Assembly: GCA_035292685.1 (NCBI GenBank)
Contig: DATDPP010000079.1
Location: forward strand, 170,971-234,970
Origin: Acidimicrobiia bacterium
Lineage (GTDB): Bacteria > Actinomycetota > Acidimicrobiia > Spongiisociales > ZC4RG35
Length of the DNA stretch: 64,000 nt
Direction: 5' to 3'
Shown here: positions 1-64,000 of the stretch, piece by piece
Layout: each line of letters starts with the position of its first letter
How positions within the stretch are numbered: position 1 is the first letter of the stretch
Position numbers and translations under genes: made by a program
Notes under the pieces: generated by a model
Told to the model about the DNA's origin: nothing
What the model saw: the letters and a program-made list of their open reading frames with translations, nothing else
Database searches by the model: none

Positions 1-7
1 AGCCGCC

Positions 8-1474
8 ATGGCCCTGGTCGCCGGATCGATGGTCCTGCTGTTGGGCATGGCCGCCTTCGGAACCGACCTCGCCTGGTTCTATCTCAACGCGAGCCGGGTC
101 CAGCGCGCCGCCGATGCCGCGGCGCTCGGGGGTGTGGTGTGGATGCCAGGCAACCTGGGCACCGCCACCGGCACCGCCTTCGACATCGCACTGCGCAATG
201 GGTACGACGACGCGGACGCCGACGTCACAGTGACCCCGATCGACATTCCGGGCGCCCCCAACGAGTTGGAGGTCACCGTACGCGACATCGTCCCGACCTT
301 CTTCGCCCAGATCTTTGGCTTCGACACCATGGCCATCTCCCGCACCGCCCGGGCCGAGTACATCCCACCCTTGAAGCTGGGGAGCCCGACCAACAAGTTC
401 GGCAATGATCCCAGCTGTTACATATCCAACCCTGATTGCGCCGGGAACTTCTGGGCCAACATGCATGGGCGTAACACCGACACCCGAATGGGTGACGCCT
501 ACGCCTCCTTCTGTGCCGACGGGGGCGGTTCCACCAACGTTTGCGGAGCCAACCCCTCCTACCGGAGCACCGGCTATCTCTATGGCGTGATCCCCAACGG
601 GAACAGCTTCACCCTCCAGGTGCTGGACATGAACTTCCGCAACGAGTCGGGTGGAGTTGCCAATGGTGACCCCTGGCGCACCGGTGACCACAACAATTTC
701 TGCGGCGGTGGGGGTTGTGTAGGCCCAACCGTGACGGTGCGGGTCTACCTCCCCGACCCGACCCCGCTCGACCTCTCGGACAACACTCTTGTATGCGAGG
801 AGGTCTACGGCCCCCAGGCTCAAATCAACCCGGATAGCGACCCACCTTTCAACGGGGCCGGGGCCAACTGGAACTGGGACACAACTTGCAATGCCGGCAT
901 CAACACCAGCGCCAGCCCCAACGGGATCTGGGTGGTCCAGGTTGTCAACACCACGGCCACCAATGTCAATACCAGCGGGCTCAACCGCTACTCGATCCGA
1001 ACCAGCACCGGGAACCTGTTCGGGCTCGGCGACTTCTCCCTCTTCAACAACTCGACGGCAAGTACTTCAAACTTCTATCTGGCTGAAGTCCCCGACTTTT
1101 ACGCCGGGAAGACCTTTGTCGTCGAGCTCTACGACCCCGGTGACGTCGCCGGCGGAGCCAACGGCCAGATCCAACTGCGGACACCCTCCGGCAGCGTCCA
1201 AGCAAGCTGCGAGATGTTTGTCAGAAACGAGGTCACCGATCCTTGGGTCTCGAGAGGGATTCTGAGCCCCTGTCAGTTCAACGTTCAGAACAACGGTGGT
1301 GTCAACGACTACAACGGTGACTGGGTCAAACTGGAGTCCGTTCTCCCCGGACCCGGCTCCTACACCGGTGGGTGGTGGCGGATCACCTACAACTTCTCCG
1401 GTGGGGTCTCCGACACCACCACTTGGCGTGCCTACATGGTCGGCAACCCCATTCACCTGGTGCCTGTCCCCTAG
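8..1474 (+). CDS. TadG-like large protein, paralog 1. N-terminal TM helix plus a Flp pilus-assembly TadE/G-like (Tad) domain, then a Cys-rich C-terminal domain. Possibly 5'-partial: the reading frame is open to the window edge and the paralogs carry about 20 more N-terminal residues.
   Basis: N-terminus MVLLLGMAAFGTDLAWFYLNASRVQRAADAAALGGVV matches the TadE/G-like signature. It is paralogous to the ORFs at 2136..3635 and 6277..7686, sharing motifs including FYLAEV..AGK..EL(Y/F)DPGD and C-terminal TTWRAYMVGNPIHLVP. Confidence 0.6.
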   Translation: MALVAGSMVLLLGMAAFGTDLAWFYLNASRVQRAADAAALGGVVWMPGNLGTATGTAFDIALRNGYDDADADVTVTPIDIPGAPNELEVTVRDIVPTFFAQIFGFDTMAISRTARAEYIPPLKLGSPTNKFGNDPSCYISNPDCAGNFWANMHGRNTDTRMGDAYASFCADGGGSTNVCGANPSYRSTGYLYGVIPNGNSFTLQVLDMNFRNESGGVANGDPWRTGDHNNFCGGGGCVGPTVTVRVYLPDPTPLDLSDNTLVCEEVYGPQAQINPDSDPPFNGAGANWNWDTTCNAGINTSASPNGIWVVQVVNTTATNVNTSGLNRYSIRTSTGNLFGLGDFSLFNNSTASTSNFYLAEVPDFYAGKTFVVELYDPGDVAGGANGQIQLRTPSGSVQASCEMFVRNEVTDPWVSRGILSPCQFNVQNNGGVNDYNGDWVKLESVLPGPGSYTGGWWRITYNFSGGVSDTTTWRAYMVGNPIHLVPVP

Positions 1475-1513
1475 CGGCTTCGCATTGTCCGGCGGGCGTT
1501 TTCCTTCAAGAAA

Positions 1514-1557
1514 TCTGGCGAATCTGCCGACATTGACTCGGAGTCATTCGCCAGATG
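1514..1557 (+). promoter_or_regulatory. Nested hairpin in the TadG1-TadE1 intergenic region. A 10-bp stem TCTGGCGAAT/ATTCGCCAGA encloses an inner GACTCgGAGTC palindrome. The right arm overlaps the ATG of the downstream TadE-like gene at 1555.
   Basis: Inverted repeat read directly from the sequence at 1514-1523 and 1546-1555, with the inner palindrome at 1535-1545. Confidence 0.45.
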
Positions 1558-2139
1558 AAGCCCATCACATTCCAATCCCCAGCCAGTAGAAGCGGCACCG
1601 CCCGTCAGCGTGGGGCCGCCCTCATCGAGGCCGCCATCGTCTTCCCGATCTTGATCCTGATCATCATGGGGATCCTGGAGATCGGCCTCGCTTTCAAGGA
1701 CTACCTCACCGTTTCCTACATTTCACGTGAGGCAGCCCGGGTGGGTGCCCTGGCTGGAGACGACGCGGATGCCGATTGCGCCATCCTCGAGGGAATCGGC
1801 ACGGTGGCCACCGCAGGCGACCTGGCTCGCATCACATCGATACAGATCTTCAAGGCCGACATCAACGGAACTCAAGGCGTGACGAACTACGCCGTGTTCG
1901 ACGGGGGAGACCCGAGTCTTTGCAATGTCCCCGCCCAACCATCCGACACATGGACCATCAACCCGATTGGCTGGGTCGCCACCTCCCGTCAGACGGCAGT
2001 CGGCGACGACGCACTCGACATCATCGGGGTCAGAATCATTATGACCCATGACTGGGTCACCAACTTTGCGCCGTTCCGAGGCTCGATCACCATTGACGAG
2101 TCCACTATCACCCGTCTCGAGCCAAAGGTCTTCGAATGA
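1555..2139 (+). CDS. TadE-like pseudopilin (Flp-pilus minor pilin-like), subtype A.
   Basis: Prepilin-type leader with G^AALIE (Glu at +5) followed by a hydrophobic helix IVFPILILIIMGILEIGLAF. Its C-terminus (RLEPKVFE) resembles the ORF at 5735..6280. The stop overlaps the next start (ATGA at 2136-2139). Confidence 0.65.
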   Translation: MKPITFQSPASRSGTARQRGAALIEAAIVFPILILIIMGILEIGLAFKDYLTVSYISREAARVGALAGDDADADCAILEGIGTVATAGDLARITSIQIFKADINGTQGVTNYAVFDGGDPSLCNVPAQPSDTWTINPIGWVATSRQTAVGDDALDIIGVRIIMTHDWVTNFAPFRGSITIDESTITRLEPKVFE

Positions 2140-3635
2140 AATATGCGATTCTGGAACGATTCACCCGACGCACCGATGGCGAGGATCGGGGCATGGCGCT
2201 GCCGCTCGTCGCCTGCATGATCGTCGTTCTGCTCGGCGTGTCCGCCTTCGCCGTCGATCTGGGATGGCTTTATCTCAACGGGGCTCGCCTCCAGCGCGGG
2301 GCCGACTCATCGGCTCTGGCCGGTGTGGTCTTCCTTCCCGGGGACACCGACGGTGTGGACGACAACACACTGGGCGCTGCCAACGCCAATGGCTATGACA
2401 TCGGGGACATCAACGGCACCCCGGTGGTTGGAGGGGGGCCCGACGATCTCGACTGGCGCCAACTCGCGGACAACAAGCTCGAAGTGACCCTGGCTACCCA
2501 GATCCCGACCTTCTTCGTGAAGCTGTTCGGATTCGACTCGTTCGACATAACCAGGGTGGCCACCGCCGAGTACGTGAAACCGGTTCCGATCGGCAGCCCC
2601 GATCCCTGTTTCGGAGTCGGCATCACCAGTATTCAGAGCGGTGACTGCAACCCGGCCACCGCCCAACGATTCTGGGCAGCCGTCTCGGGCCCCTATACCA
2701 ACAAGTGGAACGGTGACGCCCACTCGACGCTGTACTGGGACGACGACGGCACCTGGAACCAGGAGTCGACCAACACCGAGTACCGCTCCGACGGCTACTA
2801 CCTGGCGATAGACGTCCCATCCGGTGTGTCCGGCCTCACAGTCCGCGTCTACGACGCCGGCTTCTACAACCGTGCCAGCTTCGACACCGAGACCGGCGAT
2901 CGCACCCAGGACACCGGTGGCGGGGCCGACACCCATTTCCAGATGTACCTCTTCGACGACACCCCGCTCGACCCCACCAACAACACACCGATCAGCGGAT
3001 GTTCGACTGGGAGCGGCACCTTCAACATCGCCGCCGAGGCCTCGTCGGGCACCTACAAGAACAGATGGGTCACGCTCTGTACCCTGTCAGGCGCTGTTGC
3101 CCCCGGGATCTATGTGGTCCGGGTCTGGACAGACGGCAATGACGGTGGCACCAACCAGTTTGCGGTTCGAGCCAACACCTCCAGCGCGGCAAACGCACGG
3201 GTTTACGGGATCAACGACATCTCGATCTTCACCAACCAGTCGGGCCTCACGACATTGCACGTTGCCGAAGTCGCCCAAGTGCATGCGGGCAAGACCCTCG
3301 AACTCCAGTTCTACGACCCTGGCGAGGACGACCAGGACGCCTTCATGACGGTCAAGAACCCCAGCGGAAGCACCGCCACCTGCGATTGGGTGGCCAAGAA
3401 CGAGGCAGGCACGGTGGTCGACTCCGGTTCAGGGAGTTGCAGCCTCCAGACATCGGACGGCAATGCCTTGTTCAACGGGCTTTGGGTGACCGCCCAGGTT
3501 GACATTCCCGACAGTTACACCTGCACCACCAACTGCTGGTGGAAGATGGAGATCGACAACTCCCAGCCCCATGACCGCACCACCTGGGCGGCGCGGATCA
3601 TCGGCAACCCCGTCCGATTGGTTCCCAACGAATGA
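2136..3635 (+). CDS. TadG-like large protein, paralog 2.
   Basis: AFAVDLGWLYLNGARLQRGADSSALAGVV TadE/G-like N-domain. Shared C-domain motifs WVTLCTL, RVYGINDISIF, HAGKTLELQFYDPGE, CWWKMEID and TTWAARIIGNPVRLVP. Confidence 0.6.
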   Translation: MKYAILERFTRRTDGEDRGMALPLVACMIVVLLGVSAFAVDLGWLYLNGARLQRGADSSALAGVVFLPGDTDGVDDNTLGAANANGYDIGDINGTPVVGGGPDDLDWRQLADNKLEVTLATQIPTFFVKLFGFDSFDITRVATAEYVKPVPIGSPDPCFGVGITSIQSGDCNPATAQRFWAAVSGPYTNKWNGDAHSTLYWDDDGTWNQESTNTEYRSDGYYLAIDVPSGVSGLTVRVYDAGFYNRASFDTETGDRTQDTGGGADTHFQMYLFDDTPLDPTNNTPISGCSTGSGTFNIAAEASSGTYKNRWVTLCTLSGAVAPGIYVVRVWTDGNDGGTNQFAVRANTSSAANARVYGINDISIFTNQSGLTTLHVAEVAQVHAGKTLELQFYDPGEDDQDAFMTVKNPSGSTATCDWVAKNEAGTVVDSGSGSCSLQTSDGNALFNGLWVTAQVDIPDSYTCTTNCWWKMEIDNSQPHDRTTWAARIIGNPVRLVPNE

Positions 3636-4204
3636 GCGCCGGCCGCCGACCTTGTCGAAACGGAAACGAGAAGGGCGCCACCCTGATCGAGTTTTCCCTC
3701 ATCTTCGCCTTCTTGATGATGATCGCCCTTGGCGCCTACGAGTACGGAATGGCCTTCCGTGACTGGCTCTCGGTGACAGTTGCCACCCGGGAAGGCGGCC
3801 GGGTCGCGGCATCAGCGGCCAACTTCGGCGAGGCCGACTGCGTGATCCTCGAAGCTGCCACCGGTGCCCTCCAGTCGTTGCAAACCGGTGAGGTCGAATT
3901 CGTTCACATCTACAAGTCCGACATCAATGGTTCCTACCCAGGGTCCAACAGCTTCACGCGGATCTATCGGCCCTCGACTCCGGCCGACCTCGACCTGGTC
4001 GTGTGTGATGGCTCGACCTGGTTTGCCACCAACCTCGGCAGCAACTGGGACCCGGACGACAGGGTGAACGCCACGGGGGCAGCGGACTGGATCGGGGTTC
4101 GGGTCGAGTTCGAGCACCAATGGCAGACCAATTTCCTGTGGTGGAACGGATCGGTCGACTGGGACGATGACGCGGTGTTCCGGATGGAGCCACCGGCGCC
4201 ATAG
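3632..4204 (+). CDS. TadE-like pseudopilin, subtype B.
   Basis: Leader KG^ATLIEFSLIFAFLMMIALGAYEYG (Glu +5). C-terminal FLWWNGSVDWDDDAVFRMEP matches the ORF at 7683..8213. ATGA overlap with the upstream gene. Confidence 0.65.
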   Translation: MSAGRRPCRNGNEKGATLIEFSLIFAFLMMIALGAYEYGMAFRDWLSVTVATREGGRVAASAANFGEADCVILEAATGALQSLQTGEVEFVHIYKSDINGSYPGSNSFTRIYRPSTPADLDLVVCDGSTWFATNLGSNWDPDDRVNATGAADWIGVRVEFEHQWQTNFLWWNGSVDWDDDAVFRMEPPAP

Positions 4205-4248
4205 ACCGGGATCGGTCTCCTTCCGCCAGGCTCCCTAGCCTGTAGCAA

Positions 4249-5100
4249 ATGCTTTCTCCTCCTGAATACATGCCCGCGTTGATCACGCCTTTCACCCGAA
4301 GTGGTGAGGTCGATACCAGGGCCCACACCCACAACCTACGGGTCCTCGCCGAAAAGGGAATCGAGGGTTTCGTGATCGGCGGTTCCAACGGTGAGGGCCC
4401 CTATCTCGAGCCCGGCGAGCGCAGCAGCCTGGTCAAGACCGGTCGGCGTCGCAAAGCCCATTTCATGGTGGGGATCGCGGCCGAGTCGACAAGGGTGGCT
4501 GTTCGCCAGATACAGGAAGCAGCCGACGCGGTGGCCGACAGCGTGCTGGTGATGACCCCCACCACCCTGGCTCGGGGGCGCGACGAGGCGATTCTCCGCT
4601 TCTATCGGACCATCGCCGACATGTCACCGCTGCCTGTGTTCATCTACTCGGTGCCGAGTGTCACCAGCTACAACCTGCCCATCGAGCTGGTGTGGCGTCT
4701 CTCCCGGCATGACAACGTCATCGGGATGAAGGACTCCAGTGGTGACGTGGTGCGACTTCAAGCCATCATCGACGCCACCCCACCCGGCTTCCTCCTCTAC
4801 TCGGGGTCGTCACAAGCGTTGACTGCGGCCATGGCCGTGGGCTGTCATGGCGCGATCACCGGATCCGGGAACTATGTGCCTGCCCTCGTGCTGCAGACGC
4901 TGGAGGCAGCCAGGCAAAGCCCGGAGATGGCCCGAAGGCTGCAGAAACGACTCAGCTCGGTGAGCGCCGAAGTCGATGCCCACGGGATCCCGGGGGTGAA
5001 GGCGGCGGCCAAGGCAGCCGGTCTCGATCCCGGGTATCCGCGCGAACCCCTGACCCGGCTCTCCCGGGGCGCGGAAACCTCCATCGCCAAGCTGATCTGA
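4249..5100 (+). CDS. Dihydrodipicolinate synthase (DapA/NAL) family protein.
   Basis: MPALITPFTRSGEVD...GFVIGGSNGEGPYL...IGMKDSSGD (Schiff-base Lys context) is typical of the DapA family. The start could instead be the internal Met at 4270. Confidence 0.7.
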   Translation: MLSPPEYMPALITPFTRSGEVDTRAHTHNLRVLAEKGIEGFVIGGSNGEGPYLEPGERSSLVKTGRRRKAHFMVGIAAESTRVAVRQIQEAADAVADSVLVMTPTTLARGRDEAILRFYRTIADMSPLPVFIYSVPSVTSYNLPIELVWRLSRHDNVIGMKDSSGDVVRLQAIIDATPPGFLLYSGSSQALTAAMAVGCHGAITGSGNYVPALVLQTLEAARQSPEMARRLQKRLSSVSAEVDAHGIPGVKAAAKAAGLDPGYPREPLTRLSRGAETSIAKLI

Positions 5101-5117
5101 CCCAACCCGCGTTCCTA

Positions 5118-5151
5118 ATGCATCGCGTCACGCATCCGTGACGCGATGCAT
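5118..5151. terminator. Perfect 15-bp inverted repeat ATGCATCGCGTCACG / CGTGACGCGATGCAT with a 4-nt loop, downstream of the DapA-like gene. Read as a rho-independent-type hairpin with no U-tract, or alternatively a palindromic operator.
   Basis: Read directly from the sequence. Confidence 0.5.
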
Positions 5152-5234
5152 CCAGTACAGCCGCGATGCAGGCGAGCGTGCTCTGCACGGCTAGTACCAT
5201 CTGCCGTTCTACCGATCATCAAGGAGAGAACGCC

Positions 5235-5618
5235 TTGTCCAAGTTTCTCAGCGAAGAGTGGACCGCGGAGGTGACCACCGCCCTCGACCAGCACCCGGGT
5301 TTCCGGAACGCCATCGGATCCGCCGACCTCAGCATCCAGTTCGTCGTCAGCGACACCCCCGACGGCGAGGCCGGGTACTACCTGAGGTCCAGCGGTGGCA
5401 TTCCCACCTTGGCGATCGGGACTCTCGAGGGCGCCGATGTCACGGTCAGACAGAGTTATGACACCGCGACCGCAATCTCCAAGGGCGAGTTGAACACCCA
5501 GACCGCATTCATGACCGGCAAGGTCAAGGTCTCAGGGAACCTCGCCAAGCTGATGATGCACCAGTCGGCAATCCAGCAATGGAATGCGGCAACAGCCGAC
5601 CTCGAAATCGACTACTGA
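5235..5618 (+). CDS. SCP2 sterol-carrier-like domain protein.
   Basis: SKFLSEEWTAEVTTALDQHPGFRNAIGSADLSIQFVV...TAFMTGKVKVSGNLAKLMMH is typical of SCP-2. A probable TTG start at 5235 is assumed; the tracked ORF begins at 5166. Confidence 0.6.
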   Translation: MSKFLSEEWTAEVTTALDQHPGFRNAIGSADLSIQFVVSDTPDGEAGYYLRSSGGIPTLAIGTLEGADVTVRQSYDTATAISKGELNTQTAFMTGKVKVSGNLAKLMMHQSAIQQWNAATADLEIDY

Positions 5619-5734
5619 TCACCGACTAGTCATTTCACGTAAATAACAGGGGGACTCTGGTTACCGACCTCCGTGGGTCGGATAATGTTGCGACGCTGAA
5701 GCAGGCGCGCCGCCGTGTCACGTCAGGGGCTGAA

Positions 5735-6280
5735 ATGGGCAAGGGAGAAAAGAACCGGGGTGCGACCATGGTCGAGGCCGCCATGATCTTCCCTTTGATG
5801 ATCTTGCTCACGGTGAGCATCCTCGAACTGGGGATGGCGTTCAAGGACTTCCTCACTGTCTCCTTCACTGCCCGCGACGCAGCGCGCGTCGGGTCGCTCG
5901 CCGGGAACGACCCGGAGGCGGATTGCGACATCATCCAGAGTGTGGTCGCCGCCTTCGGCCCAACCGATCTCGCCGGAGTGGACATCCTCATCTTCAAGGC
6001 CAACGAAGCGACGGGGAACCCGGTCGTGGGCCAGGTCAACACCTGGACATTGAGGCCCTCGGGTGACCCCACCACCTGTCTTCCCCTCGATTGGTCGATC
6101 ACCGAGAATTGGCCGAGCACGACCCGTCAGGTGAATGTCGGCCCCACTACCAAGCTGGACATACTCGGTGTGACCATCGAGACCACCCACCAGTGGATCA
6201 CCGGTCTGCCGCCTTGGCGGGGAACCATCAACGTGGATAGGACTGCCTTGCAAAGGATCGAGCCGGAGGCCTTCGAATGA
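5735..6280 (+). CDS. TadE-like pseudopilin, subtype A.
   Basis: Leader NRG^ATMVEAAMIFPLMILL. High similarity to the ORF at 1555..2139 (AFKD(Y/F)LTVS, ADC, IFKA, HQWITG, C-terminal RIEPEAFE). Stop overlaps the next start (ATGA at 6277-6280). Confidence 0.65.
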   Translation: MGKGEKNRGATMVEAAMIFPLMILLTVSILELGMAFKDFLTVSFTARDAARVGSLAGNDPEADCDIIQSVVAAFGPTDLAGVDILIFKANEATGNPVVGQVNTWTLRPSGDPTTCLPLDWSITENWPSTTRQVNVGPTTKLDILGVTIETTHQWITGLPPWRGTINVDRTALQRIEPEAFE

Positions 6281-7686
6281 AACGACACCGGCGGGAAGAG
6301 GGCATCGCCTTGGTCTGGCTGGCTATCACCCTCGTCCTCTTGATCGGGATGGCCGGGTTTGGCGTCGACCTCGGGTGGATCTATCTCAACACCAGTCGAG
6401 CCCAGAAGGCAGTCGATTCCGCCGCCCTAGCCGGGGTCGTCAATCTCCCGGGATTCATCGCCCAGGCAGAAATCGACGCCGAGGACGCCACCCAGGCCAA
6501 TGGCTTCGACCCGGACGGTCTGACCGTCACCCCACTGGCCGACAACAAGCTGCACGCAGAGTTGCGTATCCAGGTCGAGCCCTTCTTCCTCAGTGTGCTC
6601 GGTTTCGACCATTTCAACATCACCAGGGAGGCCACCGCCGAGTACATCAAACCGGTGCCCTTGGGGAATCCAAACAACTGTTTTGGCTGCCCGGGTGTCG
6701 GCGACTCCTGGGCGGCCATCTCCTCCCAGTTCATCCACAAAGAGCACGGGGATCCCTATTCCACCCAATGCCGGGTGCCGTCGAGCCCTTCATCCTGCTC
6801 GTCGGGCAACAGTGACTACAACCGCGGCGGCGCCTATGCCGGGTACTACTACGGGATCGAGGTCTTTGGCACGTCGCAAGATCTGACCGTCGAACTCTTC
6901 GATCCCAGGTTCAATCGACGCCCTCAGGACGAGGGAACGGGCGATTTCGCCTTCAGCGGCAGCCCAGGCCCAATCACCACCTACTCGCTGCACATGGTGG
7001 ACATAACCCCGCTCAACCCCATCGACAACCCGGCGATTCCTGGATGCTCCATGACTCTCGATCCCGACACCACACCCACATTCCAGGACCAATGGGTCAC
7101 GCTTTGCACTCTTGGCGGGTCTCTCACTCCAGGAATCTATGTCCTCCATGTCACCAACACCGGCACCGGGATTGCCAGCAACCACTATTCGGTGCAGGCC
7201 AACGTCGCAAGCGGCACCACCCCCCGGGTCTACGGCATCAACGACATGTCGATCTGGTCGAATGATCTGGTCCAGAACAGCCAGCTCTACATCGCCGAGA
7301 TCGAGGCGATCCATGCCGGGAAGAAACTCGAGCTTCAGTTCTACGACCCCGGCGATGCCAACGCCAACTCCTTCATGACCCTGCTCTCACCCAACGGGCC
7401 CGTCAACTGCAGCTGGACGGTCTGGAACCACAACCTCACCGCCCAGAGCCAGCCTCCCGGCTCCGGCGCCTGCACCTGGCAGACCACCAACACGTCGCGG
7501 CCTGGGGATCGACGGGTCTACAACGAGCAATGGATCGTGGCAACGATCGATCTCCCGGACGATCCCGCCGACATGTGCAACGGCTCCGACTGTTTCTGGA
7601 AGATGGAGCTCGACTTGAGCGACCCCACCGAGCGCACCACCTGGCGGGCCCGGGTCATCGGCAACCCGGTGCGTCTGATTCCATGA
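6277..7686 (+). CDS. TadG-like large protein, paralog 3.
   Basis: GFGVDLGWIYLNTSRAQKAVDSAALAGVV N-domain. C-domain motifs WVTLCTL, RVYGINDMSIW, HAGKKLELQFYDPGD, CFWKMELD and TTWRARVIGNPVRLIP. Confidence 0.6.
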   Translation: MKRHRREEGIALVWLAITLVLLIGMAGFGVDLGWIYLNTSRAQKAVDSAALAGVVNLPGFIAQAEIDAEDATQANGFDPDGLTVTPLADNKLHAELRIQVEPFFLSVLGFDHFNITREATAEYIKPVPLGNPNNCFGCPGVGDSWAAISSQFIHKEHGDPYSTQCRVPSSPSSCSSGNSDYNRGGAYAGYYYGIEVFGTSQDLTVELFDPRFNRRPQDEGTGDFAFSGSPGPITTYSLHMVDITPLNPIDNPAIPGCSMTLDPDTTPTFQDQWVTLCTLGGSLTPGIYVLHVTNTGTGIASNHYSVQANVASGTTPRVYGINDMSIWSNDLVQNSQLYIAEIEAIHAGKKLELQFYDPGDANANSFMTLLSPNGPVNCSWTVWNHNLTAQSQPPGSGACTWQTTNTSRPGDRRVYNEQWIVATIDLPDDPADMCNGSDCFWKMELDLSDPTERTTWRARVIGNPVRLIP

Positions 7687-8213
7687 ACAGGGATCGGGGC
7701 ACCGCAGCGATCGAATTCGCCTTTGCCATCATGGTCCTGCTGCTGCTGGCCATCGGCGCTTACGAATGGGGAACCGGGTTCTCCGACCGGATATCGATGT
7801 CATCTGCGGTGAGGGAAGGGGGGCGGGTAGGAAGCGCGGCTGGGGACAATCCCGATGCCGATTGTCGGATCATCGAAGCCTCCGCCGGAGCGCTCAACGG
7901 GGTCTCGGGGAACTCGGTCAAACAGCTTTGGGTCTACGAATCAGACTCCGGTGGGACCGTGGGTCTCAACCGCCAGATCTATCGACCCGCTCAAGCCGCC
8001 GAGCCGGGGCTGACCTGCACCGGCGGAAGGTGGTTCTTGGTGGCCAACGGGTGGCCCTATAGCGTCCGGGAGAATCTGAGTGCGAACCGGGACTGGCTCG
8101 GGGTCAAGGTGATCGTCGATCACGAGTGGAGAACCGGGTTTCTCTGGTGGAACGGCACAGTGGAATGGGAGGAGGACGCCGTCTTCCATCTCGAACCCGG
8201 GGTCGTCAGCTAA
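7683..8213 (+). CDS. TadE-like pseudopilin, subtype B.
   Basis: Leader DRG^TAAIEFAFAIMVLLLLAIGAYEWG. C-terminal FLWWNGTVEWEEDAVFHLEP. ATGA overlap with the upstream gene. Confidence 0.65.
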   Translation: MNRDRGTAAIEFAFAIMVLLLLAIGAYEWGTGFSDRISMSSAVREGGRVGSAAGDNPDADCRIIEASAGALNGVSGNSVKQLWVYESDSGGTVGLNRQIYRPAQAAEPGLTCTGGRWFLVANGWPYSVRENLSANRDWLGVKVIVDHEWRTGFLWWNGTVEWEEDAVFHLEPGVVS

Positions 8214-8222
8214 CCGGAGAGC

Positions 8223-9212
8223 TCAGATCAATCCCAGCGCTCTCACCGCCTCCCTCTCCTCGACCAGCTCGGCGACCGAGGCATCGATCCTGACCGTGGA
8301 GTAGTCGTCGATATGGAGGCCCTGGACGATCTCCCAGGAGCCCTCCCGACACACACACGGGAACGATGAGATCAACCCTTCGGGGACACCGTACTCACCG
8401 TCAGACCGCACCCCCATCGAGACCCAGTCTCCATCAGGCGTTCCCGAGACCCAGTCCCGCACATGGGAGATGGCGGCGTTGGCCGCCGAGCCGGCCGACG
8501 ACGCCCCCCGGGCGGCGATGACGGCCGCTCCCCGGCCCGCCACGGTCGGGATGAAGACGTCGTTGACCCAGTCGTGGTCGGCAACCAACTCGTATGCCTG
8601 CTTCCCGTCGACCTCACAATGAAAGAGATCCGGGTACTGGGTCGATGAGTGGTTGCCCCAGATCGTCATCCTCCTCACCGAGGTGACCGGTCTGCCGGTG
8701 CGCAGCGCAAGTTGGCTGATCGCCCGGTTGTGGTCCAAACGGGTCATCGCGGTGAAGCTACGGGGATCGACCCCCTGGGCGTTGTTCATTGCGATCAGGG
8801 CATTGGTGTTCGCCGGGTTCCCCACCACCAAGACCTTCACGTCGGGGCTGGCCGTGGCGGCCAGGGCCCGCCCCTGGACAGTGAAAATGGCGCCATTGGC
8901 CGTGAGCAGGTCTGAGCGCTCCATCCCGGCCTTGCGCGGCATGGCTCCCGCCAGGAGCGCAATGTCGACGCCATCGAAGGCCGATTCGGCATCGTCGGTC
9001 ATCACCAATCCGGCGAGAAGTGGGAAGGCGCCGTCCTCCAACTCCATTGCTACCCCTTCGAGGGCTGGCATGGCAGGAGTGATCTCCAGCATTTGAAGGA
9101 TGACCGGTTGTTCCCGGCCCAGCATCTCCCCGGCGGCGATCCTGAAAAGCAGGCTGTAGCCGATCTGGCCGGCGGCGCCGGTGACCGCAACCCGCACTGG
9201 CTGGTCATTCAT
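8223..9212 (-). CDS. mdh: Malate dehydrogenase (LDH-like cytosolic MDH family).
   Basis: [24 protein letters not shown]...[13 protein letters not shown]...TRLDHNRA are canonical MDH motifs. Confidence 0.9.
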
Positions 9213-9238
9213 ATGGTGGCCAAACTACGCCCCACAAG

Positions 9239-10078
9239 TCAGGTCATGAAATCGAGTGCGATGTCCATTTGAGGGGCAGAGTGGGTGATCCAGCCCACTG
9301 AGATGATGTCGACACCGGTCGATGCAATCGACCGAACGTTGTCCAACGTCACCCCGCCGGATGCCTCGGTGATCAGGCGCCCGGCGGTCATTTCGACTGC
9401 CGACCGCAGGGTCTCCAGGTCCATGTTGTCGAGCAGCACCCGATCGGCCTTGGTTTTCAGAACTGCTTCGAGCTGCACCAGGGTCTCCACCTCGACCTCG
9501 ACGGTGATGCCTGGGCCAACCCGCTCCCGGGCCGCGTTCACGGCGCGCTCGATGTCCCCGATGGCAGCGATGTGGTTGTCCTTGATCAGCACCGCATCGA
9601 ACAGCCCCACCCGATGATTGACCCCTCCCCCAATCAACACCGCGTACTTGTCAAGGAGACGCATCCCCGGCATGGTCTTTCGGGTGTCCGAGATGCGGGC
9701 ACCGGTCCCCTCAACCGCTGATACGAACAAGGTAGTCGCCGTGGCCACACCCGACATCCGTCCCAGGATGTTGAGGGCGGTGCGCTCGGCACGGAGCAGC
9801 GATCTGGCCAATCCCCCCACGGTGGCGATGGCTTGCCCGGGGGAAACCCGATCACCATCTGTCACCAAGGCGGCAAATGCCGAGGCCGGGTCGATTGACT
9901 CGAATACATAAGCGCCGACCTCGAGCCCGGCGACGACACCGTCGGAGCGGGCGACGACCCCAGCTCTCGCCTGCGTCTCCTCGGGGACGCACGCGTCGCT
10001 GGTCAGGTCTCCGGCTGAGCCCAGGTCCTCGGCGAGAGCTCGCCCTACCAGGTCTGTGTAGGCGGACCGATCGATCAC
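9239..10078 (-). CDS. nadC: Nicotinate-nucleotide pyrophosphorylase (quinolinate phosphoribosyltransferase).
   Basis: Full-length similarity to the NadC family (LLDKYAVLIGGGVNHRVGLFDAVLIKDNH). Overlaps nadB by 4 bp. Confidence 0.88.
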   Translation of the reverse strand: MIDRSAYTDLVGRALAEDLGSAGDLTSDACVPEETQARAGVVARSDGVVAGLEVGAYVFESIDPASAFAALVTDGDRVSPGQAIATVGGLARSLLRAERTALNILGRMSGVATATTLFVSAVEGTGARISDTRKTMPGMRLLDKYAVLIGGGVNHRVGLFDAVLIKDNHIAAIGDIERAVNAARERVGPGITVEVEVETLVQLEAVLKTKADRVLLDNMDLETLRSAVEMTAGRLITEASGGVTLDNVRSIASTGVDIISVGWITHSAPQMDIALDFMT

Positions 10079-11589
10079 GTCACCGCCACCAGGTCTGCCC
10101 GGGTAGGGTCGATCAGAGTCCGGTGCTCTTGCATCGGGTCGGGCTCCGGGTAGTCGGCGCGGTAGTGGCCGCCCCGTGACTCGCTTCTCCGAAGTGCCGC
10201 CAGAACCACCATCAGCGAGAGGTCGGCGGCCACCCGCCCCGCGATCGTCCGGCGAAGGACGTTGTCGAGCTCAAGCAGGTGATTGCGGGCTTCCCAGAGC
10301 CCGGCGCCGGTCCGAACCAAACCGACCCGATCCCACATGACCTGGCGCAGCTCCTCGAGCGCCGGCCCGGCGACCAGAGGCAGGTCGAATGCTTCTTTCG
10401 GCGCCATCGGCTCACCGTCGGGCTCGACCAGGTTGCGCCCGACGTCGGAGGAGGCTCGGGCGCCAAAGACCAGGCCCTCGAGAAGAGAGTTGGAGGCGAG
10501 CCGGTTGGCGCCGTGAACACCGCTCGAGCTGCACTCCCCCACCGCCCACAGGCCTTCGATCGATGTGCGGCCGTTGGAGTCGGTGTCGATGCCCCCCATG
10601 TAGTAGTGGGCCGCCGGTGACACCGGGAGCAGGTCTTCGCCGGGGTCGAGGCCCACAGAATGGGCATGGGCGTTCACCGTCGGGAAGCGTTCGGGGAAGT
10701 TGACGAGGGACCGGGCGTCGAGATAGGCGCCCATCCCCTTGTCGTATTGCCAGAAGATGGCCCTGGCGACGATGTCACGGGGCGCCAATTCGGCCATCGG
10801 GTGGTACTGATCCATGAACCTCCGGCCGTGGGCGTCGACCAGGATGGCGCCCTCGCCCCTGAGCGCCTCCGTCAGCAGCGGCATCGGATCCTTGCCGGCG
10901 AGGAGCGCCGTCGGGTGGAACTGGACGAATTCGAGGTCGGCCAACCGGGTGCCGACCCGCCCCGCCATTGCGATGCCGTCGCCGGTGACACCCGGGGGGT
11001 TGGTGGTGCGTGAGTAAAGACGGCCGGCCCCGCCGGTCGCCATCACCACCGCGGGTGCCAGCACCACATCGCGTTGCTTGCCATCAGCAGTGACCGCTCC
11101 GATCACGCGGCCGTCGGCCATCACCAGGTCGACCACCCTTCGCTCGATGATCTGGATCCGGTCCGAGGCCTGCGCCGCAGCGGTGAGGGCGCGCATGATC
11201 TCGGCACCAGTGGCGTCGCCGTCGGCGTGGACGACTCTTCTCCTCTGGTGCCCACCTTCCCGTCCGAGGGACAGGCCACCGTCGTCATCGCGGTCGAACT
11301 CGGCGCCGAGCGCGATGAGGTTGTCGATGGCGGCCGGTCCTCCCTTGGTCAGGACATCGACGACATTTCTCACCGCCAGGCCGCCGGAGACATTGAACGT
11401 GTCGTCGGCGTGAAGCTGGGGCGAGTCCTCATCGGAGAGTGCGGCTGCGATCCCTCCCTGGGCCCACCAGGTGGAGCCCATCTCGGGCGCCGACATCAGA
11501 TAGGCACGGGGGAGCCCGAGGGCGACGGTGAGCCCGGCGACGCCGGCACCCACGATCAGTGGGGCGTCGAGGCGGGTGATATCCGTCAT
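10075..11589 (-). CDS. nadB: L-aspartate oxidase.
   Basis: FAD-binding N-terminus IVGAGVAGL plus QGGIAAAL and the FVQFHPTAL motif. Confidence 0.9.
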   Translation of the reverse strand: MTDITRLDAPLIVGAGVAGLTVALGLPRAYLMSAPEMGSTWWAQGGIAAALSDEDSPQLHADDTFNVSGGLAVRNVVDVLTKGGPAAIDNLIALGAEFDRDDDGGLSLGREGGHQRRRVVHADGDATGAEIMRALTAAAQASDRIQIIERRVVDLVMADGRVIGAVTADGKQRDVVLAPAVVMATGGAGRLYSRTTNPPGVTGDGIAMAGRVGTRLADLEFVQFHPTALLAGKDPMPLLTEALRGEGAILVDAHGRRFMDQYHPMAELAPRDIVARAIFWQYDKGMGAYLDARSLVNFPERFPTVNAHAHSVGLDPGEDLLPVSPAAHYYMGGIDTDSNGRTSIEGLWAVGECSSSGVHGANRLASNSLLEGLVFGARASSDVGRNLVEPDGEPMAPKEAFDLPLVAGPALEELRQVMWDRVGLVRTGAGLWEARNHLLELDNVLRRTIAGRVAADLSLMVVLAALRRSESRGGHYRADYPEPDPMQEHRTLIDPTRADLVAVT

Positions 11590-11598
11590 CGGATGGTC

Positions 11599-12567
11599 CT
11601 AGTCCTGACGGCCGACTTCGAGCATACGGGTAACTGCCCTGCGGGCTCGCCCGGCAATTTCCGGATCGATCTCGATCTGGTGGGTGAGTGTGGCGAGCGA
11701 GTCCCTGATGTTGTGGAGCGTTATCCGCTTCATGTGGGGGCAGAGATTGCAGGGGCGGATGTATTCGGTGTCTGGTGTCGCGCCGGCGACGTTGTCCGCC
11801 ATCGAGCACTCCGTGATCATCATCACCCGGTCCGGATGGTTGGTGGTGACCCATTGGATCATCCCGTGTGTCGATCCGACGTAGTCGGCCTCTGCCAGGA
11901 CGTCGGGTGGGCACTCGGGATGGGCGATGACCTTGAGCCCCTCGACACCCCGACGGTAGTCCGAAATCTCCTCGCCGGTGAAGCGCTCATGGACGATGCA
12001 TGACCCTTCCCAGAGGACGACCTCGACGTCGGTCTGGCTGGCGACCCACATCCCCAGGTACTTGTCCGGTGTGAAGATCACCTTGTCCACCCCCAGCGAC
12101 TCGACCACGGCGACCGCGTTGCTGGAGGTGCAGGTGATGTCCGACTCGGCCTTGACCTCGGCCGAGGTGTTGACGTAGGTGACCACCGGAACCCCCGGGT
12201 GCTGCTCTTTGAGGGCCCGCACATCGGAACCGGTGATGCCGTCAGCCAGTGAGCATCCCGCCCTGAGGTCGGGGATGAGCACCATCTTCTCCGGGTTGAT
12301 GATCTTGGCCGTCTCCGCCATGAAATGGACCCCGGCGAGGACGATTACTTCGGCTTCGGTCTCGAGTGCGGTCTGGGCCAGCGCCAGCGAGTCACCTTTG
12401 ATGTCGGCCGCGAGGTGATAGATGTCCGGCGTCATGTAGTTGTGGGCGGCGACGATGGCGTTGCGCTCCTTCTTCCACCAGTTGATCTCGTCGATCAAAG
12501 GCTGGAGCGCGACGACCTCCGCCTCGGGGAGGACATCCGTGGCCCGGGTGATTGCGATCGGTGTCAT
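11599..12567 (-). CDS. nadA: Quinolinate synthase A.
   Basis: NadA family throughout (AHNYMTPDIY, VHFMAETAKI, CSMADN, CPHMKRITL). Confidence 0.9.
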   Translation of the reverse strand: MTPIAITRATDVLPEAEVVALQPLIDEINWWKKERNAIVAAHNYMTPDIYHLAADIKGDSLALAQTALETEAEVIVLAGVHFMAETAKIINPEKMVLIPDLRAGCSLADGITGSDVRALKEQHPGVPVVTYVNTSAEVKAESDITCTSSNAVAVVESLGVDKVIFTPDKYLGMWVASQTDVEVVLWEGSCIVHERFTGEEISDYRRGVEGLKVIAHPECPPDVLAEADYVGSTHGMIQWVTTNHPDRVMMITECSMADNVAGATPDTEYIRPCNLCPHMKRITLHNIRDSLATLTHQIEIDPEIAGRARRAVTRMLEVGRQD

Positions 12568-12705
12568 CTAAGGGAAGTGTAAGACCCGCCGCCGGTCAGC
12601 CACCGGGGACGGCTCCGGGGAACGCCCCCTCTCCGGCTAATCCAGTACTCCGCCCTCACTTCGCTCGTGTCTTGACACACTCACTTCGTTCGCTGGGGGA
12701 CAGAT

Positions 12706-13908
<1,203 letters not shown>

Positions 13909-13991
13909 AGCGAAAGACTCCTGGAGAATCGGTTACGGGGCCAGGGACACTAGCGGAGAGCCCGGATCCCCCAGATTCGTCCCCGGTCCCG

Positions 13992-14837
13992 TCAAGCGCG
14001 GCGGATACCGGCGGCAGTGAGCGTGTTGACCAGCAGCATTGCCCTCGTCATCGGGCCCACCCCGCCCGGCACGGGCGTGATCGCCCCGGCCACCTTCCGG
14101 ACCGCCTCGAAGTCGACGTCCCCCACGACGCCCTTCTCGGTCCTGTTGATCCCAACGTCGATCACCGTGGCCCCAGGCTTCACGAAGTCCGCCGTGACCA
14201 ACTCGGCCGAGCCCACCGCCGCCACCAGAATGTCCGCCTCGCGGGCCACTGCGGCCAGGTCCCTGGTGCGGGAATGACCTACCGACACGGTGGCATCGAC
14301 ACCCTTGCTGGCGAGCATCAAGGCCAGCGGCCGACCCACCAGGAACGACCTACCAATCACCATCGCCCGGGCACCCGAGATCGGTATGTCGTAGTGCTCC
14401 AGGATCCTCATGATCCCGCTCGGGGTGCACGGCCTAAGCCCGGGCCGGTCGAGCACCAGCAACCCGAGGTTGTGCGGATGCAGCCCATCCACGTCCTTCC
14501 CCGGGGCTATCGCCTCAACGATCCGCTGCGAGTCGAGGTCGCCAGGCAGGGGCAGTTGCACCAGGATCCCGTCGATAGAGTCGTCGGCGTTGAGCTCATC
14601 GATGAGCCCTTCCAGTTCTCCCTGGGATACCTCGGCGCCCAACTCGTGATGCATCGAGACGATGCCCACCTCGGCGGCGTCCTTCCGCTTGCCCCTCACG
14701 TAGGTGTGAGACGCCTGGTCGTCGCCCACCAGGACTGTCGCCAGCCCCGGCGAGTAGTCGAGCCTGGCGACTGCCTCTGCGACCTCGGCCTTGACCGCGG
14801 CTGCAACTGCCTTCCCGTCGAGGATCAGTGCGCTCAT
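13992..14837 (-). CDS. folD: Bifunctional 5,10-methylene-THF dehydrogenase/cyclohydrolase.
   Basis: ILDGKAVA, YVRGKRKDA, VQLPLP, PCTP and VVGRSFLVGRPLA are FolD motifs. Confidence 0.9.
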   Translation of the reverse strand: MSALILDGKAVAAAVKAEVAEAVARLDYSPGLATVLVGDDQASHTYVRGKRKDAAEVGIVSMHHELGAEVSQGELEGLIDELNADDSIDGILVQLPLPGDLDSQRIVEAIAPGKDVDGLHPHNLGLLVLDRPGLRPCTPSGIMRILEHYDIPISGARAMVIGRSFLVGRPLALMLASKGVDATVSVGHSRTRDLAAVAREADILVAAVGSAELVTADFVKPGATVIDVGINRTEKGVVGDVDFEAVRKVAGAITPVPGGVGPMTRAMLLVNTLTAAGIRRA

Positions 14838-16342
14838 CAGTGGCGGAAATGCCTGTTGCTGGCGAACACGAGGGCGATCCCGTGCTCGTTGGCGGCATCG
14901 ATCACTTCCTGGTCGTTGCGAGACCCGCCAGGTTCGATCACCGCGGTCACCCCGGCGCCGGCCAGGGCGTCGAGACCGTCGCGGAACGGGAAGAAGGCAT
15001 CGGAGGCGGCAGCTCCACCTCGGGCCCGATCGCCTGCCTTGACCACCGCCCGCTCGGCCGCTCCCACCCGCGACTGGTCGCCGGCACCGACACCGATCGC
15101 TGCCTGGTCCTTGACGATCACGATCGCATTCGACTTGGTGTGCATCGCCACGGTCCAGGCAAAAGCTAGGTCGAGTCTCTCCTCCTCGGTCGGGCTCCGC
15201 TCGGACACGACCTCCCAGGCGTCGTTGTCCTTCTCGTCGCGATCCTGCACCAAAAAGCCCTCCTCGAGACGGCTCATGTCGGGGTCGCCGTGGCCGGGCG
15301 GGCCCGCCGCCAGGACACGGACTGCGCTCTTCTGACCCAGCACGGTGAGCGCCTCATCGGTAACTCCGGCGCATATCAGCACCTCGACGAATTTCTCGCT
15401 GATCGATCGAGCCGTCTTCTCCTCCACCACCCCGTTGACCGCGATCACCCCGCCGAACGCCGACATCGGGTCACATGCCCACGCCTGCTCGAAGGTGTCC
15501 GCAACCGAGTCGCCACGGGCTGCACCGCACGGGTTGGTGTGCTTGACGATGACAACCATGCCCGGCTCGGCATTGGCCAATCTCCAGGCGGCCTCGGCGT
15601 CGGCATAGTTGTTGAAGGACATCTCCTTGCCCTGGTGCTGGACGGCATCCCGCCACCAGGGCCGGGCGCCTTCCTCGACGTAGAGCGCCGCCTCCTGATG
15701 CGGGTTCTCCCCATATCGCAGCTGCGAAACGAGACGCAGGGGGATCACCAGATCCTCTCCGATCCATCCCACTATCGCCGCGTCATAGGCCGCCGTACGA
15801 AAGAAGGCATCGGCCGCGAGCCGCTTCCGGAGGTCGTCTCCCAGCCCGCCGCTCTCGACTGCCTGCGCCACCTCTTCATACTGCTCCGGGGAGCTGACGA
15901 TCCCGACGTGGCGATGGTTCTTTGCCGCGGCACGGACCAGCGCCGGCCCCCCGATGTCGATCTTCTCTATGACCTCGTCGATGCTTGCCCCCGACGCCAC
16001 CGTTTCCCGGAACGGATAGAGATTCACCACCACCAGCTGGAAGGGCTCGATGGCGTTTGCCTCCAGGTCGGCTACGTCGGAGTCGACGTCGAGTCGGGCC
16101 AGGATCCCACCGTGGATCATCGGATGGAGGGTCTTCACCCTTCCCCCGAACATCTCCGGTGCCCCGGTCACCTCTTCCACCGTGGTCACCGCCACGCCGG
16201 CTTCCTCGAGCGCCTTCGCCGTCCCCCCTGAGGAGATCAGGTGGACGCCGGCTGCCTGGAGCCGCTGCGCAAAAGGAACGAGCCCCTCCTTGTCGTAGAC
16301 ACTGATCAGGGCCCTTGTCACCGGGACGACGCTCATCGCCAA
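14837..16342 (-). CDS. purH: Bifunctional AICAR transformylase / IMP cyclohydrolase.
   Basis: ALISVYDKEGL, GGTAKAL, VKTLHPMIHGGILA and DAFFPFRDG. Confidence 0.9.
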   Translation of the reverse strand: MAMSVVPVTRALISVYDKEGLVPFAQRLQAAGVHLISSGGTAKALEEAGVAVTTVEEVTGAPEMFGGRVKTLHPMIHGGILARLDVDSDVADLEANAIEPFQLVVVNLYPFRETVASGASIDEVIEKIDIGGPALVRAAAKNHRHVGIVSSPEQYEEVAQAVESGGLGDDLRKRLAADAFFRTAAYDAAIVGWIGEDLVIPLRLVSQLRYGENPHQEAALYVEEGARPWWRDAVQHQGKEMSFNNYADAEAAWRLANAEPGMVVIVKHTNPCGAARGDSVADTFEQAWACDPMSAFGGVIAVNGVVEEKTARSISEKFVEVLICAGVTDEALTVLGQKSAVRVLAAGPPGHGDPDMSRLEEGFLVQDRDEKDNDAWEVVSERSPTEEERLDLAFAWTVAMHTKSNAIVIVKDQAAIGVGAGDQSRVGAAERAVVKAGDRARGGAAASDAFFPFRDGLDALAGAGVTAVIEPGGSRNDQEVIDAANEHGIALVFASNRHFRH

Positions 16343-16935
16343 ATCACCTCCCCACCGACGACAGCGATCTCACCCGCCGTGAAGGCACGCACCACCCGCG
16401 GGTAGAGATCGTGCTCCTCGACCTGGATCCTGGCGTGAAGAGCGGCCACATCATCGCCAGGAAGGACGGGCACCGCCCGCTGGGCGATTATCAGGCCGTG
16501 GTCCACCTCCTCATCGACGAGATGAATCGTGACCCCGGTCACCTTGACCCCGTGGGCCAGCGCTTGCTCCACCGCGTTGGCCCCCGGGAACGCCGGGAGC
16601 AGGGAAGGGTGGATGTTGAGAATCCGATTCGGGAAACGATTGACGGCCTCCGCCGAAAGGATGCGCATGAACCCGGCGAGAACCATCAACTTGGCCCCGG
16701 CTGCCTCGACGGTGTCGGCAACAGCCTTGGAGAACTCGTGGCGCGATCCGAAATCGTCCCACGGAAGAACGGTGGTTGGGATCCCGGCCTGCTGGGCGCG
16801 ATCCAACGCCTTGATTCCGGGCCTGTCGGCGACCACGACCCGGATCCCGGCAACCAGGTCGGGGGAGTCGATCAAGGCTTGCAGATTCGAGCCCGAACCC
16901 GATACCAGAACTCCGACGTCGATGATGCCCTCCAC
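16333..16935 (-). CDS. purN: Phosphoribosylglycinamide formyltransferase.
   Basis: VLVSGSGSNLQALID and HPSLLPAFPG are PurN motifs. The tracked ORF start at 17001 would overlap the divergent rhodanese start, so the GTG at 16935 (VEGIIDVGVLVSG) is more plausible. Confidence 0.82.
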   Translation of the reverse strand: MEGIIDVGVLVSGSGSNLQALIDSPDLVAGIRVVVADRPGIKALDRAQQAGIPTTVLPWDDFGSRHEFSKAVADTVEAAGAKLMVLAGFMRILSAEAVNRFPNRILNIHPSLLPAFPGANAVEQALAHGVKVTGVTIHLVDEEVDHGLIIAQRAVPVLPGDDVAALHARIQVEEHDLYPRVVRAFTAGEIAVVGGEVIWR

Positions 16936-16994
16936 TGACGGCCGTTCATCGCCGTCACACGTGAAGGGGACTGTAGAACGTACGATGGCGGCGA

Positions 16995-17297
16995 ATGTCA
17001 CCCATCGAACAGGTGCCTGCCCCTGAATGGCGCACCTGGCTCTCAGTCAACCAGGGCATGATCCTCGATGTCAGAGAGCCTCATGAATGGGCCATGGGAA
17101 CCCTGCCCGACGCAGTACGGATCAGCATGGGCGACATACCCGATCGTGTTGAGGATCTGGTCGACGAGAAGGCTGTGCTCGTCGTCTGTCGCTCCGGGGT
17201 GAGAAGCGAGCAGGTAGCGGTTTTTCTCTTGATGAACGGGCTCGTCAGCGTCGCCAACCTGGCCGGTGGGATGAAAGCGTTGGGGATGCAGGACTGA
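16995..17297 (+). CDS. Rhodanese-like domain protein (single-domain sulfurtransferase).
   Basis: ILDVREPHEW...VLVVCRSGVRS is the rhodanese active-site Cys loop. The start may instead be the Met at 17058. Confidence 0.6.
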   Translation: MSPIEQVPAPEWRTWLSVNQGMILDVREPHEWAMGTLPDAVRISMGDIPDRVEDLVDEKAVLVVCRSGVRSEQVAVFLLMNGLVSVANLAGGMKALGMQD

Positions 17298-17351
17298 CCA
17301 GGTGCAATCGGCTGAGGCGCGCCTCGACCTGAAACCTGCGACACTTGCTCG

Positions 17352-17783
17352 ATGGACGAGGAAGGCAAGCTCCCGGGGTGGTTGCTACCCGTCGCCTTGG
17401 TCCTGGTGGTGGGGGCACTCGTTGCTGCCGGGCTGCTCCGGGAAGCGCCCGACCTGGACCCCTCGACACCGGAAGGCACAGTCCAGGCCTATCTCGAAGC
17501 CGTCTTCGCCGGAGACCAGGAGGCGGCAGCCGGCTACACCGACGGCGAGTGCGATTCAAATATCGGCCCCGGTAGCCCCACCGATGGCGTCACCGCCACT
17601 TTGGTCAGCGTCGAAGGTGACGACAACGCCACAACCGTCGTGGTCCGGCTCAGCCAGCCCTCACAGGACGCCTTCGGCGGTATGTTCGAATACGATGAGT
17701 GGTTCAACCTGGTCAACGAGGACGGCACCTGGGTGATCCATCAACCGGTCTGGCCCTATTCCTCTTACGGAGTCGACTGCTGA
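17352..17783 (+). CDS. Hypothetical membrane-anchored protein.
   Basis: N-terminal TM helix (LPVALVLVVGALVAAGLL). No family recognised. Confidence 0.35.
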   Translation: MDEEGKLPGWLLPVALVLVVGALVAAGLLREAPDLDPSTPEGTVQAYLEAVFAGDQEAAAGYTDGECDSNIGPGSPTDGVTATLVSVEGDDNATTVVVRLSQPSQDAFGGMFEYDEWFNLVNEDGTWVIHQPVWPYSSYGVDC

Positions 17784-17786
17784 CCC

Positions 17787-19418
17787 ATGACTTCGGTTAT
17801 CGCCCTCGTCATCCCCCTGGCCATCCTCGCCGGCATCGGTTTCCTCATCTGGAAACTGTGGAAACGTCGCCCTGATCAGCCGGATCACGAGGGGATCGAC
17901 CTCCTCCCCTATCTCATCCTGGCCATCGCGGTCGGGGTCGCCGCCTTCTCGCTGGCCCGCCTGGCCCGAGCCGGTCTCGCCGGGGATCGCCTGGCGGGCG
18001 ACAACACCAACGAGATCGCGGCGGCTCTCGCCGGGTTGGTGGTGGCGGCACCGGTCTCGTTCTTCCTGTGGCGTCGTCAGGCGCAGCGCCGAAAGCTCCA
18101 CCCCCGGCTGCCGGGCTGGCCGGTGTACCTGGCAGCGATCGAGGTCGTGTTCCTCACCGCCTTCTTCAACAGTGTGAATCAGGTGGCTCGAGCCATCTCG
18201 GACGATGTTGAGCTCAATCCGTGGACCAACCTCGTCGTGTATGGCGGCGTGGTCGCCTTTCATTGGTGGGCTGCGTTTCGCGAGCCGCCAAGCGGGGACG
18301 CCTCCGAACTGCCCCGACTCGTCGGTTCCGGGGTGGCGCTGATCGCCCTTGCCATCGGGCTCAACGGCGTCCTGACGTGGTTGCTCGAGCAGGGGTACCA
18401 AACGGTCTCCGAGGGAAGCCCGGTGCAGCCCCTCGACGACATCGCCTTTGCAACCAGCCTCGCCCTCCTCATCACCGGCGCCCCGATCTGGGCCTGGCGC
18501 TGGCTGCCGGCCTGGGATGAGGAGCCGACCGTCCTCCGCTCGTTGTACCTGGCGGGGTTCTCGGTCCTGTCCCTCACCGCCTCCCTCGGTGCCGGGATAA
18601 CCATCGTCGCGATGGTGCTCGGTTACGCGATCACCTCCACGGTTGACGCGGCACTGCACTTCGAGTCACTGCCCACCGCCATCTCCTTGCTTCTCGTGGC
18701 ATTCGGCATCTGGATTCATCACCGACGACGGATGGGCGAGAGCCGGAACCGGGGGGTCATCGGGTACGGCTACTCGATGACGGCCATCGGCCTGGGGACC
18801 CTGGTCGGAGCAGGAACGGGTCTGGTGACCCTGGTCTGGAATACCCCTCTGGCCGGAGACCCGACCCGACAGGGCTTGATCGGCCTTGGCCTGGCCGTGC
18901 TCGTCGCCGGGGCGGTCTGGTACTACTTCTGGCGCCAGGCTCAAAGACACCGACTCGAAGAGCTGCGATCGATACAGCGACGGGTCTACCTGATCGGAAT
19001 GGCCTTCATCCTCGGCCTGACCGCGGCTGGTGCCTTGATCGCAGTCCTGATCGTCGCCTTCCAGACCCTGCTCGGTGAGGGCGAGCAATCGACATCCTCA
19101 CTGCCCACATCGGTCAGCCTCACCGTGTTGGCGGGACTCGCGACCTGGCATCTGTTCACTGTTCTCCGCGCCGACGGGCCCCGCGAGGTGACACCAACAG
19201 GCGCTTCATTTGCGGTGACCGTCATCTGCTCGCATCCCGGCCCCCTGGCGACGATGTTTCCCAAGGAGGCCCGCCTGCGTGTTCTCTATCGGACAGACAG
19301 GGTAGGCATGGTCGACGAGGCCATGGCGGAACAGATCGTGGCCGCGGTGGGTGGAGAGCCGGCATATGTCTGGGTCGATCAGGACGGGTTCCGTACCGCT
19401 CCGGTCCGCCGCGACTGA
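17787..19418 (+). CDS. Polytopic integral membrane protein of unknown function with an internal duplication.
   Basis: Roughly 10 predicted TM helices. The motif (F/Y)(L/F)WR(R)QAQR(R/H)(K/R)L occurs twice (near residue 95 and near residue 385). Confidence 0.45.
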   Translation: MTSVIALVIPLAILAGIGFLIWKLWKRRPDQPDHEGIDLLPYLILAIAVGVAAFSLARLARAGLAGDRLAGDNTNEIAAALAGLVVAAPVSFFLWRRQAQRRKLHPRLPGWPVYLAAIEVVFLTAFFNSVNQVARAISDDVELNPWTNLVVYGGVVAFHWWAAFREPPSGDASELPRLVGSGVALIALAIGLNGVLTWLLEQGYQTVSEGSPVQPLDDIAFATSLALLITGAPIWAWRWLPAWDEEPTVLRSLYLAGFSVLSLTASLGAGITIVAMVLGYAITSTVDAALHFESLPTAISLLLVAFGIWIHHRRRMGESRNRGVIGYGYSMTAIGLGTLVGAGTGLVTLVWNTPLAGDPTRQGLIGLGLAVLVAGAVWYYFWRQAQRHRLEELRSIQRRVYLIGMAFILGLTAAGALIAVLIVAFQTLLGEGEQSTSSLPTSVSLTVLAGLATWHLFTVLRADGPREVTPTGASFAVTVICSHPGPLATMFPKEARLRVLYRTDRVGMVDEAMAEQIVAAVGGEPAYVWVDQDGFRTAPVRRD

Positions 19419-19457
19419 TTTCGGCATCGACCCCGGCCTCTGGGAGCATTCCGGCCC

Positions 19458-20021
19458 GTGAACTGGCTCGCCTACAAGTTGCTCCAGATCAGAGGATGGG
19501 AATTCACCGGGAAGCTCCCCGACCTCCCCAAGCTGATCATCATCGGAGCCCCCCACACCAGCAACTGGGACTTCATCATCTATCTCGGCGCCCTTCACCA
19601 CTACCGGATGAAGGCCTCCTTCATCGGCAAGCACACCCTGTTCCGCTGGCCGTTCGGGTACTTGTTCCGATGGCTGGGGGGAATACCTGTCGACCGAACT
19701 AGATCCACCGGAATAGTTCAGCAGGTGGTCGACGCCATCGAGCAGTGCGACCGGATGATCCTGGTGATGGCACCGGAGGGGACCAGGCTGGCCGCTCCCT
19801 TCTGGAAGTCTGGTTTCCTCCAGATCGCGGCCCAGGCCGGGGTGCCGATCTCTCTCGGCTACGTCGACTTCCCCAACCGTCGCGCCGGTATCGGCCCGTT
19901 GCTCTGTTTTGCCGGCGACGTCACCGGATTCATGGACGAGGCTCGATCCTTCTACGCCGACAGACAGGGTTTGCACCCCGAGGGGAAGGGACCGGTCAGG
20001 GTGCGGGAGGAAGCCGACTGA
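19458..20021 (+). CDS. Lysophospholipid acyltransferase (PlsC family).
   Basis: HTSNWDF (HX4D-like acyltransferase motif) and VMAPEGTR. Confidence 0.7.
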   Translation: MNWLAYKLLQIRGWEFTGKLPDLPKLIIIGAPHTSNWDFIIYLGALHHYRMKASFIGKHTLFRWPFGYLFRWLGGIPVDRTRSTGIVQQVVDAIEQCDRMILVMAPEGTRLAAPFWKSGFLQIAAQAGVPISLGYVDFPNRRAGIGPLLCFAGDVTGFMDEARSFYADRQGLHPEGKGPVRVREEAD

Positions 20022-20028
20022 AAGCCGG

Positions 20029-21528
20029 CTACACGACCATGCGTTTGAGGGCGGATCGGTCGACCTTGCCGAGATGGGTCTGAGGCAAACGGTCCACGAA
20101 AAAGACCCGGCGAGGGTGCTTGTAGGGCTCGAGGTGTGACAGCACCCAGTCGATCAATTCCTGTTCGTCGACTCCGTCAGCCACCACGAAGGCGACTGGC
20201 TTCGCCAGGCCATCGGAGTCGTTGACCGCCACCACGGCACATTCCCTGACCGCCTCGTGGTCGAGAAGTGTCGATTCGACTTCCTGGGGCCGGAACCACT
20301 TCCCTTTGACCTTGATGGCGTCGTCGGCCCGACCGCGATGGGTGACATAGCCCTCTTCGTCGATGGATACAAGGTCCCCGCCGACAAACCACTCGCCGCG
20401 AAACGCCTCGATCGTCTTCTCCGGGTCCTGCCAGTAACCAGGTCCCAGCGATTGGCCGCGCACCCAGAGTCGGCCCACCTTCCCGGGTGCCACCTCAACC
20501 CCATCCTCGTCGCAAGCCTTGATCTCGAACCCGGGGACCACCCTGCCCAGGGTTCCCGGTCTCACGTCGCCGATCGTGTTGGTGATGAAGATGTGCCACA
20601 TCTCGGCAGTTCCCAGACCGTCCAACAACTCGACGCCAAACCGGTCCTTCCAACGGTGATAGAGGGTCTCGGGCAGGGCCTCGCCGGCCGTGGTGGCGAA
20701 ACGAAGTGAGGACAGGTCGGCTTTGGCGACCCCAGAATGCGACAACAACTGGTTGACCGCCGAGGGGACCGTCACCAACACCGTGGCCCGATGGCGCTCG
20801 ACACGCTCGATGATGGCCTCAGGGAAAGGTGGCCCGGGGAAGAGGACAGTCGAGGCGCCGACCGAGAGGGGGAAGAACAGGTTGGACCCGGTGGCGTATC
20901 CAAAGTAGAGCTTGGGCACGGCGATGGTGACATCATCTCCAGTGAGCCCCAGTGAGCCCTGCCCGTAGAGCTGCGTGGTGTTGGCCAGGCTCCGGTGGCT
21001 CTGGGGAACCGCCTTGGGGGACCCGGTGGTGCCACCGGAGAAGAGCCAGAGCGCGGGGTCTCCTGCGGCGGTGTCGTAGGTGGCAAGGTCGTAGCCCGAC
21101 AATGGCAGTGTGTCATCGACGATCAGTTCGCCGGGCTCCCACTCGCCCGCCGCCACGGCCTCCCGGTAGAGCGCCAGGTGGTCGGCATGGACCACCGCAG
21201 CAGTGGCACGGGAGGTGCGGATGATGGCCGCCATCGCCTCCACCGTCAGGCCTGGGTTGAGCATGATGGCGACCGCGCCAAGCCGAAAGATGCCGAACAG
21301 GGCTGCCACGTAGGGAAGGGCATCCGGGAGCACGATTAGCACCCGATCCTGAGGCCCCACCCCCAAATCCCCGAGTATCACACCCAGCGCCGAGGCAGCC
21401 TCGTCCACCTCCGCATAGGAAACGGCACGGTCGTCGAGAAGAAGCGCGGTGGCGTCGCCGAGCCCCTCGTCGAGCCGGCCCCGCAACAGGAATCGGTCCA
21501 CGTTGAGACGCTCCGGCCACCTGATCAC
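20029..21528 (-). CDS. AMP-dependent synthetase/ligase (acyl- or aryl-CoA ligase family).
   Basis: LFSGGTTGSPKAV (AMP-binding P-loop), YGTAE-like GLGTAEM and a conserved C-terminal Lys region. Confidence 0.8.
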   Translation of the reverse strand: MIRWPERLNVDRFLLRGRLDEGLGDATALLLDDRAVSYAEVDEAASALGVILGDLGVGPQDRVLIVLPDALPYVAALFGIFRLGAVAIMLNPGLTVEAMAAIIRTSRATAAVVHADHLALYREAVAAGEWEPGELIVDDTLPLSGYDLATYDTAAGDPALWLFSGGTTGSPKAVPQSHRSLANTTQLYGQGSLGLTGDDVTIAVPKLYFGYATGSNLFFPLSVGASTVLFPGPPFPEAIIERVERHRATVLVTVPSAVNQLLSHSGVAKADLSSLRFATTAGEALPETLYHRWKDRFGVELLDGLGTAEMWHIFITNTIGDVRPGTLGRVVPGFEIKACDEDGVEVAPGKVGRLWVRGQSLGPGYWQDPEKTIEAFRGEWFVGGDLVSIDEEGYVTHRGRADDAIKVKGKWFRPQEVESTLLDHEAVRECAVVAVNDSDGLAKPVAFVVADGVDEQELIDWVLSHLEPYKHPRRVFFVDRLPQTHLGKVDRSALKRMVV

Positions 21529-21564
21529 AGGGAGCGAACCTAGTCGGGACTACGGTCTCCACCG

Positions 21565-22362
21565 GTGAGAACCGCTTTGGTCACCGGGCCTTCGTCGGGG
21601 ATTGGCCGGGCCACCGCCCTTGGTCTCGCCAGGCTGGGGCTTCATGTGGTGGCAGCCGGGCGCTCACCGGTGAGGACCCAGCCAGTGCTGGACCAGATCC
21701 GGGCTGAGGGTGGGTCCGCCGAATATCTCCAGCTCGATCTGGCCTCATGGAAGTCGGTGCAGAAGGCAGCCTCGACCTTGCTCAAGACCGGGCGCCCGCT
21801 CGATGTGCTGGTCAACAATGCGGGGGTCGGCGCCACCAACGGGGTGACCGAGGATGGCTTCGAGGTGCATTGGGGGGTGAACCATCTCGGCCATTTCCTC
21901 CTCACCAACCAACTGGCGCGTGCCTTCGTTGACCGGGCGAGGGTGGTCTCGGTGTCCAGCGATGTGCACCATCGGGCCCGGGAGCTCCATCTGGACCGGG
22001 TTCGGGGTCGGGGTCGGGTCCCGTTCGGATTCGGCTACTACGCGGTCTCCAAAGCAGCAAACATCCTCTTCATCCGCGAGCTGGCCGTGCGCCATCCCGA
22101 ATGGGACTGTCATGCCATGCATCCCGGTCTGACCGACACTCCCTTGATTCCCGGGTACATCCGGCCCTTGATCCGGGGCTCGATGATCACGCCCGAGGAG
22201 GCCTCGGACACGATCATCTGGTGCGCGGTGTCCGACGAGGTCGCCGGCCAGTCGGGCCTCTACTACGCCCGACGCCAGGTCCGGCAGGCCTCCCCACTTG
22301 CCAGCGACGATGCGCTGGCCGCCGAGTTGTGGGAGAAGTCAGAAGAATGGACCGAGGACTGA
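21565..22362 (+). CDS. Short-chain dehydrogenase/reductase (SDR).
   Basis: TALVTGPSSGIGRA (TGxxxGxG), NNAG and the YxxxK region YAVSKAA. Confidence 0.8.
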   Translation: MRTALVTGPSSGIGRATALGLARLGLHVVAAGRSPVRTQPVLDQIRAEGGSAEYLQLDLASWKSVQKAASTLLKTGRPLDVLVNNAGVGATNGVTEDGFEVHWGVNHLGHFLLTNQLARAFVDRARVVSVSSDVHHRARELHLDRVRGRGRVPFGFGYYAVSKAANILFIRELAVRHPEWDCHAMHPGLTDTPLIPGYIRPLIRGSMITPEEASDTIIWCAVSDEVAGQSGLYYARRQVRQASPLASDDALAAELWEKSEEWTED

Positions 22363-22366
22363 ACAC

Positions 22367-22412
22367 GAGGCGGAAGCCCCGGCCGACCGGCGTCTGTTTG
22401 CCCGAGACTGTG
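22367..22412 (+). repeat. Copy A of a ~46-bp intergenic repeat (GAGGCGG.AG...GGCCGACCGGCGTCTGTTTGCCCGAGAC.GTG), upstream of kynA.
   Basis: Near-identical copy at 58552..58597. The core GGCCGACCGGCGTCTGTTTGCCCGAGAC is 28/28 identical. Confidence 0.6.
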
Positions 22413-22493
22413 AAACCGAGAGGCGCGCAATGACACACGCCGATGGCGGTTGGGCGAGGGCAGAGTCGGCCGGCAAGAAGTAGCTTCCGGCAC

Positions 22494-23579
22494 ATGGCCG
22501 AGGAAAACCTCTACTACGGCGATTACCTCCAACTCGACAAGCTCCTTTCCGCCCAACAGTTGGAAAGCGAGCGGGCCGGGAAGCCGATTCACGACGAGAT
22601 GCTGTTCGTCATCGTCCACCAGGCCTACGAGTTGTGGTTCAAGCAGATCCTCTGGGAGATCGACGATCTCCTCGCCATCTTCGGCAGGGATCTCGTCGAC
22701 GAGCAGGACATGGGCACCGCGGTGGGCAGGCTCCGGCGCATCCTGGCGATCCAATCGCTGCTGATCCAACAGGTAGCGGTCCTGGAGACGATGACACCCC
22801 TCGACTTCCTCGATTTCAGAGATCACTTGTTCCCCGCCTCCGGCTTCCAATCCACCCAGTTCCGGATCATGGAGAACAAGCTGGGCATGCGCCGGGAGGA
22901 CAGACTTCTATTGGCAGGAGCCCCGTACACGGCCAGGTTCACTCCTGAAGACAGGGTGATGGTGGAATCGTTCGAAGGTGGGTCGTCGCTGTTCGATGTC
23001 GTCGAGCAATGGCTGGAACGAACACCATTCCTGGAAAGCGGGGGGTTCCAATTCCGTGAGGCCTTTCAGGAGGCGGTACGCGCCAGGCTGGAGGCCGACC
23101 GTGAGGTGGTGGCCACCAACCCCAATCTCACCCCGGGTGAGAGGGACGCGCAACTCAAGGATTTCTCCCTGACGATGGAGCAGTACGAGGCTCTTTTCGA
23201 CGAACAGAAACACGCCGAGCAGCAGAAGGCAGGAACTCGACGTATCAGCCACCGTGCGTTTCAGGCGGCCCTATTCATCAACCTCTATCGGGATCAGCCC
23301 GCCCTGCACGAGCCCTACCAGATCCTGGAGCTGCTGATGGACATGGACGAGGGATTCACCGCCTGGCGGCATCGCCACGCCCAGATGGCCCTGCGGATGA
23401 TCGGGCGTCGCATCGGCACCGGCGGATCGGCTGGGGCCAGATACCTGGAGAAGGCTGCGGAGCGGGGCCGGGTCTTCGGAGACCTCTTCGACCTCTCGAC
23501 CTTTCTCATCCCCCGAGACAGCCGGCCGCTGCTTCCCCGGGACATCGTGGAGGCGATGAGATTCCGGTATCAGGGATGA
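22494..23579 (+). CDS. kynA: Tryptophan 2,3-dioxygenase.
   Basis: YYGDYLQLDKLL...HDEMLFVIVHQAYELWFKQ is the TDO signature. The ATG at 22494 is preferred over the ORF start at 22443. Confidence 0.85.
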   Translation: MAEENLYYGDYLQLDKLLSAQQLESERAGKPIHDEMLFVIVHQAYELWFKQILWEIDDLLAIFGRDLVDEQDMGTAVGRLRRILAIQSLLIQQVAVLETMTPLDFLDFRDHLFPASGFQSTQFRIMENKLGMRREDRLLLAGAPYTARFTPEDRVMVESFEGGSSLFDVVEQWLERTPFLESGGFQFREAFQEAVRARLEADREVVATNPNLTPGERDAQLKDFSLTMEQYEALFDEQKHAEQQKAGTRRISHRAFQAALFINLYRDQPALHEPYQILELLMDMDEGFTAWRHRHAQMALRMIGRRIGTGGSAGARYLEKAAERGRVFGDLFDLSTFLIPRDSRPLLPRDIVEAMRFRYQG

Positions 23580-24709
23580 ACCTGAAGCCGGGTTTCTCAC
23601 GCTTCCTGGGGGCAGCCCCGGATCGTCTTCATTTCGCAGCACATTCCCATCACCCGTGGCCGGATGTGTCCTTCGAGGCACAGCAACGGGCCTGGCTCGA
23701 CGCCGCCGATCTGATGGATGACAAGTGGGAGCACATCTTGGGGACCGTGATCCCCGACACTCAGCGAAGGATCGCGTCCAAGCTCGGGCTCTCCGACCCG
23801 GCCACGCTGACCTTCGCCCCCAACACCCACGACTTCCTAACCCGTCTCTTCTCCTGTCTCGAGCCACCGGTCCGCGTGTTGGCCACCGATGCCGAGTTTC
23901 ACTCGTTCAACCGCCAGTCGCGGAGATGGGAGGAGGGGGGTCTAGCCATCGTGGACCGGATCCCGGCCGAGCCGTTCGATACCTTTGCCGAGCGTTTCAC
24001 GCGAGAGGCTCGGGCCGGTGTACACGACCTGGTGTATTTGAGCCAGGTGTTCTTCGACTCGGCGTTCGTGGTACCGGAGCTGGATCGCGTGATCTCCTCG
24101 GTGCCCGAGGATCGTGCCTTCGTGGTCATCGACGGGTACCACGGCTTCATGGCCCGACCCACCAACCTCGGCGCTATCCAGGACAGGGTCTTCTTTCTCG
24201 CCGGCGGCTACAAGTACGCCATGGCGGGTGAGGGTGTCTGTTTCCTCCACTCACCCCCCGGATATGGGCCTCGACCCGCTGACACCGGCTGGTACGCCGG
24301 TTTCGGCCAGCTGGAGACCGGGGTCAGTGGTCAGGTCTATTACGCCGAGGATGGCTCTAGGTTTGCCGGCGCCACCTACGACCCGTCCGGCATCTATCGG
24401 ATGCGGGCGGTGCTGACCTGGCTGGAGGAGTCCGGGGTGACCGTGGCTGACATCCGGGCCCATGTCGTACACCTTCAGAGCCGGTTGCTGGCGACTGCGA
24501 GCCTCCCCGGCGATTTGATTCCACCGTCCCCGCATGAGCGCGGCAACTTCCTCACCTTCAGGTCAGAGGGTGCTGGTGACATCTACCGGGCCCTCCACGA
24601 GCGGGGAGTGGTCACCGACTATCGGGACGATCGGCTTCGCATCGGCTTTGGCATCTATCACGACGAGGATGACGTCGACCGGTTGGCGGCGGCGCTGGCT
24701 GGGCTATAG
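23576..24709 (+). CDS. kynU: Kynureninase.
   Basis: Kynureninase family similarity (PLP fold, VVIDGYHG...AGGYKY). ATGA overlap with kynA. Confidence 0.82.
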   Translation: MNLKPGFSRFLGAAPDRLHFAAHSHHPWPDVSFEAQQRAWLDAADLMDDKWEHILGTVIPDTQRRIASKLGLSDPATLTFAPNTHDFLTRLFSCLEPPVRVLATDAEFHSFNRQSRRWEEGGLAIVDRIPAEPFDTFAERFTREARAGVHDLVYLSQVFFDSAFVVPELDRVISSVPEDRAFVVIDGYHGFMARPTNLGAIQDRVFFLAGGYKYAMAGEGVCFLHSPPGYGPRPADTGWYAGFGQLETGVSGQVYYAEDGSRFAGATYDPSGIYRMRAVLTWLEESGVTVADIRAHVVHLQSRLLATASLPGDLIPPSPHERGNFLTFRSEGAGDIYRALHERGVVTDYRDDRLRIGFGIYHDEDDVDRLAAALAGL

Positions 24710-24711
24710 GA

Positions 24712-24763
24712 CGTTTTCGCGCGGCAATCTGAGCCTATAGGTTCAGATCCCCGCGCGAAAACG
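24712..24763. terminator. Bidirectional terminator hairpin between convergent kynU and the ridA-like gene. A 13-bp perfect stem CGTTTTCGCGCGG / CCGCGCGAAAACG encloses a loop with a CCTATAGG palindrome.
   Basis: Read directly from the sequence. It spans essentially the entire 56-bp convergent intergenic gap. Confidence 0.6.
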
Positions 24764-24765
24764 GG

Positions 24766-25179
24766 TCAGGGATCGACCACGGCCACCCCGACCAGTTCCA
24801 CCACCGAGCGGGGATCGAAGAGCTCGCTGACCCCGATCAAGGCCATCGGCGGGAAATGATGGCCGAACACCTGGCGGTAGGCGGCGCCGATCGGCCCGAG
24901 GTTCTCGCGGTACGACTCGATCTGGGTGGTGTAGATGGTCAGCGACACCAGGTCACCAGGTTTGCCACCGGCCTCTTCGATGACCCTGGCGACCGCCCGA
25001 CAGGCTTGGGCAAACTGCTCCACAAGGCCATCATCGATGCTCAGATCGGGTTGGTGACCGGTCTGACCTGCGATGTGGAGGGTCCTTCCCCCCGCACTCA
25101 AGGCGCCATGGGAAAACCCGACCGGGGGGCTCATCCCCTCGGGGTCGAAGAGACGATGTCGGCTCACCGGCCTTCCCAC
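24766..25179 (-). CDS. RidA/YjgF family reactive-intermediate deaminase.
   Basis: FSHGALSAGGRTLHIAGQTG...SLTIYTT...MALIGVSEL. Confidence 0.78.
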   Translation of the reverse strand: MGRPVSRHRLFDPEGMSPPVGFSHGALSAGGRTLHIAGQTGHQPDLSIDDGLVEQFAQACRAVARVIEEAGGKPGDLVSLTIYTTQIESYRENLGPIGAAYRQVFGHHFPPMALIGVSELFDPRSVVELVGVAVVDP

Positions 25180-25991
25180 ACCGGCGGCCGCTTCCCGGTG
25201 AAGGCCTCGTAGAACTCGGCGTGGTCCTTGGTCGTCATCAACAGGGCCTGGGTGAACGCCTCCAGCTCGATCGCCGAGCCGAGATCCATGTCCAATTCCC
25301 GACCGATCAACACCTTGGTCGCCCCGTAGGCCAAGGTGGGGCCGTCGGCGAGGCGGCGGGCAAGGTCGGCGACCTCCCCTCCCAGGTCCTGGTCGGGCAC
25401 GACTTTGGAGGCCAGGCCGAGTCCCACCGCCGCCCCGGCTTCGACCTTGTCCCCGAGCAACAACATCTCGGTGGCCCGGCCCAATCCCACGATGCGGGGG
25501 AGGAGGTATGCAGAGCCCATGTCGGCGCCGGCCAGGCCCACTCTGGTGAACAGGAACTGGAACGACGCCGATTGGGCCAGGATCCTCAGGTCGGAGGCGA
25601 GGGCAATCACTGCCCCGGCCCCGGCGGCCACCCCGTTGACCGCCGCAATCACCGGGATTGGGAGACGCCGGATCCGCTCCACTACCGAGCCCGTCATTCG
25701 TGTGAACTCGAGAAGTTCCCGCGAGCCCGATTCCATCAGACTCCCGATGATCTCCTCCACGTCACCCCCGGAGCAGAATCCGCGGCCCTCGCCGGTGATC
25801 ACCAGGACCGCGACATCCCCCCGATGCTCCAGTTCTCCCAGCAGGTCACGGAGATCGGCATAGACGTCGAAAGTCAGGGCATTGAGACGATCCGGGCGAT
25901 TGAAGGTGACGGTGGCCACGCCCCTGTCCACCTGGAATCCGAAATGTTCCCAGGAACCGGTGAAGGCGGCGGAGGAGCGGAATGGGCTCAA
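25164..25991 (-). CDS. Enoyl-CoA hydratase/isomerase (crotonase family).
   Basis: VTFNRPDRLNAL...VITGEGRGFCSGGDV...AAVNGVAAGAGAVIALASD. Confidence 0.85.
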   Translation of the reverse strand: MSPFRSSAAFTGSWEHFGFQVDRGVATVTFNRPDRLNALTFDVYADLRDLLGELEHRGDVAVLVITGEGRGFCSGGDVEEIIGSLMESGSRELLEFTRMTGSVVERIRRLPIPVIAAVNGVAAGAGAVIALASDLRILAQSASFQFLFTRVGLAGADMGSAYLLPRIVGLGRATEMLLLGDKVEAGAAVGLGLASKVVPDQDLGGEVADLARRLADGPTLAYGATKVLIGRELDMDLGSAIELEAFTQALLMTTKDHAEFYEAFTGKRPPVWEGR

Positions 25992-25998
25992 GCGGTGC

Positions 25999-27186
25999 CT
26001 AGACGGTCACCTGGGCTGGTTCTGGCTCGTCTGCTGTCAGGTAGGTGTAGATCGCGTATAGCAGGGTCAGCCCCAGGATCGGGGTGAAGATCCGTTTCAT
26101 GGTGGCGTTCTCGAGAATCAGCGCGACCGCAAACCCGGCGACACCTACATTCGTGCCCCAGAAGATCACCCGATTGACTGAGTCGGAGACATTCGAAGCC
26201 AGAGCCATCATGGCGAAGATCAGATTCGTCACGACCATGATGAAGTTGATGTGGTCGAAGGCGAGGGCAACATTGAGAAGCTCCTCGAACTCCTTGCCGG
26301 TGGAAATCTGGCCGATCAGATACACGATCAGAAGCACAGCGGCAATCAGCCCGAGGACGGCGGTGCGCACGAACTGGTTGATTGGTGCACCACCCCATTG
26401 GGACGGGACGAGTTGCTTTCTGAAACGAACGATCAAGACGATGCTGCCCGCGAGCTGCAGCGCCCCCGCCATCTGAAGCAGCGGGTCGATCCCAAAAAGC
26501 GAACCGGTCACGAACAGAAGGCCTGCCACGAAGAGCAAGAACATCTGGACAACACCCGACTTCGATCGGGACAGACTCGGAATCTGGCGTCCCGGCATGA
26601 GCCACTCGATCATGGCAAGGCCTGCCAGGATCACGAATCCCGCCACCATCGCGCCGGGGTGGGATTCATACAGGCGGTCTGCGTTCTCAGGGGAAACAAT
26701 CAGGACGTCGGCGAGCTGAAGACCCAGGAGCACCCCGAGGATCGCCCCGAGCACCAGAAATCCGAGTGCCAGGGCCATCCCCAGCTCGGCGACATTCCAA
26801 CTGCTGCCTCGCTTCTTTCCTAGGACCCAGATGAACATCCAGGTCATGGCGACAAATGCAAGCGTGCCTCCGATCGGTCGCTGGATGCTCTCCGTGATCA
26901 GATCCAGCGACCAAAATGCCAGCACATACAGCCCTAAAGCCACGATGGCGAAGTTGGCCAACCGGGCCGAGGAGCGATCGTCGGGCGACCCGAACATCCA
27001 GATGGCTGCAGCGAAGGTTCCCAGGGTGACCCACCCCAGGGTTCCGGCGTGCACATGGGTGAGCAACGTGTTCCGTGGCACGTCCCATACGTCGGTGCCG
27101 TTGAGGATCCCGATCACGACCGTGATCACGAATATCACCAAGGCGGCACGAAACAGCTTCCTGACACCGGGCGGAGCGACGCCCAT
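25999..27186 (-). CDS. Polytopic membrane protein of unknown function.
   Basis: About 11 hydrophobic helices. Co-oriented with the downstream hydratase and ridA genes. Confidence 0.4.
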   Translation of the reverse strand: MGVAPPGVRKLFRAALVIFVITVVIGILNGTDVWDVPRNTLLTHVHAGTLGWVTLGTFAAAIWMFGSPDDRSSARLANFAIVALGLYVLAFWSLDLITESIQRPIGGTLAFVAMTWMFIWVLGKKRGSSWNVAELGMALALGFLVLGAILGVLLGLQLADVLIVSPENADRLYESHPGAMVAGFVILAGLAMIEWLMPGRQIPSLSRSKSGVVQMFLLFVAGLLFVTGSLFGIDPLLQMAGALQLAGSIVLIVRFRKQLVPSQWGGAPINQFVRTAVLGLIAAVLLIVYLIGQISTGKEFEELLNVALAFDHINFIMVVTNLIFAMMALASNVSDSVNRVIFWGTNVGVAGFAVALILENATMKRIFTPILGLTLLYAIYTYLTADEPEPAQVTV

Positions 27187-27278
27187 CTTCTGCTCCTTTC
27201 TGGATGCTGCGTCATTATGCCGGGAGGCAGCCGGCGACGGGACGAATCGACCCGAGGTCGGTAACTTGAGCCCTGCCG

Positions 27279-28385
27279 ATGATCCCCCTCCCCCTGGTCG
27301 ACGAATCCGAGCGCATCGCCCGCTCCTTGCTCGACGTCGCCGAGCGTGGGGTACCCGGCCGGGTGAACCGGGATCTGGTCACGGCAATCGCCGAACACGG
27401 CCTGTTCGACAGGCTCTTTGCCACCCAAGGGGTCACTGCCACCGATCTCTGTGCCATCCGTCAAGGTTTGGCCCGGGTGTCGACCGAGGCCGAGACCACC
27501 TTCGCCGTCCAGGGATTGGGTGCGATTCCCATACACCTGGCCGGTTCCCCGGCCGCCCGAGAGCAATGGATCCCCTCGATCCGAGGCGGGCAGGCGGTGG
27601 CCGCCTTTGCTCTCACCGAGCCGGGCGCGGGATCCGACGCCGCGGCCCTGTCCACCCGGGCTGAACCCGACGGCGACGGCTTCCGGATCACGGGCGAGAA
27701 GGCGTACATCTCGAACGCTCCCGACGCCGACGTGTACACCGTTTTCGCCAGGACCACCGAAGGAGCGGGGTCCCGCGGAATCACCGCCTTCGTGGTGGGA
27801 GCGGACTCGTCTGGTCTGAATGGGGAGACGATTCCCATGGTCTCCCCTCATCCGCTGGGGCGACTCCGTTTCGACGGTGTCTTCGTCCCAGCCTCCCATG
27901 TCCTGGGCGAGGTCGACCACGGGTTCCGGGTGGCGATGCAGACCCTCGATCTGTTCCGGCCCAGTGTCGGTGCCTTCGCCCTGGGGATGGCTGAGGCAGC
28001 CCTCAGCATCGCGGTCGACCATGCCACCACCCGCCACGCTTTCGGCACCCCGATCTCAGACTTCCAGGGGGTGTCCCACCAATTGGCCGACGTCCGACTC
28101 GCCATCGAGGCGGCCGGGTATCTGGTGTACTCGGCTGCCCAGGCCCACGACTCCGGTGACCGGGAAACCCTGACCGGGAAGGCGGCGATGGCCAAGCTCC
28201 ACGCCACCGAAACCGCCCAAAAGGCGGTCGATGTGGCGATCCAGGTGTTGGGGGCGAGAGGACTCGAAGCAGGATCGACCCTCGCCCGTCTCTACGTCGA
28301 GGTGCGGGCCCCCCGTATCTACGAGGGCACCTCCGAGATCCAGCGCAACATCATCGCCCGGGAGCTGTTCGCCGGGAAGATCTAG
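27279..28385 (+). CDS. Acyl-CoA dehydrogenase.
   Basis: FALTEPGAGSDAAAL, YISNAP and a C-terminal catalytic region YEGTSEIQRNIIAREL. Confidence 0.85.
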   Translation: MIPLPLVDESERIARSLLDVAERGVPGRVNRDLVTAIAEHGLFDRLFATQGVTATDLCAIRQGLARVSTEAETTFAVQGLGAIPIHLAGSPAAREQWIPSIRGGQAVAAFALTEPGAGSDAAALSTRAEPDGDGFRITGEKAYISNAPDADVYTVFARTTEGAGSRGITAFVVGADSSGLNGETIPMVSPHPLGRLRFDGVFVPASHVLGEVDHGFRVAMQTLDLFRPSVGAFALGMAEAALSIAVDHATTRHAFGTPISDFQGVSHQLADVRLAIEAAGYLVYSAAQAHDSGDRETLTGKAAMAKLHATETAQKAVDVAIQVLGARGLEAGSTLARLYVEVRAPRIYEGTSEIQRNIIARELFAGKI

Positions 28386-28388
28386 GCG

Positions 28389-28787
28389 TCAGGCGACCGC
28401 GTGGCCGGCGCGCACCATGATGCAGGCTCGGGTAAGCCACACGAAAGGCCCGTTGGAAAGTCGTTCCTCGAGCTGAGGTGATTCGGCTCCCGGCTGCACC
28501 CAGATGTTGGATATCCCCGCCTGCTCGCACTCATCCAGGACCAGGAGGCCTCTGGCTGCGGGGATCACGAAATTGGCCATGGTGGGAGTCTCCGCCAGCT
28601 CCCCCACGGAGCGCCAGCACGGATCGCCGTCGACCGTTTGCCGGTAAGGGTTGACCGCAAAGACCTTGTACCCCTTGGCCTTCAAATCCCGATAGATGAT
28701 CCCGCCGTACTTGCCCGGCCGGTCGGTGGCGCCGATCACTGCAATCGAAGCCCCGGGTTGGGAAAGAAGGGGTGTCAGGTCGGTCAT
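28389..28787 (-). CDS. CoA-binding domain protein (YccU-like).
   Basis: IAVIGATDRPGKYGGIIYRDL...KVFAVNP. The start is taken at MTDLTPLL. Confidence 0.65.
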   Translation of the reverse strand: MTDLTPLLSQPGASIAVIGATDRPGKYGGIIYRDLKAKGYKVFAVNPYRQTVDGDPCWRSVGELAETPTMANFVIPAARGLLVLDECEQAGISNIWVQPGAESPQLEERLSNGPFVWLTRACIMVRAGHAVA

Positions 28788-28852
28788 CGCTGTCGACAAC
28801 GGTATCGGAAGTTGAGAGCTTCCCGGCAATCCACTCTGTACCGTGGGCCGGC

Positions 28853-30382
28853 GTGAGCAGCATCATCATCGACGGCGGTCCCCTGAGCCGGGCCGATGTG
28901 ATAGCGGTTGCCCGCGATGGGGCGAGCGTGTCTGCCGGCCCGCTGCTGGCTGGGCGGATGGCACCCGCCAGAGAGGTAGTGCAGCGAGCCGTCGATTCCG
29001 ATGAGGTGGTCTATGGGATCACCACCGGGTTCGGCGCCTTGGCCTCGACTCACATCGGTCGCGACCAGACCGAGGCCCTGCAGTACAACCTGATCCGCTC
29101 ACATGCGGCGGGAGTCGGAGAGCCCCTCGACGACATCCTGGTTCGGGCGATGCTCCTGCTCCGGGCCCGCACCCTGGCCCAGGGGCATTCGGGAGTGCGG
29201 CCTGAGATCGTGGAGCGGCTCCTCGAGATGCTGAACTCAGGGATGCTCCCCGTGGTGCCGTCCCAGGGCTCGGTTGGCGCCTCCGGGGACCTCGCGCCTT
29301 TCGCCCATCTTGCCCTTCCTTTGATTGGCGAGGGGAAGGTCCGATGGAACGGCCGGGTTCTCACGGGCGCGGACGCGCTGGCTGAAGCCGGTCTGGAGCC
29401 GTTGCGACTCCACACCAAAGAGGGGCTCTCCCTGCTCAATGGCACCGAGGGGATGACGGCGATGGGAATCCTGGCCCACGATCAAGCCACAGTGCTCCTG
29501 ATGGCAGCGGACATCGCCTGTGCCCTCACGGTCGAGGCCGTGATGGGCAGTGCCCGGCCCTTCCGGCCGGAAGTCCATGCTGTCCGACCGCACCCCGGGC
29601 AGGTTCGCTCGGCCCGCCGCATCGCGGCGCTTCTGGCAGGAAGTGAGATCAGTGCCAGCCATGCCGACGATTTCCGGCACGCCGTTCAGGACGCCTACTC
29701 CTTGCGTTGCGCGCCCCAGGTCCACGGTGCGGTGGCTGACACCCTCGACCACATGGGGCGGGTCCTCGAGGTCGAAATGGGCTCGGTGGTGGACAACCCG
29801 ATCGTCTTCCCCGACACCGCCGAGGTTATCTCGGCGGGGAACTTCCATGGCCAGCCGTTGGCCTTCGTTCTCGACTTCTGCGCCATCGCCGTCACCGAGC
29901 TGGGCTCCATCTCGGAACGCCGGACCGATCGCATGCTCGACCCGACCCGCTCCGCCGGCCTCCCCGCCTTTCTCTCACCGGATCCGGGGGTCAACTCCGG
30001 CTACATGATCAGCCAATACACCCAGGCTGCCCTGGTGGCCGAGAATCGCGTCCTCTCCCACCCGGCATCGGTTGAGTCCATCCCCACCTCGGGGATGCAG
30101 GAGGATCACGTCTCCATGGGTTGGGGGGCCGGGCGCAAGCTGTTCCCGGTGCTCGACAACACTCGCCGGGTGCTCGCGGTGGAGATGCTTTGTGCGGCAC
30201 AAGCACTCGAATTCAGAAAACCGCTTCACCCTGCCCCCGGCACGGCGGCAGTAGTCGCCCTGATCCGTAAGCATGTTTCTCCGTTGACCGAGGATCGCTC
30301 GCTGGCCGACGAGATCGAGACCGTGGCCGAGCTGATCGCCTCCGGCGAGATAGCGACGGTGGTCACCGGGCACACCGGATGA
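28853..30382 (+). CDS. hutH: Histidine ammonia-lyase (MIO-dependent).
   Basis: GASGDLAPFAHL (MIO-forming Ala-Ser-Gly) plus family-wide similarity. GTG start at 28853 inferred; directly coupled to hutI. Confidence 0.88.
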   Translation: MSSIIIDGGPLSRADVIAVARDGASVSAGPLLAGRMAPAREVVQRAVDSDEVVYGITTGFGALASTHIGRDQTEALQYNLIRSHAAGVGEPLDDILVRAMLLLRARTLAQGHSGVRPEIVERLLEMLNSGMLPVVPSQGSVGASGDLAPFAHLALPLIGEGKVRWNGRVLTGADALAEAGLEPLRLHTKEGLSLLNGTEGMTAMGILAHDQATVLLMAADIACALTVEAVMGSARPFRPEVHAVRPHPGQVRSARRIAALLAGSEISASHADDFRHAVQDAYSLRCAPQVHGAVADTLDHMGRVLEVEMGSVVDNPIVFPDTAEVISAGNFHGQPLAFVLDFCAIAVTELGSISERRTDRMLDPTRSAGLPAFLSPDPGVNSGYMISQYTQAALVAENRVLSHPASVESIPTSGMQEDHVSMGWGAGRKLFPVLDNTRRVLAVEMLCAAQALEFRKPLHPAPGTAAVVALIRKHVSPLTEDRSLADEIETVAELIASGEIATVVTGHTG

Positions 30383-31554
30383 CCGACCTGCTCCTCACCG
30401 GTATCGGGAGGCTGGTGACAAACAGCGGCCCGCCTCTGCACGACGCCGAAGTGGCTATCGAGAACGGCCGGATCATCCATGCCGGCACGGGGGGTGATGC
30501 CCCTTCGCAGGGGTCGGGTGAGCGGATCGACTGTGAAGGCCGAACCGTGATCCCCGGATTCGTCGACGCCCATACCCATCTGGTGTTCGCCGGGGATCGC
30601 GCCGACGAGTTCGCAGGGCGTCTCGCCGGGGCCGGCTACACCGGCGGGGGCATACTCTCCACGGTGGCGGCGACCAGAGCCGCCCCCGAAGAGGACCTCT
30701 TCCGGGAGGTGGCGGGCCGGGTCCGCAGAATGATCGCCGGGGGCACCACCACCGTGGAGGTGAAGTCCGGATACGGGTTACAGCTGGACACGGAGCTGAG
30801 AATGCTCCGGGTGGCTCGCCGTCTCGCCGCGGAGCTGCCCATCACTGTCAGGACCACCTTTCTTGGGGCCCACACCGTCCCCGGCGAGTTCGGCGACGAT
30901 CCGGGTGGATACGTCGACCTGGTCGTGGAGGAGATGCTGCCGGTGGTCGCCTCCGAGGCCGACTACTGCGATGTCTTCGTTGAGGAAGGCGCCTTCGACG
31001 TCGACCAGGCGAGACGGATCCTGAAGGCAGCCGCGGCCCACGGCCTGGCGGCGCGGGTTCACGCCGAGCAGCTGACCCATAGCGGTGGCGCCCGGCTGGC
31101 CGCCGAGCTGGGGGCGATGTCGGCCGATCATCTCGATCTAGCGACCGAGGAGGATGCCGAGGCACTGGCCGGCGCCGGTGTCAGCGCCGTCCTCACCCCC
31201 GGGGCCTCGTACTCCCTGCGCAAACCGCAGGCGCCGGGACCGATGCTCCTCGATCATGGTGTGATCGTCGCCCTCGCCACCGATTGCAACCCGGGAACGT
31301 CCTATTTCGAGTCGATGGGCCCGGTTATCTCGCTGGCTTGTGTCCAGATGGGGCTCACCGTCCAACAGGCGGTCTTCGCCGCCACCCGGGGCGGGGCCAT
31401 CGCCCTCGGACTCGACGACCACGGGGTCTTGGAGCCCGGTGCAGTCGGCGACCTGGTGATACTCGACGCCCCTTCGGAGTCCCACCTCGCCTACCGACCC
31501 GCCACCAACCTGGTGTGGAAGACGATCAAGGATGGTGCCGTGGTCGTCGGCTGA
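30379..31554 (+). CDS. hutI: Imidazolonepropionase.
   Basis: PGFVDAHTHLVFAG, a metal-binding His pair and an amidohydrolase-fold C-terminus (ATDCNPG). Confidence 0.85.
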   Translation: MTDLLLTGIGRLVTNSGPPLHDAEVAIENGRIIHAGTGGDAPSQGSGERIDCEGRTVIPGFVDAHTHLVFAGDRADEFAGRLAGAGYTGGGILSTVAATRAAPEEDLFREVAGRVRRMIAGGTTTVEVKSGYGLQLDTELRMLRVARRLAAELPITVRTTFLGAHTVPGEFGDDPGGYVDLVVEEMLPVVASEADYCDVFVEEGAFDVDQARRILKAAAAHGLAARVHAEQLTHSGGARLAAELGAMSADHLDLATEEDAEALAGAGVSAVLTPGASYSLRKPQAPGPMLLDHGVIVALATDCNPGTSYFESMGPVISLACVQMGLTVQQAVFAATRGGAIALGLDDHGVLEPGAVGDLVILDAPSESHLAYRPATNLVWKTIKDGAVVVG

Positions 31555-31612
31555 TTCGGCCCGAACCTTCGAATCGAATAGATTCGACGGCCTTCCGAAC
31601 TGGAGATTCCAA

Positions 31613-32056
31613 ATGCGTAACGCACTGCTGTTCTTTCACATCGTCGGAGTGGCCGGGTGGCTGGGGGCAGGGGCCCACAGCCTCATCACCCACTCCACGG
31701 TGGCCCGTCTGGAGCCTCCGGCCGGCAGGGAGGCGCTCAGGACATTCGAGAAGAAGGCCACCTTGTATTTCTCGGTGACATCAGGGCTCGTCATCCTCTC
31801 CGGAGTGGGCCTGGTGATGACGTCGGACGACTATGGGTGGGGCGACACTTTCGTCCTGATCGGGCTGGGCGCCTTCGTCGTGTCGGGCGTGATCCAATCC
31901 GTTGTGGGGAGGAAGAACAACGAGCGTCTGCTCGAGGCCGCCACGAGTGGTGCGGATGTGGAGCCGGCGGTGAGAGCGTGGCAAAGAGGATCGATGTGGG
32001 ATTTCCTCGTCCTCTTCGTCGCCATCTGGACGATGATCACCAAGCTCGGCGCTTGA
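31613..32056 (+). CDS. Small integral membrane protein of unknown function.
   Basis: Four hydrophobic helices. Start taken at MRNALLFF. Confidence 0.4.
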   Translation: MRNALLFFHIVGVAGWLGAGAHSLITHSTVARLEPPAGREALRTFEKKATLYFSVTSGLVILSGVGLVMTSDDYGWGDTFVLIGLGAFVVSGVIQSVVGRKNNERLLEAATSGADVEPAVRAWQRGSMWDFLVLFVAIWTMITKLGA

Positions 32057-32066
32057 ACGACGAACC

Positions 32067-33116
32067 ATGGATCGGCTCAAGACCGAGGCCTTTCTCGACC
32101 GCTTTCTCGAACTCGCCTCGGGAGCCACCACCATCGGGCTGCTGGCCGTTGCCGATCGGACTGGTCTCTCCAGGTATCTGGGCGGCGGCAACGGGGGCAC
32201 CAGTGAGGAGATAGCCGAAGGTGCCGGCCTCGACCCGAGATACGTCCGGGAGATCCTCTCCGGCCTCACCGCGGCCGGGGTGGTGGATTATGACCCCGAT
32301 ACCGGACGATTCGAGCTTCCACCTGAGCACGCCCAATTCGTCTCCGATGAGTACAGCCCGTATTTCATGGGCGGGTGGTTCGACATCATCCCGGCGGTCA
32401 TGTCTCAACTCGATGCAATCGCCGATGCCACGGTTCATGGGGGTGGTGTCGGTTTCGAGCAGTTCGGCCCGGCGTTGCTCCGTGGTGTCGACAGGGGCAA
32501 CGGCCCCTCGCAACGCGTCTTTCTCACCCAGCGCTGGCTTCCGGCGGTTCCCGGCCTGGCCGGGCGATTGGAAGCCGGGATCCGGGTTGCCGACGTCGGT
32601 TGCGGGGCGGGCATTGCGACGATCCTCATCGCCCGGGCATTCCCCAACTGTCAGGTCTTTGGCTTCGACATCTCGGGGTCCTCGATCGACGTTGCCTTGG
32701 AGCGGTCGAAAGCCATTGCCAACGCCACCTTCCAGACTGCCGGTGTCGAGAACATCCCGGTCGACCCGGGTTTCGACTTGATCACCACTTTCGATGTGAT
32801 CCACGACCTCGCCGACCCCCTGGCCGGTCTGCGCCGGATTCGTGAAGCGCTCGCAGAAGACGGTCTCTATTTGATGATGGAGCCCAACGCCAGCTCCGAT
32901 CTGGAGGAGAACCTGCACTCGCGTGGAGCCCTGCTGTACGGGATCTCGACACTGCACTGTATGACCCAGTCACTGGCCGAAGGAGGTCAAGGGCTGGGCG
33001 CCGCCTGGGGCCGGCAAATGGCTGAGGGTTACGCGGCAGACGCCGGGTTCAGCCGCTTCGAGGTGTTGGAGGACATCAGCAACCGCTTCTCGGCCTTCTA
33101 TCTGCTCCGGCCCTAG
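32067..33116 (+). CDS. Class I SAM-dependent (O-)methyltransferase with an N-terminal dimerisation/winged-helix domain.
   Basis: VADVGCGAGIATILIA (motif I), FDLITTFDVIHD and an N-terminal region like plant/actinomycete O-MTases. Confidence 0.7.
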   Translation: MDRLKTEAFLDRFLELASGATTIGLLAVADRTGLSRYLGGGNGGTSEEIAEGAGLDPRYVREILSGLTAAGVVDYDPDTGRFELPPEHAQFVSDEYSPYFMGGWFDIIPAVMSQLDAIADATVHGGGVGFEQFGPALLRGVDRGNGPSQRVFLTQRWLPAVPGLAGRLEAGIRVADVGCGAGIATILIARAFPNCQVFGFDISGSSIDVALERSKAIANATFQTAGVENIPVDPGFDLITTFDVIHDLADPLAGLRRIREALAEDGLYLMMEPNASSDLEENLHSRGALLYGISTLHCMTQSLAEGGQGLGAAWGRQMAEGYAADAGFSRFEVLEDISNRFSAFYLLRP

Positions 33117-33123
33117 GGGCTGG

Positions 33124-34974
33124 CTACCAGGCCCCACCACCCCCGCCGCCACCACCGCCACCGCCACCACCGGAGAACCCGCCCCCGCCGCCGCTGGACG
33201 GAGGGGTGAAGGCGCCGGCCAGGGCTGATTGGATCCCGGCAAATGCGTTCTCGCTGTGACCACCCGAATAGCCGTAGTTGCCGAACCAGTAGATCGACGA
33301 TGTGGTCTCTAGCTCCGGGGGGGCGTGAAGCCTGGCCTGTGCTAGGACCTCGGAGGCAACCCCGAACACGATGGCGTAGACCAGGAAGCGGTCCCAGAGC
33401 TCCAGTGAGATCGGAGGCGCCTCTTCGAGCCTCGAGAAGTCAGATAGGTACTTGCGGAACGCCTCCCAACGCGCCGACTCCAAGGCTCCTTCCTTCGAAC
33501 GGCGGCTCCGGACCCGGCGGAAGCTGAGGAGGATGAAGAGCATTATCGCCGCCACCAACAGGCCGATCGAGATCAAGGCCGCGATCACCTCCCCGCCGGG
33601 GATGTTGGACAACAACCGGGGCAGAAGGAAGAAGGAGCCGAGCACCGCTCCCGCCATGATCAGACGGGCCGCCCACGACACCCCGTAGCCGGAGTCGTCC
33701 AACAGGCCGCTGCTCCGCACCGCTCCCAGAGCCTGATTCCGGAAGCTCTTGTAGCTCTCGGCGTTGGCTGCGGCGTCGTCTCTGATCGCCTCCCGAAACT
33801 CGTGAAGGGGGCGAGGCCCCAGTTCCAGCACCCGACGAACCACCGTCATCACAGACTGCTCGAAATCCCGAAGCTCGGTCTCCTTCTCGGGCACAGACAG
33901 CACCAGGTCGGTGATCGTCTCCGTTCTGAGACCGGCCCAAGTGACCCGCTCGACCTGGGACGGGCTGGCCTCGATCACCCCTCGCCGAATTAGGTCGAAC
34001 ATCGTGGCAGTGAATTCCTTTTCGGTGACGCTGCCCTGGGACACCAGCGCCCCGACCTCGCCTGGGGTCAGTGCGGACGGAGGCTCCTGTTCGTACTCGC
34101 GGTCATAGTCGATCCTGGGCTCTCGCCCGTATCTCAAGTAGACAAAGCCACCGAGGCCGAGCGCGGTGAGGAGGGCAAGGACGGAACCCCAGATCAGACC
34201 GGTGCGCCCGGCCCGCGCCGCCTGTTGTTCGTCGCCAGCAAAAGCCTCTTCTTCGGCAAGGATCGTGGGCAGCCCGTCCCCGGCGACCACCGTTGCCCCG
34301 TCTGTCGATGACAGGACATCCCGGGGGAACACCACACGCATCTCGACCCACTGCTCCGGCGGGATGCTGCTCGCCTCCAACGAAGGCGAGACCTTATCCT
34401 CGCCCAATGAGGTCTCCCCGTTGACCCCGAAGGGGTGGCCCCAAACCCTCACCTCGCCGGGCACCGGGTTGCCGGGCAGGTCCTCCGTCGCGTGGAGACG
34501 ATCGAGGCCGACCGCCCATTGATCACCCCAGACCTGGAGATTCACGTCGACCACATCGTCATAGACCGTGGTGAGCCCGCTGATCTCATAGGAGACACGG
34601 AAGGTACGGTTCTCGTTCAGGCTGGCGTGATGCCAGACGATTCGCACCAGGTCGTTGAACTCAGCAACGCCGTACGTTCCGGGAGGGGAGGAGCACCCCA
34701 GCTCTGTGCATCCTCCAAGGGCATAGGCAATCGTCTCGTCACTGACTGTGATCGATGAAATCTGCTCTCCGGGGCGCAGGGGGATGTCGCGATAGGCGCC
34801 CGAGAAGTCACCCGAGAAAGAGAAGGTGAGGAATTCGGTCACCGCCAGCGACCCGTCATCGTTGACCACGACCTCGATATCGGCGTTGGTCAGCCAGAAC
34901 GACTTGGCGAAGGCGGCCGTCGCCGGGCCGACTACGAGAAGGAGGATCAGGGCGAGCCGGGTGAGACGGCTCAA
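33124..34974 (-). CDS. DUF2207-family membrane protein with a poly-Gly C-terminal tail.
   Basis: Signal peptide, a large extracytoplasmic domain, two TM helices and C-terminal SSGGGGGFSGGGGGGGGGGGGGAW, as in DUF2207 proteins. Immediately downstream of the LemA gene. Confidence 0.65.
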   Translation of the reverse strand: MSRLTRLALILLLVVGPATAAFAKSFWLTNADIEVVVNDDGSLAVTEFLTFSFSGDFSGAYRDIPLRPGEQISSITVSDETIAYALGGCTELGCSSPPGTYGVAEFNDLVRIVWHHASLNENRTFRVSYEISGLTTVYDDVVDVNLQVWGDQWAVGLDRLHATEDLPGNPVPGEVRVWGHPFGVNGETSLGEDKVSPSLEASSIPPEQWVEMRVVFPRDVLSSTDGATVVAGDGLPTILAEEEAFAGDEQQAARAGRTGLIWGSVLALLTALGLGGFVYLRYGREPRIDYDREYEQEPPSALTPGEVGALVSQGSVTEKEFTATMFDLIRRGVIEASPSQVERVTWAGLRTETITDLVLSVPEKETELRDFEQSVMTVVRRVLELGPRPLHEFREAIRDDAAANAESYKSFRNQALGAVRSSGLLDDSGYGVSWAARLIMAGAVLGSFFLLPRLLSNIPGGEVIAALISIGLLVAAIMLFILLSFRRVRSRRSKEGALESARWEAFRKYLSDFSRLEEAPPISLELWDRFLVYAIVFGVASEVLAQARLHAPPELETTSSIYWFGNYGYSGGHSENAFAGIQSALAGAFTPPSSGGGGGFSGGGGGGGGGGGGGAW

Positions 34975-34975
34975 C

Positions 34976-35518
34976 TCAGAAGTCGACGGTCGGGGCTTGC
35001 TCCGCCTCCGGGCCCGCCTCGAAAAACTCTCGGATCGTGAAGCCGGCGATCCCGGCCACCAGGTTGGTGGGTATCTGCTGAACCGTGTTGTTGTAGGTGA
35101 GCACCGAGTCGTTGTAGATCTGTCGGGAGACCGCGATCTTGTTCTCGGTTTCCGCCAGCTCAGCCTGGAGACCCTGGAAGTTCTCCGACGCCCGAAGCTC
35201 TGGATAGGCCTCGGCCACGGCGAACAACTGCCGCAGCGCCTGGGTGAGAAAGCCTTCGGCCTGGGCCGCTTCCGCCGGCCCGGCTGCCGACGCCGCGGCG
35301 TTACGGGCCTGAGTCACCCGCTCGAATGTCTGCTGCTCATGGGAGGCATAGCCCTTGACTGTTTCCACCAGATTGGGGATCAGGTCGTACCGCCGCTTCA
35401 GCTGAACCTCCACCTGTCCCCAGGCGTTGTCCACCCGGTTTCGGGCTTTGATCAGGCGGTTGTAGATGAGGGCGACGAAGAGAAGGAGAACAGCGACTAT
35501 GCCAACGATCCACCACAT
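34976..35518 (-). CDS. LemA family protein.
   Basis: N-terminal TM helix then LIKARNRVDNAWGQVEVQLKRRYDLIPNLVETVKGYASHEQ, which is the classic LemA signature. Confidence 0.82.
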   Translation of the reverse strand: MWWIVGIVAVLLLFVALIYNRLIKARNRVDNAWGQVEVQLKRRYDLIPNLVETVKGYASHEQQTFERVTQARNAAASAAGPAEAAQAEGFLTQALRQLFAVAEAYPELRASENFQGLQAELAETENKIAVSRQIYNDSVLTYNNTVQQIPTNLVAGIAGFTIREFFEAGPEAEQAPTVDF

Positions 35519-35549
35519 GTTGCGGAGTGTAGGGGGGCCGCCCGGTCAT

Positions 35550-36206
35550 TCACCGCTTCGGCGGCGGTTCCAAAGCGTCGACAGCAGCCGCCCACTCCCC
35601 GGGCAACTCGACGCCGGGTCGGGACATGAGCCGAAGATAGAGCTCGGACCCGGTTCCCTCGACGATGCGCTCTGGCTTGCCGTCACCGAATACCCAGGAA
35701 CGACCGAGGTCGGTGGCGGTGACTGAGATCGTAGGGACCGGGGCAAGCCGGGGCAGCCACATGTCGGGGAACTCGTCCAGGCCCGCGACGGCCACCACAT
35801 CCAGCAACGGCCTCTCCTCGTCCCAGGCCTGTTCGGCGTCCCAGCGATGAAGCCCGGCCTCGATCAACATCCGGCGCTCCCAGAACCCAACCGTCGGGTG
35901 GGGGCCAAACCCCCACACCACGGCATCGGGGTCGGTGCTGGCCAATGCCTCCAGCGTCGTCTCCAGAGTCTCCAAGAACCATCGCGAGACGTCGCCGTGG
36001 AGCGGCAGTTGGGGGCCGGACACCCGTTCCTGGGCCAGGTCAACACAAACGATGGCGGTGCGGCCGTAAACCCAGGCAAGATGGGAGAGGAGATCGGCCA
36101 TCGTCCAACCCGGGTACTGGGGGACCATGTGCTCCAAATCACGGTTGGCCACATCGAGGATGGTCATGGCCTCGGAGCGGATCACCTCCCGCTCAGCCGA
36201 GGGCAT
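35550..36206 (-). CDS. TIGR03083 / mycothiol-dependent maleylpyruvate-isomerase N-domain (DinB_2-like) protein.
   Basis: [14 protein letters not shown]...HRWDAEQA is the DinB/YfiT-like pattern. Start uncertain: 36245, 36206 and 36167 are all possible. Confidence 0.5.
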
Positions 36207-37116
36207 GGAGCATCGCCTCACCCATCTCCGAAGGGGACGGGGCAATTACGATCCCGGCGGCCTTCATCGCCTCGATCTTGGCCGCCGCGGTCCCCCGGCC
36301 GCCCGACACGATGGCCCCGGCATGACCCATCCGCTTCCCGGGCGGGGCACTGGTTCCGGCGATGAACCCGGCGACCGGTTTTGTCATCTTGGACGCCACG
36401 AATTCGGCGGCCTCCTCCTCGGCGGTGCCACCGATCTCGCCGATCATTACGACGCCTTCGGTCTCCGGATCGTCCAGGAACATCCGCAGCACGTCGACGA
36501 AGCTGGTCCCGTTGACCGGGTCGCCACCGATGCCAACCGCGGTGGTCTGGCCCAGGCCGAGCAAGGTGAGCTGGTGGACGGCCTCGTAGGTCAGGGTCCC
36601 CGACCGTGAGATCACCCCGACCCGTCCCCGCTGGTGGATGTAGCCGGGCATGATCCCGATCTTGCACTCCCCTGGGGTGGTCACGCCCGGGCAATTGGGG
36701 CCTATGAGACGGGTCGTCTTGTCGGACAGATACCGCTTGGCCCGGATCATGTCCGCCACCGGGATGCCCTCGGTGATCGCCACCGCCAGCTCGAGGCCGG
36801 CGGCGGCGGCCTCCATGATGGCGTCGGCTGCGAACGGTGGGGGAACGTAGATCACGGAGGCGGTGGCCCCGCTGGCCGCCACGGCCTCCTTGACGGTGGC
36901 AAACACCGGCAGGTCGGTCGAATAGCCGTCATCACGACCGGGGACACCGGAGTGATCGGTCTCACCCTCGAAATGGAAGACCGTGCCCGCCCGTGATGGA
37001 TGGACCGCGGCCACCATCTGGGTGCCATAGGCGATCGCATTGTCGGTATGCAACTGGCCGGTCTTGCCGAGACCTTGCACCAGCACCCGGGTGCTCTTGT
37101 CGACCAGGATGCTCAT
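36193..37116 (-). CDS. sucD: Succinyl-CoA ligase (ADP-forming), alpha subunit.
   Basis: [21 protein letters not shown] and MGHAGAIV (active-site His loop). Confidence 0.9.
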
Positions 37117-38336
37117 CGGGTCAACTCCAGGATCTTCTCTGCGCCATCGAGCAGGTTGTCGGCGGCCACCAGGTCGAGCCCCGAGTCCTTGAGAATCTGC
37201 CTCCCGAGTTCGACGTTGGTTCCCTCGAGCCGCACCACGAGTGGGACCTTCAGACCCACTCGCTCGACCGCCTCGATGATCCCGGTGGCGATCACATCAC
37301 AGCGCATGATCCCGCCGAAGATGTTCACGAAGATCCCCTTCACATCGGGGTCACTGGTGATGATCTGGAAGCCGGTCGCCACCTGGTCGGCATCTGCCCC
37401 TCCGCCGACGTCGAGGAAGTTGGCCGGCTCACCCCCGACTTGCTTGATGGTGTCCATGGTCGCCATCGCCAGTCCCGCCCCGTTCACCAGACAGCCGATG
37501 GTGCCATCGAGCTTGATGTAGCTGAGCCCTGACTCCCGGGCCGCGATCTCGGCCGGGTCCTCCTCACTGGTGTCGCGCATCGCGGCGACATCGGGATGGC
37601 GGTAGAGGGCGTTGTCGTCGAAGCCCATCTTCCCGTCGAGGGCGATGACGCGGCCCTCGGTGGTGACCACGAGCGGGTTGATCTCGATCAGGTCGGTGTC
37701 CAGATCGGTGGCCGTGGCGACCAGCGCCTTGACGAAGAGCCCGAAATCGGCGGAGGTATCGCCGCTCAAGCCAAGCTCGTAGGACAACTCGTTGGCCTGA
37801 AAATCGGCAAACCCGATAACCGGATCGACTTCTTCCCTCAAGATCCGCTCCGGCGTCTCCGCGGCCACCTTCTCGATGTCCATCCCGCCTTCCGTCGAGG
37901 CCATCACGACATTCCGGCTGATGGCGCGGTCGAGAAGCACGGCGAGATAGAGCTCGCGGTCGATGTCGATCCCCTGCTCGAGGTAGAGACGGTTCACGAC
38001 CTTGCCCTCCGAGCCGGTCTGGATCGTGACCAGCGTCGATCCCAGCATCTTCCCGGCCAGCTCACGGACCTTTTCCTCGGCTGCCTCAGGCCCGCCTTCG
38101 ATGCCTTCGGTGATGACGCTGACGCCCGAGACCTCAGGATGCTCGAGGAAGGTGCCCTTTCCCCTGCCCCCGGCGTGGATCTGGGACTTGAGGACCAGGA
38201 CCGGATTGCCGGACTCCTCCATCAGCGGCCGCACCGCGGCAACCGCCTCGTCCACCGTGACCGCCACCCGGCCCAGGGGCACCGGGATCGCTCTGGCAGC
38301 CAGTAGCTGTTTCGCCTGGTACTCGTGGATCTTCAA
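37113..38336 (-). CDS. sucC: Succinyl-CoA ligase, beta subunit.
   Basis: [15 protein letters not shown]-grasp fold and C-terminal [10 protein letters not shown]. Confidence 0.9.
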
Positions 38337-38761
38337 GTGGTTCCCCTCTCCAACCTGGCACGCGATGGGACGTGATCGTCGACCCAGTCGGTGATCTCAT
38401 CCAGGGGCGCCCCCGGTGTGAACACCGCCGCCAGCCCGGCCTCGACCAGGCCGGCGATGTCGGCATCGGGGATCACCCCACCGCCGAACACGACGATGTC
38501 CGATGCCTGACGGGACGCCAACTCGGTGACTACCTGGGGGAACAGGGTGCGATGCGCCCCGGAAAGCGAGGAGAGACCCACCGCATCGACATCCTCTTGG
38601 ACCGCGGTTTCGGCGATCTGGGCCGGGGTCTGGTGGAGACCCGAGTAGATGACCTCGAACCCGGCATCACGCAACGCCCTGGCAACGACCTTGGCGCCCC
38701 GATCGTGACCATCGAGACCAGGCTTTGCGATGAGGATGCGGCGAGGCATGCGGGGCGCCAA
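38333..38761 (-). CDS. Cobalamin (B12)-binding domain protein (methylmalonyl-CoA mutase small/C-terminal-like).
   Basis: ILIAKPGLDGHDRGAKVVARALRDAGFEVIY (DxHxxG B12-binding motif). Confidence 0.7.
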   Translation of the reverse strand: MAPRMPRRILIAKPGLDGHDRGAKVVARALRDAGFEVIYSGLHQTPAQIAETAVQEDVDAVGLSSLSGAHRTLFPQVVTELASRQASDIVVFGGGVIPDADIAGLVEAGLAAVFTPGAPLDEITDWVDDHVPSRARLERGTT

Positions 38762-38807
38762 GGCTAGTGCCGTAGAGACATCCCCAAGCCTCCCCTACGC
38801 TTTGGAA

Positions 38808-39905
38808 ATGACCTCCTCCAGAATCCACGGTCTGGCAGCAGCCGGGGTGTCGGTTTGGTCGGATCAGATCTCACGAGACATGCTCAACTCGGGGGAACTG
38901 GGCCGTCGCATCGAGCGCGACGCGGTGACCGGGGTCACCTCCAACCCAACGATCTTCGCCGGCTGCATCGTCGGCTCCAATGACTATGACGACCAAATCC
39001 ATGATCTGAAATCGGCCGGAATCCCCACCGAGGAAGTCCTCAAGAGCCTCATGGCCGCCGACATCCAGGGGGCTTGTGACCTGTTACTCGGGGTATTCCA
39101 TGAGACCGCGGGAGGAGATGGTTTCGTGTCGGTCGAGGTCTCCCCGACCCTGGCCAGTGACAGCCAGGCGACGGTGGCCGAGGCCCGGGATTGGGTGAAG
39201 CAGATCAACCGCCCCAATCTCCTGGTCAAGGTGCCCGCCACACCCGAGGGAGTTCCCGCGATCAGGTCCCTGATCGGCGAGGGGATCTCGGTGAATGTCA
39301 CACTCATCTTCTCCCTGGAGCGTTATGTCGAAGTGATGGATGCCTATTTGTCCGGGCTCGAGGACTTTCGGTCGGCGGGTGGCGACCTATCGACCATCGC
39401 TTCCGTCGCCTCGTTCTTCGTGTCCCGGTTCGACAGCGAGGTCGATCCCCGGCTGGAGGCACTCGGCACCGACGAGGCCCTGGCCCTGCGCGGAGTGACC
39501 GCGGTAGCCAACGCCAGGGCTGCCTACGGCCTCTTCAACGATTGTTTCGAGTCCGAGCGCTTCCGGTCCCTGGCCGGGGCCGGGGCCAGGCAGCAACGAC
39601 CTTTGTGGGCTTCGACTTCGACCAAGAACCCGGCATATCCCGACCTGCTCTACGTGGAGAGCCTGGTCGCCCCGGCCACCGTCAACACCATGCCGGTGGC
39701 CACCATCGACGCCTATCAGGAACACGGTGACCCGTCACCTACCCCGTTCACAGGAGATGACATCGAGTCCGCGCAACGAAACTTGGATCGTCTCGGTGAG
39801 GCCGGCATCGACTACGCCGACGTGGTTCGCGTCCTCGAGGACGAGGGCGTCGAGAAGTTCACCAAGAGTTGGCTCGAGTTGTTGGAAGACGTGGACCAGG
39901 CCTGA
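38808..39905 (+). CDS. tal: Transaldolase (actinobacterial long type).
   Basis: VSVWSDQISRD, GVTSNPTIF and LLVKVPAT (Schiff-base Lys). Confidence 0.85.
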   Translation: MTSSRIHGLAAAGVSVWSDQISRDMLNSGELGRRIERDAVTGVTSNPTIFAGCIVGSNDYDDQIHDLKSAGIPTEEVLKSLMAADIQGACDLLLGVFHETAGGDGFVSVEVSPTLASDSQATVAEARDWVKQINRPNLLVKVPATPEGVPAIRSLIGEGISVNVTLIFSLERYVEVMDAYLSGLEDFRSAGGDLSTIASVASFFVSRFDSEVDPRLEALGTDEALALRGVTAVANARAAYGLFNDCFESERFRSLAGAGARQQRPLWASTSTKNPAYPDLLYVESLVAPATVNTMPVATIDAYQEHGDPSPTPFTGDDIESAQRNLDRLGEAGIDYADVVRVLEDEGVEKFTKSWLELLEDVDQA

Positions 39906-40495
39906 ACTCCAGCTTCACTCCAGCCGCCAAATGGTCGCCTCTGTCTGTGGACGAAGCCGCAGCTGTGTTCTCGGGAGCACCTTTCCGCTGGTGGATCGCC
40001 GAGGGTCATGCACTCGAGCTCCACACGGGACGATCCTGGCGTGACCACGACGATCTGGATGTCGGGGTCTGCCGGGACCAGTCAGAAGACCTTTTCGCCT
40101 GGCTCTCCGGCTGGATCCTTTGCGTCGCCGCCGAAGATGCATTGGGGTCTTGGGATGGGAGCCCATTGGATGCTCGGACCAACCAGAACAATGTTTGGGC
40201 ACGGCGACGACCCAACATTTGGCTCATGGACCTGACGGTCGGCGACGGAGATGAGGACGTCTGGGTCTATCGGCGAGATCGGTCTGTCACCCGGCCGTGG
40301 CCTGAGGGTGTTCTGCACACCTCTGGCGGAGTCCCGTACCTGGCGCCAGATCTGCAGCTCCTGTTCAAATCCAAGGATCGACGCCGGAAGGATGACATCG
40401 ACGCGGCCCAAGTGATCTCTGGATTGACGACGGCGGAGTGGCAGTTTCTTTCTATACACCTCGCGACGAACCATCCGTGGCGGGAGCTTCGCTAG
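39869..40495 (+). CDS. ANT(2'')-Ia-like (aminoglycoside-2''-adenylyltransferase family) nucleotidyltransferase.
   Basis: FRWWIAEGHALELHTGRSWRDHDDLDVGV aligns with ANT(2'')-Ia LPLWIGGGWAIDARLGRVTRKHDDIDLTF. The true start is probably a few codons inside, after the tal stop (for example GTG near 39947). Confidence 0.5.
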   Translation: MARVVGRRGPGLNSSFTPAAKWSPLSVDEAAAVFSGAPFRWWIAEGHALELHTGRSWRDHDDLDVGVCRDQSEDLFAWLSGWILCVAAEDALGSWDGSPLDARTNQNNVWARRRPNIWLMDLTVGDGDEDVWVYRRDRSVTRPWPEGVLHTSGGVPYLAPDLQLLFKSKDRRRKDDIDAAQVISGLTTAEWQFLSIHLATNHPWRELR

Positions 40496-40591
40496 GGATG
40501 CATGGAGTCCTGAAGAAAATCTTCCCCACCGGGCGCGAACGTCTTGAATCTGTCCCTGCCCGAACGTATGTTCGGAATTGTGGGAAAGAGA

Positions 40592-40864
40592 ATGCGGAGC
40601 TGGGAAGAGTGGGAGGCGAAACTGTCCGAAATGGAGACCCGACAGCGAGCCCGGGCTCTCATCGATTCAAGGGCGCTGCCCACAGAAGAGTTGCTCGAAA
40701 TGCTGACGCAGGACTTTCAGGACCTCCAGATGATCGAGCTCTACGAACGTGAGTGCATCGGCGAGCTGGCCGATCGTCAAATAGAGGAGTGGCTCCATTT
40801 GTGCCCCGATCTGCCGTCGTGGTTCGCCGTGAGGTCAACTGGAATCGTCTCGGAGGGGAGGTGA
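40592..40864 (+). CDS. Small predicted all-helical hypothetical protein (about 90 aa), 8 bp upstream of the HNH gene.
   Basis: ORF with a GGAAAGAG purine-rich stretch 5 bp before the ATG at 40592 and lower GC than its surroundings. No family recognised; the tracked ORF starts at TTG 40544. Confidence 0.3.
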   Translation: MRSWEEWEAKLSEMETRQRARALIDSRALPTEELLEMLTQDFQDLQMIELYERECIGELADRQIEEWLHLCPDLPSWFAVRSTGIVSEGR

Positions 40865-40871
40865 GGGAGTT

Positions 40872-41942
40872 GTGGATCTGACGAGCCTGAACCTGGACCA
40901 GAAAGAACAAACCTTCGTCGACGCCGAGACGGTGATCGCCAAAATGCGGGCGATCCAACTCGACGTGCTCGAGGATTTCGATCACGGTCAAGTGGCAACC
41001 GCTGACGGTTCTCGTTCGCTATCGGAGTGGACTGCGGCCCGCCTCGACATCCACCCGGACACGGCAAAGAGCCTGGTGCGGACCATGCGGCGCACCCAGG
41101 ACCGACCCGACCTGCGCTATTCTCTGGCATCAGGTGAGATCACATTCGATCGGCTGGAGGCGGTCTCCCGGATCTCTGAAGATGTCGGATTGCTCCAGCA
41201 CCTGGACGTGTCCGGTGTACAGCGTGAGGCGGCGAAACGGGCACGAATCACGGCTGAAGACGAATACCGGACCGCTGATGACCGGTTCCTCGTGATGCAG
41301 CCATCTCTGGACGAATCCTGGTGGAAGTTGTGGGGAGGATTGGACGGAGTGTCTGGTGCCATCGTCGACAAGGTGCTCTCCGAGACCGCCGACGGTTTGC
41401 CGCTATTCCCCGACGGGACCAGAGGGGACTCCTCCTGGCGCCGGGCCACCGCACTGGTCGAACTGGCCATAACCGATGACCCTCCCCCGGCCCAGATCAC
41501 GGTATTCGTCGATGCCAAACACGCTGCCGCCTCCAACGGCGAAGCCGGCGTCATCCTCGAAGCCGGACCTCGGATCGGACGCGATGCCCTGGAAGCAATG
41601 CTGTGCGATGCAACCACGGAATTGACCGTCCAAGGAGAAGACGGCACCCCAATGGCCTACGGGCGGAAAACCAGGTCTATCCCACCCGCCCTGCGGCGAG
41701 CCATCATCCACCGAGACGGGGACCGGTGCGCCGCCGACGGCTGCGACAGCAACCATCGGCTCCAAGTACACCACCGGATACCCTGGAGCCAGGGCGGGCT
41801 CACCGACCCCGAGAATCTGATCACACTCTGTTGGTTTCACCATCAGGTCGTAGTCCACCAACGAGGCTTCACTTCCTATCGCCATCCCGACCACGGACGG
41901 ATCCGTTTTCGCCGCGCCGGTCCGAGGGGCCCGCCCGACTGA
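40872..41942 (+). CDS. DUF222 + HNH endonuclease (actinobacterial 13E12-repeat-type HNH protein).
   Basis: C-terminal CAADGCDSNHRLQVHHRIPWSQGGLTDPENLITLCWFHHQ (HNH with CxxC...HH...N...H) and an N-terminal DUF222-like region. GTG start with a GGAGG SD. Confidence 0.75.
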   Translation: MDLTSLNLDQKEQTFVDAETVIAKMRAIQLDVLEDFDHGQVATADGSRSLSEWTAARLDIHPDTAKSLVRTMRRTQDRPDLRYSLASGEITFDRLEAVSRISEDVGLLQHLDVSGVQREAAKRARITAEDEYRTADDRFLVMQPSLDESWWKLWGGLDGVSGAIVDKVLSETADGLPLFPDGTRGDSSWRRATALVELAITDDPPPAQITVFVDAKHAAASNGEAGVILEAGPRIGRDALEAMLCDATTELTVQGEDGTPMAYGRKTRSIPPALRRAIIHRDGDRCAADGCDSNHRLQVHHRIPWSQGGLTDPENLITLCWFHHQVVVHQRGFTSYRHPDHGRIRFRRAGPRGPPD

Positions 41943-42016
41943 CTGACTCTGTCAGCGAACCGACGCTATGGCGTGAGCCGCCCTCGTGCCTGACACGCTC
42001 TGTGCGAGTATCCCCT

Positions 42017-42586
42017 ATGCCTTGGGAGCCTTCCTCGCTGACCCTGTCGTTCTTAGCCCGTGGAAGCGTAGGACGCGTCAACGTGGACGTCTGGGAGAAC
42101 ATCGACCCTTTGAGCATCGGATCCGACCCATCTGCTCTTGGGTTCCCCGTGTGTCGAGCGATCGTGGATTACGACCCAGGCGGGTACAGATCATTGATTG
42201 GATGGGTGCAGGTTGTCGGGCTGGTGTCGGCCGACGGGGGAGCGGCGCGCCAATTCGAAGCTGATCCACTTCAAGTATTCGCTGAAATCGAGACACCCTT
42301 TGCCTTCTACGGAATCAATCCTCAGCTCTTCGATGCTCCATCCCGCGAAGACCGCGATCTCTCCCTCGACTGGCTAGCACATAGTTTCCTTTGCATCGCT
42401 CCCTCAAGTCCCATGGCTACTGAGGTCGAAGCGGTCGCCGGGTTCAGTTGGGGATTCAGACTCGTTAACGGTGAGGTTGTGGCCGTCCCGCCCGAGCGCC
42501 TGCACAGGTCTGATTGGGCTGGGCATACTCCACTGCTTTCCGAGACCTATCTAACGTGGAACTTCGGCGCGAACCAGGATTGGTAG
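42017..42586 (+). CDS. Hypothetical protein (189 aa), unknown family. Convergent with pcrA, with a 12-bp gap.
   Basis: Open frame with protein-like composition in a visibly lower-GC stretch. No recognisable motifs and a weak RBS. The ATG at 42017 is preferred over the long out-of-frame overlap with the HNH gene. Confidence 0.4.
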   Translation: MPWEPSSLTLSFLARGSVGRVNVDVWENIDPLSIGSDPSALGFPVCRAIVDYDPGGYRSLIGWVQVVGLVSADGGAARQFEADPLQVFAEIETPFAFYGINPQLFDAPSREDRDLSLDWLAHSFLCIAPSSPMATEVEAVAGFSWGFRLVNGEVVAVPPERLHRSDWAGHTPLLSETYLTWNFGANQDW

Positions 42587-42598
42587 GTCGGAAGGCGT

Positions 42599-44827
42599 TC
42601 ACGCCCTCTCCAGGGGAGCCCAGGCCAGCAACAGGCGCTTCTTGCCCTGGGTATCGAACATCACCTCGGCCTCGGCCCGATCACCGGAGCCGACCACTTC
42701 GCGAACCGTCCCCAGACCCCACCTGTCGTGACGCACCCGGTCCCCGGGGCCGATCTCGTCGGCTGCCACCGTCGTCCGGGGGCCGTTTACTGCAGCCCGC
42801 TCCGCAGGAGAGCGCCGCTCCCGCTTGCCGGCCTTCTCCACGAGCCCTTCCGGGATCTCGCCGAGAAACCGTGAGGGCGGGTTGTAATTGGAGCCCCCGA
42901 AGAGCATCCGACTCCAGGCTGAAGTCAGGTAGAGACTGTCCTGGGCCCGGGTGATCCCGACATAGGCCAGTCGACGCTCCTCTTCCAACTCGAACGGGTC
43001 CCCGAGCGAGCGCATGTGGGGAAACACCCCATCCTCCATCCCCACGATGAACACTGCCGGGAATTCCAGGCCCTTGGCGGTGTGGAGCGTCATCAGCGTC
43101 ACCGCTCCGGCCCCCTCATCCCACTCGTCGATGTCCGCGACGAGGGCGGTCGACTCCAAGAAGATCTCGAGCCGGCGCAGATTGTCGAGAGAATCGAACT
43201 CTTCGTCACCGATCACCGCACCTTCGTTGGCGCTCTCGAACTCGGAGGCCACACCCACCAGCTCCCGGAGGTTCTCCACCCTTCCCATCGCCTCCACCGT
43301 CTTCTCGGCTTCGAGAGTGGCCAGCATCCCGGTGTCGTCGAGAACGGCCTGAACCGCGGCGGTGACACCCCCTTCGTCGGCGGTTTCCGCCAGATGATCC
43401 ACGATCGCAACGAACTCCCCCACCGCGGCTTGAGCTCGGGTGTTGAGCTGGGGGATCTCCGCCGCTCGTCGCAGGCCATCGAAGAAGCCGATTCGTTGGG
43501 CCTGGCTGAACCGGTCGACATGGGCGAGGGTGGTATCCCCGATCCCGCGGCGCGGCTCGTTGATGATTCGCTTCACCGAGACCTCATCGGAGGGGTTGAC
43601 GATGGCGCGGAGGTAGGCCACCGCGTCTTTGATCTCCTTGCGCTCGTAGAACCTCACCGAGCCCACCACGGTGTAAGGGAGTCCCCGTCTCACGAACACG
43701 TCTTCGATGACACGGGACATTGCGTTGGTGCGATAGAAGACAGCGACATCGGACAGGTTGAGCCCCGCCGACTTGAGCCGCTCGACTTCGTCCACCACAT
43801 AGCCGGCCTCGTCGTGCTCGTCCTCGCCCTCATAGCGGATGATGGGAACCCCGCGACCCCGGTCGGACCACAGGTTCTTCGGGGTCCGCTTGGTGTTGTT
43901 GGCGATCACCGAGTTGGCCGCATCGAGGATGGTCTCGCTCGACCGATAGTTCTGCTCGAGCACGATTATCCGGGCATCGGGATAATCCTTCTCGAAGTCG
44001 GTGATGTTCCGGATGTCCGCCCCGCGGAACCGATAGATGGATTGGTCGGAGTCGCCCACCACGCACAGGTTGCGATGAACGGCTGTGAGCTGCTTGACCA
44101 GGACATACTGCGCCCGATTGGTGTCCTGGTACTCGTCCACCAGTACGTAACGGAACTTGGACTGATATTGAGCCAGGACCTCGGGAAAGGCGCCAAACAG
44201 CTCGACGGCGACCATCAAGAGATCGTCGAAGTCCATTGCCGACGCCTCGAGCAAACGCTGTTGATAGAGACGGTACACATCGGCTACCTGCTCGTGATAG
44301 AAGCCGTCGCCCTGGTCGGCGAAGGTCTCGAAGTCCACCAGCTCGTTCTTGGCCTTGGAGATCACGGCCTTCATTGCCTTGGCCGGGAATCTCTTGCTGT
44401 CCAGATCGAGGTCTTTCAGGACGAGGTTGATCAGCCGGACCGAATCGGCCTCGTCGTAGATCGAAAACCCGGATCGATAACCGAGCCTCGAGGCCTCGCG
44501 GCGCAGGATCCGGACGCATGCGGAGTGAAACGTCGACACCTGCATCGAACGGACGGCACCACCCACGAGAGCGCCCACCCGGCTCCTCATCTCATTGGCC
44601 GCCTTGTTGGTGAAGGTGATGGCCAGGATGGAATCCGGCGCCACCCGGAGGTCTCGGATCAGATGGGCGATGCGGTAGGTGAGAACCCGGGTCTTGCCCG
44701 AGCCGGCGCCGGCAACCACCAGCACCGGTCCCTCGGTGGCGGCCACTGCCTCGCGCTGTGTCGGGTTCAGATCGACAAAGAGCGGGGACTCAGCCGAGAC
44801 GTCGTCGTAGAACCAGTCAACCTGCAT
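42599..44827 (-). CDS. pcrA: ATP-dependent DNA helicase PcrA/UvrD.
   Basis: AGAGSGKTRVLT (Walker A), helicase motifs and a C-terminal Tudor-like tail typical of PcrA. Confidence 0.9.
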   Translation of the reverse strand: MQVDWFYDDVSAESPLFVDLNPTQREAVAATEGPVLVVAGAGSGKTRVLTYRIAHLIRDLRVAPDSILAITFTNKAANEMRSRVGALVGGAVRSMQVSTFHSACVRILRREASRLGYRSGFSIYDEADSVRLINLVLKDLDLDSKRFPAKAMKAVISKAKNELVDFETFADQGDGFYHEQVADVYRLYQQRLLEASAMDFDDLLMVAVELFGAFPEVLAQYQSKFRYVLVDEYQDTNRAQYVLVKQLTAVHRNLCVVGDSDQSIYRFRGADIRNITDFEKDYPDARIIVLEQNYRSSETILDAANSVIANNTKRTPKNLWSDRGRGVPIIRYEGEDEHDEAGYVVDEVERLKSAGLNLSDVAVFYRTNAMSRVIEDVFVRRGLPYTVVGSVRFYERKEIKDAVAYLRAIVNPSDEVSVKRIINEPRRGIGDTTLAHVDRFSQAQRIGFFDGLRRAAEIPQLNTRAQAAVGEFVAIVDHLAETADEGGVTAAVQAVLDDTGMLATLEAEKTVEAMGRVENLRELVGVASEFESANEGAVIGDEEFDSLDNLRRLEIFLESTALVADIDEWDEGAGAVTLMTLHTAKGLEFPAVFIVGMEDGVFPHMRSLGDPFELEEERRLAYVGITRAQDSLYLTSAWSRMLFGGSNYNPPSRFLGEIPEGLVEKAGKRERRSPAERAAVNGPRTTVAADEIGPGDRVRHDRWGLGTVREVVGSGDRAEAEVMFDTQGKKRLLLAWAPLERA

Positions 44828-44875
44828 CTGTCATTGATGGTACCGGTCGTGACCGGTTGAATCACACAGATGTGA

Positions 44876-45781
44876 TCACGCGGAGCGAAAGACCGGATCC
44901 CCCAGATCGACTTCCGCCTGACTGGAGTCGTCCTCCATCTCGGGACGCTCCCCCTCGGCGACAACGGTCCGACGCCGCAAGGGCAACGAGTAACAAAACC
45001 GGGCACCAGTCGGGAACCGTCGCTCGTACCAAACCTCGCCGCCCATGGCCCGCGCCAGACGTCGGGCAATGGGAAGCCCCAACCCGATTCCGGTGGACTC
45101 CCTGGCATCACCCTTGGACAACTGCTCGAAATTCTCGAAGACCTTCTGCGTCTCCACATCCGGAACTCCGGGGCCGTTGTCCGAGATGATGATGAGGTAC
45201 TGGTCCCCCATCACGAATCCTTCGACCATGATCTGGTCTCCGCCGTACTTCCGGGCATTCTCCATGAGGTTTCGGATGACCTGCTGGACGCGACGGCGAT
45301 CGGCCTTGACTCTCACCCCCTCCGGGAGCGAGATGAGTGACGTCTTCCTCCCACCGTTGGGAAACACCATCTTCGCGACGTCCTCGATGAGATCGCCAAG
45401 ATCGAACAGCTCGGCATGGAAACGCAGGCGGTCGGCCTCCAGCCGTGGGATGACGAGCACGTCCTCGACCAGGTCACCCAAGTAGATCGCCTGCCGATTG
45501 ATGATCGAGAGGAACTCGTCCACCTCTTCCCTTGGAAGCTCCTTCCATGACTCGACCAGGGTGTCGGCAAACCCGGCGATCGAGGTCAGCGGCGTTCGCA
45601 GCTCATGGCTGACCATGGCTACGAAGTCGTTCTTGATGCGATGCGCCTCCTCGGAGATGCGCATGACCTCGCGCTCACGCTGTCGGCCATGCCTGGTGAT
45701 CGCCAGAGCCCAGAGCACCGCGGCGACACCCACGACCGGGAGCAGGTACACCAGCACCTCGGGGACCGAAGCATCGAACAT
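44876..45781 (-). CDS. Sensor histidine kinase (membrane-anchored; HisKA + HATPase_c).
   Basis: FVAMVSHELRTPL (H-box), NLMENARKYG (N-box) and GLGLPIARRLA (G2). Confidence 0.8.
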   Translation of the reverse strand: MFDASVPEVLVYLLPVVGVAAVLWALAITRHGRQREREVMRISEEAHRIKNDFVAMVSHELRTPLTSIAGFADTLVESWKELPREEVDEFLSIINRQAIYLGDLVEDVLVIPRLEADRLRFHAELFDLGDLIEDVAKMVFPNGGRKTSLISLPEGVRVKADRRRVQQVIRNLMENARKYGGDQIMVEGFVMGDQYLIIISDNGPGVPDVETQKVFENFEQLSKGDARESTGIGLGLPIARRLARAMGGEVWYERRFPTGARFCYSLPLRRRTVVAEGERPEMEDDSSQAEVDLGDPVFRSA

Positions 45782-45955
45782 CCTCAGTATCTATCGGGGA
45801 GTTTCGACTCCGGCTGTAGTTAGAGGTTCAACGTTGGAGCACTCCCCACGAGGTGATCCGGGCGATGCGTCTTTGACTGCGCCGGCCGGCAACACCGAGA
45901 ATGGCGCATCAGCACGGATTTCAACGAGCGTTACCGTGTCATCGAGCACCCGGCG

Positions 45956-46690
45956 ATGCGCCGTGCCGAAATGGCCGTGACGGGCTGCGATTACGGGGCC
46001 ACCAGCTACACGACTCGAGACCAGGCCAGCCGGCTCGCCCAGGAGCTCGCGCTGGGCCCGGGAGCCCTCTTGCTCGACATCGGAAGTGGGGCGGGATGGC
46101 CCGGGATCTACCTGAGCCGGTCGACAGGCTGCCGTGTCGTGCTCACCGACCCGTCTTTCGAGGGATTGAATGTGGCCGCTCGCCGCATGCGTGCCGAAGG
46201 GGTGTCTGGGGCGGTGATCAACGCCTCCGGTGAGGCCCTTCCATTCCAAGACGGGGTATTCGACGCTGTCACCCACTCGGATGTGCTTTGTTGCCTGCCG
46301 GCGAAGCAGGCCGTCCTGCGGGACAACCGAAGGGTGTTGAGGAAAGGCGGGCGTCTGTCGTTCCTTGTGATCGAACTCACCGAAGGGATCTCGGACGCTT
46401 CAAGGGTGGAGGTAGCTGCCTCGGGACCGGACCACATCGAGGCCGACGATCTCTATCAGGTGCTCATGGCAAGAGCCGGCTTCGAGCGAATCGAGAGCAT
46501 GGACGTCACAGAGGAGTATCGAGAAACGCTGTCGGCGCTGATCCGGACATGGGATGAGGCCTCCACGGAACTCGCCCCGATTGTGGGGATCGCCGAGTTC
46601 GAGGATCGGCAATCGCGCCGCAACCGAGCGCTTGCGGAGGTTGATGAGGGGTCGATTCGAAGGACACTGTTCACGGCATACCGGGGATGA
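45956..46690 (+). CDS. Class I SAM-dependent methyltransferase (small-molecule type).
   Basis: LLDIGSGAGWPG motif I and the Methyltransf_11/25 pattern. No DNA-MTase DPPY/NPPF motif. Confidence 0.65.
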   Translation: MRRAEMAVTGCDYGATSYTTRDQASRLAQELALGPGALLLDIGSGAGWPGIYLSRSTGCRVVLTDPSFEGLNVAARRMRAEGVSGAVINASGEALPFQDGVFDAVTHSDVLCCLPAKQAVLRDNRRVLRKGGRLSFLVIELTEGISDASRVEVAASGPDHIEADDLYQVLMARAGFERIESMDVTEEYRETLSALIRTWDEASTELAPIVGIAEFEDRQSRRNRALAEVDEGSIRRTLFTAYRG

Positions 46691-46725
46691 AGCTCGGTCG
46701 GCGGCGCTCGCGTCGATCGTGAGGC

Positions 46726-48732
46726 TCAGGCGGTCCCGACGTCTTCGATGCCGATCAGCCGGCGCAACGTGGAGGTGAGGACGCCCTGACGCAAGTCGAA
46801 TTTGTCGAGATAGGCATTGACGCCTACCTCCCAGGCGGCGCGCTTCTCCTCTTGGGTGGCAACACCGGAGACCATGACGATTGGAACTCGAACTTCGGAA
46901 GCCCTCATGGCGCGGACCAGTTCGACGCCATTCGACCGGGGCATCGAGTAATCGACGACCATGGCATCGAAGTCGTCCTCTGCCATCGCCATCACCGCCT
47001 CCCGGGCGCTTCCGGCCACCTCCACCTCGAAGCCGGCGCCGTTCAATGTTGCCGAGAGGAGCTGGCGAACCCCGGCCGAGTCGTCGACGACGAGGATGCG
47101 GGGTCGCCGTCCCACCAGACGGGGACGTCGTCTCGCCAGGATCCCGAGGAAGTTCGGGTCGATAACGACCAGCACCTGCCCCCCACCGAGGAGAGCGGCG
47201 CCGGTGACGTGTCCCGGGCCTTCGAGGATCGGCGCCAGGTGCTTGACCGCCACCCGGCGTCGATCGATCAACTCGCCCACCGTCACCGCAACCAGTCCGA
47301 ACCTGGTGTTCATGATCACCAACTCGGATTCGTCGGTGTCGGCGCCGGTTCCAACAGCAGCCGATAGCGACACGACCGGGATCGCCCCGCTCTCGAAATG
47401 GAGCTCGCGACCCCCATTCGTGGTGTTGATCTCCGCCTTGGAGAGGGGCATGGAAGCCTCGACAGAGGCCTCCGGGAATCCCCAGAACTGGTCCCCAGCT
47501 GAGACGACGACAACATTCTGGAGGACCATCGACATCGGGAGCGTCATCGTCACCGTGGTACCGCGGTCCTTCATCGACTCGATGTGAACCGCGCCGTGGA
47601 CCCGCTCCACCGTGTCCCGAGCCACCGCCAGTCCCTCGCCATTCCCCGAGAAGTCGGTGGTTTCCCTGGTAGTCGAGAAACCCGGTTGGAACAGCAGCGG
47701 GCTCAGATCCGAATAGACGAAGGGGAAACTGTGCTCTTTCGCGATCTCAGCCACCTGGTCCCAATCGATTCCCGCCCCGTCGTCGGACACCGAAACTTCC
47801 ACTCCCTCCTCCACCACCCGGGCTGCAACCCTGACCACACCGGTCGCGGGCTTGCCGGCGGCGATGCGCTCGGATGCGAATTCGATCCCGTGATCTATGG
47901 CATTGACCAACAGATGACGCAACGGCTCGCGCAGCAGGTCGACGATCTGGCGATCGAGCTGCACGTCGTCCCCAAGGATCTCGAATCGAACGTCCTTGCC
48001 CATCCGTCGTCCTAGATAACGCACGAATTGGGGGAAAGTCGCCGCCGCGTCCCGGAAGGAGACATTGGCGAGTGCGACTGCCTGATCCTGGATATCCCCG
48101 ATCGAGGTGCTCAGCTTCTCCAGCTGTTCTCGCCACGAACGGCGGTATACGGAGGGATTCGAGCCCTCGATCGACACCAGAGCCAGGTCCGCCAGGGCGT
48201 CGGTATCCAAGGCAACCTCGACGATCCGGTTGATCAACCGGTACAGATCTCCGGTGTCTACCCGGGTGGCGCCCCCCAGCAACGACTCGGAGACCGAAGA
48301 CAGCAAGCCTCCGAGACTGCCCGGTTCCGGACGCCGGACCGGAGCGATCTTCACCTCATGACGTGACGCTTCGATTCCCCCCACCAGCCGCTCCGTCAGA
48401 TCTGGGAGCTGCCCCCCGGCCTGGTCCGACATCGAGGCCACCAGATGACCGGCCGCACTCTCCATCGCCATCACGATGTCAAAGTCGGGCTCGTGACCCT
48501 CGGAGATGAGCCGCCACATTTCCTCGAGTCGTGCCGCCGCCTCCCGAATCACCTCGTATCCCAGGAGACCGGCGGATCCCTTGATCGTGTGGGCGTCACG
48601 GACCAGATCGGGCACCCAGGCAGGGTCCAATGTGTCATTGGCGAGGGCACGGGCGCCCACGACCAGGCGACCGGCCCTCTGTTCCAGCTCTTCTCGGAAG
48701 ATGCGAGTCAGTTCAGGGGTGTTGAGGTCCAA
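46726..48732 (-). CDS. CheA-like hybrid histidine kinase: Hpt(P1)-dimerisation-HATPase-CheW-like domain with a C-terminal receiver (REC).
   Basis: AHTIKGSAGLLG (Hpt His), NAIDHGIE...DDGAGID (HATPase), a CheW-like segment, then ILVVDDSAGVRQLL...DAMVVDYSMP (REC with Asp). Confidence 0.8.
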   Translation of the reverse strand: MDLNTPELTRIFREELEQRAGRLVVGARALANDTLDPAWVPDLVRDAHTIKGSAGLLGYEVIREAAARLEEMWRLISEGHEPDFDIVMAMESAAGHLVASMSDQAGGQLPDLTERLVGGIEASRHEVKIAPVRRPEPGSLGGLLSSVSESLLGGATRVDTGDLYRLINRIVEVALDTDALADLALVSIEGSNPSVYRRSWREQLEKLSTSIGDIQDQAVALANVSFRDAAATFPQFVRYLGRRMGKDVRFEILGDDVQLDRQIVDLLREPLRHLLVNAIDHGIEFASERIAAGKPATGVVRVAARVVEEGVEVSVSDDGAGIDWDQVAEIAKEHSFPFVYSDLSPLLFQPGFSTTRETTDFSGNGEGLAVARDTVERVHGAVHIESMKDRGTTVTMTLPMSMVLQNVVVVSAGDQFWGFPEASVEASMPLSKAEINTTNGGRELHFESGAIPVVSLSAAVGTGADTDESELVIMNTRFGLVAVTVGELIDRRRVAVKHLAPILEGPGHVTGAALLGGGQVLVVIDPNFLGILARRRPRLVGRRPRILVVDDSAGVRQLLSATLNGAGFEVEVAGSAREAVMAMAEDDFDAMVVDYSMPRSNGVELVRAMRASEVRVPIVMVSGVATQEEKRAAWEVGVNAYLDKFDLRQGVLTSTLRRLIGIEDVGTA

Positions 48733-48808
48733 CTAGATGTTCTTCTGGCCGATATGGCCGTTTATCGGCAGAGCAGTTGGTGCCCTGAATGGGGCCCAAC
48801 ACCGTTTT

Positions 48809-50350
48809 TCACTCCCACTCGATGGTGGCGGGCGGCTTGGACGAGATGTCATATGCGACACGATTGATACCCGGGACTTCATTGATCACCCGGTTTGAGA
48901 TCCGCTCCAGCACCTCGTATGGGAGTCGAGCCCAATCAGCTGTCATCGCATCATCCGAGGTGACGGCGCGGACGATCAGTGGATAGGCATAGGTACGCCC
49001 ATCACCTTGAACTCCGACGGTCTTGACCACAGGCAACACGCCAAAGGCCTGCCAGATGTCGCGGTAGAGGCCGGCGCGCCGGATCTCATCGACCACGATC
49101 TCGTCGGCGGACCTGAGCAACTCCAGGCGCTCGCGGGTCACCTCCCCGATCACCCGAACCGCGAGACCCGGCCCGGGGAACGGTTGACGCCAGACGATCT
49201 CCTCGGGAAGCCCGAGCTCCTCGCCAATGGCACGAACCTCGTCTTTGAACAGGTCCCGCAATGGCTCCACCAGCTCGAATCGCATCTCGTCAGGCAGCCC
49301 GCCCACGTTGTGATGGGTCTTGATCGTCGCGGCCGACGAGGAGCCGGATTCGATCACATCCGGGTAGAGAGTGCCCTGCACCAAGAACCGGGCGTCACCG
49401 ACGGATTCGGCGGCCTCCTCGAACACCCGGATGAAAGTCTCCCCGATGATCATCCGCTTCTGCTCAGGGTCGGTCACTCCCACGAGAGCTTCCAGAAAGC
49501 GGTCCTCGGCTTTGACGTGGACCAGGTCAACCGCGAAGTGAGAGCGAAAGGTCCGCTCCACCTGCTCGGCCTCGCCAAGTCGAAGGAGACCATGATCGAC
49601 GAAGATGCAGGTCAGCTGGTCGCCGAGTGCGGAATGAACCAGGGCCGCGGCCACCGCGGAGTCGACTCCTCCGGAGAGCCCGCACACCACCCTCTCCCCA
49701 CCCACCTGTGACTTGATCGCCGCAACCTGTGACTCGATGATCGAGTGTGAGGTCCACGTCGGCGAGGCATGACAAACATCGAATAGAAACCTCTTGAGAA
49801 TCTCGCTTCCCCGGGGCGTGTGAGCCACTTCGGGGTGGAATTGGACGCCGTACAGGCCACGGTCTCGGTCCTCCATCGCGGCGACCCGGGCCCCATCGGT
49901 TCGTGCCACCGCGACGAACCCCTTTGGTGCCACGGTGACCTGGTCCTGATGCGACATCCACACCCCCTGCTGCGCCGGGAGACTGTGAAGCAGGACCGAG
50001 TCGCCGGTGACCTCGAGGCTGGCGTTGCCGTATTCCCCGGTCCCGGTGTTGGCGACCTCGCCCCCGACCAGGTCGGCCAGAAGCTGGTGGCCATAACAGA
50101 TGCCAAGTATCGGGATCCCAAGGTCGAGGATCGAAGGATCCATGCGATAGGCGTCCTCGGCATACACCGATGCCGGCCCCCCGGACATGATGAGCCCGAC
50201 CGGTCGTCTGGCCCGGATCTCAGCGGCCGTGATATCTCTGGACACGACCTCCGAGTAGACATGAGCCTCACGGACCCGGCGGGCGATCAGTTGGGCGTAC
50301 TGGGCGCCGAAGTCGAGGACAAGAACCGTGTCTTCACCGGCCAGTGTCAA
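48809..50350 (-). CDS. guaA: GMP synthase (glutamine-hydrolysing).
   Basis: GATase ICYGHQ plus an ATP-PPase SGGVDSAV motif. Confidence 0.9.
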
Positions 50351-50357
50351 CAGCCAC

Positions 50358-51515
50358 TCATCCCATCCCCACGCTTTGTGATCGTTGCAACGATTTGCCC
50401 TCGGTCTGAAGCGACGGGGCGATCATGACCTCGGCCTTCTGGAACTCTTTCACGTCCGAATAGCCGGTGGTCGCCATAGAGACGGTGAGGGCCCCGAACA
50501 GGTTGAGCCGGCCGTCGTTCTCATGGGCGGGGCCGACCAGGATCTCGGCCAGGGTCCCACGATCACCAACCTCCACCCGAGCACCGCGGGGAAGGGTCGG
50601 ATGAAACGTCGCCATCCCCCAGTGGTAACCCCGGCCCGGAGCCTCCGACGCGGCGGCAAGGGGCGAGCCGATCATGACCGCGTCGGCACCGCAGGCGATC
50701 GCCTTGGCCACGTCGCCACCGGTGCGCATCCCCCCGTCGGCGATGACGTGCACGTAACGACCCGTCTCGTCGAGGTATCGAATCCGGGCGCCTGTGGCGT
50801 CGGCAATGGCCGTGGCCTGGGGTACTCCCACTCCGAGGACGCCCCGGGTGGTGCAGGCCGCGCCCGGGCCCACGCCCACCAACACCCCCACCGCCCCGGT
50901 TCGCATGAGGTGAAGGGCGGTGGAATAGCTGGCGCACCCGCCGACTATCACAGGCAATTCACAGTTGGCGATGTACTCCTTGAGGTTGAGCGGCTCCTCC
51001 CGGCTCGAGACGTGCTCTGCGGACACCACGGTTCCCTGGATCACGAGCACGTCGAGTCCGGCCTTGATCGCGTTTGGAGCCCAAGAGCGGACCCGTTGTG
51101 GCGTCAAGCTGCCAGCAGTTACGACACCGGCCGCCTTGATCTCGGCCACCCTCTGCCCGATCAGATCCGGTTTCACCTGCTCGAGGTAGATCTCCTGCAT
51201 GCGAAGGGTCGACTTCTCCTTGGAGAGCTCGGCGATCTCGTCGAAATAGGGTTGGGGATCCTCGTATCGGGTCCAGAGACCCTCCAGGTTGAGAACTGGA
51301 AGCCCGCCCAGTCGCCCAATGGTCACCGCGGTTGCCGGGCTGATGGCACTGTCCATGGCCGAGCCCATCATCGGAAGCGGGAACTTGAACGCGTCCAGCT
51401 GCCAGGAGATGTCCACATCATCGGGATCGCGGGTCCGTCTGGAGGGAACGATCGCGATGTCGTCAAAACCGAAGGCCTGGCGTCCTGACTTGCCGATACC
51501 GATGTCGATTTCCAT
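50358..51515 (-). CDS. IMP dehydrogenase-family protein lacking CBS domains (GuaB3-like).
   Basis: IMPDH TIM-barrel motifs ([28 protein letters not shown]) without a CBS insert, next to guaA as in actinobacteria. Confidence 0.78.
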
Positions 51516-51592
51516 TTTCGGCCAACCTCCAGCGACGCTTACGTGCAGGGTAACAGTGGGAGAACTGGCCCAGTCAGTAGTCTTGCCCGTCC

Positions 51593-52297
51593 GTGCCGAA
51601 GCCCTGGACTGTCATTGACTTCATCCTGGTTGTCCTGGGTGGTTTCCTCGGGGCGGGCATCTTTGTGGCTCTGAGCCTCCTCTGGGGAGGAGGCGAGCTG
51701 CTACTCGTGCTGGGACTTGCCGGGCAGTACCTGGGCCATCTTGGGGCCCTTTGGCTGCTGTCCAGGACAAAGTCCCATCCCGACCTGGGCTTTTCAATCG
51801 AGGGCGGAGACATCCGCTATCTGGGACTCGGCCTGCTGCTCCAGTTGGCGCTGGCGCTCCTGTTCCTCCCACTGGCGACTTACCTCCTTCCCGATGGCGA
51901 ATCGGTGCAGGAGGTCGGATCTGCCCTCGCCGGCCTGGAATCGACCGCAGCACGTGTTGCCGCCATAGTCGTCGCCGTCGTCGTGGCGCCGGTCACCGAG
52001 GAGTTGACCTTCCGAGGTGTGCTGTTGAAGGCGATGGGCGACCGCAGCCGGCGAACGATCATCGTGGTCACGTCCCTGGTTTTCGCTGCCTTCCACGTCC
52101 TCGGCCTCGATCCCGCACGGTTCGTTCAGGCTGCAGCGGTGGTCCTCCCTCAGCTCTTCATCGTGGGAATGGCCTTGGCCTGGGTAACCCTTCGCACCAA
52201 CCGTCTGGGTCCGGCCATCTTCATGCACTCAGGCTTCAACTTGCTGGCATCGATCGTCTTGCTGGTGCCCTCAGAGTTGTTGGAAACGGGCTCCTGA
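51593..52297 (+). CDS. CPBP (CAAX protease / Abi) family intramembrane metalloprotease.
   Basis: APVTEELTFRG (EExxxR), FAAFH (FxxxH) and FMHSGFN. Confidence 0.7.
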   Translation: MPKPWTVIDFILVVLGGFLGAGIFVALSLLWGGGELLLVLGLAGQYLGHLGALWLLSRTKSHPDLGFSIEGGDIRYLGLGLLLQLALALLFLPLATYLLPDGESVQEVGSALAGLESTAARVAAIVVAVVVAPVTEELTFRGVLLKAMGDRSRRTIIVVTSLVFAAFHVLGLDPARFVQAAAVVLPQLFIVGMALAWVTLRTNRLGPAIFMHSGFNLLASIVLLVPSELLETGS

Positions 52298-52307
52298 CGA
52301 TCCCTAC

Positions 52308-53294
52308 CTAGACCAGACCCGTCTTCTCCCGAATCGTCTTCATCGAATCCTCGGCTCGATCACGGGCGATGGAGGCACTCGTCTCCATCACCTTGCCCAC
52401 CTCCGCATCGCCCAGACCGGCATACGCCTCCTGGATCGGGCGGAGCCCTTCGGCGATCGACTCGCCTACTGCAGTCTTGAACGCTCCGTAGCCGCCAGAG
52501 CCGTATTCGCCGGCGAGATCCTGGATCGAGCGACCGCTGAAGAAGCTGAAGAGCTCGAGGAGGTTGGAGATGCCTGGCTTCTTGTCCCAGTCGTACGCCA
52601 CCTCCGTTCCCGTGTCGGTGACCGCAGACCTGACCTTCTTCAGGATGTCGGTGGGCGTGTCGTTGAGGAGGATCCGCGAACGCGGCGACGCATCGGACTT
52701 GGACATCTTGGCGGTGGGATCGGTCAGCGACATCACCCGAGCCCCGATCTCAGGTGTGATCCGCTCCGGAATCGGGAACTCCTCCCCGAAACGGGTGTTG
52801 AACCGCTCGGCGATGTCCCGAGTCAACTCGAGATGCTGCGCCTGATCATCACCGACGGGGACCGCATGCACCTTGTGTATGAGAATGTCGGCCGCTTGCA
52901 GAACGGGATAGGCCAGGATTCCCAGGTTCTGACCGGACCGATCCGACTTCTCCTTGAATTGGGTCATCCGCTCCAACTGCCCGATCCCGGTGATGGTGCC
53001 CAGTATCCAGGCCAGCTCGACATGCTGGGGCACCTCCGATTGGTAGTAGAGGAGCGAGCGCTTGGGATCGACTCCGGCGGCGAGGATCATCCTGGCCAGG
53101 TCGTGCCGCTCCCTGGCGAGATCGGCTGGGTTGTAGGGAGAGGTCATCGCATGGAGGTCGACAACGCAATAGATGGTCTCGTAGTCGTCCTGCATCTGGA
53201 CCCAGTTGCGGAGGGCTCCCACCAGATTCCCGAGATGAGGCTCGCCGGTGGGTTGCATTCCCGAGAACACCCGTTTTCGATCGGTCACATTCAC
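52308..53294 (-). CDS. trpS: Tryptophan--tRNA ligase.
   Basis: GMQPTGEPHLGN (HIGH-like) and KMSKS (AKMSKSD). Confidence 0.9.
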   Translation of the reverse strand: MNVTDRKRVFSGMQPTGEPHLGNLVGALRNWVQMQDDYETIYCVVDLHAMTSPYNPADLARERHDLARMILAAGVDPKRSLLYYQSEVPQHVELAWILGTITGIGQLERMTQFKEKSDRSGQNLGILAYPVLQAADILIHKVHAVPVGDDQAQHLELTRDIAERFNTRFGEEFPIPERITPEIGARVMSLTDPTAKMSKSDASPRSRILLNDTPTDILKKVRSAVTDTGTEVAYDWDKKPGISNLLELFSFFSGRSIQDLAGEYGSGGYGAFKTAVGESIAEGLRPIQEAYAGLGDAEVGKVMETSASIARDRAEDSMKTIREKTGLV

Positions 53295-53336
53295 CTTTTC
53301 TGGATTGACGGCCGGGGGGCAACGTCGGCCGACACC

Positions 53337-54392
53337 TTAGGTTCGCGAGGCCAGGTAGTCCTCCTGTGACTCGGTCAAACCCCACGAGCCATCGAACCTG
53401 GCGCTCATGACGTCGGCCCCTCGATCCTCATCCTGGAATCGGGTGGCCGAAAGGGCGGTGCCCGACAAATCGGCCTCTCGCAGATCGGCGCCGGCGAAGT
53501 TGGCTCCCTCCAGATCTGACCCCGAGAGATCCGCCCCGCGCAAATTTGCCCCTCGAAGGTCACTCAGGGACAGATTCGCCTCCCTCAGGTCAGCTCCTGC
53601 CAGATCGACCCCCGCCAGGTTGCAATTCTTCAGGTAGAGCTGTTTCAAGTCGCGGGTCTCCGGGGCCCAAGACCTGAGATCCAGGCCAACCATGACCCGG
53701 CCCCGGTATTTCTCGTAGGACGAAGCGGTCAGAAAACGGTGCAACTGATGGGGCTGGATCGAACCGGTGGTGAATCTCTCATCACCGGGAAGAGGGTCGG
53801 CGTTGTTGTGATAATTGGAATTCGCCTCCCACCACCCCGGGCGGTCCTCGGCAAGCACGACGATCCTCCTCAGCCATTTCACCGACTTGTAGAAATAGCG
53901 TCCCCCGGTGAAAACCCGAACCGGGCCGCCGTGTTCGACACTGAGCGGCTCACCGTCGGCCGAATGCACAAGCCAACTGGCCTCCGAGGCAAGCTCGATC
54001 GGAAGAGAAGTGTGATGGTCCCGCTCGGAGTAGGACTCGAAGCTTATGAACGCCGCCTCCCCTCTCACCCCTGCATCCTCTAGCAGACTTTGTAAAGGCA
54101 AGCCCATCCATTTCATGGCGAGTCGGCTCCAGCTCGTGACACAGTGAATGTCCGACACCAGGGTGAAGTTGGCGCGCTCGAGAAAGGCCTCGAGCCCGAG
54201 AGCGAAGGGACGATCCACCAGACCGACGATCTCGAGCGACCATTGTGAGGGGTCGGACAACTCGGCCGAGGGTTGTCTTTCGCCGACAACCGGGAAGCGC
54301 TTGGTCTCGATCTGTCCGGGGGGAAGAGGGGAGCCCGTCACGGCGACAGTGATCGTCGGGCCCGGAACGCTCTCGAGGTCTTGTGGGCTCAT
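53337..54392 (-). CDS. Sulfite-oxidase-family molybdopterin-binding domain fused to C-terminal pentapeptide repeats.
   Basis: N-domain SDIHCVTSWS...GGPVRVFTGGRYFYKSVKWLRRI resembles the YedY/MsrP/SO Moco domain. C-terminus has (A/S)(D/N)L..-type tandem pentapeptides: ANLSLSDLRGANLRGADLSGSDLEGANFAGADLREADLSG. Confidence 0.6.
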   Translation of the reverse strand: MSPQDLESVPGPTITVAVTGSPLPPGQIETKRFPVVGERQPSAELSDPSQWSLEIVGLVDRPFALGLEAFLERANFTLVSDIHCVTSWSRLAMKWMGLPLQSLLEDAGVRGEAAFISFESYSERDHHTSLPIELASEASWLVHSADGEPLSVEHGGPVRVFTGGRYFYKSVKWLRRIVVLAEDRPGWWEANSNYHNNADPLPGDERFTTGSIQPHQLHRFLTASSYEKYRGRVMVGLDLRSWAPETRDLKQLYLKNCNLAGVDLAGADLREANLSLSDLRGANLRGADLSGSDLEGANFAGADLREADLSGTALSATRFQDEDRGADVMSARFDGSWGLTESQEDYLASRT

Positions 54393-55456
54393 CCCGCGAA
54401 GCCCGAGGCGGACTCTTCCGCCACCTCGGGGGCGAGATAGGAAGCGACCACCTTTGCGATATCCACGGAGGCGACGAGGACCGCAGCCCCGTTCTCGGTT
54501 GTCGAGTCCGTGACCGGGATCTCCAGCTGCTGGATCGACCCCTGCCCGAGGCCGCGCATGGTCCAGGCGAGGCCCACTGCATCGATCAGACTGAGGTCGG
54601 CGTCAACGGTGACAAAGGGAGCCAACACCTGAGCCACCGAGGCCACGGACTGTGGGCTGCTGAAATCACCGAGACTGCCCATCATCGTCAGCAGGAACTC
54701 TCGTTGTCGCTCGTTCCGCGTCAGATCGCTGACTCCCGGGATGACCCGCCAACCATCGGCTGTGAGCTCCTGTGTGTGGCGTGATCTGAGCCAGGCCAGG
54801 GTGTCTGCACCAGAGGCCAGAGTGCAGCCGGCGGGCAAATGCAATTGGGCCAACTCGTCTCGGACCGCGCGCTGCAGGCAGATCTCGTAGCCACCGACGG
54901 CGTCCACCGCCTCCTGGAATCCCGCTAGATCAACCAGTGCGAAATGGTCGACGTTCAACCCGATCAGCGACTCGACGGTCACAGTCAGGGCGGTGGGGCC
55001 ATTCATCGATGCTCCGCACCCCTCCAGGGCGTCATTCAGACGGTGCTCGGTGTCCGTGCAGCTGTCCTCGACCCAGAGGTCACGAGGCAGGGAGAGAAGG
55101 GCTGCGCTGCGCTCGTCACCCCTTGGTCGGATCAACACCATCACCACATCGGCGCGATCTCCGGCGAACTCGCCGAATGGCTCGACCTCATCGAGATCAT
55201 CCCTCGAATCGGAGCCCACGAGCAGGAAGACATCCAGGCCGTCGCCTCCACTCGGAGGCACCGTCACGTCCATGACTGGTTCACCGGGCTCGGGCTCGAT
55301 GCCGGGTGTCGCCGCGGGATCGTTCTGCACCGGTCGATCGATGCTCACCCGTCTCACATTGCCCCAGGTGGACGCGGCGAAGACTGCCCCTGCCCCGAGA
55401 AGCACGACGGCGATCAACGCGCCAGTTAACAACAACCGCTTTTTCAGGAGGTCCAC
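54389..55456 (-). CDS. LytR-CpsA-Psr (LCP) family cell-envelope phosphotransferase.
   Basis: N-terminal TM helix, then FLLVGSDSRDD...VMVLIRPRGDERSAALLSLPRDLWV. Confidence 0.8.
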   Translation of the reverse strand: MDLLKKRLLLTGALIAVVLLGAGAVFAASTWGNVRRVSIDRPVQNDPAATPGIEPEPGEPVMDVTVPPSGGDGLDVFLLVGSDSRDDLDEVEPFGEFAGDRADVVMVLIRPRGDERSAALLSLPRDLWVEDSCTDTEHRLNDALEGCGASMNGPTALTVTVESLIGLNVDHFALVDLAGFQEAVDAVGGYEICLQRAVRDELAQLHLPAGCTLASGADTLAWLRSRHTQELTADGWRVIPGVSDLTRNERQREFLLTMMGSLGDFSSPQSVASVAQVLAPFVTVDADLSLIDAVGLAWTMRGLGQGSIQQLEIPVTDSTTENGAAVLVASVDIAKVVASYLAPEVAEESASGFAG

Positions 55457-55519
55457 CCTTGATCAGCCTCGGAGTGAGATCGCATTGTATGTCCCAATTT
55501 CGGGGGACGATTCGCGCGG

Positions 55520-57331
55520 TCAAACTCCTAAGGCGGCGTCCACGCTCGAAGTGATGGGATCCGCCGACATCGGCGCCGAGCGGGCCGTCTCCGTCGGAAC
55601 TATGGGCAGGGTCAGCTCGAACCGCGACCCTCTTCCAGTTTCGACATAGCGGAGGCTCCCGCCCATCAATTCGGCGAGTTGGCGGGACACGGCGAGGCCG
55701 ATTCCCACCGATCCGGGCTGAGTCGGAGACTCGCGGCCCCGGTAATACCTCTCGAAGATGAGCTCCTGCTCCTCGGACGGGACACCTCCACCATCATCCA
55801 CGACCAGGATCTGCGCTTGATTGCCGACGAGCCTGACCAGCACCGCGATTCTCCCTCCCCCGTATTTCACGGCATTTGTGAGCAGGTTGCGGATGATCTG
55901 GCGGCAACGAAGCGCATCGGCCCAGGCCTTCACATTCTCCCCGTCGACGATCAGCTCCTTGCTGCTCGGGTGCGATTCCCGCACCCCGCGCGCGACACTC
56001 TCGACCTCGGCCCGAAGATCGATCATGTCCGGCTTGATCGAGAGATTCCCGGCTTCGGCCCGTGACGCCACCAGGAGGTCCTCGACCAATTCGGCCAGCT
56101 CGCGACTCTGAACCGCAATGATGCCGTTGAGCTCCACCAACTCGTCGGCGCCCAACATCGATCGGCTGCTGGCGATTTCCTCGGCCAGACCCACGATCGC
56201 GGTCAGTGGAGTGCGAATCTCGTGACTGACGGAGGCGAGCAGCCTGTCCTTGGATTCGTTCGACGCCTTCAATTCCTCCTGATCATCCTGACGTCGCCAG
56301 TAGGCGCCGATCATGTGGGAGGCGCGCCACAGCGTCTCCACCTCCGCCTCACTCCAGCTGCGGTCGTCGACGCAAGCCAGAAACCCGATGGAACCCCGGA
56401 AGAGGCCTCCGACGAAGATTGGAACCATCACCTCTGAAGCGATCCCGTCCCGCTCGTAGTCGGCCCTCTCCTTTCCCTGGAGTCGGGCCGTGTGGATGGT
56501 GATAGCCCGGCCTTCGGAGAGAGCCCGGTAGGTGGCTGACGACGAGTCGTATGCACCGCTCTTCCATCCGCCCATCTGCACACTGGCGCTCCGCCTCGCA
56601 TCGGCGATGATCTCCCAATGAGGCAACCCATCGATCTCAACCGTCCTGGCCACATAGGAGTAGTCGGCATCGGTGGCTTCCAAGAGGGCCTTCACCGCCT
56701 CGTAGATGGCAAAGACGTCGGTCTGCACCAACAGCGCCTCGGAACAGGTGGCGATGGCGTGCTGGAGACGGGTGGCCTTGTCATAATGAGCGATGGCCTC
56801 TGACAGCTGATCGAATAGCCGTGATACCAAAGCGGTGGTGAATATCACACCCGCCACCGCGATCACCGAGCGAACCCCGATGACCTCCACACGCTCCTTC
56901 AGCAGGACTCCCATCGTGACGCTCCACAGGGCAATGCTGAGCCCAACCGCGCCGGACCAAGCGAGTCTGCTGCCCGCGCTCAGGGTGCCGGCCAGCACCC
57001 CAAGCATCATCACCAGCCCAAAGGAGGTGGTGAAGTCGAAGGCTGAGATCTCAACCGTGAAGGACGCCTCGAGGATCGAGAGGACGCCGAAGAACCATGT
57101 GGTGCTCAGCACCAGGGTCATGGTGTTGGCCTCTTCTCTCTGGGTCAGCCAGGTGGCCCAGATCGCGAGCACCATGTAGCTGGCCCATCGGATCGGGGCC
57201 AAAGGCGACTTCATGTCCATGCGCACGATCTCGATGATCGCCAGCGCAGGAAAGGTCACGGCAAAAAGCACCGCGACATACCTGTGAAACCGCTGCTGTG
57301 CCTCTGCCGGAGCGCGCGAACTCACCCTCAA
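55520..57331 (-). CDS. Multi-TM sensor histidine kinase with GAF domain.
   Basis: About 6 N-terminal TM helices, a GAF-like middle, VSHEIRTPLTAI (H-box) and NLLTNAVKYG...DDGGGV (HATPase). Confidence 0.75.
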   Translation of the reverse strand: MRVSSRAPAEAQQRFHRYVAVLFAVTFPALAIIEIVRMDMKSPLAPIRWASYMVLAIWATWLTQREEANTMTLVLSTTWFFGVLSILEASFTVEISAFDFTTSFGLVMMLGVLAGTLSAGSRLAWSGAVGLSIALWSVTMGVLLKERVEVIGVRSVIAVAGVIFTTALVSRLFDQLSEAIAHYDKATRLQHAIATCSEALLVQTDVFAIYEAVKALLEATDADYSYVARTVEIDGLPHWEIIADARRSASVQMGGWKSGAYDSSSATYRALSEGRAITIHTARLQGKERADYERDGIASEVMVPIFVGGLFRGSIGFLACVDDRSWSEAEVETLWRASHMIGAYWRRQDDQEELKASNESKDRLLASVSHEIRTPLTAIVGLAEEIASSRSMLGADELVELNGIIAVQSRELAELVEDLLVASRAEAGNLSIKPDMIDLRAEVESVARGVRESHPSSKELIVDGENVKAWADALRCRQIIRNLLTNAVKYGGGRIAVLVRLVGNQAQILVVDDGGGVPSEEQELIFERYYRGRESPTQPGSVGIGLAVSRQLAELMGGSLRYVETGRGSRFELTLPIVPTETARSAPMSADPITSSVDAALGV

Positions 57332-57363
57332 GACATCGGCGTCAATGGTGCCGAAACTTGAAC

Positions 57364-57900
57364 TCAGGTCGTTTCAGGAAGCCCGACGAGGGACCGAACC
57401 ATCCTCGCGGTTGCCCCCCAAAGCGTGTCTTCTCCGAGGTCGTAGTACCAGATCTGGCGCCCGTCCCACGGGACAGACCACCACCGATCGTTGTCGGCGA
57501 GATCCTCGAGAGATGGGGTGTAGATCCTGGCGACCTCACGTTCGCTTGGCATCAGGAGGACAGGTGGCTTCAAGCGGCCCACGACGGGAACCACCCACGG
57601 TTTGAACTCAACGGTGTCGATCGGTGGGAGGAACCCCAGGATCTCGACGGCTGAGGGGTCGATCCCGACTTCCTCGTGGGCCTCGCGCAAAGCGGTCTCG
57701 ATCGGTCCCTGGTCGGAGGGATGGGCCCTGCCACCGGGAAGCGAGATGTGACCGGCGTGCGTGGGCATCGTGTCCGGTCGCTTGGTAAGGACGATCCTCA
57801 CCACCTCATCGTCGTCCTCGTACAGGGCAGCCAGCACCGCAGCCAGGGGCTCGTCGCCGAGCTCAGGCATCTGATCGCTCAAATGAAGTCTTTCCCACAT
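57364..57900 (-). CDS. NUDIX hydrolase (CoA-pyrophosphatase-like).
   Basis: GGRAHPSDQGPIETALREAHEEVG is a Nudix box. Confidence 0.75.
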   Translation of the reverse strand: MWERLHLSDQMPELGDEPLAAVLAALYEDDDEVVRIVLTKRPDTMPTHAGHISLPGGRAHPSDQGPIETALREAHEEVGIDPSAVEILGFLPPIDTVEFKPWVVPVVGRLKPPVLLMPSEREVARIYTPSLEDLADNDRWWSVPWDGRQIWYYDLGEDTLWGATARMVRSLVGLPETT

Positions 57901-57937
57901 TCAGATGCCAGGTTAAGTGCGCCGATAACCTGATCCG

Positions 57938-58525
57938 GTGCCACGACCCCTCTTCGAGACCGATCGCCTGATCATCCAGCGCTTTACCAGACGCGACCAT
58001 TCCACCCTCGATGACGCCATACGTTCCTCGCTGCCCGAGTTGAATCAATGGCTCCCCTGGGCGCGTATGGACTATGAGCTCGGGGACACGACGTCGTTCA
58101 TCCGGGAATCGATCCAGGCCTGGAAGGAAGAAAGGGCCTGGGATTATTCGATCCGGCACAAGGAGAGGCCCGACCGTCACCTCGGCAATGTATCGCTGTG
58201 GACTGTCTCCAAGCTGGGCAAGATCGCCGAGTTCGGATACTGGGTCCGCACCGACGAGAACTCAAAGGGGATCTGCACCGAGGCAGTGGAGTGCCTCCTC
58301 GCCGAAGCGTTCGGGCCCCTCGGCTATCACAAGGTGACTCTTCGCATCGCCATCGGCAACGACCCGTCCGACAGGGTGGCCGGCAAGCTGGGTTTCACCC
58401 GAGAGGGGGTCCTCCGCGAGGAGCTGTTGATCAGGGGAAACTGGGTCGATCACTCCTTGTGGTCCCTCCTCGACCGTGAATACCGGTCGTTGCGACGAAC
58501 CGGCGAGGTGCGAAGGACGGGCTGA
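57938..58525 (+). CDS. GNAT family N-acetyltransferase (RimJ/RimL-like).
   Basis: FETDRLIIQRF...IGNDPSDRVAGKLGFTREGVLRE. Confidence 0.75.
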   Translation: MPRPLFETDRLIIQRFTRRDHSTLDDAIRSSLPELNQWLPWARMDYELGDTTSFIRESIQAWKEERAWDYSIRHKERPDRHLGNVSLWTVSKLGKIAEFGYWVRTDENSKGICTEAVECLLAEAFGPLGYHKVTLRIAIGNDPSDRVAGKLGFTREGVLREELLIRGNWVDHSLWSLLDREYRSLRRTGEVRRTG

Positions 58526-58551
58526 AGGAGCCGGGCCCGAGAGACTGAGGC

Positions 58552-58597
58552 GAGGCGGCAGTTCGGGCCGACCGGCGTCTGTTTGCCCGAGACGGTG
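58552..58597 (+). repeat. Copy B of the ~46-bp intergenic repeat (see 22367..22412), located downstream of the GNAT gene.
   Basis: GAGGCGGCAGTTCGGGCCGACCGGCGTCTGTTTGCCCGAGACGGTG. Core identical to copy A. Confidence 0.6.
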
Positions 58598-58659
58598 TTG
58601 GCGCGAGAAGATCGAGCGTTTACCCATTGATAGTTGGTCGAGGGCAAAGTCGGCCCGAA

Positions 58660-60141
58660 TCAGCTGCTGGCGAGCACCCGCGAGGCGTCCCCGACGAAAG
58701 TGACGACAGCGGGGAACAGCCCAACGATCACGGTGAGGGCGAGCGATAGACCGAGGGCGAGGCGCAGCGATCCAGCAGGGGCGGCCGCGGCGTCGTCCTC
58801 GAACTCCCCGATCGGGTCGTCGATCCACACCGTCTTCACCACCCGGGCGTAGTAGTAGATGGCGATCACTGCGTTGACGGCGGCGATGACAGCCAGGACC
58901 ACTGTCGTGGTGCCTCCCGCGATCATGACCGACCGAAACATCTCGAACTTGGCGAACCAACCAGCAAGCGGGGGGATGCCCGCCAGGCTGAAGAAGAAGA
59001 CCGCCACCAGGATCGCCAGTCGGGTATCGACCCGACCCAGGCCACTCCAGGCGCGAATCTCGCCGGAGCGCGTCTTTCGGGCGCCGGCGATGACAACGGC
59101 GAAGGCACCGAGGTTCATCACCGCGTAGATCGCCAGATAGACCAGCGTCGCAGAGAACGCTTCCTCCAGATTCGCGCCCACCACCGCGGCCGAAGCGAAG
59201 GGCACCAGCATGAAGCCCGCCTGGGCCACCGATGAGTAGGCCAGCAGGCGAACGATGTTGGACTGGCGAAGTGCAGACAGATTCCCAACGGTCATCGACA
59301 GGGCAGCCAGCACCCACAACGCAGGGGCCCATATCTCCGACACACCGGGCAGAGCGAGATACATGACGAGCAACATCGCCACGAACCCGGCTGCCTTCGA
59401 GTTGACCGACAGATAGGCGGTGACCGGGGTGGGTGCACCCTCGTAGGTGTCGGGGGCCCAGAAATGGAACGGAACGGCAGCGATCTTGAACCCGAAGCCG
59501 ACGATCACGAAGAGGATGGCCAGGATCAGTGCCGGCTCGTCCGCCATCCCTGCAGTGGCCTCGGCCAGGCCGGTGAAGGTGACCTCTCCGGTGAGACCGT
59601 AGAGGAACGACATTCCGTAGAGCAGGATGGCCGTGGAGAGGACACCGAGTATGAAGTACTTCATCGACGCCTCGTTGGACTTGACGTCGCCTTTGCGCCA
59701 GCCCGCCAGGAGATACAAGGGGCCGGTCGTCAGCTCGAGAGCGACGAAGAGGATTATGAGGTCGCGGGCCGAGGCCATGACCATCGAGCCCAGGACCGAG
59801 GAGAGCAGCAGGAAGTAGTACTCGCCCTGGTAATAGCGGTCGGACTCGACGTAGTGGTGCGACATCAGGAACACCAGATAGGCCGCCACCACGAACAAGC
59901 CCTTCAACACCAGGGCGAACTCGTCAACCACATAGGAGCCGTCGAACATCGAGATTGTCTCCCCCTCGACCGCGAGAATCACCAGTGGGATGGCGGCCAG
60001 CGCGGTGCCAGCCACCGCCACGGTGGCCGTCCAGTATTTCTGGGGGCGAGGCAGTACCAGATCGATGGTGAACACCGTCAGCAGCGTGGCGATGATGACC
60101 AGCTCCGGGGCAAACGCGACATAGTCGATGTCGAAGGTCAC
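58660..60141 (-). CDS. nuoN: NADH-quinone oxidoreductase subunit N.
   Basis: NuoN/ND2 family multi-TM antiporter-like subunit (FHFWAPDTYEGAPTPVTA). Confidence 0.9.
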   Translation of the reverse strand: MTFDIDYVAFAPELVIIATLLTVFTIDLVLPRPQKYWTATVAVAGTALAAIPLVILAVEGETISMFDGSYVVDEFALVLKGLFVVAAYLVFLMSHHYVESDRYYQGEYYFLLLSSVLGSMVMASARDLIILFVALELTTGPLYLLAGWRKGDVKSNEASMKYFILGVLSTAILLYGMSFLYGLTGEVTFTGLAEATAGMADEPALILAILFVIVGFGFKIAAVPFHFWAPDTYEGAPTPVTAYLSVNSKAAGFVAMLLVMYLALPGVSEIWAPALWVLAALSMTVGNLSALRQSNIVRLLAYSSVAQAGFMLVPFASAAVVGANLEEAFSATLVYLAIYAVMNLGAFAVVIAGARKTRSGEIRAWSGLGRVDTRLAILVAVFFFSLAGIPPLAGWFAKFEMFRSVMIAGGTTTVVLAVIAAVNAVIAIYYYARVVKTVWIDDPIGEFEDDAAAAPAGSLRLALGLSLALTVIVGLFPAVVTFVGDASRVLASS

Positions 60142-60244
60142 GGGGTGACCTTCCGTATTTCGTAATCCGTATTCCGTAATCCGTCAGAGAAGAACGGACA
60201 ACGGAGAACGGAAACCGGGGAACGGCGAGCGAAGCGAGCCACCG
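60142..60244. repeat. Intergenic repeat at the nuoM-nuoN junction: CGTAATCCGT tandem units followed by complementary ACGGA(N)AACGGA units, then CGAGCGAAGCGAG. Forms an imperfect palindrome.
   Basis: Homologous to 63863..63965 (GTGACCT(T)CC...CCGTAATCCGT.ATCCGTAATCCGT...ACGGAAAACGGAAAACGGAA...CGAGCGAGAGCGAG). Confidence 0.65.
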
Positions 60245-61858
60245 TCATCCCCCCGAGCCCAAGGAAGCCACCGTCTCGGAGTTGAAGACGGTGTCCACCA
60301 GCGACATGACGGTGTCGGTGGTGGTGTCGAAGATCACCTTGGGATAGAAGCCGATGACCACGATCAGGATGATCAGGGGAACCCACGCCGTGAGCTCGAA
60401 ACGGTCCACGTCGTGCAATTCCTTTCCCTCCCATTCGGCACCCGGCTCACCAAGGTTCACCTGCTGCAGCATCCACAGCATGTACCCGGCGGTGAGAATG
60501 GTGCCCACCGCACCGAGCACCATTGCGGTCCTGAACACACCGACCGGCAGCCCATCAAGCGGGTTGTAGGAACCCACCAGGGACATGAACTCGCCCCAGA
60601 ACCCGGCCAGCCCGGGAAGACCGAGGGACGCCATCGCGGTAAAGGCCAGGATCCCGCCCATCACCGGCAGCAGCTTGATGTTGCCTCCGAGACGAGACAT
60701 CTCCCGGGTGTGATAGCGATGGCTCATCGACCCGGCGAGGAAGAAGAGGAGGCCCGTGATCAGACCGTGGGCCACCATCCCGATGATTGCCGCGTTGATC
60801 CCGATGTCGGTCAGGGTGGCGATTCCGAGCATCACAAAGCCCATGTGCCCCACCGAGGAGAAGGCGATCAGCCTTTTCATGTCGGTCTGGGCGAGACAGG
60901 CAAGCGACCCGTAGATGATCCCGATCACCGCCAGGATGGCGATTGCCGGAGCCCAACTAACCGCCTCCTGGGGAAGGATGGGGAGCGAGATCCTGATGAA
61001 CCCGTAGGCGCCGAGCTTCAGGAGGATGGCGGCCAGCAGAACCGAGCCCACGGTCGGTGCCGCGGTGTGGGCGTCGGGGAGCCAGGTGTGAAGCGGCCAC
61101 ATCGGCACCTTCACTGCGAACCCGAGGAACATCGCCCCGAATACCAGGAAGGCAAAGGTCCCGGTGAATGACCCCATTGCACCCAGGTTGGTGAGTTCGA
61201 CGATATCGAAGGTGCTTTCGCCGAACTTGCCCGATTCGAAGTAGAGCGCCAGAAACCCCAGCAGCATGAACGCCGAGCCGAACAGGGTGAACAGGAAGAA
61301 CTTGATCGAGGCGTAGATGCGGGTCTCGGACTCCCGAGCGAAGCCCGGGATCTTCCTGGGGGTGCGATCACCCCAGATCCCGATCATGAAGTACATCGGA
61401 AGCAGGACCACCTCGAAGAAGACGAAGAACAGGACCAGATCGAGCGCCACGAAGGTGCCGTTCATGCCTGTTGCCAGGATCATCATCAGAATGAGGAAGG
61501 CCTTGGGTCTCTTCGGCTCGTCCCAATGATTCCAGCTGTAGATCACGGCCAGCACCATGACGAAGGTGGAGAGGACGAGGAGCGGCAGGCTGATTCCGTC
61601 CACCCCGACGTGGTAGTCGGCGTTGATTGCGCTGATCCAGGTTTCGTCGACCTCGAACTGGTAGGTGTTGTATGGGCCGGCTGAGAAATCGAACTGACTT
61701 ATGAGCACCAGTGACAGCACAAAGGCACCCGCGGCCGTGAGCAGACCTACGGTCTTGACGGCGAGCTCGTTGCCCTCCGGCAGGAGACCGATCAGGAGGG
61801 CCCCTGCCAGAGGGAGAAACACGATGAGTGTGAGTCCCCAGGTTTCGAACAGTTCCAT
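60245..61858 (-). CDS. nuoM: NADH-quinone oxidoreductase subunit M.
   Basis: NuoM/ND4 family. Confidence 0.9.
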   Translation of the reverse strand: MELFETWGLTLIVFLPLAGALLIGLLPEGNELAVKTVGLLTAAGAFVLSLVLISQFDFSAGPYNTYQFEVDETWISAINADYHVGVDGISLPLLVLSTFVMVLAVIYSWNHWDEPKRPKAFLILMMILATGMNGTFVALDLVLFFVFFEVVLLPMYFMIGIWGDRTPRKIPGFARESETRIYASIKFFLFTLFGSAFMLLGFLALYFESGKFGESTFDIVELTNLGAMGSFTGTFAFLVFGAMFLGFAVKVPMWPLHTWLPDAHTAAPTVGSVLLAAILLKLGAYGFIRISLPILPQEAVSWAPAIAILAVIGIIYGSLACLAQTDMKRLIAFSSVGHMGFVMLGIATLTDIGINAAIIGMVAHGLITGLLFFLAGSMSHRYHTREMSRLGGNIKLLPVMGGILAFTAMASLGLPGLAGFWGEFMSLVGSYNPLDGLPVGVFRTAMVLGAVGTILTAGYMLWMLQQVNLGEPGAEWEGKELHDVDRFELTAWVPLIILIVVIGFYPKVIFDTTTDTVMSLVDTVFNSETVASLGSGG

Positions 61859-61873
61859 TCTTCTCAGCCTCTC

Positions 61874-63862
61874 CTATGTCACGAACACGAACACGATGAT
61901 CAGGGCCAGGACCCCGCCCACGAATGAAGCCGCGTATTGCTGAACCCGGCCCGATTGCATCTTCCGTAGTGCCGACCCCGCCCCGTCCGTGGCCGCCGAC
62001 AGGCCGTGCACCACACCATCGACCCCCCGCTGGTCGATGGTCCCGTAGACGAAAGAGCCCAAGCCTTTGGTGAGGAGAGCCACCGCGTTGACCAACGCGT
62101 CGATGACATAGGTGTTGGTCCAATTGACGAATTGGGCAACCGGTCCCATCGTCCCCCCCACCACCCCGCCCGCCAGATCGTCCATGTAGTACTTGTTTCG
62201 AAGCAATGGGTAGAGGACCGGAACCTCGAAACCGTCCCGGGCTTGCTGTGTCTCCCGGTCCTTGCCGAAGATCATCCACCCCAAGGCGATGCCGGCGAGA
62301 GCGGCGAATATCCCGCTCCCTGCCAACGCCCATTGAATGCCCTCAGCGTGATGGTCCCCCATCGTCACCTCACGCACCGCCAGCCATTCGCCGAAATTCC
62401 CGATCCCCGGCAGAGACACCCCCGGGATGCTGAAGAAACCGGCGATCGCCGAGGGAATAGCCAGCAGGACCAAAGGCACGGTCATGACCCGGGGTGCCTC
62501 ATGCGGGTGGCCGTGGCCCTTGTAGGTGCCGTGGAACGTGAGGGCCACGGCCCGTGTCATGTAGAAGGCGGTGACAAAGGCTCCGGCGATGGCGATCCAC
62601 ATCACCGCGGTGTAGCCCTCATGGCCGAGGGTCGCCAGGATCTCGTCCTTCGACCAAAACCCGGCGAGCGGGATGATCCCGGCCAGGGACAGCGAACCGA
62701 TGAGGAACGTCCAGTAGGTGACAGGCAGGTCCTTGCGGAGGCCCCCCATATCGCTCATGTTGTTGGAATGCACAGCATGGATCACCGCGCCGGCGCCAAG
62801 GAAGAGCAGGGCCTTGAAGAAAGCGTGGGTGTAGAGGTGGAACATCCCGGCCGTGTACCCGCCTGCGGCCACCGCCGTCATCATGTAGCCGAGTTGGGAC
62901 ACCGTGGAGTAGGCGAGCACCTTCTTGATGTCGTCGGCCACCAAGGCGAGCAAACCCATCCCGAAGAGGGTGATGGCACCGATCGCCACCATCCATGGCC
63001 GGGCCTCCTCGGCCAGGCTCTGGTACAGGGGGAAGGTGCGGGCCATCAGATAGACGCCAGCTGTGACCATGGTCGCGGCGTGCATCAGGGCCGAGACCGG
63101 GGTGGGGCCGGCCATGGCATCCGGCAGCCAGATGTGAAATGGGAACTGAGCGCTCTTGCCCATGGCCCCCAGGAAGAGGAGCAGGCCACCAACCACCGCA
63201 ACAGTGGACAGTGCCTCGAGGTGCTCGACCGCGGCCACATTGATCGCCTGGAAATCGAAGCTGCCCACCGCGAGGGCGACGATGATCGCCCCCAAGATCA
63301 GCCCGACATCGGCCACCTTGTTGACCAGGAACGCCTTGTTGCCCGCCCTCACGTTGTCCAGGTCCTCCCAGTAGAACCCGATCAAGAGGTAGGAGGCGAG
63401 ACCGACGCCCTCCCAGCCGATGATGAGCTGGATCAGGTTGGGGGCACCCACCAGGATCAGCATCGACCCGGCGAACAATGAGAAAGCGGCGAAGAACCAG
63501 GGGACCCTGACGTCGCCGTGCATGTAGCCAACGGCGTAGATGAAGACGAGCAGCCCGACGAGGTTGACCAGGAAGAACATCATGATCGAGAGGCCATCGA
63601 CCACCCATCCCAGCTCGAAGACGATCTCGTTCCCCGCCACCGTGCCGATCCGGGCGATCTCGAATGTGGTCCTGGCGAGAACCCCCTCGGTCATGTTCAT
63701 CACGAAGAGGACGGTGGCCCAGACGGTGTTGATGGCCAGCGCACCGATGGCGATCTCCGCGCCCTGAAGCTTCATCCTCTTGCCGACGGCCATGATCATC
63801 AGGAAGGCGACAAGAGGAAGCACCAACATGATCCCGGCGGTGTCAACAAAGAAGGTGGTCAT
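61874..63862 (-). CDS. nuoL: NADH-quinone oxidoreductase subunit L.
   Basis: NuoL/ND5 family, 662 aa with the long C-terminal extension. Confidence 0.9.
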   Translation of the reverse strand: MTTFFVDTAGIMLVLPLVAFLMIMAVGKRMKLQGAEIAIGALAINTVWATVLFVMNMTEGVLARTTFEIARIGTVAGNEIVFELGWVVDGLSIMMFFLVNLVGLLVFIYAVGYMHGDVRVPWFFAAFSLFAGSMLILVGAPNLIQLIIGWEGVGLASYLLIGFYWEDLDNVRAGNKAFLVNKVADVGLILGAIIVALAVGSFDFQAINVAAVEHLEALSTVAVVGGLLLFLGAMGKSAQFPFHIWLPDAMAGPTPVSALMHAATMVTAGVYLMARTFPLYQSLAEEARPWMVAIGAITLFGMGLLALVADDIKKVLAYSTVSQLGYMMTAVAAGGYTAGMFHLYTHAFFKALLFLGAGAVIHAVHSNNMSDMGGLRKDLPVTYWTFLIGSLSLAGIIPLAGFWSKDEILATLGHEGYTAVMWIAIAGAFVTAFYMTRAVALTFHGTYKGHGHPHEAPRVMTVPLVLLAIPSAIAGFFSIPGVSLPGIGNFGEWLAVREVTMGDHHAEGIQWALAGSGIFAALAGIALGWMIFGKDRETQQARDGFEVPVLYPLLRNKYYMDDLAGGVVGGTMGPVAQFVNWTNTYVIDALVNAVALLTKGLGSFVYGTIDQRGVDGVVHGLSAATDGAGSALRKMQSGRVQQYAASFVGGVLALIIVFVFVT

Positions 63863-63965
63863 GGAGTGACCTCCTTGGAGTCCGTAATCCGTGATCCGTA
63901 ATCCGTATACGGAAAACGCAAAACGGAAAACGGAAGACGGGCCGAGCGAGAGCGAGGCCCTCTCA
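63863..63965. repeat. Second copy of the nuo intergenic imperfect-palindromic repeat, at the nuoL upstream junction.
   Basis: TCCGTAATCCGTGATCCGTAATCCGTATACGGAAAACGCAAAACGGAAAACGGAAGACGG...CGAGCGAGAGCGAG, aligned to 60142..60244. Confidence 0.65.
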
Positions 63966-64000
63966 CCATCTCATCAGGCTCAGATCGTCGGCATTCGCCG

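Follow-up and report, generated by a model that had tools for sequence, protein, structure and literature searches.

Three paralogous TadE/TadG-like gene sets, probable minor-pilin modules, at a housekeeping locus of an uncultured Acidimicrobiia bacterium

The locus at the start of the 64 kb stretch of DNA analysed here (the window) probably represents three paralogous Tad (type IVc, Flp) minor-pilin modules, which would form alternative initiation or tip complexes of the TadE/F/G type. Each module consists of one A-type and one B-type small TadE/TadF-type prepilin and one large TadG/CpaL-type protein. The initial annotation, made from the DNA letters alone, had suggested diversified minor-pilin or adhesin modules relying on a Tad system encoded elsewhere, and the present analysis arrives at the same best explanation, since relatives carry homologous modules beside cpaB-tadZABC-flp, the large subunit varies in its middle and is conserved at its ends, and the Kil tips of Myxococcus provide a published precedent (PMC12075869). 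Under this interpretation, a single pilus machine may be equipped with alternative tips of differing specificity, with three sets at this locus and one to six in relatives.

Organization and conservation of the locus

The coordinates of the seven co-directional pilin-related genes were confirmed (Table 1), as were all four of the ATGA stop/start overlaps reported for them, L2 being overlapped in this manner at both ends; overall, the overlaps within units are of the ATGA, GTGA and TGATG types. Other elements of the initial description held in part. The paralogous sets of the proposed tandem array are real, but the array is broken up by two unrelated genes (4249-5618) and is therefore non-contiguous. 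The first of these, a DapA-like gene, scores 156 bits on the TIGR00674 dapA model, under its cut-off of 206, and occurs at the matching position in about 25 related loci; the SCP2-domain gene is likewise conserved in about 25. Both are conserved neighbours and not pilus genes. The small-large-small arrangement applies to units 1 and 2, but unit 0, which holds L0, is ordered small-small-large, with both small genes, S0a (193 aa) and S0b (188 aa), located just upstream of the window. Similarly, the length range of 469-499 aa given for the large paralogs is correct for L1 and L2, but L0 is cut by the window edge. Its probable start is a GTG located 41 nt upstream of window position 1, which overlaps the stop codon of the upstream TadE gene as GTGA and would yield a protein of 504 aa.

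Table 1. Coordinates of the minor-pilin genes and of the two genes between units 1 and 2.
Feature	Position	Strand	Remarks
L0, TadG-like large subunit of unit 0	1..1474	+	in-window ATG at 8; 5' end beyond window edge
SA1, TadE-like small prepilin, subtype A, unit 1	1555..2139	+	PF07811 E 1.4e-12
L1, TadG-like large subunit of unit 1, 499 aa	2136..3635	+	PF13400 match
SB1, TadE-like small prepilin, subtype B, unit 1	3632..4204	+	PF07811 E 3.4e-8
DHDPS/DapA-like gene, between units 1 and 2	4249..5100	+	PF00701 E 6.5e-46
SCP2-domain gene, between units 1 and 2	5166..5618	+	PF02036 E 1.9e-9
SA2, TadE-like small prepilin, subtype A, unit 2	5735..6280	+	PF07811 E 2.8e-10
L2, TadG-like large subunit of unit 2, 469 aa	6277..7686	+	PF13400 E 1.4e-10
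SB2, TadE-like small prepilin, subtype B, unit 2, 176 aa	7683..8213	+	PF07811 E 7.9e-9

The 8.4 kb upstream of the window encode RibD_C, MerR, a Tricorn/PD40 protein, BPA, WhiB and sdhCAB, followed by the two TadE genes of unit 0. The downstream genes are mdh, which is convergent to SB2 and 9 nt beyond its end, nadCBA, icd, folD and purHN. Many relatives share this layout between sdhCAB and mdh-nadCBA and carry one to six sets per locus, and orthologs of each of the three units are found at the sdhCAB ... mdh-nadC position in many Acidimicrobiia. This shared position points to vertical inheritance. Segmental duplication had been proposed on the basis of the small-large junction TTCGAATGAAA, which is indeed shared by both units. 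The units are paralogous, but the protein identity among the three sets (32-44%) and the existence of per-unit orthologs in many genomes indicate an ancient duplication, not a recent one. Nucleotide similarity between units is patchy, reaching about 70% and restricted to the most conserved coding stretches, and the conservation of the junction is attributable to conserved '...FE*' and 'MK...' codons.

Small prepilins and large TadG-like proteins

The profile searches suggested by the initial annotation were carried out for both protein types. For the small proteins, Pfam PF07811 (TadE) matched four out of four in the window, with scores of 33.9-47.9 bits against a gathering score of 22.9 bits, and the two small genes upstream, S0a and S0b, also carry this domain. 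The NCBIfam TadE models (NF041390 TadE_Rv3655c and the TIGR03816 Rv3654c family) yielded best scores of 13-21 bits versus cut-offs of 40-51, which places the small proteins outside the mycobacterial TadE subfamilies. A G^xxxxE leader followed by a hydrophobic helix is present in every small protein, as had been described, and the full G/XXXXE motif (short charged leader, Gly at -1, Glu at +5, hydrophobic helix) in six of six. G20 and E25 are invariant in an alignment of 31 small-protein sequences, and a motif scan of the window and the 8.4 kb upstream found the signature confined to TadE-like ORFs. The predicted cleavage sites are RQRG^AALIE (after G20) for SA1, NEKG^ATLIE for SB1, KNRG^ATMVE for SA2 and RDRG^TAAIE for SB2, and the invariance of the motif argues for processing by a prepilin peptidase. 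Subtypes A and B and their C-terminal motifs, such as FLWWNGSVDW in SB1, proved to be real: SA1 and SA2 share 44% identity and SB1 and SB2 42%, compared with 30-34% between A and B. The AF2 model of SA1 (pLDDT 86) combines a long N-terminal helix (15-67) with a 5-strand sheet and may correspond to a lollipop-shaped pilin fold. A conserved Cys pair is found in each small protein.

All three large proteins match Pfam PF13400 (TadE/G-like), with scores of 24.6, 36.1 and 41.7 bits (cut-off 22.3 bits). The lowest of these belongs to L0, which also scores 21.6 bits on Tad_C (PF09977), slightly below cut-off. Full-length identity is 35% for L0-L1, 32% for L0-L2 and 41% for L1-L2. The conserved Gly of the leader is kept in the large proteins, with a consensus of G^AALPxV, but they have no Glu or Phe at +5, which makes their processing uncertain. 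L1 starts with a leader (G19), continues with the hydrophobic alpha1 helix and a small beta sheet (about residues 20-150) and with an all-beta middle part at about 160-470, and closes with a conserved strand at 480-499; the structural model places the helix at 21-64, the sheet at 89-146, the all-beta region at 180-470 and the terminal strands at 480-496, so that the predicted fold is that of a pilin-like module plus a beta-rich region. This architecture of pilin module, inserted domain and conserved C-terminal strand matches that published for CpaL/TadG. A Pfam search returned no vWA match in the L proteins, and a structure search gave generic beta-sandwich matches only, the middle region having no solved homolog. 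Each large ectodomain contains 8-10 Cys, which, like the Cys pairs of the small proteins, supports an exported location.

Conservation along the L family peaks at the alpha1 helix (0.83), at the end of the pilin module (0.85) and, with the highest value, over the last 19 residues (0.87). Mosaic L orthologs retain 60-84% identity in their first 150 residues, whereas the middle falls to 26-58%; towards the C-terminus identity reaches 95%, even where the middle is at 26-48%. The contrast is strong in unit 0, where the N-module is 66% and the middle 49% conserved, and disappears on average in unit 1 (55% versus 54%). Conservation is higher in the small partners than in the large subunit, with means of 65/65/52% in unit 0.

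Tad machinery in relatives and alternative explanations

Pfam matches of the gene calls, motif scanning and inspection of ORFs agreed with the initial annotation in revealing no T2SSE, T2SSF, Flp_Fap, RcpC, ParA-type TadZ or Peptidase_A24 match within the 64 kb. Tad machinery was likewise not found in the 8.4 kb upstream, for a total of 72 kb covered, and neither of these two regions of the source genome yielded a Tad ATPase, platform, Flp or prepilin peptidase, the CpaF matches stemming from other populations. The genes thus do not adjoin flp-tadV-rcpCAB-tadZABC as components of a canonical tad locus do; their homologs elsewhere do so. In other Acidimicrobiia and Actinomycetota, L homologs adjoin cpaB-tadZ-tadA-tadB-tadC-flp. 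At four loci, a full-length L homolog and a TadE gene are divergently adjacent to RcpC/CpaB-TadZ-T2SSE-T2SSFx2, and one protein adjoining a Tad locus aligns to L1 over its full length (E 1e-43). A look-up of CpaF further identified the Tad locus in four lineages, with the order L-TadE-L-polA-rpsA-cpaB-tadZ-tadA-tadB-tadC-(453 aa)-flp. This proximity to the machinery in relatives ties the family to Tad pili. There are many CpaF proteins with the name Acidimicrobiia, their mutual identity being 75% or more, and from class-wide conservation we infer a Tad machine in the source genome.

By analogy with CpaJ/K/L and KilL/M/N, a mechanism can be proposed in which tight gene coupling would provide matched protein amounts and the proteins would enter the membrane by way of their N-terminal hydrophobic helix, after which a TadV/CpaA-type prepilin peptidase would cleave the small proteins behind the conserved Gly of G^xxxxE. 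The three helices would then bundle into a heterotrimer, and the C-terminal strand of the large subunit would fold onto the sheet of the pilin module by beta-strand addition, licensing polymerisation of Flp by a CpaF/TadBC motor whose genes would lie elsewhere in the genome. The complex would finally sit at the pilus tip, and its exposed binding surface may be the middle region of the large subunit, which is variable, all-beta and rich in Cys.

Several other explanations were weighed. That each set serves its own type IV filament machine, with several Tad systems per genome, is unlikely. Several tad loci do occur in some bacteria (e.g. Vibrio vulnificus, as cited in PMC12075869), two tad clusters are required in Micrococcus luteus (PMC4322843), and the Acidimicrobiia Tad locus already has adjacent L-TadE-L genes of its own. 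Against this, the four CpaF-sampled lineages and two further loci share one organisation, with a single machinery set at polA-rpsA ... coaE-uvrB, no second ATPase lies close to any of about 60 sdh-mdh-type loci, and the number of sets per locus varies without the machinery. We regard as quite improbable the notion of filament-free trimers, anchored in the membrane or cell wall as surface complexes or forming a basal, wall-spanning collar that guides the pilus. The lack of machinery within 72 kb would fit such trimers, a large subunit without Glu at +5 could remain anchored, and the failure to find TadE/F in sheared pili led the M. luteus authors to prefer a basal accessory structure (PMC4322843); however, the invariant G^xxxxE of the small subunits, the genetic linkage of the family to tadZABC-flp in relatives and the fit of the conserved C-terminal strand to the experimentally supported licensing mechanism of CpaL (PMC13533445) all speak against this notion.

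The extra sets are very unlikely to be redundant, decaying duplicates or an assembly artefact. All nine ORFs (seven in the window and two upstream) are intact, the locus was independently assembled in at least 24 contigs (JGI, ENA samples) and shows 11 mismatches in 12,139 nt against locus L001, and each unit has orthologs in many genomes that are 45-87% identical and keep the conserved motifs; in favour of decay, a Tad-locus-adjacent L gene of a relative is split into ORFs of 148 and 350 aa. Tad operons usually end in TadE/F/G genes (PMC12075869, PMC4322843), and the initial annotation had accordingly raised the possibility that these genes are merely the pseudopilin tail of an operon just outside the window. 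This possibility is practically nil: the 8.4 kb upstream hold no tad operon, and their gene content refutes such a reading; the genes on both flanks are housekeeping ones, and these flanks are conserved in dozens of relatives.

Comparison with known systems

Systems of this kind are already known. A shared logic is seen in the type II secretion proteins GspI/J/K and the type IVa pilus proteins PilV/W/X-PilY1, in which a heterotrimeric minor-pilin cap with the largest subunit on top primes the filament (PMC13533445); these belong to another filament class, and no sequence homology to them was detected here. TadE, TadF and TadG of Aggregatibacter actinomycetemcomitans share with the present proteins the Pfam domains TadE (PF07811) and Tad (PF13400), the single N-terminal membrane helix and, in the small proteins, the G/XXXXE prepilin-peptidase motif (Tomich et al. 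2006, as cited in PMC12075869 and PMC4322843). The Aggregatibacter genes form the 3' end of the flp-tad operon, whereas here they are unlinked and triplicated, and sequence similarity is confined to N-terminal segments. In the actinobacterial Flp system tad-1/tad-2 of Micrococcus luteus, TadE/F-like and PF13400 TadG-like genes are needed for Flp display, but its minor-pilin genes lie inside tadA-tadB-tadC clusters, it has no tandem paralogous sets, and the function shown there is DNA uptake (PMC4322843). TadE/F-like proteins went undetected in sheared M. luteus pili, an observation that speaks against the interpretation adopted here (PMC4322843).

Caulobacter crescentus CpaJ/CpaK/CpaL likewise comprises two small minor pilins and one large pilin-like protein, and in CpaL a large domain is inserted between the pilin module at the N-terminus and a conserved beta-strand at the extreme C-terminus; this architecture and the addition of the strand are published, and the strand was shown to be necessary for assembly (PMC12607857, PMC13533445). 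The insert of CpaL is a vWA domain with a MIDAS motif, in contrast to the L proteins, and Caulobacter has one set where the present locus has three. A close precedent is KilL/KilM/KilN (Tip1-Tip4) of Myxococcus xanthus, where several TadE/TadF/TadG-type triplets are paralogous and three of the four tips are encoded apart from the machinery (PMC12075869). The initial annotation was thus right that the sets lie apart from the machinery, but the layout is less unusual than it assumed. At least two paralogous E/F/G triplets away from the machinery define the Kil-type feature, and three such triplets lie here among housekeeping genes. Both systems have Cys-rich proteins and a distal domain of the large subunit without a solved structural homolog (PMC12075869), although the distal domain here is a different, all-beta region. 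The Kil sets are dispersed and belong to a predatory diderm; those described here are in tandem at one housekeeping locus of a monoderm, uncultured Acidimicrobiia. The Kil complexes have been proposed as interchangeable initiation/tip complexes on one pilus (PMC12075869), and the modules described here, known from sequence and single-chain models, may be used in the same way.

Three sets of TadE- and TadG-like genes

The initial annotation described a tandem array of translationally coupled TadE/TadG/TadE triplets at 1-8213. Nine ORFs, all on the plus strand, occupy this interval, and seven of them are the genes of that description (table below). The family assignments were borne out by Pfam searches, in which all four small proteins (subtype A, SA1 and SA2; subtype B, SB1 and SB2) match TadE with E-values from 1.4e-12 to 3.4e-8, and all three large TadG-like proteins (L0, L1 and L2) match Tad with scores of 24.6-41.7 bits, above the cut-off of 22.3. 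Stop and start codons do overlap as ATGA at the four junctions, and the processing-type leader of each small protein was likewise confirmed: a short, charged segment precedes a Gly, the fifth residue after this is a Glu, and a hydrophobic helix follows. This signature is confined to TadE-like ORFs in the window and the 8.4 kb upstream, and its Gly and Glu are invariant in an alignment of 31 sequences. In the large subunits no Glu/Phe stands at +5, so they may or may not be cleaved. The division into subtypes A and B also held, with identities of 44% for SA1-SA2 and 42% for SB1-SB2 versus 30-34% between A and B. Each small protein has a conserved pair of Cys and each large ectodomain 8-10 Cys, a pattern that would be expected of exported, disulfide-stabilised proteins.

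Features of the window and of loci in other genomes or contigs (three-digit L numbers)
Feature	Sequence	Position	Strand	Description
L0	window	8-1474	+	large, Pfam Tad PF13400
SA1	window	1555-2139	+	small, Pfam TadE PF07811
L1	window	2136-3635	+	large, PF13400
SB1	window	3632-4204	+	small, PF07811
DapA-like	window	4249-5100	+	DHDPS family, between units 1 and 2
SCP2	window	5166-5618	+	between units 1 and 2
SA2	window	5735-6280	+	small, PF07811
L2	window	6277-7686	+	large, PF13400
SB2	window	7683-8213	+	small, PF07811
DUF222 + HNH endonuclease	window	40872-41942
ORF	window	41603-42586		no Pfam match
CheA-like hybrid kinase	window	46726-48732	-	Hpt, HATPase_c, CheW, Response_reg
Oxidored_molyb fusion	window	53337-54392	-	with pentapeptide repeats
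Mosaic orthologs of L1, L0, L2	L032	3854-5383
	L014	9896-11512
	L030	5068-6555 and 11299-12972
~455-aa protein	L085	13336-14700
	L089	13325-14716
	L091	13321-14688
	L095	13320-14681
Broken large gene	L089	1695-3190		148-aa and 350-aa ORFs

The array stands as a group of genes but not as a contiguous one, since the DapA-like and SCP2 genes split unit 1 (SA1-L1-SB1) from unit 2 (SA2-L2-SB2). This pair keeps its exact position between the units in about 25 related loci; the DapA-like gene is probably not a true dapA, because it reaches 156 bits on TIGR00674, below the cut-off of 206. Sequence upstream of the window was read from the same DNA on at least 24 public metagenome contigs, where sdhC-sdhA-sdhB is followed by two TadE genes (193 and 188 aa) joined by a TGATG overlap. 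As these two genes lie directly upstream, L0 closes a third set, unit 0, so that the proposed small-large-small order holds for units 1 and 2 but unit 0 is small-small-large. L0 likely starts at a GTG 41 nt before window position 1, whose overlap with the preceding TadE stop codon reads GTGA; from this start it is 504 aa long and has a leader resembling those of L1 and L2. The SA1 protein is present on at least 24 contigs of JGI and ENA assemblies, and the window differs from JGI contig Ga0209108_10000009 (L001) by 11 substitutions in 12,139 nt (window 1-12139); one population therefore recurs across several public metagenomes. A promoter/terminator scan returned counts no higher than in shuffled controls, and no tRNA genes or Rfam families were found across the window.

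Age, mosaic conservation and distribution

The large paralogs are 41% (L1-L2), 35% (L0-L1) and 32% (L0-L2) identical, and nucleotide similarity between units, at about 70%, is limited to short conserved patches, which rules out a recent segmental duplication. On sequence comparison, the paralogs are old. The junction TTCGAATGAAA, from which duplication had been proposed, is indeed common to the units, but because their terminal codons are conserved and not through recent duplication. A horizontally acquired island was also ruled out, by a GC content of 0.62 (0.61-0.67 elsewhere in the window) and by syntenic housekeeping flanks.

The closest homologs carry the name Acidimicrobiia, and the flanks hold WhiB and a mycothiol-type MDMPI domain, which fits Actinomycetota. 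A survey of relatives restricted to one genome per species found 76 loci, mostly in Acidimicrobiia, plus Chloroflexota, with 1-6 large genes per locus, each accompanied by 1-2 small partners, as detected with HMMs built from the window proteins. The commonest shared flanks are sdhA, sdhB, nadC, mdh and the DapA-like/SCP2 pair. Many genomes hold recognisable orthologs of each of the three units, L030 presenting the full three-unit layout and L038 both small-large-small units, and only some genomes carry unit 2. Given these orthologs and the recurring layout, the sets are inherited vertically in the clade and vary in copy number, and are neither an island nor an artefact. Four loci (L020, L036, L056 and L039) carry five or six large genes and their small partners in one array of ~10 kb, a repertoire much larger than that of the window.

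In the predicted structure of L1 (pLDDT 84, pTM 0.74), a helix of 44 residues is followed by a small sheet (89-146) and then by an all-beta region (180-470); two terminal strands (480-496) come last. Among 35 homologs, conservation of the large protein peaks at the alpha1 helix (0.83), where the pilin module ends (0.85) and, most strongly, in the last 19 residues (0.87). Several genomes encode mosaic orthologs in which the first 150 residues are 60-84% identical, the C-terminal end up to 95% and the middle 26-58%, and the small partners beside them stay at 67-81% identity, which suggests that the distal domain has been replaced or is rapidly diverging. The contrast between N-module and middle differs among the units: mean identities over the orthologs are 66% and 49% in unit 0, where it is clear, 71% and 66% in unit 2, where it is weak, and 55% and 54% in unit 1, where there is none.

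Relation to the Tad machinery

As the initial annotation had stated, the 64 kb window contains no Tad machinery, either among the Pfam matches of its called genes or in further scans. Besides the sets, these genes include mdh, nadCBA, icd, folD, purH, purN, kynurenine-pathway and histidine-utilisation genes, DUF2207, sucCD, tal, an HNH/DUF222 element, uvrD/pcrA, a CheA-like kinase, guaAB, trpS, LytR and nuoJ-N. Nor do any tad genes, let alone a complete operon, lie in the 8.4 kb upstream, which together with the window refutes the idea that the sets are the tail of an adjacent tad operon.

Several other features of the window were recorded. The CheA-like hybrid kinase has no other chemotaxis genes nearby and could be a regulator of surface behaviour. 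DUF222 + HNH endonuclease genes are a repeated type in actinobacterial genomes, and the one here, with the ORF that follows it, may be a small mobile element adjoining uvrD/pcrA. The gene for the unusual fusion of a molybdopterin oxidoreductase domain with pentapeptide repeats is translationally coupled to a LytR_cpsA_psr gene. AT skew rises to +0.18 to +0.20 at 58000-64000, versus ~0 to 0.08 elsewhere, coinciding with the minus-strand nuoJ-N.

Most sdh-mdh-type loci of relatives have no secretion ATPase within 10 kb. At L068, L072, L073 and L075, a more distant member of the large-protein family lies together with a TadE gene divergently next to the genes for RcpC/CpaB, a ParA-type TadZ, the ATPase T2SSE and two T2SSF proteins, and the Acidimicrobiia loci L054, L065, L069 and L083 have tadZ, tadA or tadB within 10 kb. 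Searching with the L083 ATPase as query showed CpaF proteins named Acidimicrobiia to be abundant and at least 75% identical to it. The four matches looked up all came from other samples and did not include the Tad locus of the window's own population, the presence of which we infer. In these four, the Tad locus is very conserved, reading large (~520 aa)-TadE-large (~500 aa)-polA-rpsA-cpaB-tadZ-tadA-tadB-tadC-(~455 aa)-flp-LuxR-type regulator-kinase-coaE-uvrB-uvrA. The large protein adjacent to the Tad locus can be aligned end to end with L1 at 27% identity (E 1e-43) and shares its terminal motif TTW..R..GNPV.L, which links the family genetically to the Tad pilus. Acidimicrobiia typically have sets beside the machinery, and the window's clade adds sets at the sdh-mdh locus. 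A search of the literature on Flp or Tad in Acidimicrobiia found nothing relevant.

In the Acidimicrobiia Tad loci L085, L089, L091 and L095, the machinery occupies a site within the housekeeping stretch polA-rpsA ... coaE-uvrB-uvrA. Here flp, in one or two copies, is encoded on the opposite strand and adjoins the genes of a LuxR-type response regulator and a HisKA_3 kinase, likely pilus regulators. The ~455-aa product, a conserved membrane protein without a Pfam match, directly follows tadC in every such locus examined, and a conserved ~90-aa ORF sits between the large minor-pilin gene and polA (L091, L095-L098); both may be lineage-specific Tad components. The machinery-adjacent large gene of L089 is broken in two, by a frameshift (pseudogene) or an assembly error.

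Alternative readings and known tip complexes

Because these features match findings on Caulobacter CpaL and on the Myxococcus Kil proteins, the three sets are best read, by analogy, as alternative TadE/F/G-type initiation/tip modules with differing binding surfaces. The small proteins would be processed as prepilins, two of them would assemble with one large protein into a trimer located at the pilus tip, a single machine would serve all three sets, and the variable middle domains of the large subunits would supply the different binding surfaces.

A separate machine for each set, at loci where a secretion ATPase is mostly absent nearby, is unlikely. A filament-independent or basal role is favoured by the authors of work on Micrococcus, where TadE/F were not found in sheared pili (PMC4322843); for the present family, tied genetically to the pilus, we consider it distinctly unlikely. 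It seems very unlikely that the sets are no pilus tips but membrane-anchored heterotrimeric 'stub' adhesins or sensors, sufficient in themselves, which a monoderm cell would display without Flp polymerisation; they would derive from Tad minor pilins, have diversified through middle-region swaps in the large subunit and, with up to six per locus in relatives, form a surface-recognition repertoire. Redundant, decaying duplicates or an assembly artefact, set against the orthologs of each unit in many genomes, are extremely improbable.

The sets reveal no new kind of system: the protein families are already known, public annotation naming them 'TadE/TadG family type IV pilus assembly protein' and 'pilus assembly protein TadG-related protein', and multiple tip sets unlinked from machinery have been published. 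What is new is that such sets occur in monoderm Acidimicrobiia and Chloroflexota and lie in tandem at a conserved housekeeping position, along with the predicted non-vWA all-beta distal domain and the mosaic conservation pattern. With a conserved pilin module and C-terminal strand, a swappable middle and 1-6 sets per locus, the family is a natural experiment usable for testing the licensing of Tad tip complexes and the evolution of their specificity. For annotation, TadE-TadG-TadE or TadE-TadE-TadG between sdhCAB and mdh in Acidimicrobiia can be taken as sets of accessory minor pilins, with the machinery to be looked for in the interval from rpsA to coaE-uvrB. Acidimicrobiia and Chloroflexota are abundant in soils and groundwater, and to our knowledge their surface appendages are almost unstudied. 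If the reading as tip modules is true, the 'adaptable tip' principle, which was demonstrated in 2025 with the Tad pilus of predatory Myxococcus (PMC12075869), reaches free-living monoderm members of both groups.

Caulobacter CpaL/TadG consists of a pilin module into which a large domain is inserted; the extreme C-terminal beta-strand of the protein is needed, jointly with CpaJ and CpaK, to license assembly (PMC12607857, PMC13533445). The large subunits share with CpaL the pilin module, the large insert and the conserved C-terminal end, but their distal domain is predicted to be non-vWA and all-beta. Of the paralogous KilL/M/N (TadE/F/G) triplets of Myxococcus, four in number, three are encoded apart from the machinery, and the triplets serve as partly redundant, interchangeable tips on one Tad pilus (PMC12075869); the sets of the window are alike in comprising several paralogous TadE/F/G triplets unlinked from the machinery.

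Follow-up and report, generated by a model that had tools for sequence, protein, structure and literature searches.

Three large genes of one locus raise the question of what their products carry behind an N-terminal part resembling TadG. The three open reading frames, designated here A, B, and C, lie at the start of the window, i.e. the whole 64-kb stretch of DNA that was analysed (Table 1). The original prediction was that the three proteins share an unrecognised, Cys-rich C-terminal domain, perhaps a tip-like module specific to this lineage. The reading favored here, at a probability of roughly 0.6, assigns A, B, and C to the apical minor pilins (TadG/CpaL type) of a type IVc (Tad) pilus, each with an all-beta module at the tip and a terminal strand that folds back, and takes them to form three alternative tip complexes.

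Table 1. Predicted features of the locus, in nucleotide positions of the window (a slash marks the end of a leader)
Feature	Positions	Strand	Basis
Paralog A, TadG-like large minor pilin	1..1474	+	ORF list; PF13400 and Tad_C at N-terminus; N-terminus cut by window edge
All-beta module of A	362..1435	+	Alignment; C-region HMM E 1e-87, profile positions 1-350; BLASTP to B, C (E 1e-36, 1e-28)
C-terminal tail of A, MVGNPIHLVPVP, putative pilin-completing strand	1436..1471	+	Alignment; column conservation
TadE-like small minor pilin, 'upstream' subtype, partner of B	1555..2139	+	PF07811 E 1.4e-12; alignment of six TadE-likes; leader end ...QRG/AALIE
Paralog B, TadG-like large minor pilin, 499 aa	2136..3635	+	PF13400 E 8e-9; AlphaFold2 model; leader logo; single hydrophobic segment
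All-beta module of B, aa 147-489, ~19 strands	2574..3602	+	C-region model; Cys columns; no Pfam/NCBIfam/PDB match
C-terminal tail of B, GNPVRLVPNE, putative strand added in cis to pilin sheet	3603..3632	+	Logo; full-length model; P0135; CpaL precedent (PMC13533445)
TadE-like small minor pilin, 'downstream' subtype (FLWWNGSVDW), partner of B	3632..4204	+	PF07811 E 3e-8; alignment
TadE-like small minor pilin, 'upstream' subtype, partner of C	5735..6280	+	PF07811 E 3e-10; alignment
Paralog C, TadG-like large minor pilin, 469 aa	6277..7686	+	PF13400 E 1.4e-10; alignment
All-beta module of C	6646..7653	+	C-region HMM E 1e-120; BLASTP to B E 1.6e-74
C-terminal tail of C, VIGNPVRLIP	7654..7683	+	Alignment; logo
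TadE-like small minor pilin, 'downstream' subtype (FLWWNGTVEW), partner of C	7683..8213	+	PF07811 E 1.3e-8; start per gene call; alignment

The open reading frame listed for A begins with an ATG (8..1474). In the upstream frame of the same genome, the likeliest start is a GTG at window position -40, 48 nt upstream of that ATG, thus 16 residues are probably lost at the window edge. From this probable start A would have 504 aa and the leader MRRLLREKSGSDRG, followed by AAMALVAG. In B the leader covers aa 1–19, with an invariant Gly as its last residue, and the pilin-like head behind it (aa 20–146) has a long helix and a 4-strand sheet. C shows the leader MKRHRREEG and a pilin-like head at aa 10–123. 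The span first assigned to the domain, 400–7686, holds the domain copies, but the four TadE-like genes and the DHDPS and SCP2 genes that it also takes in do not belong to the domain.

Past the pilin head, the remainder of the three proteins (roughly 350 aa) aligns end to end. The C-regions alone, compared by BLASTP, share 39% identity between B and C (E 1.6e-74), 31% between A and B (E 1.4e-36), and 27% between A and C (E 5.8e-28), the module of A being the most divergent. This similarity is far above chance. The conserved blocks listed previously are all found in B and C; A retains FW, GDAYAS, AE...AGK...ELYDPGD, and TTW.A...GNP.HLVP but is degenerate in WVTLCTL, RVYGIND, and CWWKME. The stated richness in N, T, S, and G is real (34–40% of the region). 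The two halves of the module display no demonstrable kinship to each other (hhalign probability 2%).

No known family and no solved structure matches the module, which agrees with the original prediction. Pfam gives nothing on it, even with half-domains as queries and E values up to 10, and searches of NCBIfam and of PDB sequences likewise show no match. Pfam hits in A, B, and C are to PF13400 (Tad) and, weakly, PF09977 (Tad_C), and extend only to about aa 145. The AlphaFold2 models are confident. Full-length B (pLDDT 86.9) shows a helix at 21–64, a sheet at 89–146 and thereafter strands and two 4-residue helices, and the C-region of B alone is all-beta (pLDDT 85.8, pTM 0.86). A Foldseek superposition with TM of ~0.5 or more was taken as a meaningful structural match. 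By this measure there is no solved structural family in the PDB for the module, nor any sequence-profile match; PDB and BFVD give only generic beta-sandwich or jelly-roll matches with TM ≤0.24. Such proteins, e.g. peptidylglycine alpha-hydroxylating monooxygenase (PHM), PNGase F-like proteins, tandem CBM22, and double-jelly-roll capsid proteins, are all-beta and apparently two-sandwich, as is the module, but the superpositions do not go beyond that value.

Two known domains were considered and rejected. [quoted passage not shown] The model has no such fold, there is no vWA Pfam match, and no D.[ST].[ST] motif is conserved, the sole match in the three proteins being a chance DTTPT in C. A 'strand-YD-x-G' motif in the module is reminiscent of PPC-type sandwiches. 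However, only 3 of 62 homologues match the PPC domain (PF04151), weakly and below the gathering score (best E 0.039), and the window proteins and their halves stay without a match up to an E of 10.

The region had been called Cys-rich with 7–12 cysteines at conserved spacing. The counts, 10, 9, and 10 in A, B, and C, fit, and conserved columns are found at 158/171, 289/315, 416/435, and 463/467 (B numbering), but the Cys sets differ between paralogs, and one of B's nine residues lies inside the N-terminal hydrophobic (membrane) helix. Because of this variation, and because 289/315 and 416/435 are not Cys in the aligned copies of the surface protein P0135 (see below), the cysteines, as aligned, do not define the module.

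The N-terminal part looks like that of a minor pilin. PF13400 scores are 25.6 bits for A, 36.1 for B, and 41.7 for C (Pfam cut-off 22.3), and all 62 homologues match the family. The homologues carry a (D/E)(D/E)(K/R)G leader, with Gly present in 61 of 62, and then a hydrophobic stretch. At +5 after this Gly, 57 of 62 have F, L, or W, and Glu is outside the five commonest residues. A, B, and C each contain one hydrophobic segment. Since this helix is single, N-terminal, and preceded by a charged leader, it follows that the module is predicted to face outside, the topology expected earlier of an anchor with an external domain. In the AlphaFold2 model, the helix and strands 89–92, 103–111, 114–124, and 135–146 form a predicted pilin-like fold (pLDDT 85–94).

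No stretch of the protein is more conserved than the tail sequence IGNPVRLVPN (column logo, 62 homologues). The tail had been included as the last block of the domain, and this is revised. A strand at 493–496 is present in the full-length B model but not in the model of the isolated module, with pLDDT for residues ~491–499 of ~80 in the former vs ~43–69 in the latter. The tail is also missing from P0135, a non-pilin protein, in each of its three copies of the module. Because of this absence, and because the strand forms only when the pilin head is modelled, the tail is set apart from the module. Thus the earlier "domain" probably splits in two, a ~340-aa module and a near-invariant terminal strand, and the models suggest that IGNPVRLVPN is probably a CpaL-type strand that completes the pilin sheet. 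In CpaL the pilin module at residues 27–147 is followed by the vWA domain and then by a terminal strand needed for assembly (PMC12607857, PMC13533445); addition of this strand in cis ('beta-strand addition') licenses assembly of the tip complex (PMC13533445).

Other features are common to A–C, CpaL of Caulobacter crescentus, and TadG of Aggregatibacter actinomycetemcomitans (PMC12607857, PMC13533445). All show a Gly leader with a hydrophobic helix behind it, a pilin-like head (to about residue 147), a large insert, and a short conserved C-terminal strand (head and strand as predicted for A–C), and the genes adjoin two small minor pilin genes of the TadE/F (CpaJ/K) type. The insert differs. That of CpaL, compared here by its description, is a vWA domain in which a beta-rich region is embedded, whereas the insert in A–C is the ~340-residue all-beta module with neither MIDAS nor Rossmann fold. 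There are also three paralogous copies here, and none stands beside a tad machinery locus in the window or related loci. The apical PilK-family proteins GspK and PilX of the T2SS and T4aP likewise lack Glu5 and carry a large insertion in the pilin fold, and their terminal strand completes the sheet as proposed for A–C (PMC13533445). However, the GspK insert is an alpha-domain of ~180 residues that has no sequence relationship to the module and was not matched in PDB sequence or fold searches.

Six PF07811 (TadE-like) genes adjoin the large genes. Two subtypes can be told apart, with one gene of either subtype beside each large gene, and all six partners show a G/xxxxE leader. Because each large gene has two such partners, the locus is read as three alternative tip sets. 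The A, B, and C types are retained as orthologous triads in related genomes. Myxococcus xanthus presents a parallel in its KilN/KilLMN 'Tip' complexes, which are also several sets of two small and one large minor pilin (PMC12075869). Four such sets are scattered in the genome and are thought to provide one Tad-like pilus with alternative tips, and the C-terminal module of KilN has no PDB homologue, as is the case here (PMC12075869). But KilN is reported to have a module of two long helices plus a beta-scaffold and the module here is purely beta, and the host here is a monoderm-lineage actinobacterium (Acidimicrobiia) and not a predator as far as known. According to citations in two papers (PMC12075869, PMC12607857), Streptococcus sanguinis, a monoderm, has in PilB (vWA) and PilC (lectin) a pilin head with a tip-exposed binding module. 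These belong to another pilus class (T4aP) and have other module folds; neither is among the Foldseek PDB matches. The characterisation of Tad-pilus tips is recent, the work on CpaL in Caulobacter and KilLMN in Myxococcus dating from 2025–2026.

The minor pilin reading can be set out as follows. A prepilin peptidase would cleave the short charged leader with its invariant Gly, and the alpha-1 helix behind it has no Glu at +5, a usual trait of top-most subunits. The helix and the small four-strand sheet would form the head, as modelled. The ~340-residue all-beta module, inserted after the sheet and of fixed compact shape in the model, would probably be stabilised by 4–5 disulfides and many invariant Asp/Asn. 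It would stand on top of the pilus tip and confer contact specificity, because it takes the place of the vWA adhesin domain of proteobacterial TadG/CpaL. By this analogy, and that with KilN (PMC12607857, PMC13533445, PMC12075869), the tip-like placement proposed earlier is plausible, and a tip position in which the module replaces the usual vWA adhesin domain is most likely. The IGNPVRLVPN sequence would then turn back and join the pilin head as a beta-strand. The three sets may be alternative trimeric tip or priming complexes that load onto a single pilus machine, with its genes in another part of the genome.

In the 64-kb window, and up to 10 kb away from each of four related loci, no gene is found for a Tad ATPase, a platform protein, a prepilin peptidase, or an Flp pilin, therefore the association with a pilus rests on the homology of the N-terminus and on the neighbouring genes. 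This absence would suit membrane-anchored or cell-wall surface proteins that are not pilus subunits, the TadG-like N-terminus being a mere signal-anchor and the module functioning in adhesion, matrix binding, or envelope organisation. The wider family bears on this. A profile search shows 1,971 representatives at E ≤1e-3 (clusters at 50% identity), thus the family is large and not narrow, which revises the original prediction. Among the best 150 of these 1,971 matches, nearly all full-length ones consist of a 110–160 aa N-terminal part and then the module up to the C-terminus. One exception among the matches listed is P0135, an SLH surface protein with a signal peptide, three tandem module copies (profile positions 6–339 of 351, without the last ~12 residues), and an SLH domain, but no pilin part. 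P0135 shows that the module can occur in a non-pilin surface setting. However, the closest relatives of its modules are ordinary TadG-like proteins with PF13400 (55–59% identity over most of the module) and so the SLH form looks like a rare derivative. In addition, a leader with invariant Gly, a helix of pilin type, and strict pairing with two G/xxxxE TadE-like genes are hallmarks of minor-pilin sets, and Myxococcus provides examples of sets apart from the machinery (PMC12075869). A surface protein unconnected with a pilus is hence considered unlikely.

Similarly improbable is a module without specific ligand, i.e. a bulky rigid cap that primes or licenses assembly and stops full retraction, with the three paralogs redundant. 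Consistent with a cap, the part of CpaL needed for fibre assembly in Caulobacter is the terminal strand, and a CpaL construct without the ~470-residue middle region has been examined there (PMC13533445). Between paralogs, moreover, the head (47–49% identity) and tail (50–83%) are better conserved than the module (28–41%). But each type is kept as an orthologue across diverged genomes, and the B and C modules show 70–78% identity between genomes, against the 28–41% between paralogs; distinct selected functions therefore fit better than redundancy. Reuse of the module in an SLH surface protein lacking the pilin part also argues against a cap.

Polar residues of the module are invariant or near-invariant at many positions (D194, D240, D255, D274, N283, N340, N367, E378, H383, K386, and D394). 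The number of these residues, and weak Foldseek neighbours that include PHM, a PNGase F-like protein, and beta-galactosidase, might suggest an enzyme brought to its targets by the pilus (a glycan- or peptide-acting hydrolase or metal-dependent oxidase) instead of a binding domain, but this is the least probable of the alternatives, as those matches have TM ≤0.21 and identity ≤14%, sequence searches match no enzyme family, and the copper sites of the monooxygenase cannot exist with only one near-invariant His. Moreover, where a beta-sandwich has invariant clusters of Asp/Asn, these more often serve as calcium sites.

To our knowledge, no adhesin module other than the vWA domain has yet been characterised on a TadG-type protein. 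A large uncurated family (~2,000 clusters at 50% identity) carries a different all-beta module in the position of vWA, and this module is a candidate determinant of attachment specificity in poorly studied, mostly uncultured Acidimicrobiia. The boundary between module and terminal strand is clean enough for a new family model. The results also argue independently, at the level of sequence, that an architecture with 'terminal strand addition' may extend to actinobacterial Tad systems. General principles are unchanged by the module.

A wider proposal is more speculative, and doubtful as it stands. A conserved chromosomal slot of Acidimicrobiia between sdhAB and the DHDPS-SCP2-mdh-nad genes might be an expandable arsenal of interchangeable Tad-pilus tips, with three sets here. 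The module might have a new two-sandwich fold and determine the targets of attachment or uptake, and it might be so autonomous that three copies of it could pass into an S-layer-anchored protein. The bacteria concerned are abundant soil, sludge, and marine actinobacteria. One related genome has seven large genes in this slot, and these carry at least two unrelated module families.

The window begins with three large TadG-like paralogs on the plus strand, open reading frames A, B, and C, which alternate with four small open reading frames in the first 8.2 kb. Between the B set and the C set there are also a DHDPS-family gene and an SCP2 gene. In Pfam, the first ~145 residues of the large proteins match PF13400 (Tad) and, weakly, PF09977 (Tad_C), and all four small open reading frames match PF07811 (TadE). 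No Pfam family matches the remaining ~350 residues when the whole large proteins are searched. This C-region consists of a ~340 aa all-beta domain, here called the module, and a probable terminal strand, IGNPVRLVPN, called the tail. The module is a genuine domain of TadG-type minor pilins; it is strongly conserved and has not yet been curated. The probability that A, B, and C are TadG-type minor pilins carrying an unclassified all-beta insert is put at about 0.85.

Coordinates of the probable pilin genes at the window start and of related features on other contigs
Feature	Positions	Strand	Remarks
ORF A	8..1474	+	large; N-terminus cut by window edge
Upstream extension of A	-40..8 (L002 7825-7873)		GTG start candidate
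Small ORF	1555..2139	+	PF07811 (TadE)
ORF B	2136..3635	+	large; 499 aa
Small ORF	3632..4204	+	PF07811 (TadE)
Small ORF	5735..6280	+	PF07811 (TadE)
ORF C	6277..7686	+	large; 469 aa
Small ORF	7683..8213	+	PF07811 (TadE)
L083 array	1981-17368		contig_20138, 1.06 Mb; slot between sdhAB and DHDPS-SCP2-mdh
P0135	L005 214-4887		surface protein, 1,557 aa; GCA_038252265.1

Sequence upstream of A was supplied by L002, a 311-kb metagenomic contig of the same genome. The A frame continues there to an in-frame GTG, 48 nt before the ATG at window position 8, thus the window most likely removes the first 16 residues of A. This GTG shares bases (GTGA) with the stop codon of the TadE gene ahead of it and gives A the leader MRRLLREKSGSDRG|AAMALVAG, which restores a charged ...SDRG| leader as in B and C. 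The deposited 488 aa call for A, starting at the ATG, is probably too short.

The C-regions of A, B, and C can be aligned over their whole length. BLASTP with the C-regions alone gives E-values of 1.4e-36 (A/B), 5.8e-28 (A/C) and 1.6e-74 (B/C), in agreement with the original prediction of a C-terminal domain common to the three paralogs. B and C keep every conserved block named in that prediction; in A the blocks are partly degenerate. Residues N, T, S, and G make up 34–40% of the C-region, which bears out the richness proposed for them.

The domain had been described as unrecognised, and searches of Pfam, NCBIfam, and PDB sequences, as well as Foldseek, yield no convincing match. NCBIfam has no relevant entry for the module, and PDB sequences searched with profiles of 3 or 21 sequences yield a single chance match (E = 0.16) and no other. 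Sixty-two homologues scanned singly against Pfam display only the N-terminal Tad families, save for a weak PPC match (PF04151) in three of them with E = 0.039 or worse. Six half-domains searched against Pfam at E up to 10 give only a Urotensin_II match, on CFWKME; this and a MOFRL match are due to chance. A literature search on the module in Acidimicrobiia found no description.

AlphaFold2 models were made of full-length B with 62 sequences and of its C-region (residues 147–499) with 21. The full-length model (pLDDT 86.9, pTM 0.72) shows a long helix at positions 21–64, a short helix, a four-strand sheet at 89–146, and then ~19 strands with two 4-residue helices. The isolated C-region gives a confident all-beta model (pLDDT 85.8, pTM 0.86), and therefore appears to be a compact unit of fixed shape. 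Modelling and an HHpred- or Foldseek-type search had both been proposed with the original prediction; Foldseek against PDB and BFVD yielded no characterised fold. Matches of both models in PDB are only generic tandem beta-sandwich or jelly-roll proteins, among them peptidylglycine hydroxylating monooxygenase, birnavirus VP2, STIV and PRD1 capsid proteins, a CBM22 tandem, and PNGase F-like proteins, with E about 1e-4, TM of 0.21 or less, and rmsd of 15–25 Å. The low-TM generic matches of the C-region model in BFVD are equally uninformative.

A duplicated origin of the module draws on a 16-residue motif common to its halves (PsG..l.V.iYDaG / HAGK.LeL.fYDPG) and is not supported, as hhalign of the N-half with the C-half aligns this motif alone, with a probability of 2%. 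Copper-monooxygenase-like chemistry is excluded since there is just one near-invariant His. A vWA domain, already doubted in the original prediction, is ruled out: the module is modelled as all-beta, the fold clearly differs, and a conserved MIDAS motif is absent.

Over 62 homologues the leader logo reads (D/E)(D/E)(K/R)G|(A/V)(A/S)LP(F/L)(V/I)A, with a Gly that hardly varies before the predicted cleavage site and a hydrophobic residue, not Glu, at +5. In related filaments the apical subunit (GspK/PilX family) characteristically lacks Glu5. Six TadE-like proteins carry classical G|xxxxE leaders and fall into two subtypes, an 'upstream' subtype ending in ...LEPxxFE and a 'downstream' subtype with FLWWNG(S/T)V(D/E)W. 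Every large gene is accompanied by one TadE-like gene of each subtype, the pair of set A being upstream of the window, and each set thus looks like a TadE/TadF/TadG trimer. Judged from the genes, the sets resemble the CpaJ/K/L and KilL/M/N trimers, and the presence of three sets parallels the four alternative Tip complexes described in Myxococcus (PMC12075869).

CpaL, the TadG orthologue of Caulobacter, has a leader, a pilin-like module at residues 27–147, and a vWA domain in which a beta-rich region is embedded; its ~470-residue middle part lies on top of the tip, and its extreme C-terminal strand joins the N-terminal pilin sheet in cis and is needed for fibre assembly (PMC12607857, PMC13533445). 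A, B, and C closely reproduce this scaffold, with the pilin-like head of B ending at residue 146, but display a new all-beta module where CpaL has the vWA domain. By analogy, the module would replace the vWA domain on the pilus tip, the leader would be cleaved, and the tail strand would pair with the pilin sheet. The complete reading, which includes the tip location, leader cleavage and the strand-to-sheet contact, is moderately favoured.

The model of B with its pilin head forms a strand at residues 493–496, with pLDDT about 80 for the final residues; in the isolated-module model the same final residues are coil (pLDDT 43–69). No other part of the protein is as well conserved as the tail; over 62 sequences, T482, T483, W484, A486, G490, P492, and L495 are invariant. 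Further information comes from P0135, an SLH surface protein in which a signal peptide is followed by three tandem module copies with Pro/Thr-rich linkers between them and then by an SLH domain. Each copy spans profile positions 6 to 328–339 of 351. None of the three runs beyond the '...DRT.W' strand, and the final ~12 positions (A[RK][VI]IGNPVRLVPN) are missing from each. P0135 is thus a case of the module reused outside pilins without the tail. Since these copies have no pilin head, the module is concluded to be an autonomous extracellular domain, and since they lack the tail, the tail probably belongs to the pilin context, outside the module. The closest full-length relatives of the copies are ordinary 500–560 aa PF13400 proteins (55–59% identity), thus the SLH protein looks like a rare derivative.

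The original prediction gave 7–12 Cys per protein, and counts of 10 (A), 9 (B), and 10 (C) fall in this range. Conserved Cys columns, in B numbering, are 158/171, 289/315, 416/435, and 463/467, and many homologues, A and C included, have an extra pair at about 200/209. The number of Cys within the exported part of each paralog is even, which together with the implied export route makes disulfides in the module plausible. Among 250 homologues the Cys positions are conserved; the pairing signal is confounded by lineage effects, because C-terminal cysteines are gained and lost together. Positions 289/315 and 416/435 are non-Cys in the aligned P0135 copies, which argues that the cysteines are stabilisers and not a signature of the fold.

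A related locus of a diverged genome (L001) has a recognisable orthologue of each of the three large proteins. The pilin heads share 77–81% identity between orthologues and 46–53% between paralogs. Module identity between orthologues is 47% (A, lowered by what seems to be a frameshift in its L001 orthologue), 78% (B), and 70% (C), and between paralogs 27–42%. Thus the triplication is old with all three types retained, which favours distinct roles. The L001 orthologues of A and C are split across reading frames (7617-9167 and 17933-19297), probably by assembly frameshift rather than as true pseudogenes, and the split accounts for the aberrant C-terminus of a 503 aa L001 call.

The L083 locus, from a third genome, has seven large TadG-like and nine TadE-like genes in the same chromosomal slot. 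Three of the seven large genes carry the module; in the remaining four the C-region is Cys-rich but unrelated (HMM E>0.1), and its strand-like tails are different ones (VRVELTR, YRVELYR). The array resembles a stock of alternative pilus tips that can be expanded.

With B as query, a word-indexed search gave 366 relatives; the named ones are 'pilus assembly protein TadG-related' from Acidimicrobiia MAGs, and PF13400 is the sole precomputed domain. An exhaustive profile search with the C-region against representatives at 50% identity gave 1,971 at E<=1e-3 and 1,340 at E<=1e-10. Among the best 150 of the 1,971, nearly all full-length matches have an N-terminal part of 110–160 residues and then the module as far as the C-terminus, and some module proteins among the matches listed have 600–730 residues with an extra insert. 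A motif-seeded scan of GTDB representative genomes, which is biased towards close relatives, gave 77 loci, almost all labelled Acidimicrobiia (Acidimicrobiaceae, Iamia/Iamiaceae, and Microthrixaceae included); a few MAGs bear other submitter labels.

Genes for a Tad ATPase, platform protein, peptidase, or Flp pilin are absent from the 64-kb window and from the 10-kb flanks of four related loci, and the remainder of the window consists of housekeeping genes. A CheA-like hybrid kinase (Hpt, HATPase_c, CheW, receiver) adjoins a HisKA/HATPase_c histidine kinase at 44876-48732 (-), with no flagellar or pilus genes among the scanned window open reading frames. Some 10 kb separate the nadC, nadB, and nadA genes of the aspartate route to NAD (9239-12567, -) from tryptophan 2,3-dioxygenase and a kynureninase-like gene of the kynurenine route (22443-24709, +), and both de novo routes may be present. 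At 58000-64000 the AT skew rises to +0.18 to +0.20; this segment holds three minus-strand PF00361 genes (nuoL/M/N-like membrane subunits), whose hydrophobic codon usage accounts for it. At 40872-41942 (+) there is a DUF222 + HNH endonuclease gene, of a family that is frequently repeated and mobile among actinobacteria. At 53337-54392 (-) a molybdopterin-binding oxidoreductase domain (PF00174) is fused, unusually, to pentapeptide repeats at its C-terminal side.

Follow-up and report, generated by a model that had tools for sequence, protein, structure and literature searches.

Probable independent gain of three modules, one an HNH nuclease gene with a damage-type promoter, at a variable tal–pcrA junction in an Acidimicrobiia genome

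The 2.7-kb gap between tal and pcrA in a 64-kb stretch of DNA from an Acidimicrobiia bacterium (hereafter the window) is an ordinary accessory patchwork rather than a new defence system. It probably consists of three modules that were gained independently in a variable spot and do not form a functional cassette: a nucleotidyltransferase gene (ORF1), an HNH nuclease gene (ORF3) with a damage-type promoter and a small leader ORF (ORF2), and an uncharacterised gene (ORF4). The features of the region are as follows.

38880–39905, + strand: tal (transaldolase), conserved left flank; PF00923 on the identical gene of L001
39869–40495, + strand: ORF1, standalone minimal Pol-beta-fold nucleotidyltransferase (ANT(2'')/LnuA/MenT1 structural class), 208 aa from TTG
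40544–40864, + strand: ORF2, acidic small protein, likely from GTG 40580 or ATG 40592, 90–94 aa, pI ~4.5
40551–40572, + strand: RecA-NDp-like promoter TGTCCCTGCCCGAACGTATGTT, of the form TGTC-N12-TAnnnT, with −10 TATGTT at 40567–40572
40561–40574, no strand assigned: perfect LexA/SOS-box-type palindrome CGAACGTATGTTCG, overlapping the −10 element
40872–41942, + strand: ORF3, DUF222 + HNH (ββα-Me, Cys/His zinc-type motif) endonuclease, GTG start; REP13E12-type selfish gene
41943–42016, + strand: HNH–ORF4 spacer, with promoter-like relic TCTGTCAGCGAAC at 41947–41959 and hairpin ACGC-TATG-GCGT
42017–42586, + strand: ORF4, uncharacterised actinobacterial family (~190 aa), 189 aa
42599–44827, − strand: pcrA/uvrD-type helicase, conserved right flank; UvrD-helicase, UvrD_C and PcrA_UvrD_tudor (Pfam, identical gene in L001)

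An earlier note on this DNA had placed four ORFs between tal and pcrA, and all four are found where it put them; its labels of ANT(2'')-like nucleotidyltransferase and DUF222-HNH are backed by Pfam. Its hand-counted GC contents are also right (57.5% for 40440–40870 and 58.5% for 42020–42590), but the background of ~67% that it assumed is wrong, since the whole window is 63.6%, tal 63.0% and pcrA 63.3%. The islet of lower GC is real, both in its minima and in its overall value of 60.8%, although the contrast is smaller than had been claimed, at ~3 points or ~2 SD under the mean of the 64-kb window; the islet ranks in the bottom 0.1% when every 2730-bp window of the 64 kb is considered. The compositional signal is sharper at third codon positions than in overall GC. 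Third-codon-position GC is 0.674 for ORF1, 0.726 for ORF2, 0.717 for ORF3 and 0.626 for ORF4, all under the norm of 0.788±0.05 for the 53 long ORFs of the window.

The tal and pcrA genes are convergent, and the gap separates two core-gene 3' ends. The flanking synteny sucD-sucC-B12bd-tal> <pcrA-HisK-CheA is retained in L008–L014, and across syntenic relatives tal is 58–74% and pcrA 67–86% identical. Among eight related Acidimicrobiia genomes with the flanking synteny, the tal–pcrA gap is as short as 42 bp and as long as 3.2 kb, and holds other cargo or none. Empty gaps are 42, 89 and 98 bp long, and a further relative has a gap of 254 bp; among the filled gaps, one of 781 bp encodes a membrane protein, one of 1787 bp an MFS transporter and one of 3202 bp an MBL-fold protein and a reductase. 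Because gap size and cargo differ among syntenic relatives, we regard the region as a variable hotspot; in this uncultured Acidimicrobiia lineage the spacer tolerates insertions, and what it contains varies between genomes. The same set of four genes is not conserved there in the lineage, which bears out the accessory character that the earlier note ascribed to them.

The modules are separable by presence and absence. In L167 (~85–89% nucleotide identity) tal is followed by ~100 bp and then by ORF2-HNH, with no nucleotidyltransferase gene, although this ORF1-less state depends on one short assembly, a 500-bp metagenome contig. ORF1 is thereby delimited as a single-gene indel module of ~600 bp (~39914–40511). 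ORF4 is likewise a single-gene indel module (~41945–42597) that is missing from L126, where HNH is followed by 61 bp and pcrA. By tblastn, ORF1, ORF2 and ORF4 are all absent from 80 loci with 40–82% identical HNH homologs, these being the loci kept from 288 confirmed matching stretches. Homologs of ORF1 and ORF4 sit in varied, unrelated neighbourhoods, and none of those examined has the islet's other genes close by.

These patterns bear directly on the proposal that all four genes arrived together as one transferred cassette, a small defence, toxin or resistance module. The four ORFs do lie on one strand with short spacers, all have third-codon-position GC beneath the genome norm, ORF1 has a fold like that of resistance enzymes and of the MenT1 toxin, and some defence systems contain HNH nucleases. 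However, with ORF1 missing in L167, ORF4 missing in L126 and the partners missing from the 80 HNH loci, the islet is not one cassette. No PADLOC defence-system model matches, the only hits being weak ones to HNH domains (E≥0.009), and PADLOC, NCBIfam and PHROGs yield nothing past a generic HNH domain. An integrase was not found, nor a tRNA in 30000–52000, nor convincing direct or inverted repeats around the islet; the earlier note had likewise seen no integrase, tRNA or direct repeats. The presence/absence data largely refute a single cassette, which we consider extremely unlikely, and neither its acquisition as a unit nor its suggested role in defence, toxicity or resistance is borne out.

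Presence and absence at the junction could nonetheless come from losses rather than gains, with the genes being ancestral residents of the gap that were lost differentially in relatives and no horizontal insertion having occurred. HNH genes are found at the same junction in at least seven related contigs (L089, L090, L097, L098, L126, L130 and L133) and are 67–82% identical to ORF3, similar to the identity of the flanking tal (67–72%), as vertical descent of the HNH module would allow. Against ancestral residence of the whole set, the 42–98 bp gaps of the more distant syntenic relatives L011, L013 and L014 contain no remnants of the genes, other relatives have entirely different cargo at the site, and the third-codon-position GC of the four ORFs is lower than that of host genes. 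Moreover, the nearest non-strain homologs are located elsewhere in other genomes (57–59% identical for ORF1, 54–77% for ORF4). Differential loss is thus unlikely, and we favour independent gain of the three modules.

The HNH module is preceded by a conserved RecA-NDp-like promoter. A possible −35 element, TTGAAT, lies at 40544–40549 with a 17-bp spacer. Of 51 distinct HNH homolog loci, 45 have TGTC-N12-TAnnnT, placed at −24 to −37 relative to the start codon, versus 3 of 5514 control windows; an anchored alignment shows the same conservation. The palindrome CGAACGTATGTTCG is the sole exact CGAAC-N4-GTTCG in the 64 kb. An identical box is present in 34 of 61 HNH homolog loci at −13 to −18, with the start codon 5–7 nt past it, and scoring with CGAACNNNNGTTCG gives one mismatch or fewer in 32/55 upstream regions versus 0/55 in-gene controls. 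In M. tuberculosis, six 13E12 genes are bound by LexA, whose consensus is TCGAAC(N4)GTTCGA, and other 13E12 genes have RecA-NDp promoters, all of them being damage-induced (PMC3381160); the RecA-NDp consensus is tTGTCRgtg-8nt-TAnnnT (PMC5656591). The promoter and box upstream of ORF2-HNH match this published architecture and apparently represent damage-response wiring, a reading based on motif comparison in which the box is judged against the M. tuberculosis consensus and Acidimicrobiia LexA is assumed to have the specificity that is conserved across the phylum.

A different reading, improbable in our estimation, takes CGAACGTATGTTCG as a site that the nuclease itself recognises or homes to, or as an autoregulatory operator that came with the element. 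The motif always accompanies the gene, and 34 loci share an identical GTAT spacer although their proteins are only 55–75% identical to ORF3, a conservation that exceeds the strict needs of a LexA box. But the T, A and T of the spacer are also bases 1–3 of the −10 hexamer, and this accounts for their invariance. A caveat to the LexA reading itself is that common ancestry or the demands of the −10 element, and not selection for LexA binding, could explain why GTAT barely varies in this close subfamily. The sequence fits the Gram-positive/actinobacterial LexA consensus exactly (PMC3381160), and its half-sites persist while the spacer and position shift, the spacer being ATAC in L110 and L115 and ATAT even in a 28%-identical paralog in L009. 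In ~40% of loci the box is lost and the TGTC...TAnGTT promoter is kept, as expected of a regulatory add-on and not of an essential element end.

If the box is a LexA operator, the module may work as follows. LexA would block the ORF2-HNH promoter in undamaged cells, and upon DNA damage, RecA-stimulated LexA self-cleavage would free it, possibly aided by binding of a PafBC-like activator. The induced transcript would be leaderless or near-leaderless, encoding in this lineage ORF2 first and the HNH nuclease 7 nt later. The nuclease presumably nicks or cuts DNA while recombination and repair are active, and cutting at such a time would favour the spread or persistence of its own gene, by whatever mobility mechanism it may use.

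ORF2 follows the damage-type promoter and precedes the HNH start, and its own start codon stands where homolog loci have that of HNH. Its tight linkage to HNH was correctly noted earlier, although the distance from its stop to the GTG is 7 nt and not 8 bp. It has no Pfam match and no detectable homology to the DUF222 N-terminus, and a search of 5.8 billion proteins yields only two homologs, 97% and 74% identical to it. Its frame is intact, without indels relative to L167 at 15% nucleotide divergence, with dN/dS of 0.59. By these sequence comparisons ORF2 is a lineage-restricted orphan ORF.

Immunity proteins that are small, acidic and helical neutralise the HNH DNases of colicins, and ORF2 shares these three traits. 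It might then be an Im-like inhibitor of the HNH nuclease, or an antitoxin for a MenT-like ORF1, co-expressed to protect the host. Its predicted translational coupling to HNH, the survival of its frame and the MenT1 toxin being the best TM-score match of ORF1 (TM 0.60) are in keeping with such a role. We nevertheless judge it very unlikely, as ORF2 is confined to a narrow lineage and its dN/dS indicates weak constraint; an ORF2-like partner accompanies 0/286 ORF1 homologs and 0/80 HNH homolog loci, L167 has ORF2-HNH without ORF1, and ORF1 is unmatched by PADLOC AbiE/MenT-type models.

ORF4 follows a spacer in which the relic TCTGTCAGCGAAC is out of register with TGTC-N12-TAnnnT. It has 191 homologs, all unnamed, in a family of 746 representative clusters that is essentially single-domain, with the conserved motifs LFDAPSR, W-x-AHSFL and GFSWGF among its 28 invariant columns. 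AF2 predicts a β-sandwich with a C-terminal helix (pLDDT 93), a fold that has no PDB or viral match at E below 0.02, and there is no Pfam or PDB profile match. ORF4 is a single-gene module, functionally unlinked to the islet's other genes.

ORF1 starts at TTG 39869, the only in-frame canonical start upstream of a conserved WxPL motif, with a 37-nt overlap with tal; a promoter of its own was not detected, and it is probably expressed by read-through from tal. There are 286 homologs at 50–59% identity, and a DxD plus a third Asp are conserved in the family. Pfam PF10706 (ANT(2'')) is borderline (22.8 bits, cutoff 21), NCBIfam has no model at E≤0.1, and the sequence matches no PDB chain. The AF2 model (pLDDT 96) is matched by Foldseek to LnuA (E=1.7e-5), ANT(2'')-Ia and MenT1. 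ORF1 most likely adenylylates or nucleotidylates a small molecule. It resembles ANT(2'')-Ia and LnuA in being a small single-domain Pol-beta fold of comparable size (Foldseek E=1.7e-5 to 3e-5, TM ~0.5), a standalone gene without a partner, and in its acidic residues and borderline PF10706 match, but is just 11–13% identical to them in sequence and Pfam covers only its N-terminal 52 residues. MenT1 (Rv0078A, the toxin of MenAT1), of comparable length and from the same phylum, gives the best superposition (rmsd 4.3 Å); however, sequence identity is 14–16%, PADLOC's models for such toxins do not recognise ORF1, and no conserved antitoxin gene adjoins ORF1 in the window or its homologs in their contexts.

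ORF3 matches DUF222 (PF02720, 42.7 bits) and HNH (PF01844, 33.2 bits), both over cutoff, as well as PHROGs HNH families, and its 288 confirmed matching stretches in metagenome contigs lie in many different contexts. It has an HNH domain in common with the RNA-guided nuclease IscB, but its local match to NCBIfam NF040563 reaches 36 bits against a cutoff of 175 bits, it lacks a RuvC domain, and the region matches none of the Rfam RNA families, ωRNA/HEARO included; IscB was therefore rejected. The closest parallel is with the REP13E12 (13E12 repeat) family of M. tuberculosis, exemplified by Rv0336, Rv0515, Rv1702c, Rv2100, Rv1588c and Rv0095c. ORF3 differs in that its host is an Acidimicrobiia bacterium and not a mycobacterium, in its single copy within the 64-kb window, and in the orphan ORF between promoter and nuclease gene, seen in none of the 80 homolog loci. 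It shares the identical domain order, DUF222 then C-terminal HNH, a candidate LexA SOS box and/or RecA-NDp promoter directly upstream, and homologs that are scattered over many genomic contexts and often frameshifted. Although the earlier note preferred a module to a lone homing nuclease, ORF3 is, by its sequence features, essentially a lone REP13E12-type selfish nuclease gene with a damage-type promoter and a lineage-specific leader ORF.

The islet between the convergent genes tal (+ strand) and pcrA (− strand) is best explained as three modules gained independently of one another where two convergent genes meet and insertions are tolerated, and not as a co-acquired cassette. Four ORFs lie within 39869–42598, all on one strand, and their positions agree with those in the earlier note:

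39869–40495, ORF1, nucleotidyltransferase gene
40580–40864, ORF2, small ORF encoding an acidic product
40872–41942, ORF3, DUF222-HNH gene (HNH below)
42017–42586, ORF4, gene of a family of ~190-aa proteins

The lower GC of the islet is real, although the contrast had been overstated. The earlier hand counts of two stretches were accurate (57.5% and 58.5% GC), but the background is 63.6% in the window and not ~67%. At 60.8% GC, the complete islet falls about 2 SD below the mean, yet it ranks among the lowest 0.1% when all 2730-bp windows of the 64 kb are compared. Third codon positions show the difference more clearly than overall GC does, with GC values of 0.674, 0.726, 0.717 and 0.626 for ORF1 to ORF4, respectively, versus 0.788±0.05 for 53 long ORFs. 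Similarly low GC (<59% in 430–570-bp windows) is seen at window positions ~500–1500, 5000–7000, 22000–26500 and 59500–61500, so that the islet is not alone in having a local dip this large. The earlier note saw no integrase, tRNA or boundary direct repeats, and the searches agree. There is no tRNA in 30000–52000, and Pfam, NCBIfam and PHROGs gave no integrase or recombinase match to ORF1–ORF4. A search for repeats in either orientation and for target-site duplications, at the islet and at each module, found nothing convincing, only short matches compatible with chance. With no sign of an integrase, of a tRNA as target or of direct repeats at its flanks, the islet is not a classical genomic island. 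An Rfam scan of the islet gave no match at E≤1.

Comparison with related genomes shows that the junction itself is variable. An ENA metagenome contig (L001) is 99–100% identical and has the same arrangement as the window, and the nearest genomes are Acidimicrobiia MAGs in which Tal is 58–74% identical. The order sucD-sucC-B12-binding protein-tal> <pcrA-HisK-CheA is kept in seven of these (L008–L014), and L007 is rearranged. The tal-pcrA gap is free of genes in L013 (42 bp), L011 (89 bp) and L014 (98 bp); elsewhere it is 254 bp with a 76-aa ORF, 781 bp with a 243-aa membrane protein gene, 1787 bp with an MFS transporter gene, or 3202 bp with genes for an MBL-fold protein and a 589-aa reductase. 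Since the flanking order is kept while the gap content differs, the tal-pcrA junction is a variable spot. None of ORF1–ORF4 was found at this site in the syntenic related MAGs compared, in keeping with the accessory character first proposed for them; the conservation across the lineage that would have refuted the earlier note is thus not seen.

An MBL-fold gene of 217–226 aa is a recurrent other cargo of the junction (L089:6080–8653, L133:640–3221, L098:6389–8964, L009:11048–11728). It is often followed by a 637–641-aa membrane protein gene, with a 589-aa FAD/NAD reductase gene in its place in L009.

The proposal that the four genes arrived together is contradicted by two contigs that carry parts of the islet. 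A 500-bp contig (L167), ~85–89% identical to the window, contains the tal 3′ end, ~40 unaligned bases, the promoter, ORF2 and the first HNH codons, and lacks window positions ~39914–40511, which is essentially the ORF1 coding sequence. In L126, which has the closest HNH homolog (82%), the HNH gene lies directly before pcrA, with 61 bp joining the two stop codons, and window positions ~41945–42597, the stretch holding ORF4, are missing. Furthermore, a metagenome scan with ORF3 recovered 80 loci with homologs 40–82% identical, and tblastn of ORF1, ORF2 and ORF4 found no match in any of them. A defence, toxin or resistance module fares no better, as PADLOC gave no significant match to any system model; ORF1, ORF2 and ORF4 had no match and ORF3 only weak, generic HNH-domain matches (E≥0.009). 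The earlier interpretation is thus half right: the islet is accessory and non-conserved, and its genes do not form a defence, toxin or resistance cassette acquired in one event. A false lead is thereby removed, leaving a patchwork of single-gene insertions. Plasmid or phage carriage of the islet genes was also considered and rejected, there being no close plasmid relative of ORF1, ORF4 or HNH; ORF1 relatives 31–34% identical occur on 84 plasmids from diverse phyla, ORF4 relatives on four Streptomycetaceae plasmids and HNH relatives on two plasmids. For phages the analysis covered PHROGs protein families, in which only the generic HNH domain matched.

The core of the islet is ORF3. Its assignment as a DUF222-HNH gene holds, with both Pfam domains above their cutoffs (DUF222, PF02720, E=5.8e-11, 42.7 bits versus 24.4, residues 135–282; HNH, PF01844, 33.2 bits versus 21.4), and 15 HNH families in PHROGs match it. 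The HNH motif, as read from the sequence, is RCAADGC...VHH...ENL...CWFHH, with Cys/His zinc ligands in a C-terminal ββα-Me arrangement.

Alignment of the regions upstream of HNH homologs revealed a conserved promoter, in which CTTGAATCTGTC comes first and the palindrome CGAACGTATGTTCG after it, with 5–7 nt between the palindrome and the start codon. In the window, TGTC-N12-TATGTT is at 40551–40572 and a LexA-type box at 40561–40574, the latter being the single exact occurrence of CGAAC-N4-GTTCG. Of 51 distinct loci, 45 carry TGTC-N12-TAnnnT at positions −24 to −37 relative to the start codon, compared with 3 of 5514 control windows, and this element fits the published consensus of RecA-NDp, a damage-type promoter class (tTGTCRgtg-8nt-TAnnnT; PMC5656591). 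The palindrome fits the SOS box TCGAAC(N4)GTTCGA (PMC3381160), a consensus that comes from mycobacteria and not from Acidimicrobiia. It is unchanged at −13 to −18 in 34/61 loci, and a box with no more than one mismatch occurs in 32/55 upstream regions versus 0/55 in-gene controls; the spacer is ATAC in two loci. That the half-sites are kept while spacer and position vary is as expected of an operator. A sigma-70 scan does not flag the window promoter (8/12 positions versus a threshold of 9), so that the case for a promoter here is built on conservation within the family and on the published consensus for RecA-NDp. Neither the ORF1 homologs nor the ORF4 homologs were found to have a damage-type promoter in front of them.

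LexA binds six of the 13E12 (DUF222-HNH) genes of M. tuberculosis in vivo; others have RecA-NDp promoters, and all are damage-induced (PMC3381160). Because these genes share the regulatory layout described here, ORF3 is, as judged by sequence, an element of a known kind, the REP13E12 type, in a different actinobacterial class. From sequence conservation and the mycobacterial literature we infer that ORF3 would act as a nuclease and that it would be regulated by LexA and DNA damage.

A second, distant DUF222-HNH gene (1844–2857; 28% identical to ORF3) is present in L009, ~8 kb upstream of tal. The region preceding it (1670–1760) contains TGTC-N12-TAGGGT and then an ideal LexA box, CGAACATATGTTCG. 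In the window, the sequence TCTGTCAGCGAAC at 41947–41959, directly 3′ of the HNH stop, is akin to the TCTGTCAC...CGAAC core of the HNH-family promoter. It is ~4 nt out of register with no TAnnnT at the proper distance, and is perhaps what remains of a second promoter or of an element end; no such element was seen upstream of ORF4 homologs elsewhere.

In both the window and L167 it is ORF2, and not HNH, that follows the promoter and box. ORF2 begins, with GTG at 40580 in the window and with ATG in L167, exactly where HNH begins in other loci, and the ORF2 stop is followed by 7 nt and then by HNH with a complete N-terminus (MDL...). ORF2 is acidic (pI ~4.5). A search of 5.8 billion proteins gave two homologs only: a 97% identical strain variant and the copy in L167 (74%). 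Its frame is kept without indels across 15% nucleotide divergence, with a dN/dS of 0.59. An origin from the DUF222 N-terminus, by decay or by duplication, was considered and rejected as unsupported; BLASTP against 19 sequences gave just E=0.007, an HMM of N-termini nothing, and hhalign a probability of 1.2%. We read ORF2 as a young, lineage-specific leader ORF that is probably co-transcribed with the nuclease gene. That it modulates or inhibits the nuclease is possible but unsupported.

The window has one DUF222-HNH copy, and most homologs are located outside tal-pcrA contexts. Where the HNH gene does occur at the junction it may directly follow tal (L089/L101, L090, L097, L130), or be separated from pcrA by the genes for the MBL-fold protein and a 637-aa membrane protein (L133, L098). 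In 11 of the 80 loci the tblastn match to ORF3 is split across reading frames into two pieces (L130, L131, L146, L148, L150, L151, L154, L156, L158, L163 and L164), which suggests that about one in seven copies is frameshifted and decaying, although assembly errors could also account for this. Four long contigs of 12–38 kb (L099, L101, L114, L120) stop inside the HNH gene or within ~140 bp of it, as expected of a multi-copy, assembly-breaking repeat, an observation that is suggestive only.

A subfamily of the HNH homologs has a conserved, C/A-rich 3′ module of ~105 nt downstream of the HNH stop (L102:1424–1545, L103:5582–5705, L105, L113, L116, L127, L146, L151, L154 and L159–L161) and carries a TTGACA −35 element. 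The module starts with a GGGG...CCCC hairpin and ends with a GACGC-GGCA-GCGTC hairpin and ...CATGCC; one stem pair covaries, from A-U to G-C in three sequences, and Rfam gave no match to the conserved modules at E≤0.1. Past the module homology ends abruptly, and since it does so in five or more different flanks, the module may mark the right end of a putative ~1.3-kb unit. The window copy lacks the ~105-nt module.

ORF1 had been labeled ANT(2′′)-like, and of this the nucleotidyltransferase fold stands, while the match to PF10706 is borderline (22.8 bits versus a cutoff of 21), covering the N-terminal 52 residues and 52/149 model positions. No NCBIfam model matched at E≤0.1 and no PDB sequence matched. 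Among 48 homologs D37 and D39 are invariant (DxD) and D96 nearly so. The AlphaFold model (pLDDT 96) matches LnuA, ANT(2′′)-Ia and the MenT1 toxin at TM 0.5–0.6 with 11–16% identity, and Foldseek against 4wqk gave E=3e-5 and TM 0.50. There are 286 homologs of 50–59% identity, mostly from Acidimicrobiia and amid unrelated genes. No conserved antitoxin partner was found near ORF1 in the window or near its homologs in L169/L170 and L175, ORF2 was not found with any ORF1 homolog, and PADLOC AbiE/MenT-type models gave no match at E≤0.1; the lack of a conserved partner gene argues against a toxin-antitoxin role. Gene callers start ORF1 at GTG ~39947 (182-aa form) and so cut off an N-terminal WxPL motif that the family conserves. 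For the form containing the motif, TTG 39869 is the only canonical in-frame start, giving a 37-nt overlap with tal. As this codon sits inside the end of tal, part of the ORF1 N-terminus is encoded by DNA also present in L167, which lacks ORF1. The sigma-70 scan found no recognisable promoter in the inserted segment, and ORF1 is therefore likely to be expressed by read-through from tal.

ORF4 belongs to a family for which the initial search depth gave 191 homologs and which comprises 746 representative clusters (50% identity). The family has 28 invariant columns and conserved stretches that include LFDAPSR, W-x-AHSFL and GFSWGF; D83, D106, R110, H122 and S123 are among the invariant residues, and C46 is nearly invariant. 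Its structure is predicted (pLDDT 93) as a β-sandwich that carries a helix at the C-terminus. Foldseek found no convincing match in the PDB (best E 0.02, TM <0.32) or among BFVD viral structures (best E 0.05); there was no PDB profile match and no Pfam match on all 55 members, and ORF2 likewise has none in Pfam. We flag this family of ~190-aa proteins for its confidently predicted fold that has neither structural nor functional annotation. No neighbour recurs in nine genomic contexts. ORF4 directly follows a nuclease gene in two of these, HNH in the window and SNase in L173, and the other seven have no nuclease, so that a nuclease-associated role is a weak lead. In L173 (1247–3043; also L174) the ORF4 homolog is 58% identical, lies 34 bp 3′ of the gene for a 401-aa SNase-domain protein, and is near an Imm_superinfect gene.

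A bolder scenario is that the HNH nuclease repeatedly breaks DNA at or near its own locus during SOS and thereby recruits foreign single genes (here the nucleotidyltransferase gene to one side and ORF4 to the other, in relatives MBL-fold and other cargo), making tal-pcrA a hotspot, with the new-born ORF2 modulating or inhibiting the nuclease in this lineage and ORF4 as a new type of nuclease-binding protein. We consider this combination very improbable.

Several known systems provide useful comparisons. ORF1 shares the Pol-beta nucleotidyltransferase fold and catalytic carboxylates with ANT(2′′)-Ia, but has neither a full-length family-model match nor a match to an AMR-specific HMM, and unlike the MenT/AbiEii toxin-antitoxin systems it has no adjacent co-conserved antitoxin. 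IscB (RuvC plus HNH, with an ωRNA) was rejected as an identity for ORF3; the two share just the HNH part, at 36.2 bits versus the NCBIfam equivalog cutoff of 175, and there was no Rfam match. To our knowledge, the damage-response wiring of REP13E12-type DUF222-HNH genes has been documented experimentally in mycobacteria only so far. The RecA-NDp-type promoter and LexA box are kept in sequence in the distant class Acidimicrobiia, across dozens of environmental loci, which argues that DNA-damage coupling of DUF222-HNH nucleases may be old and a central part of how they live. The loci also supply natural variants, some having the box, some lacking it and some having a leader ORF, as material to probe what these genes do. 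With REP13E12 of M. tuberculosis ORF3 shares the DUF222 domain, the C-terminal HNH ββα-Me motif and the damage-type promoter, the last known here from sequence alone.
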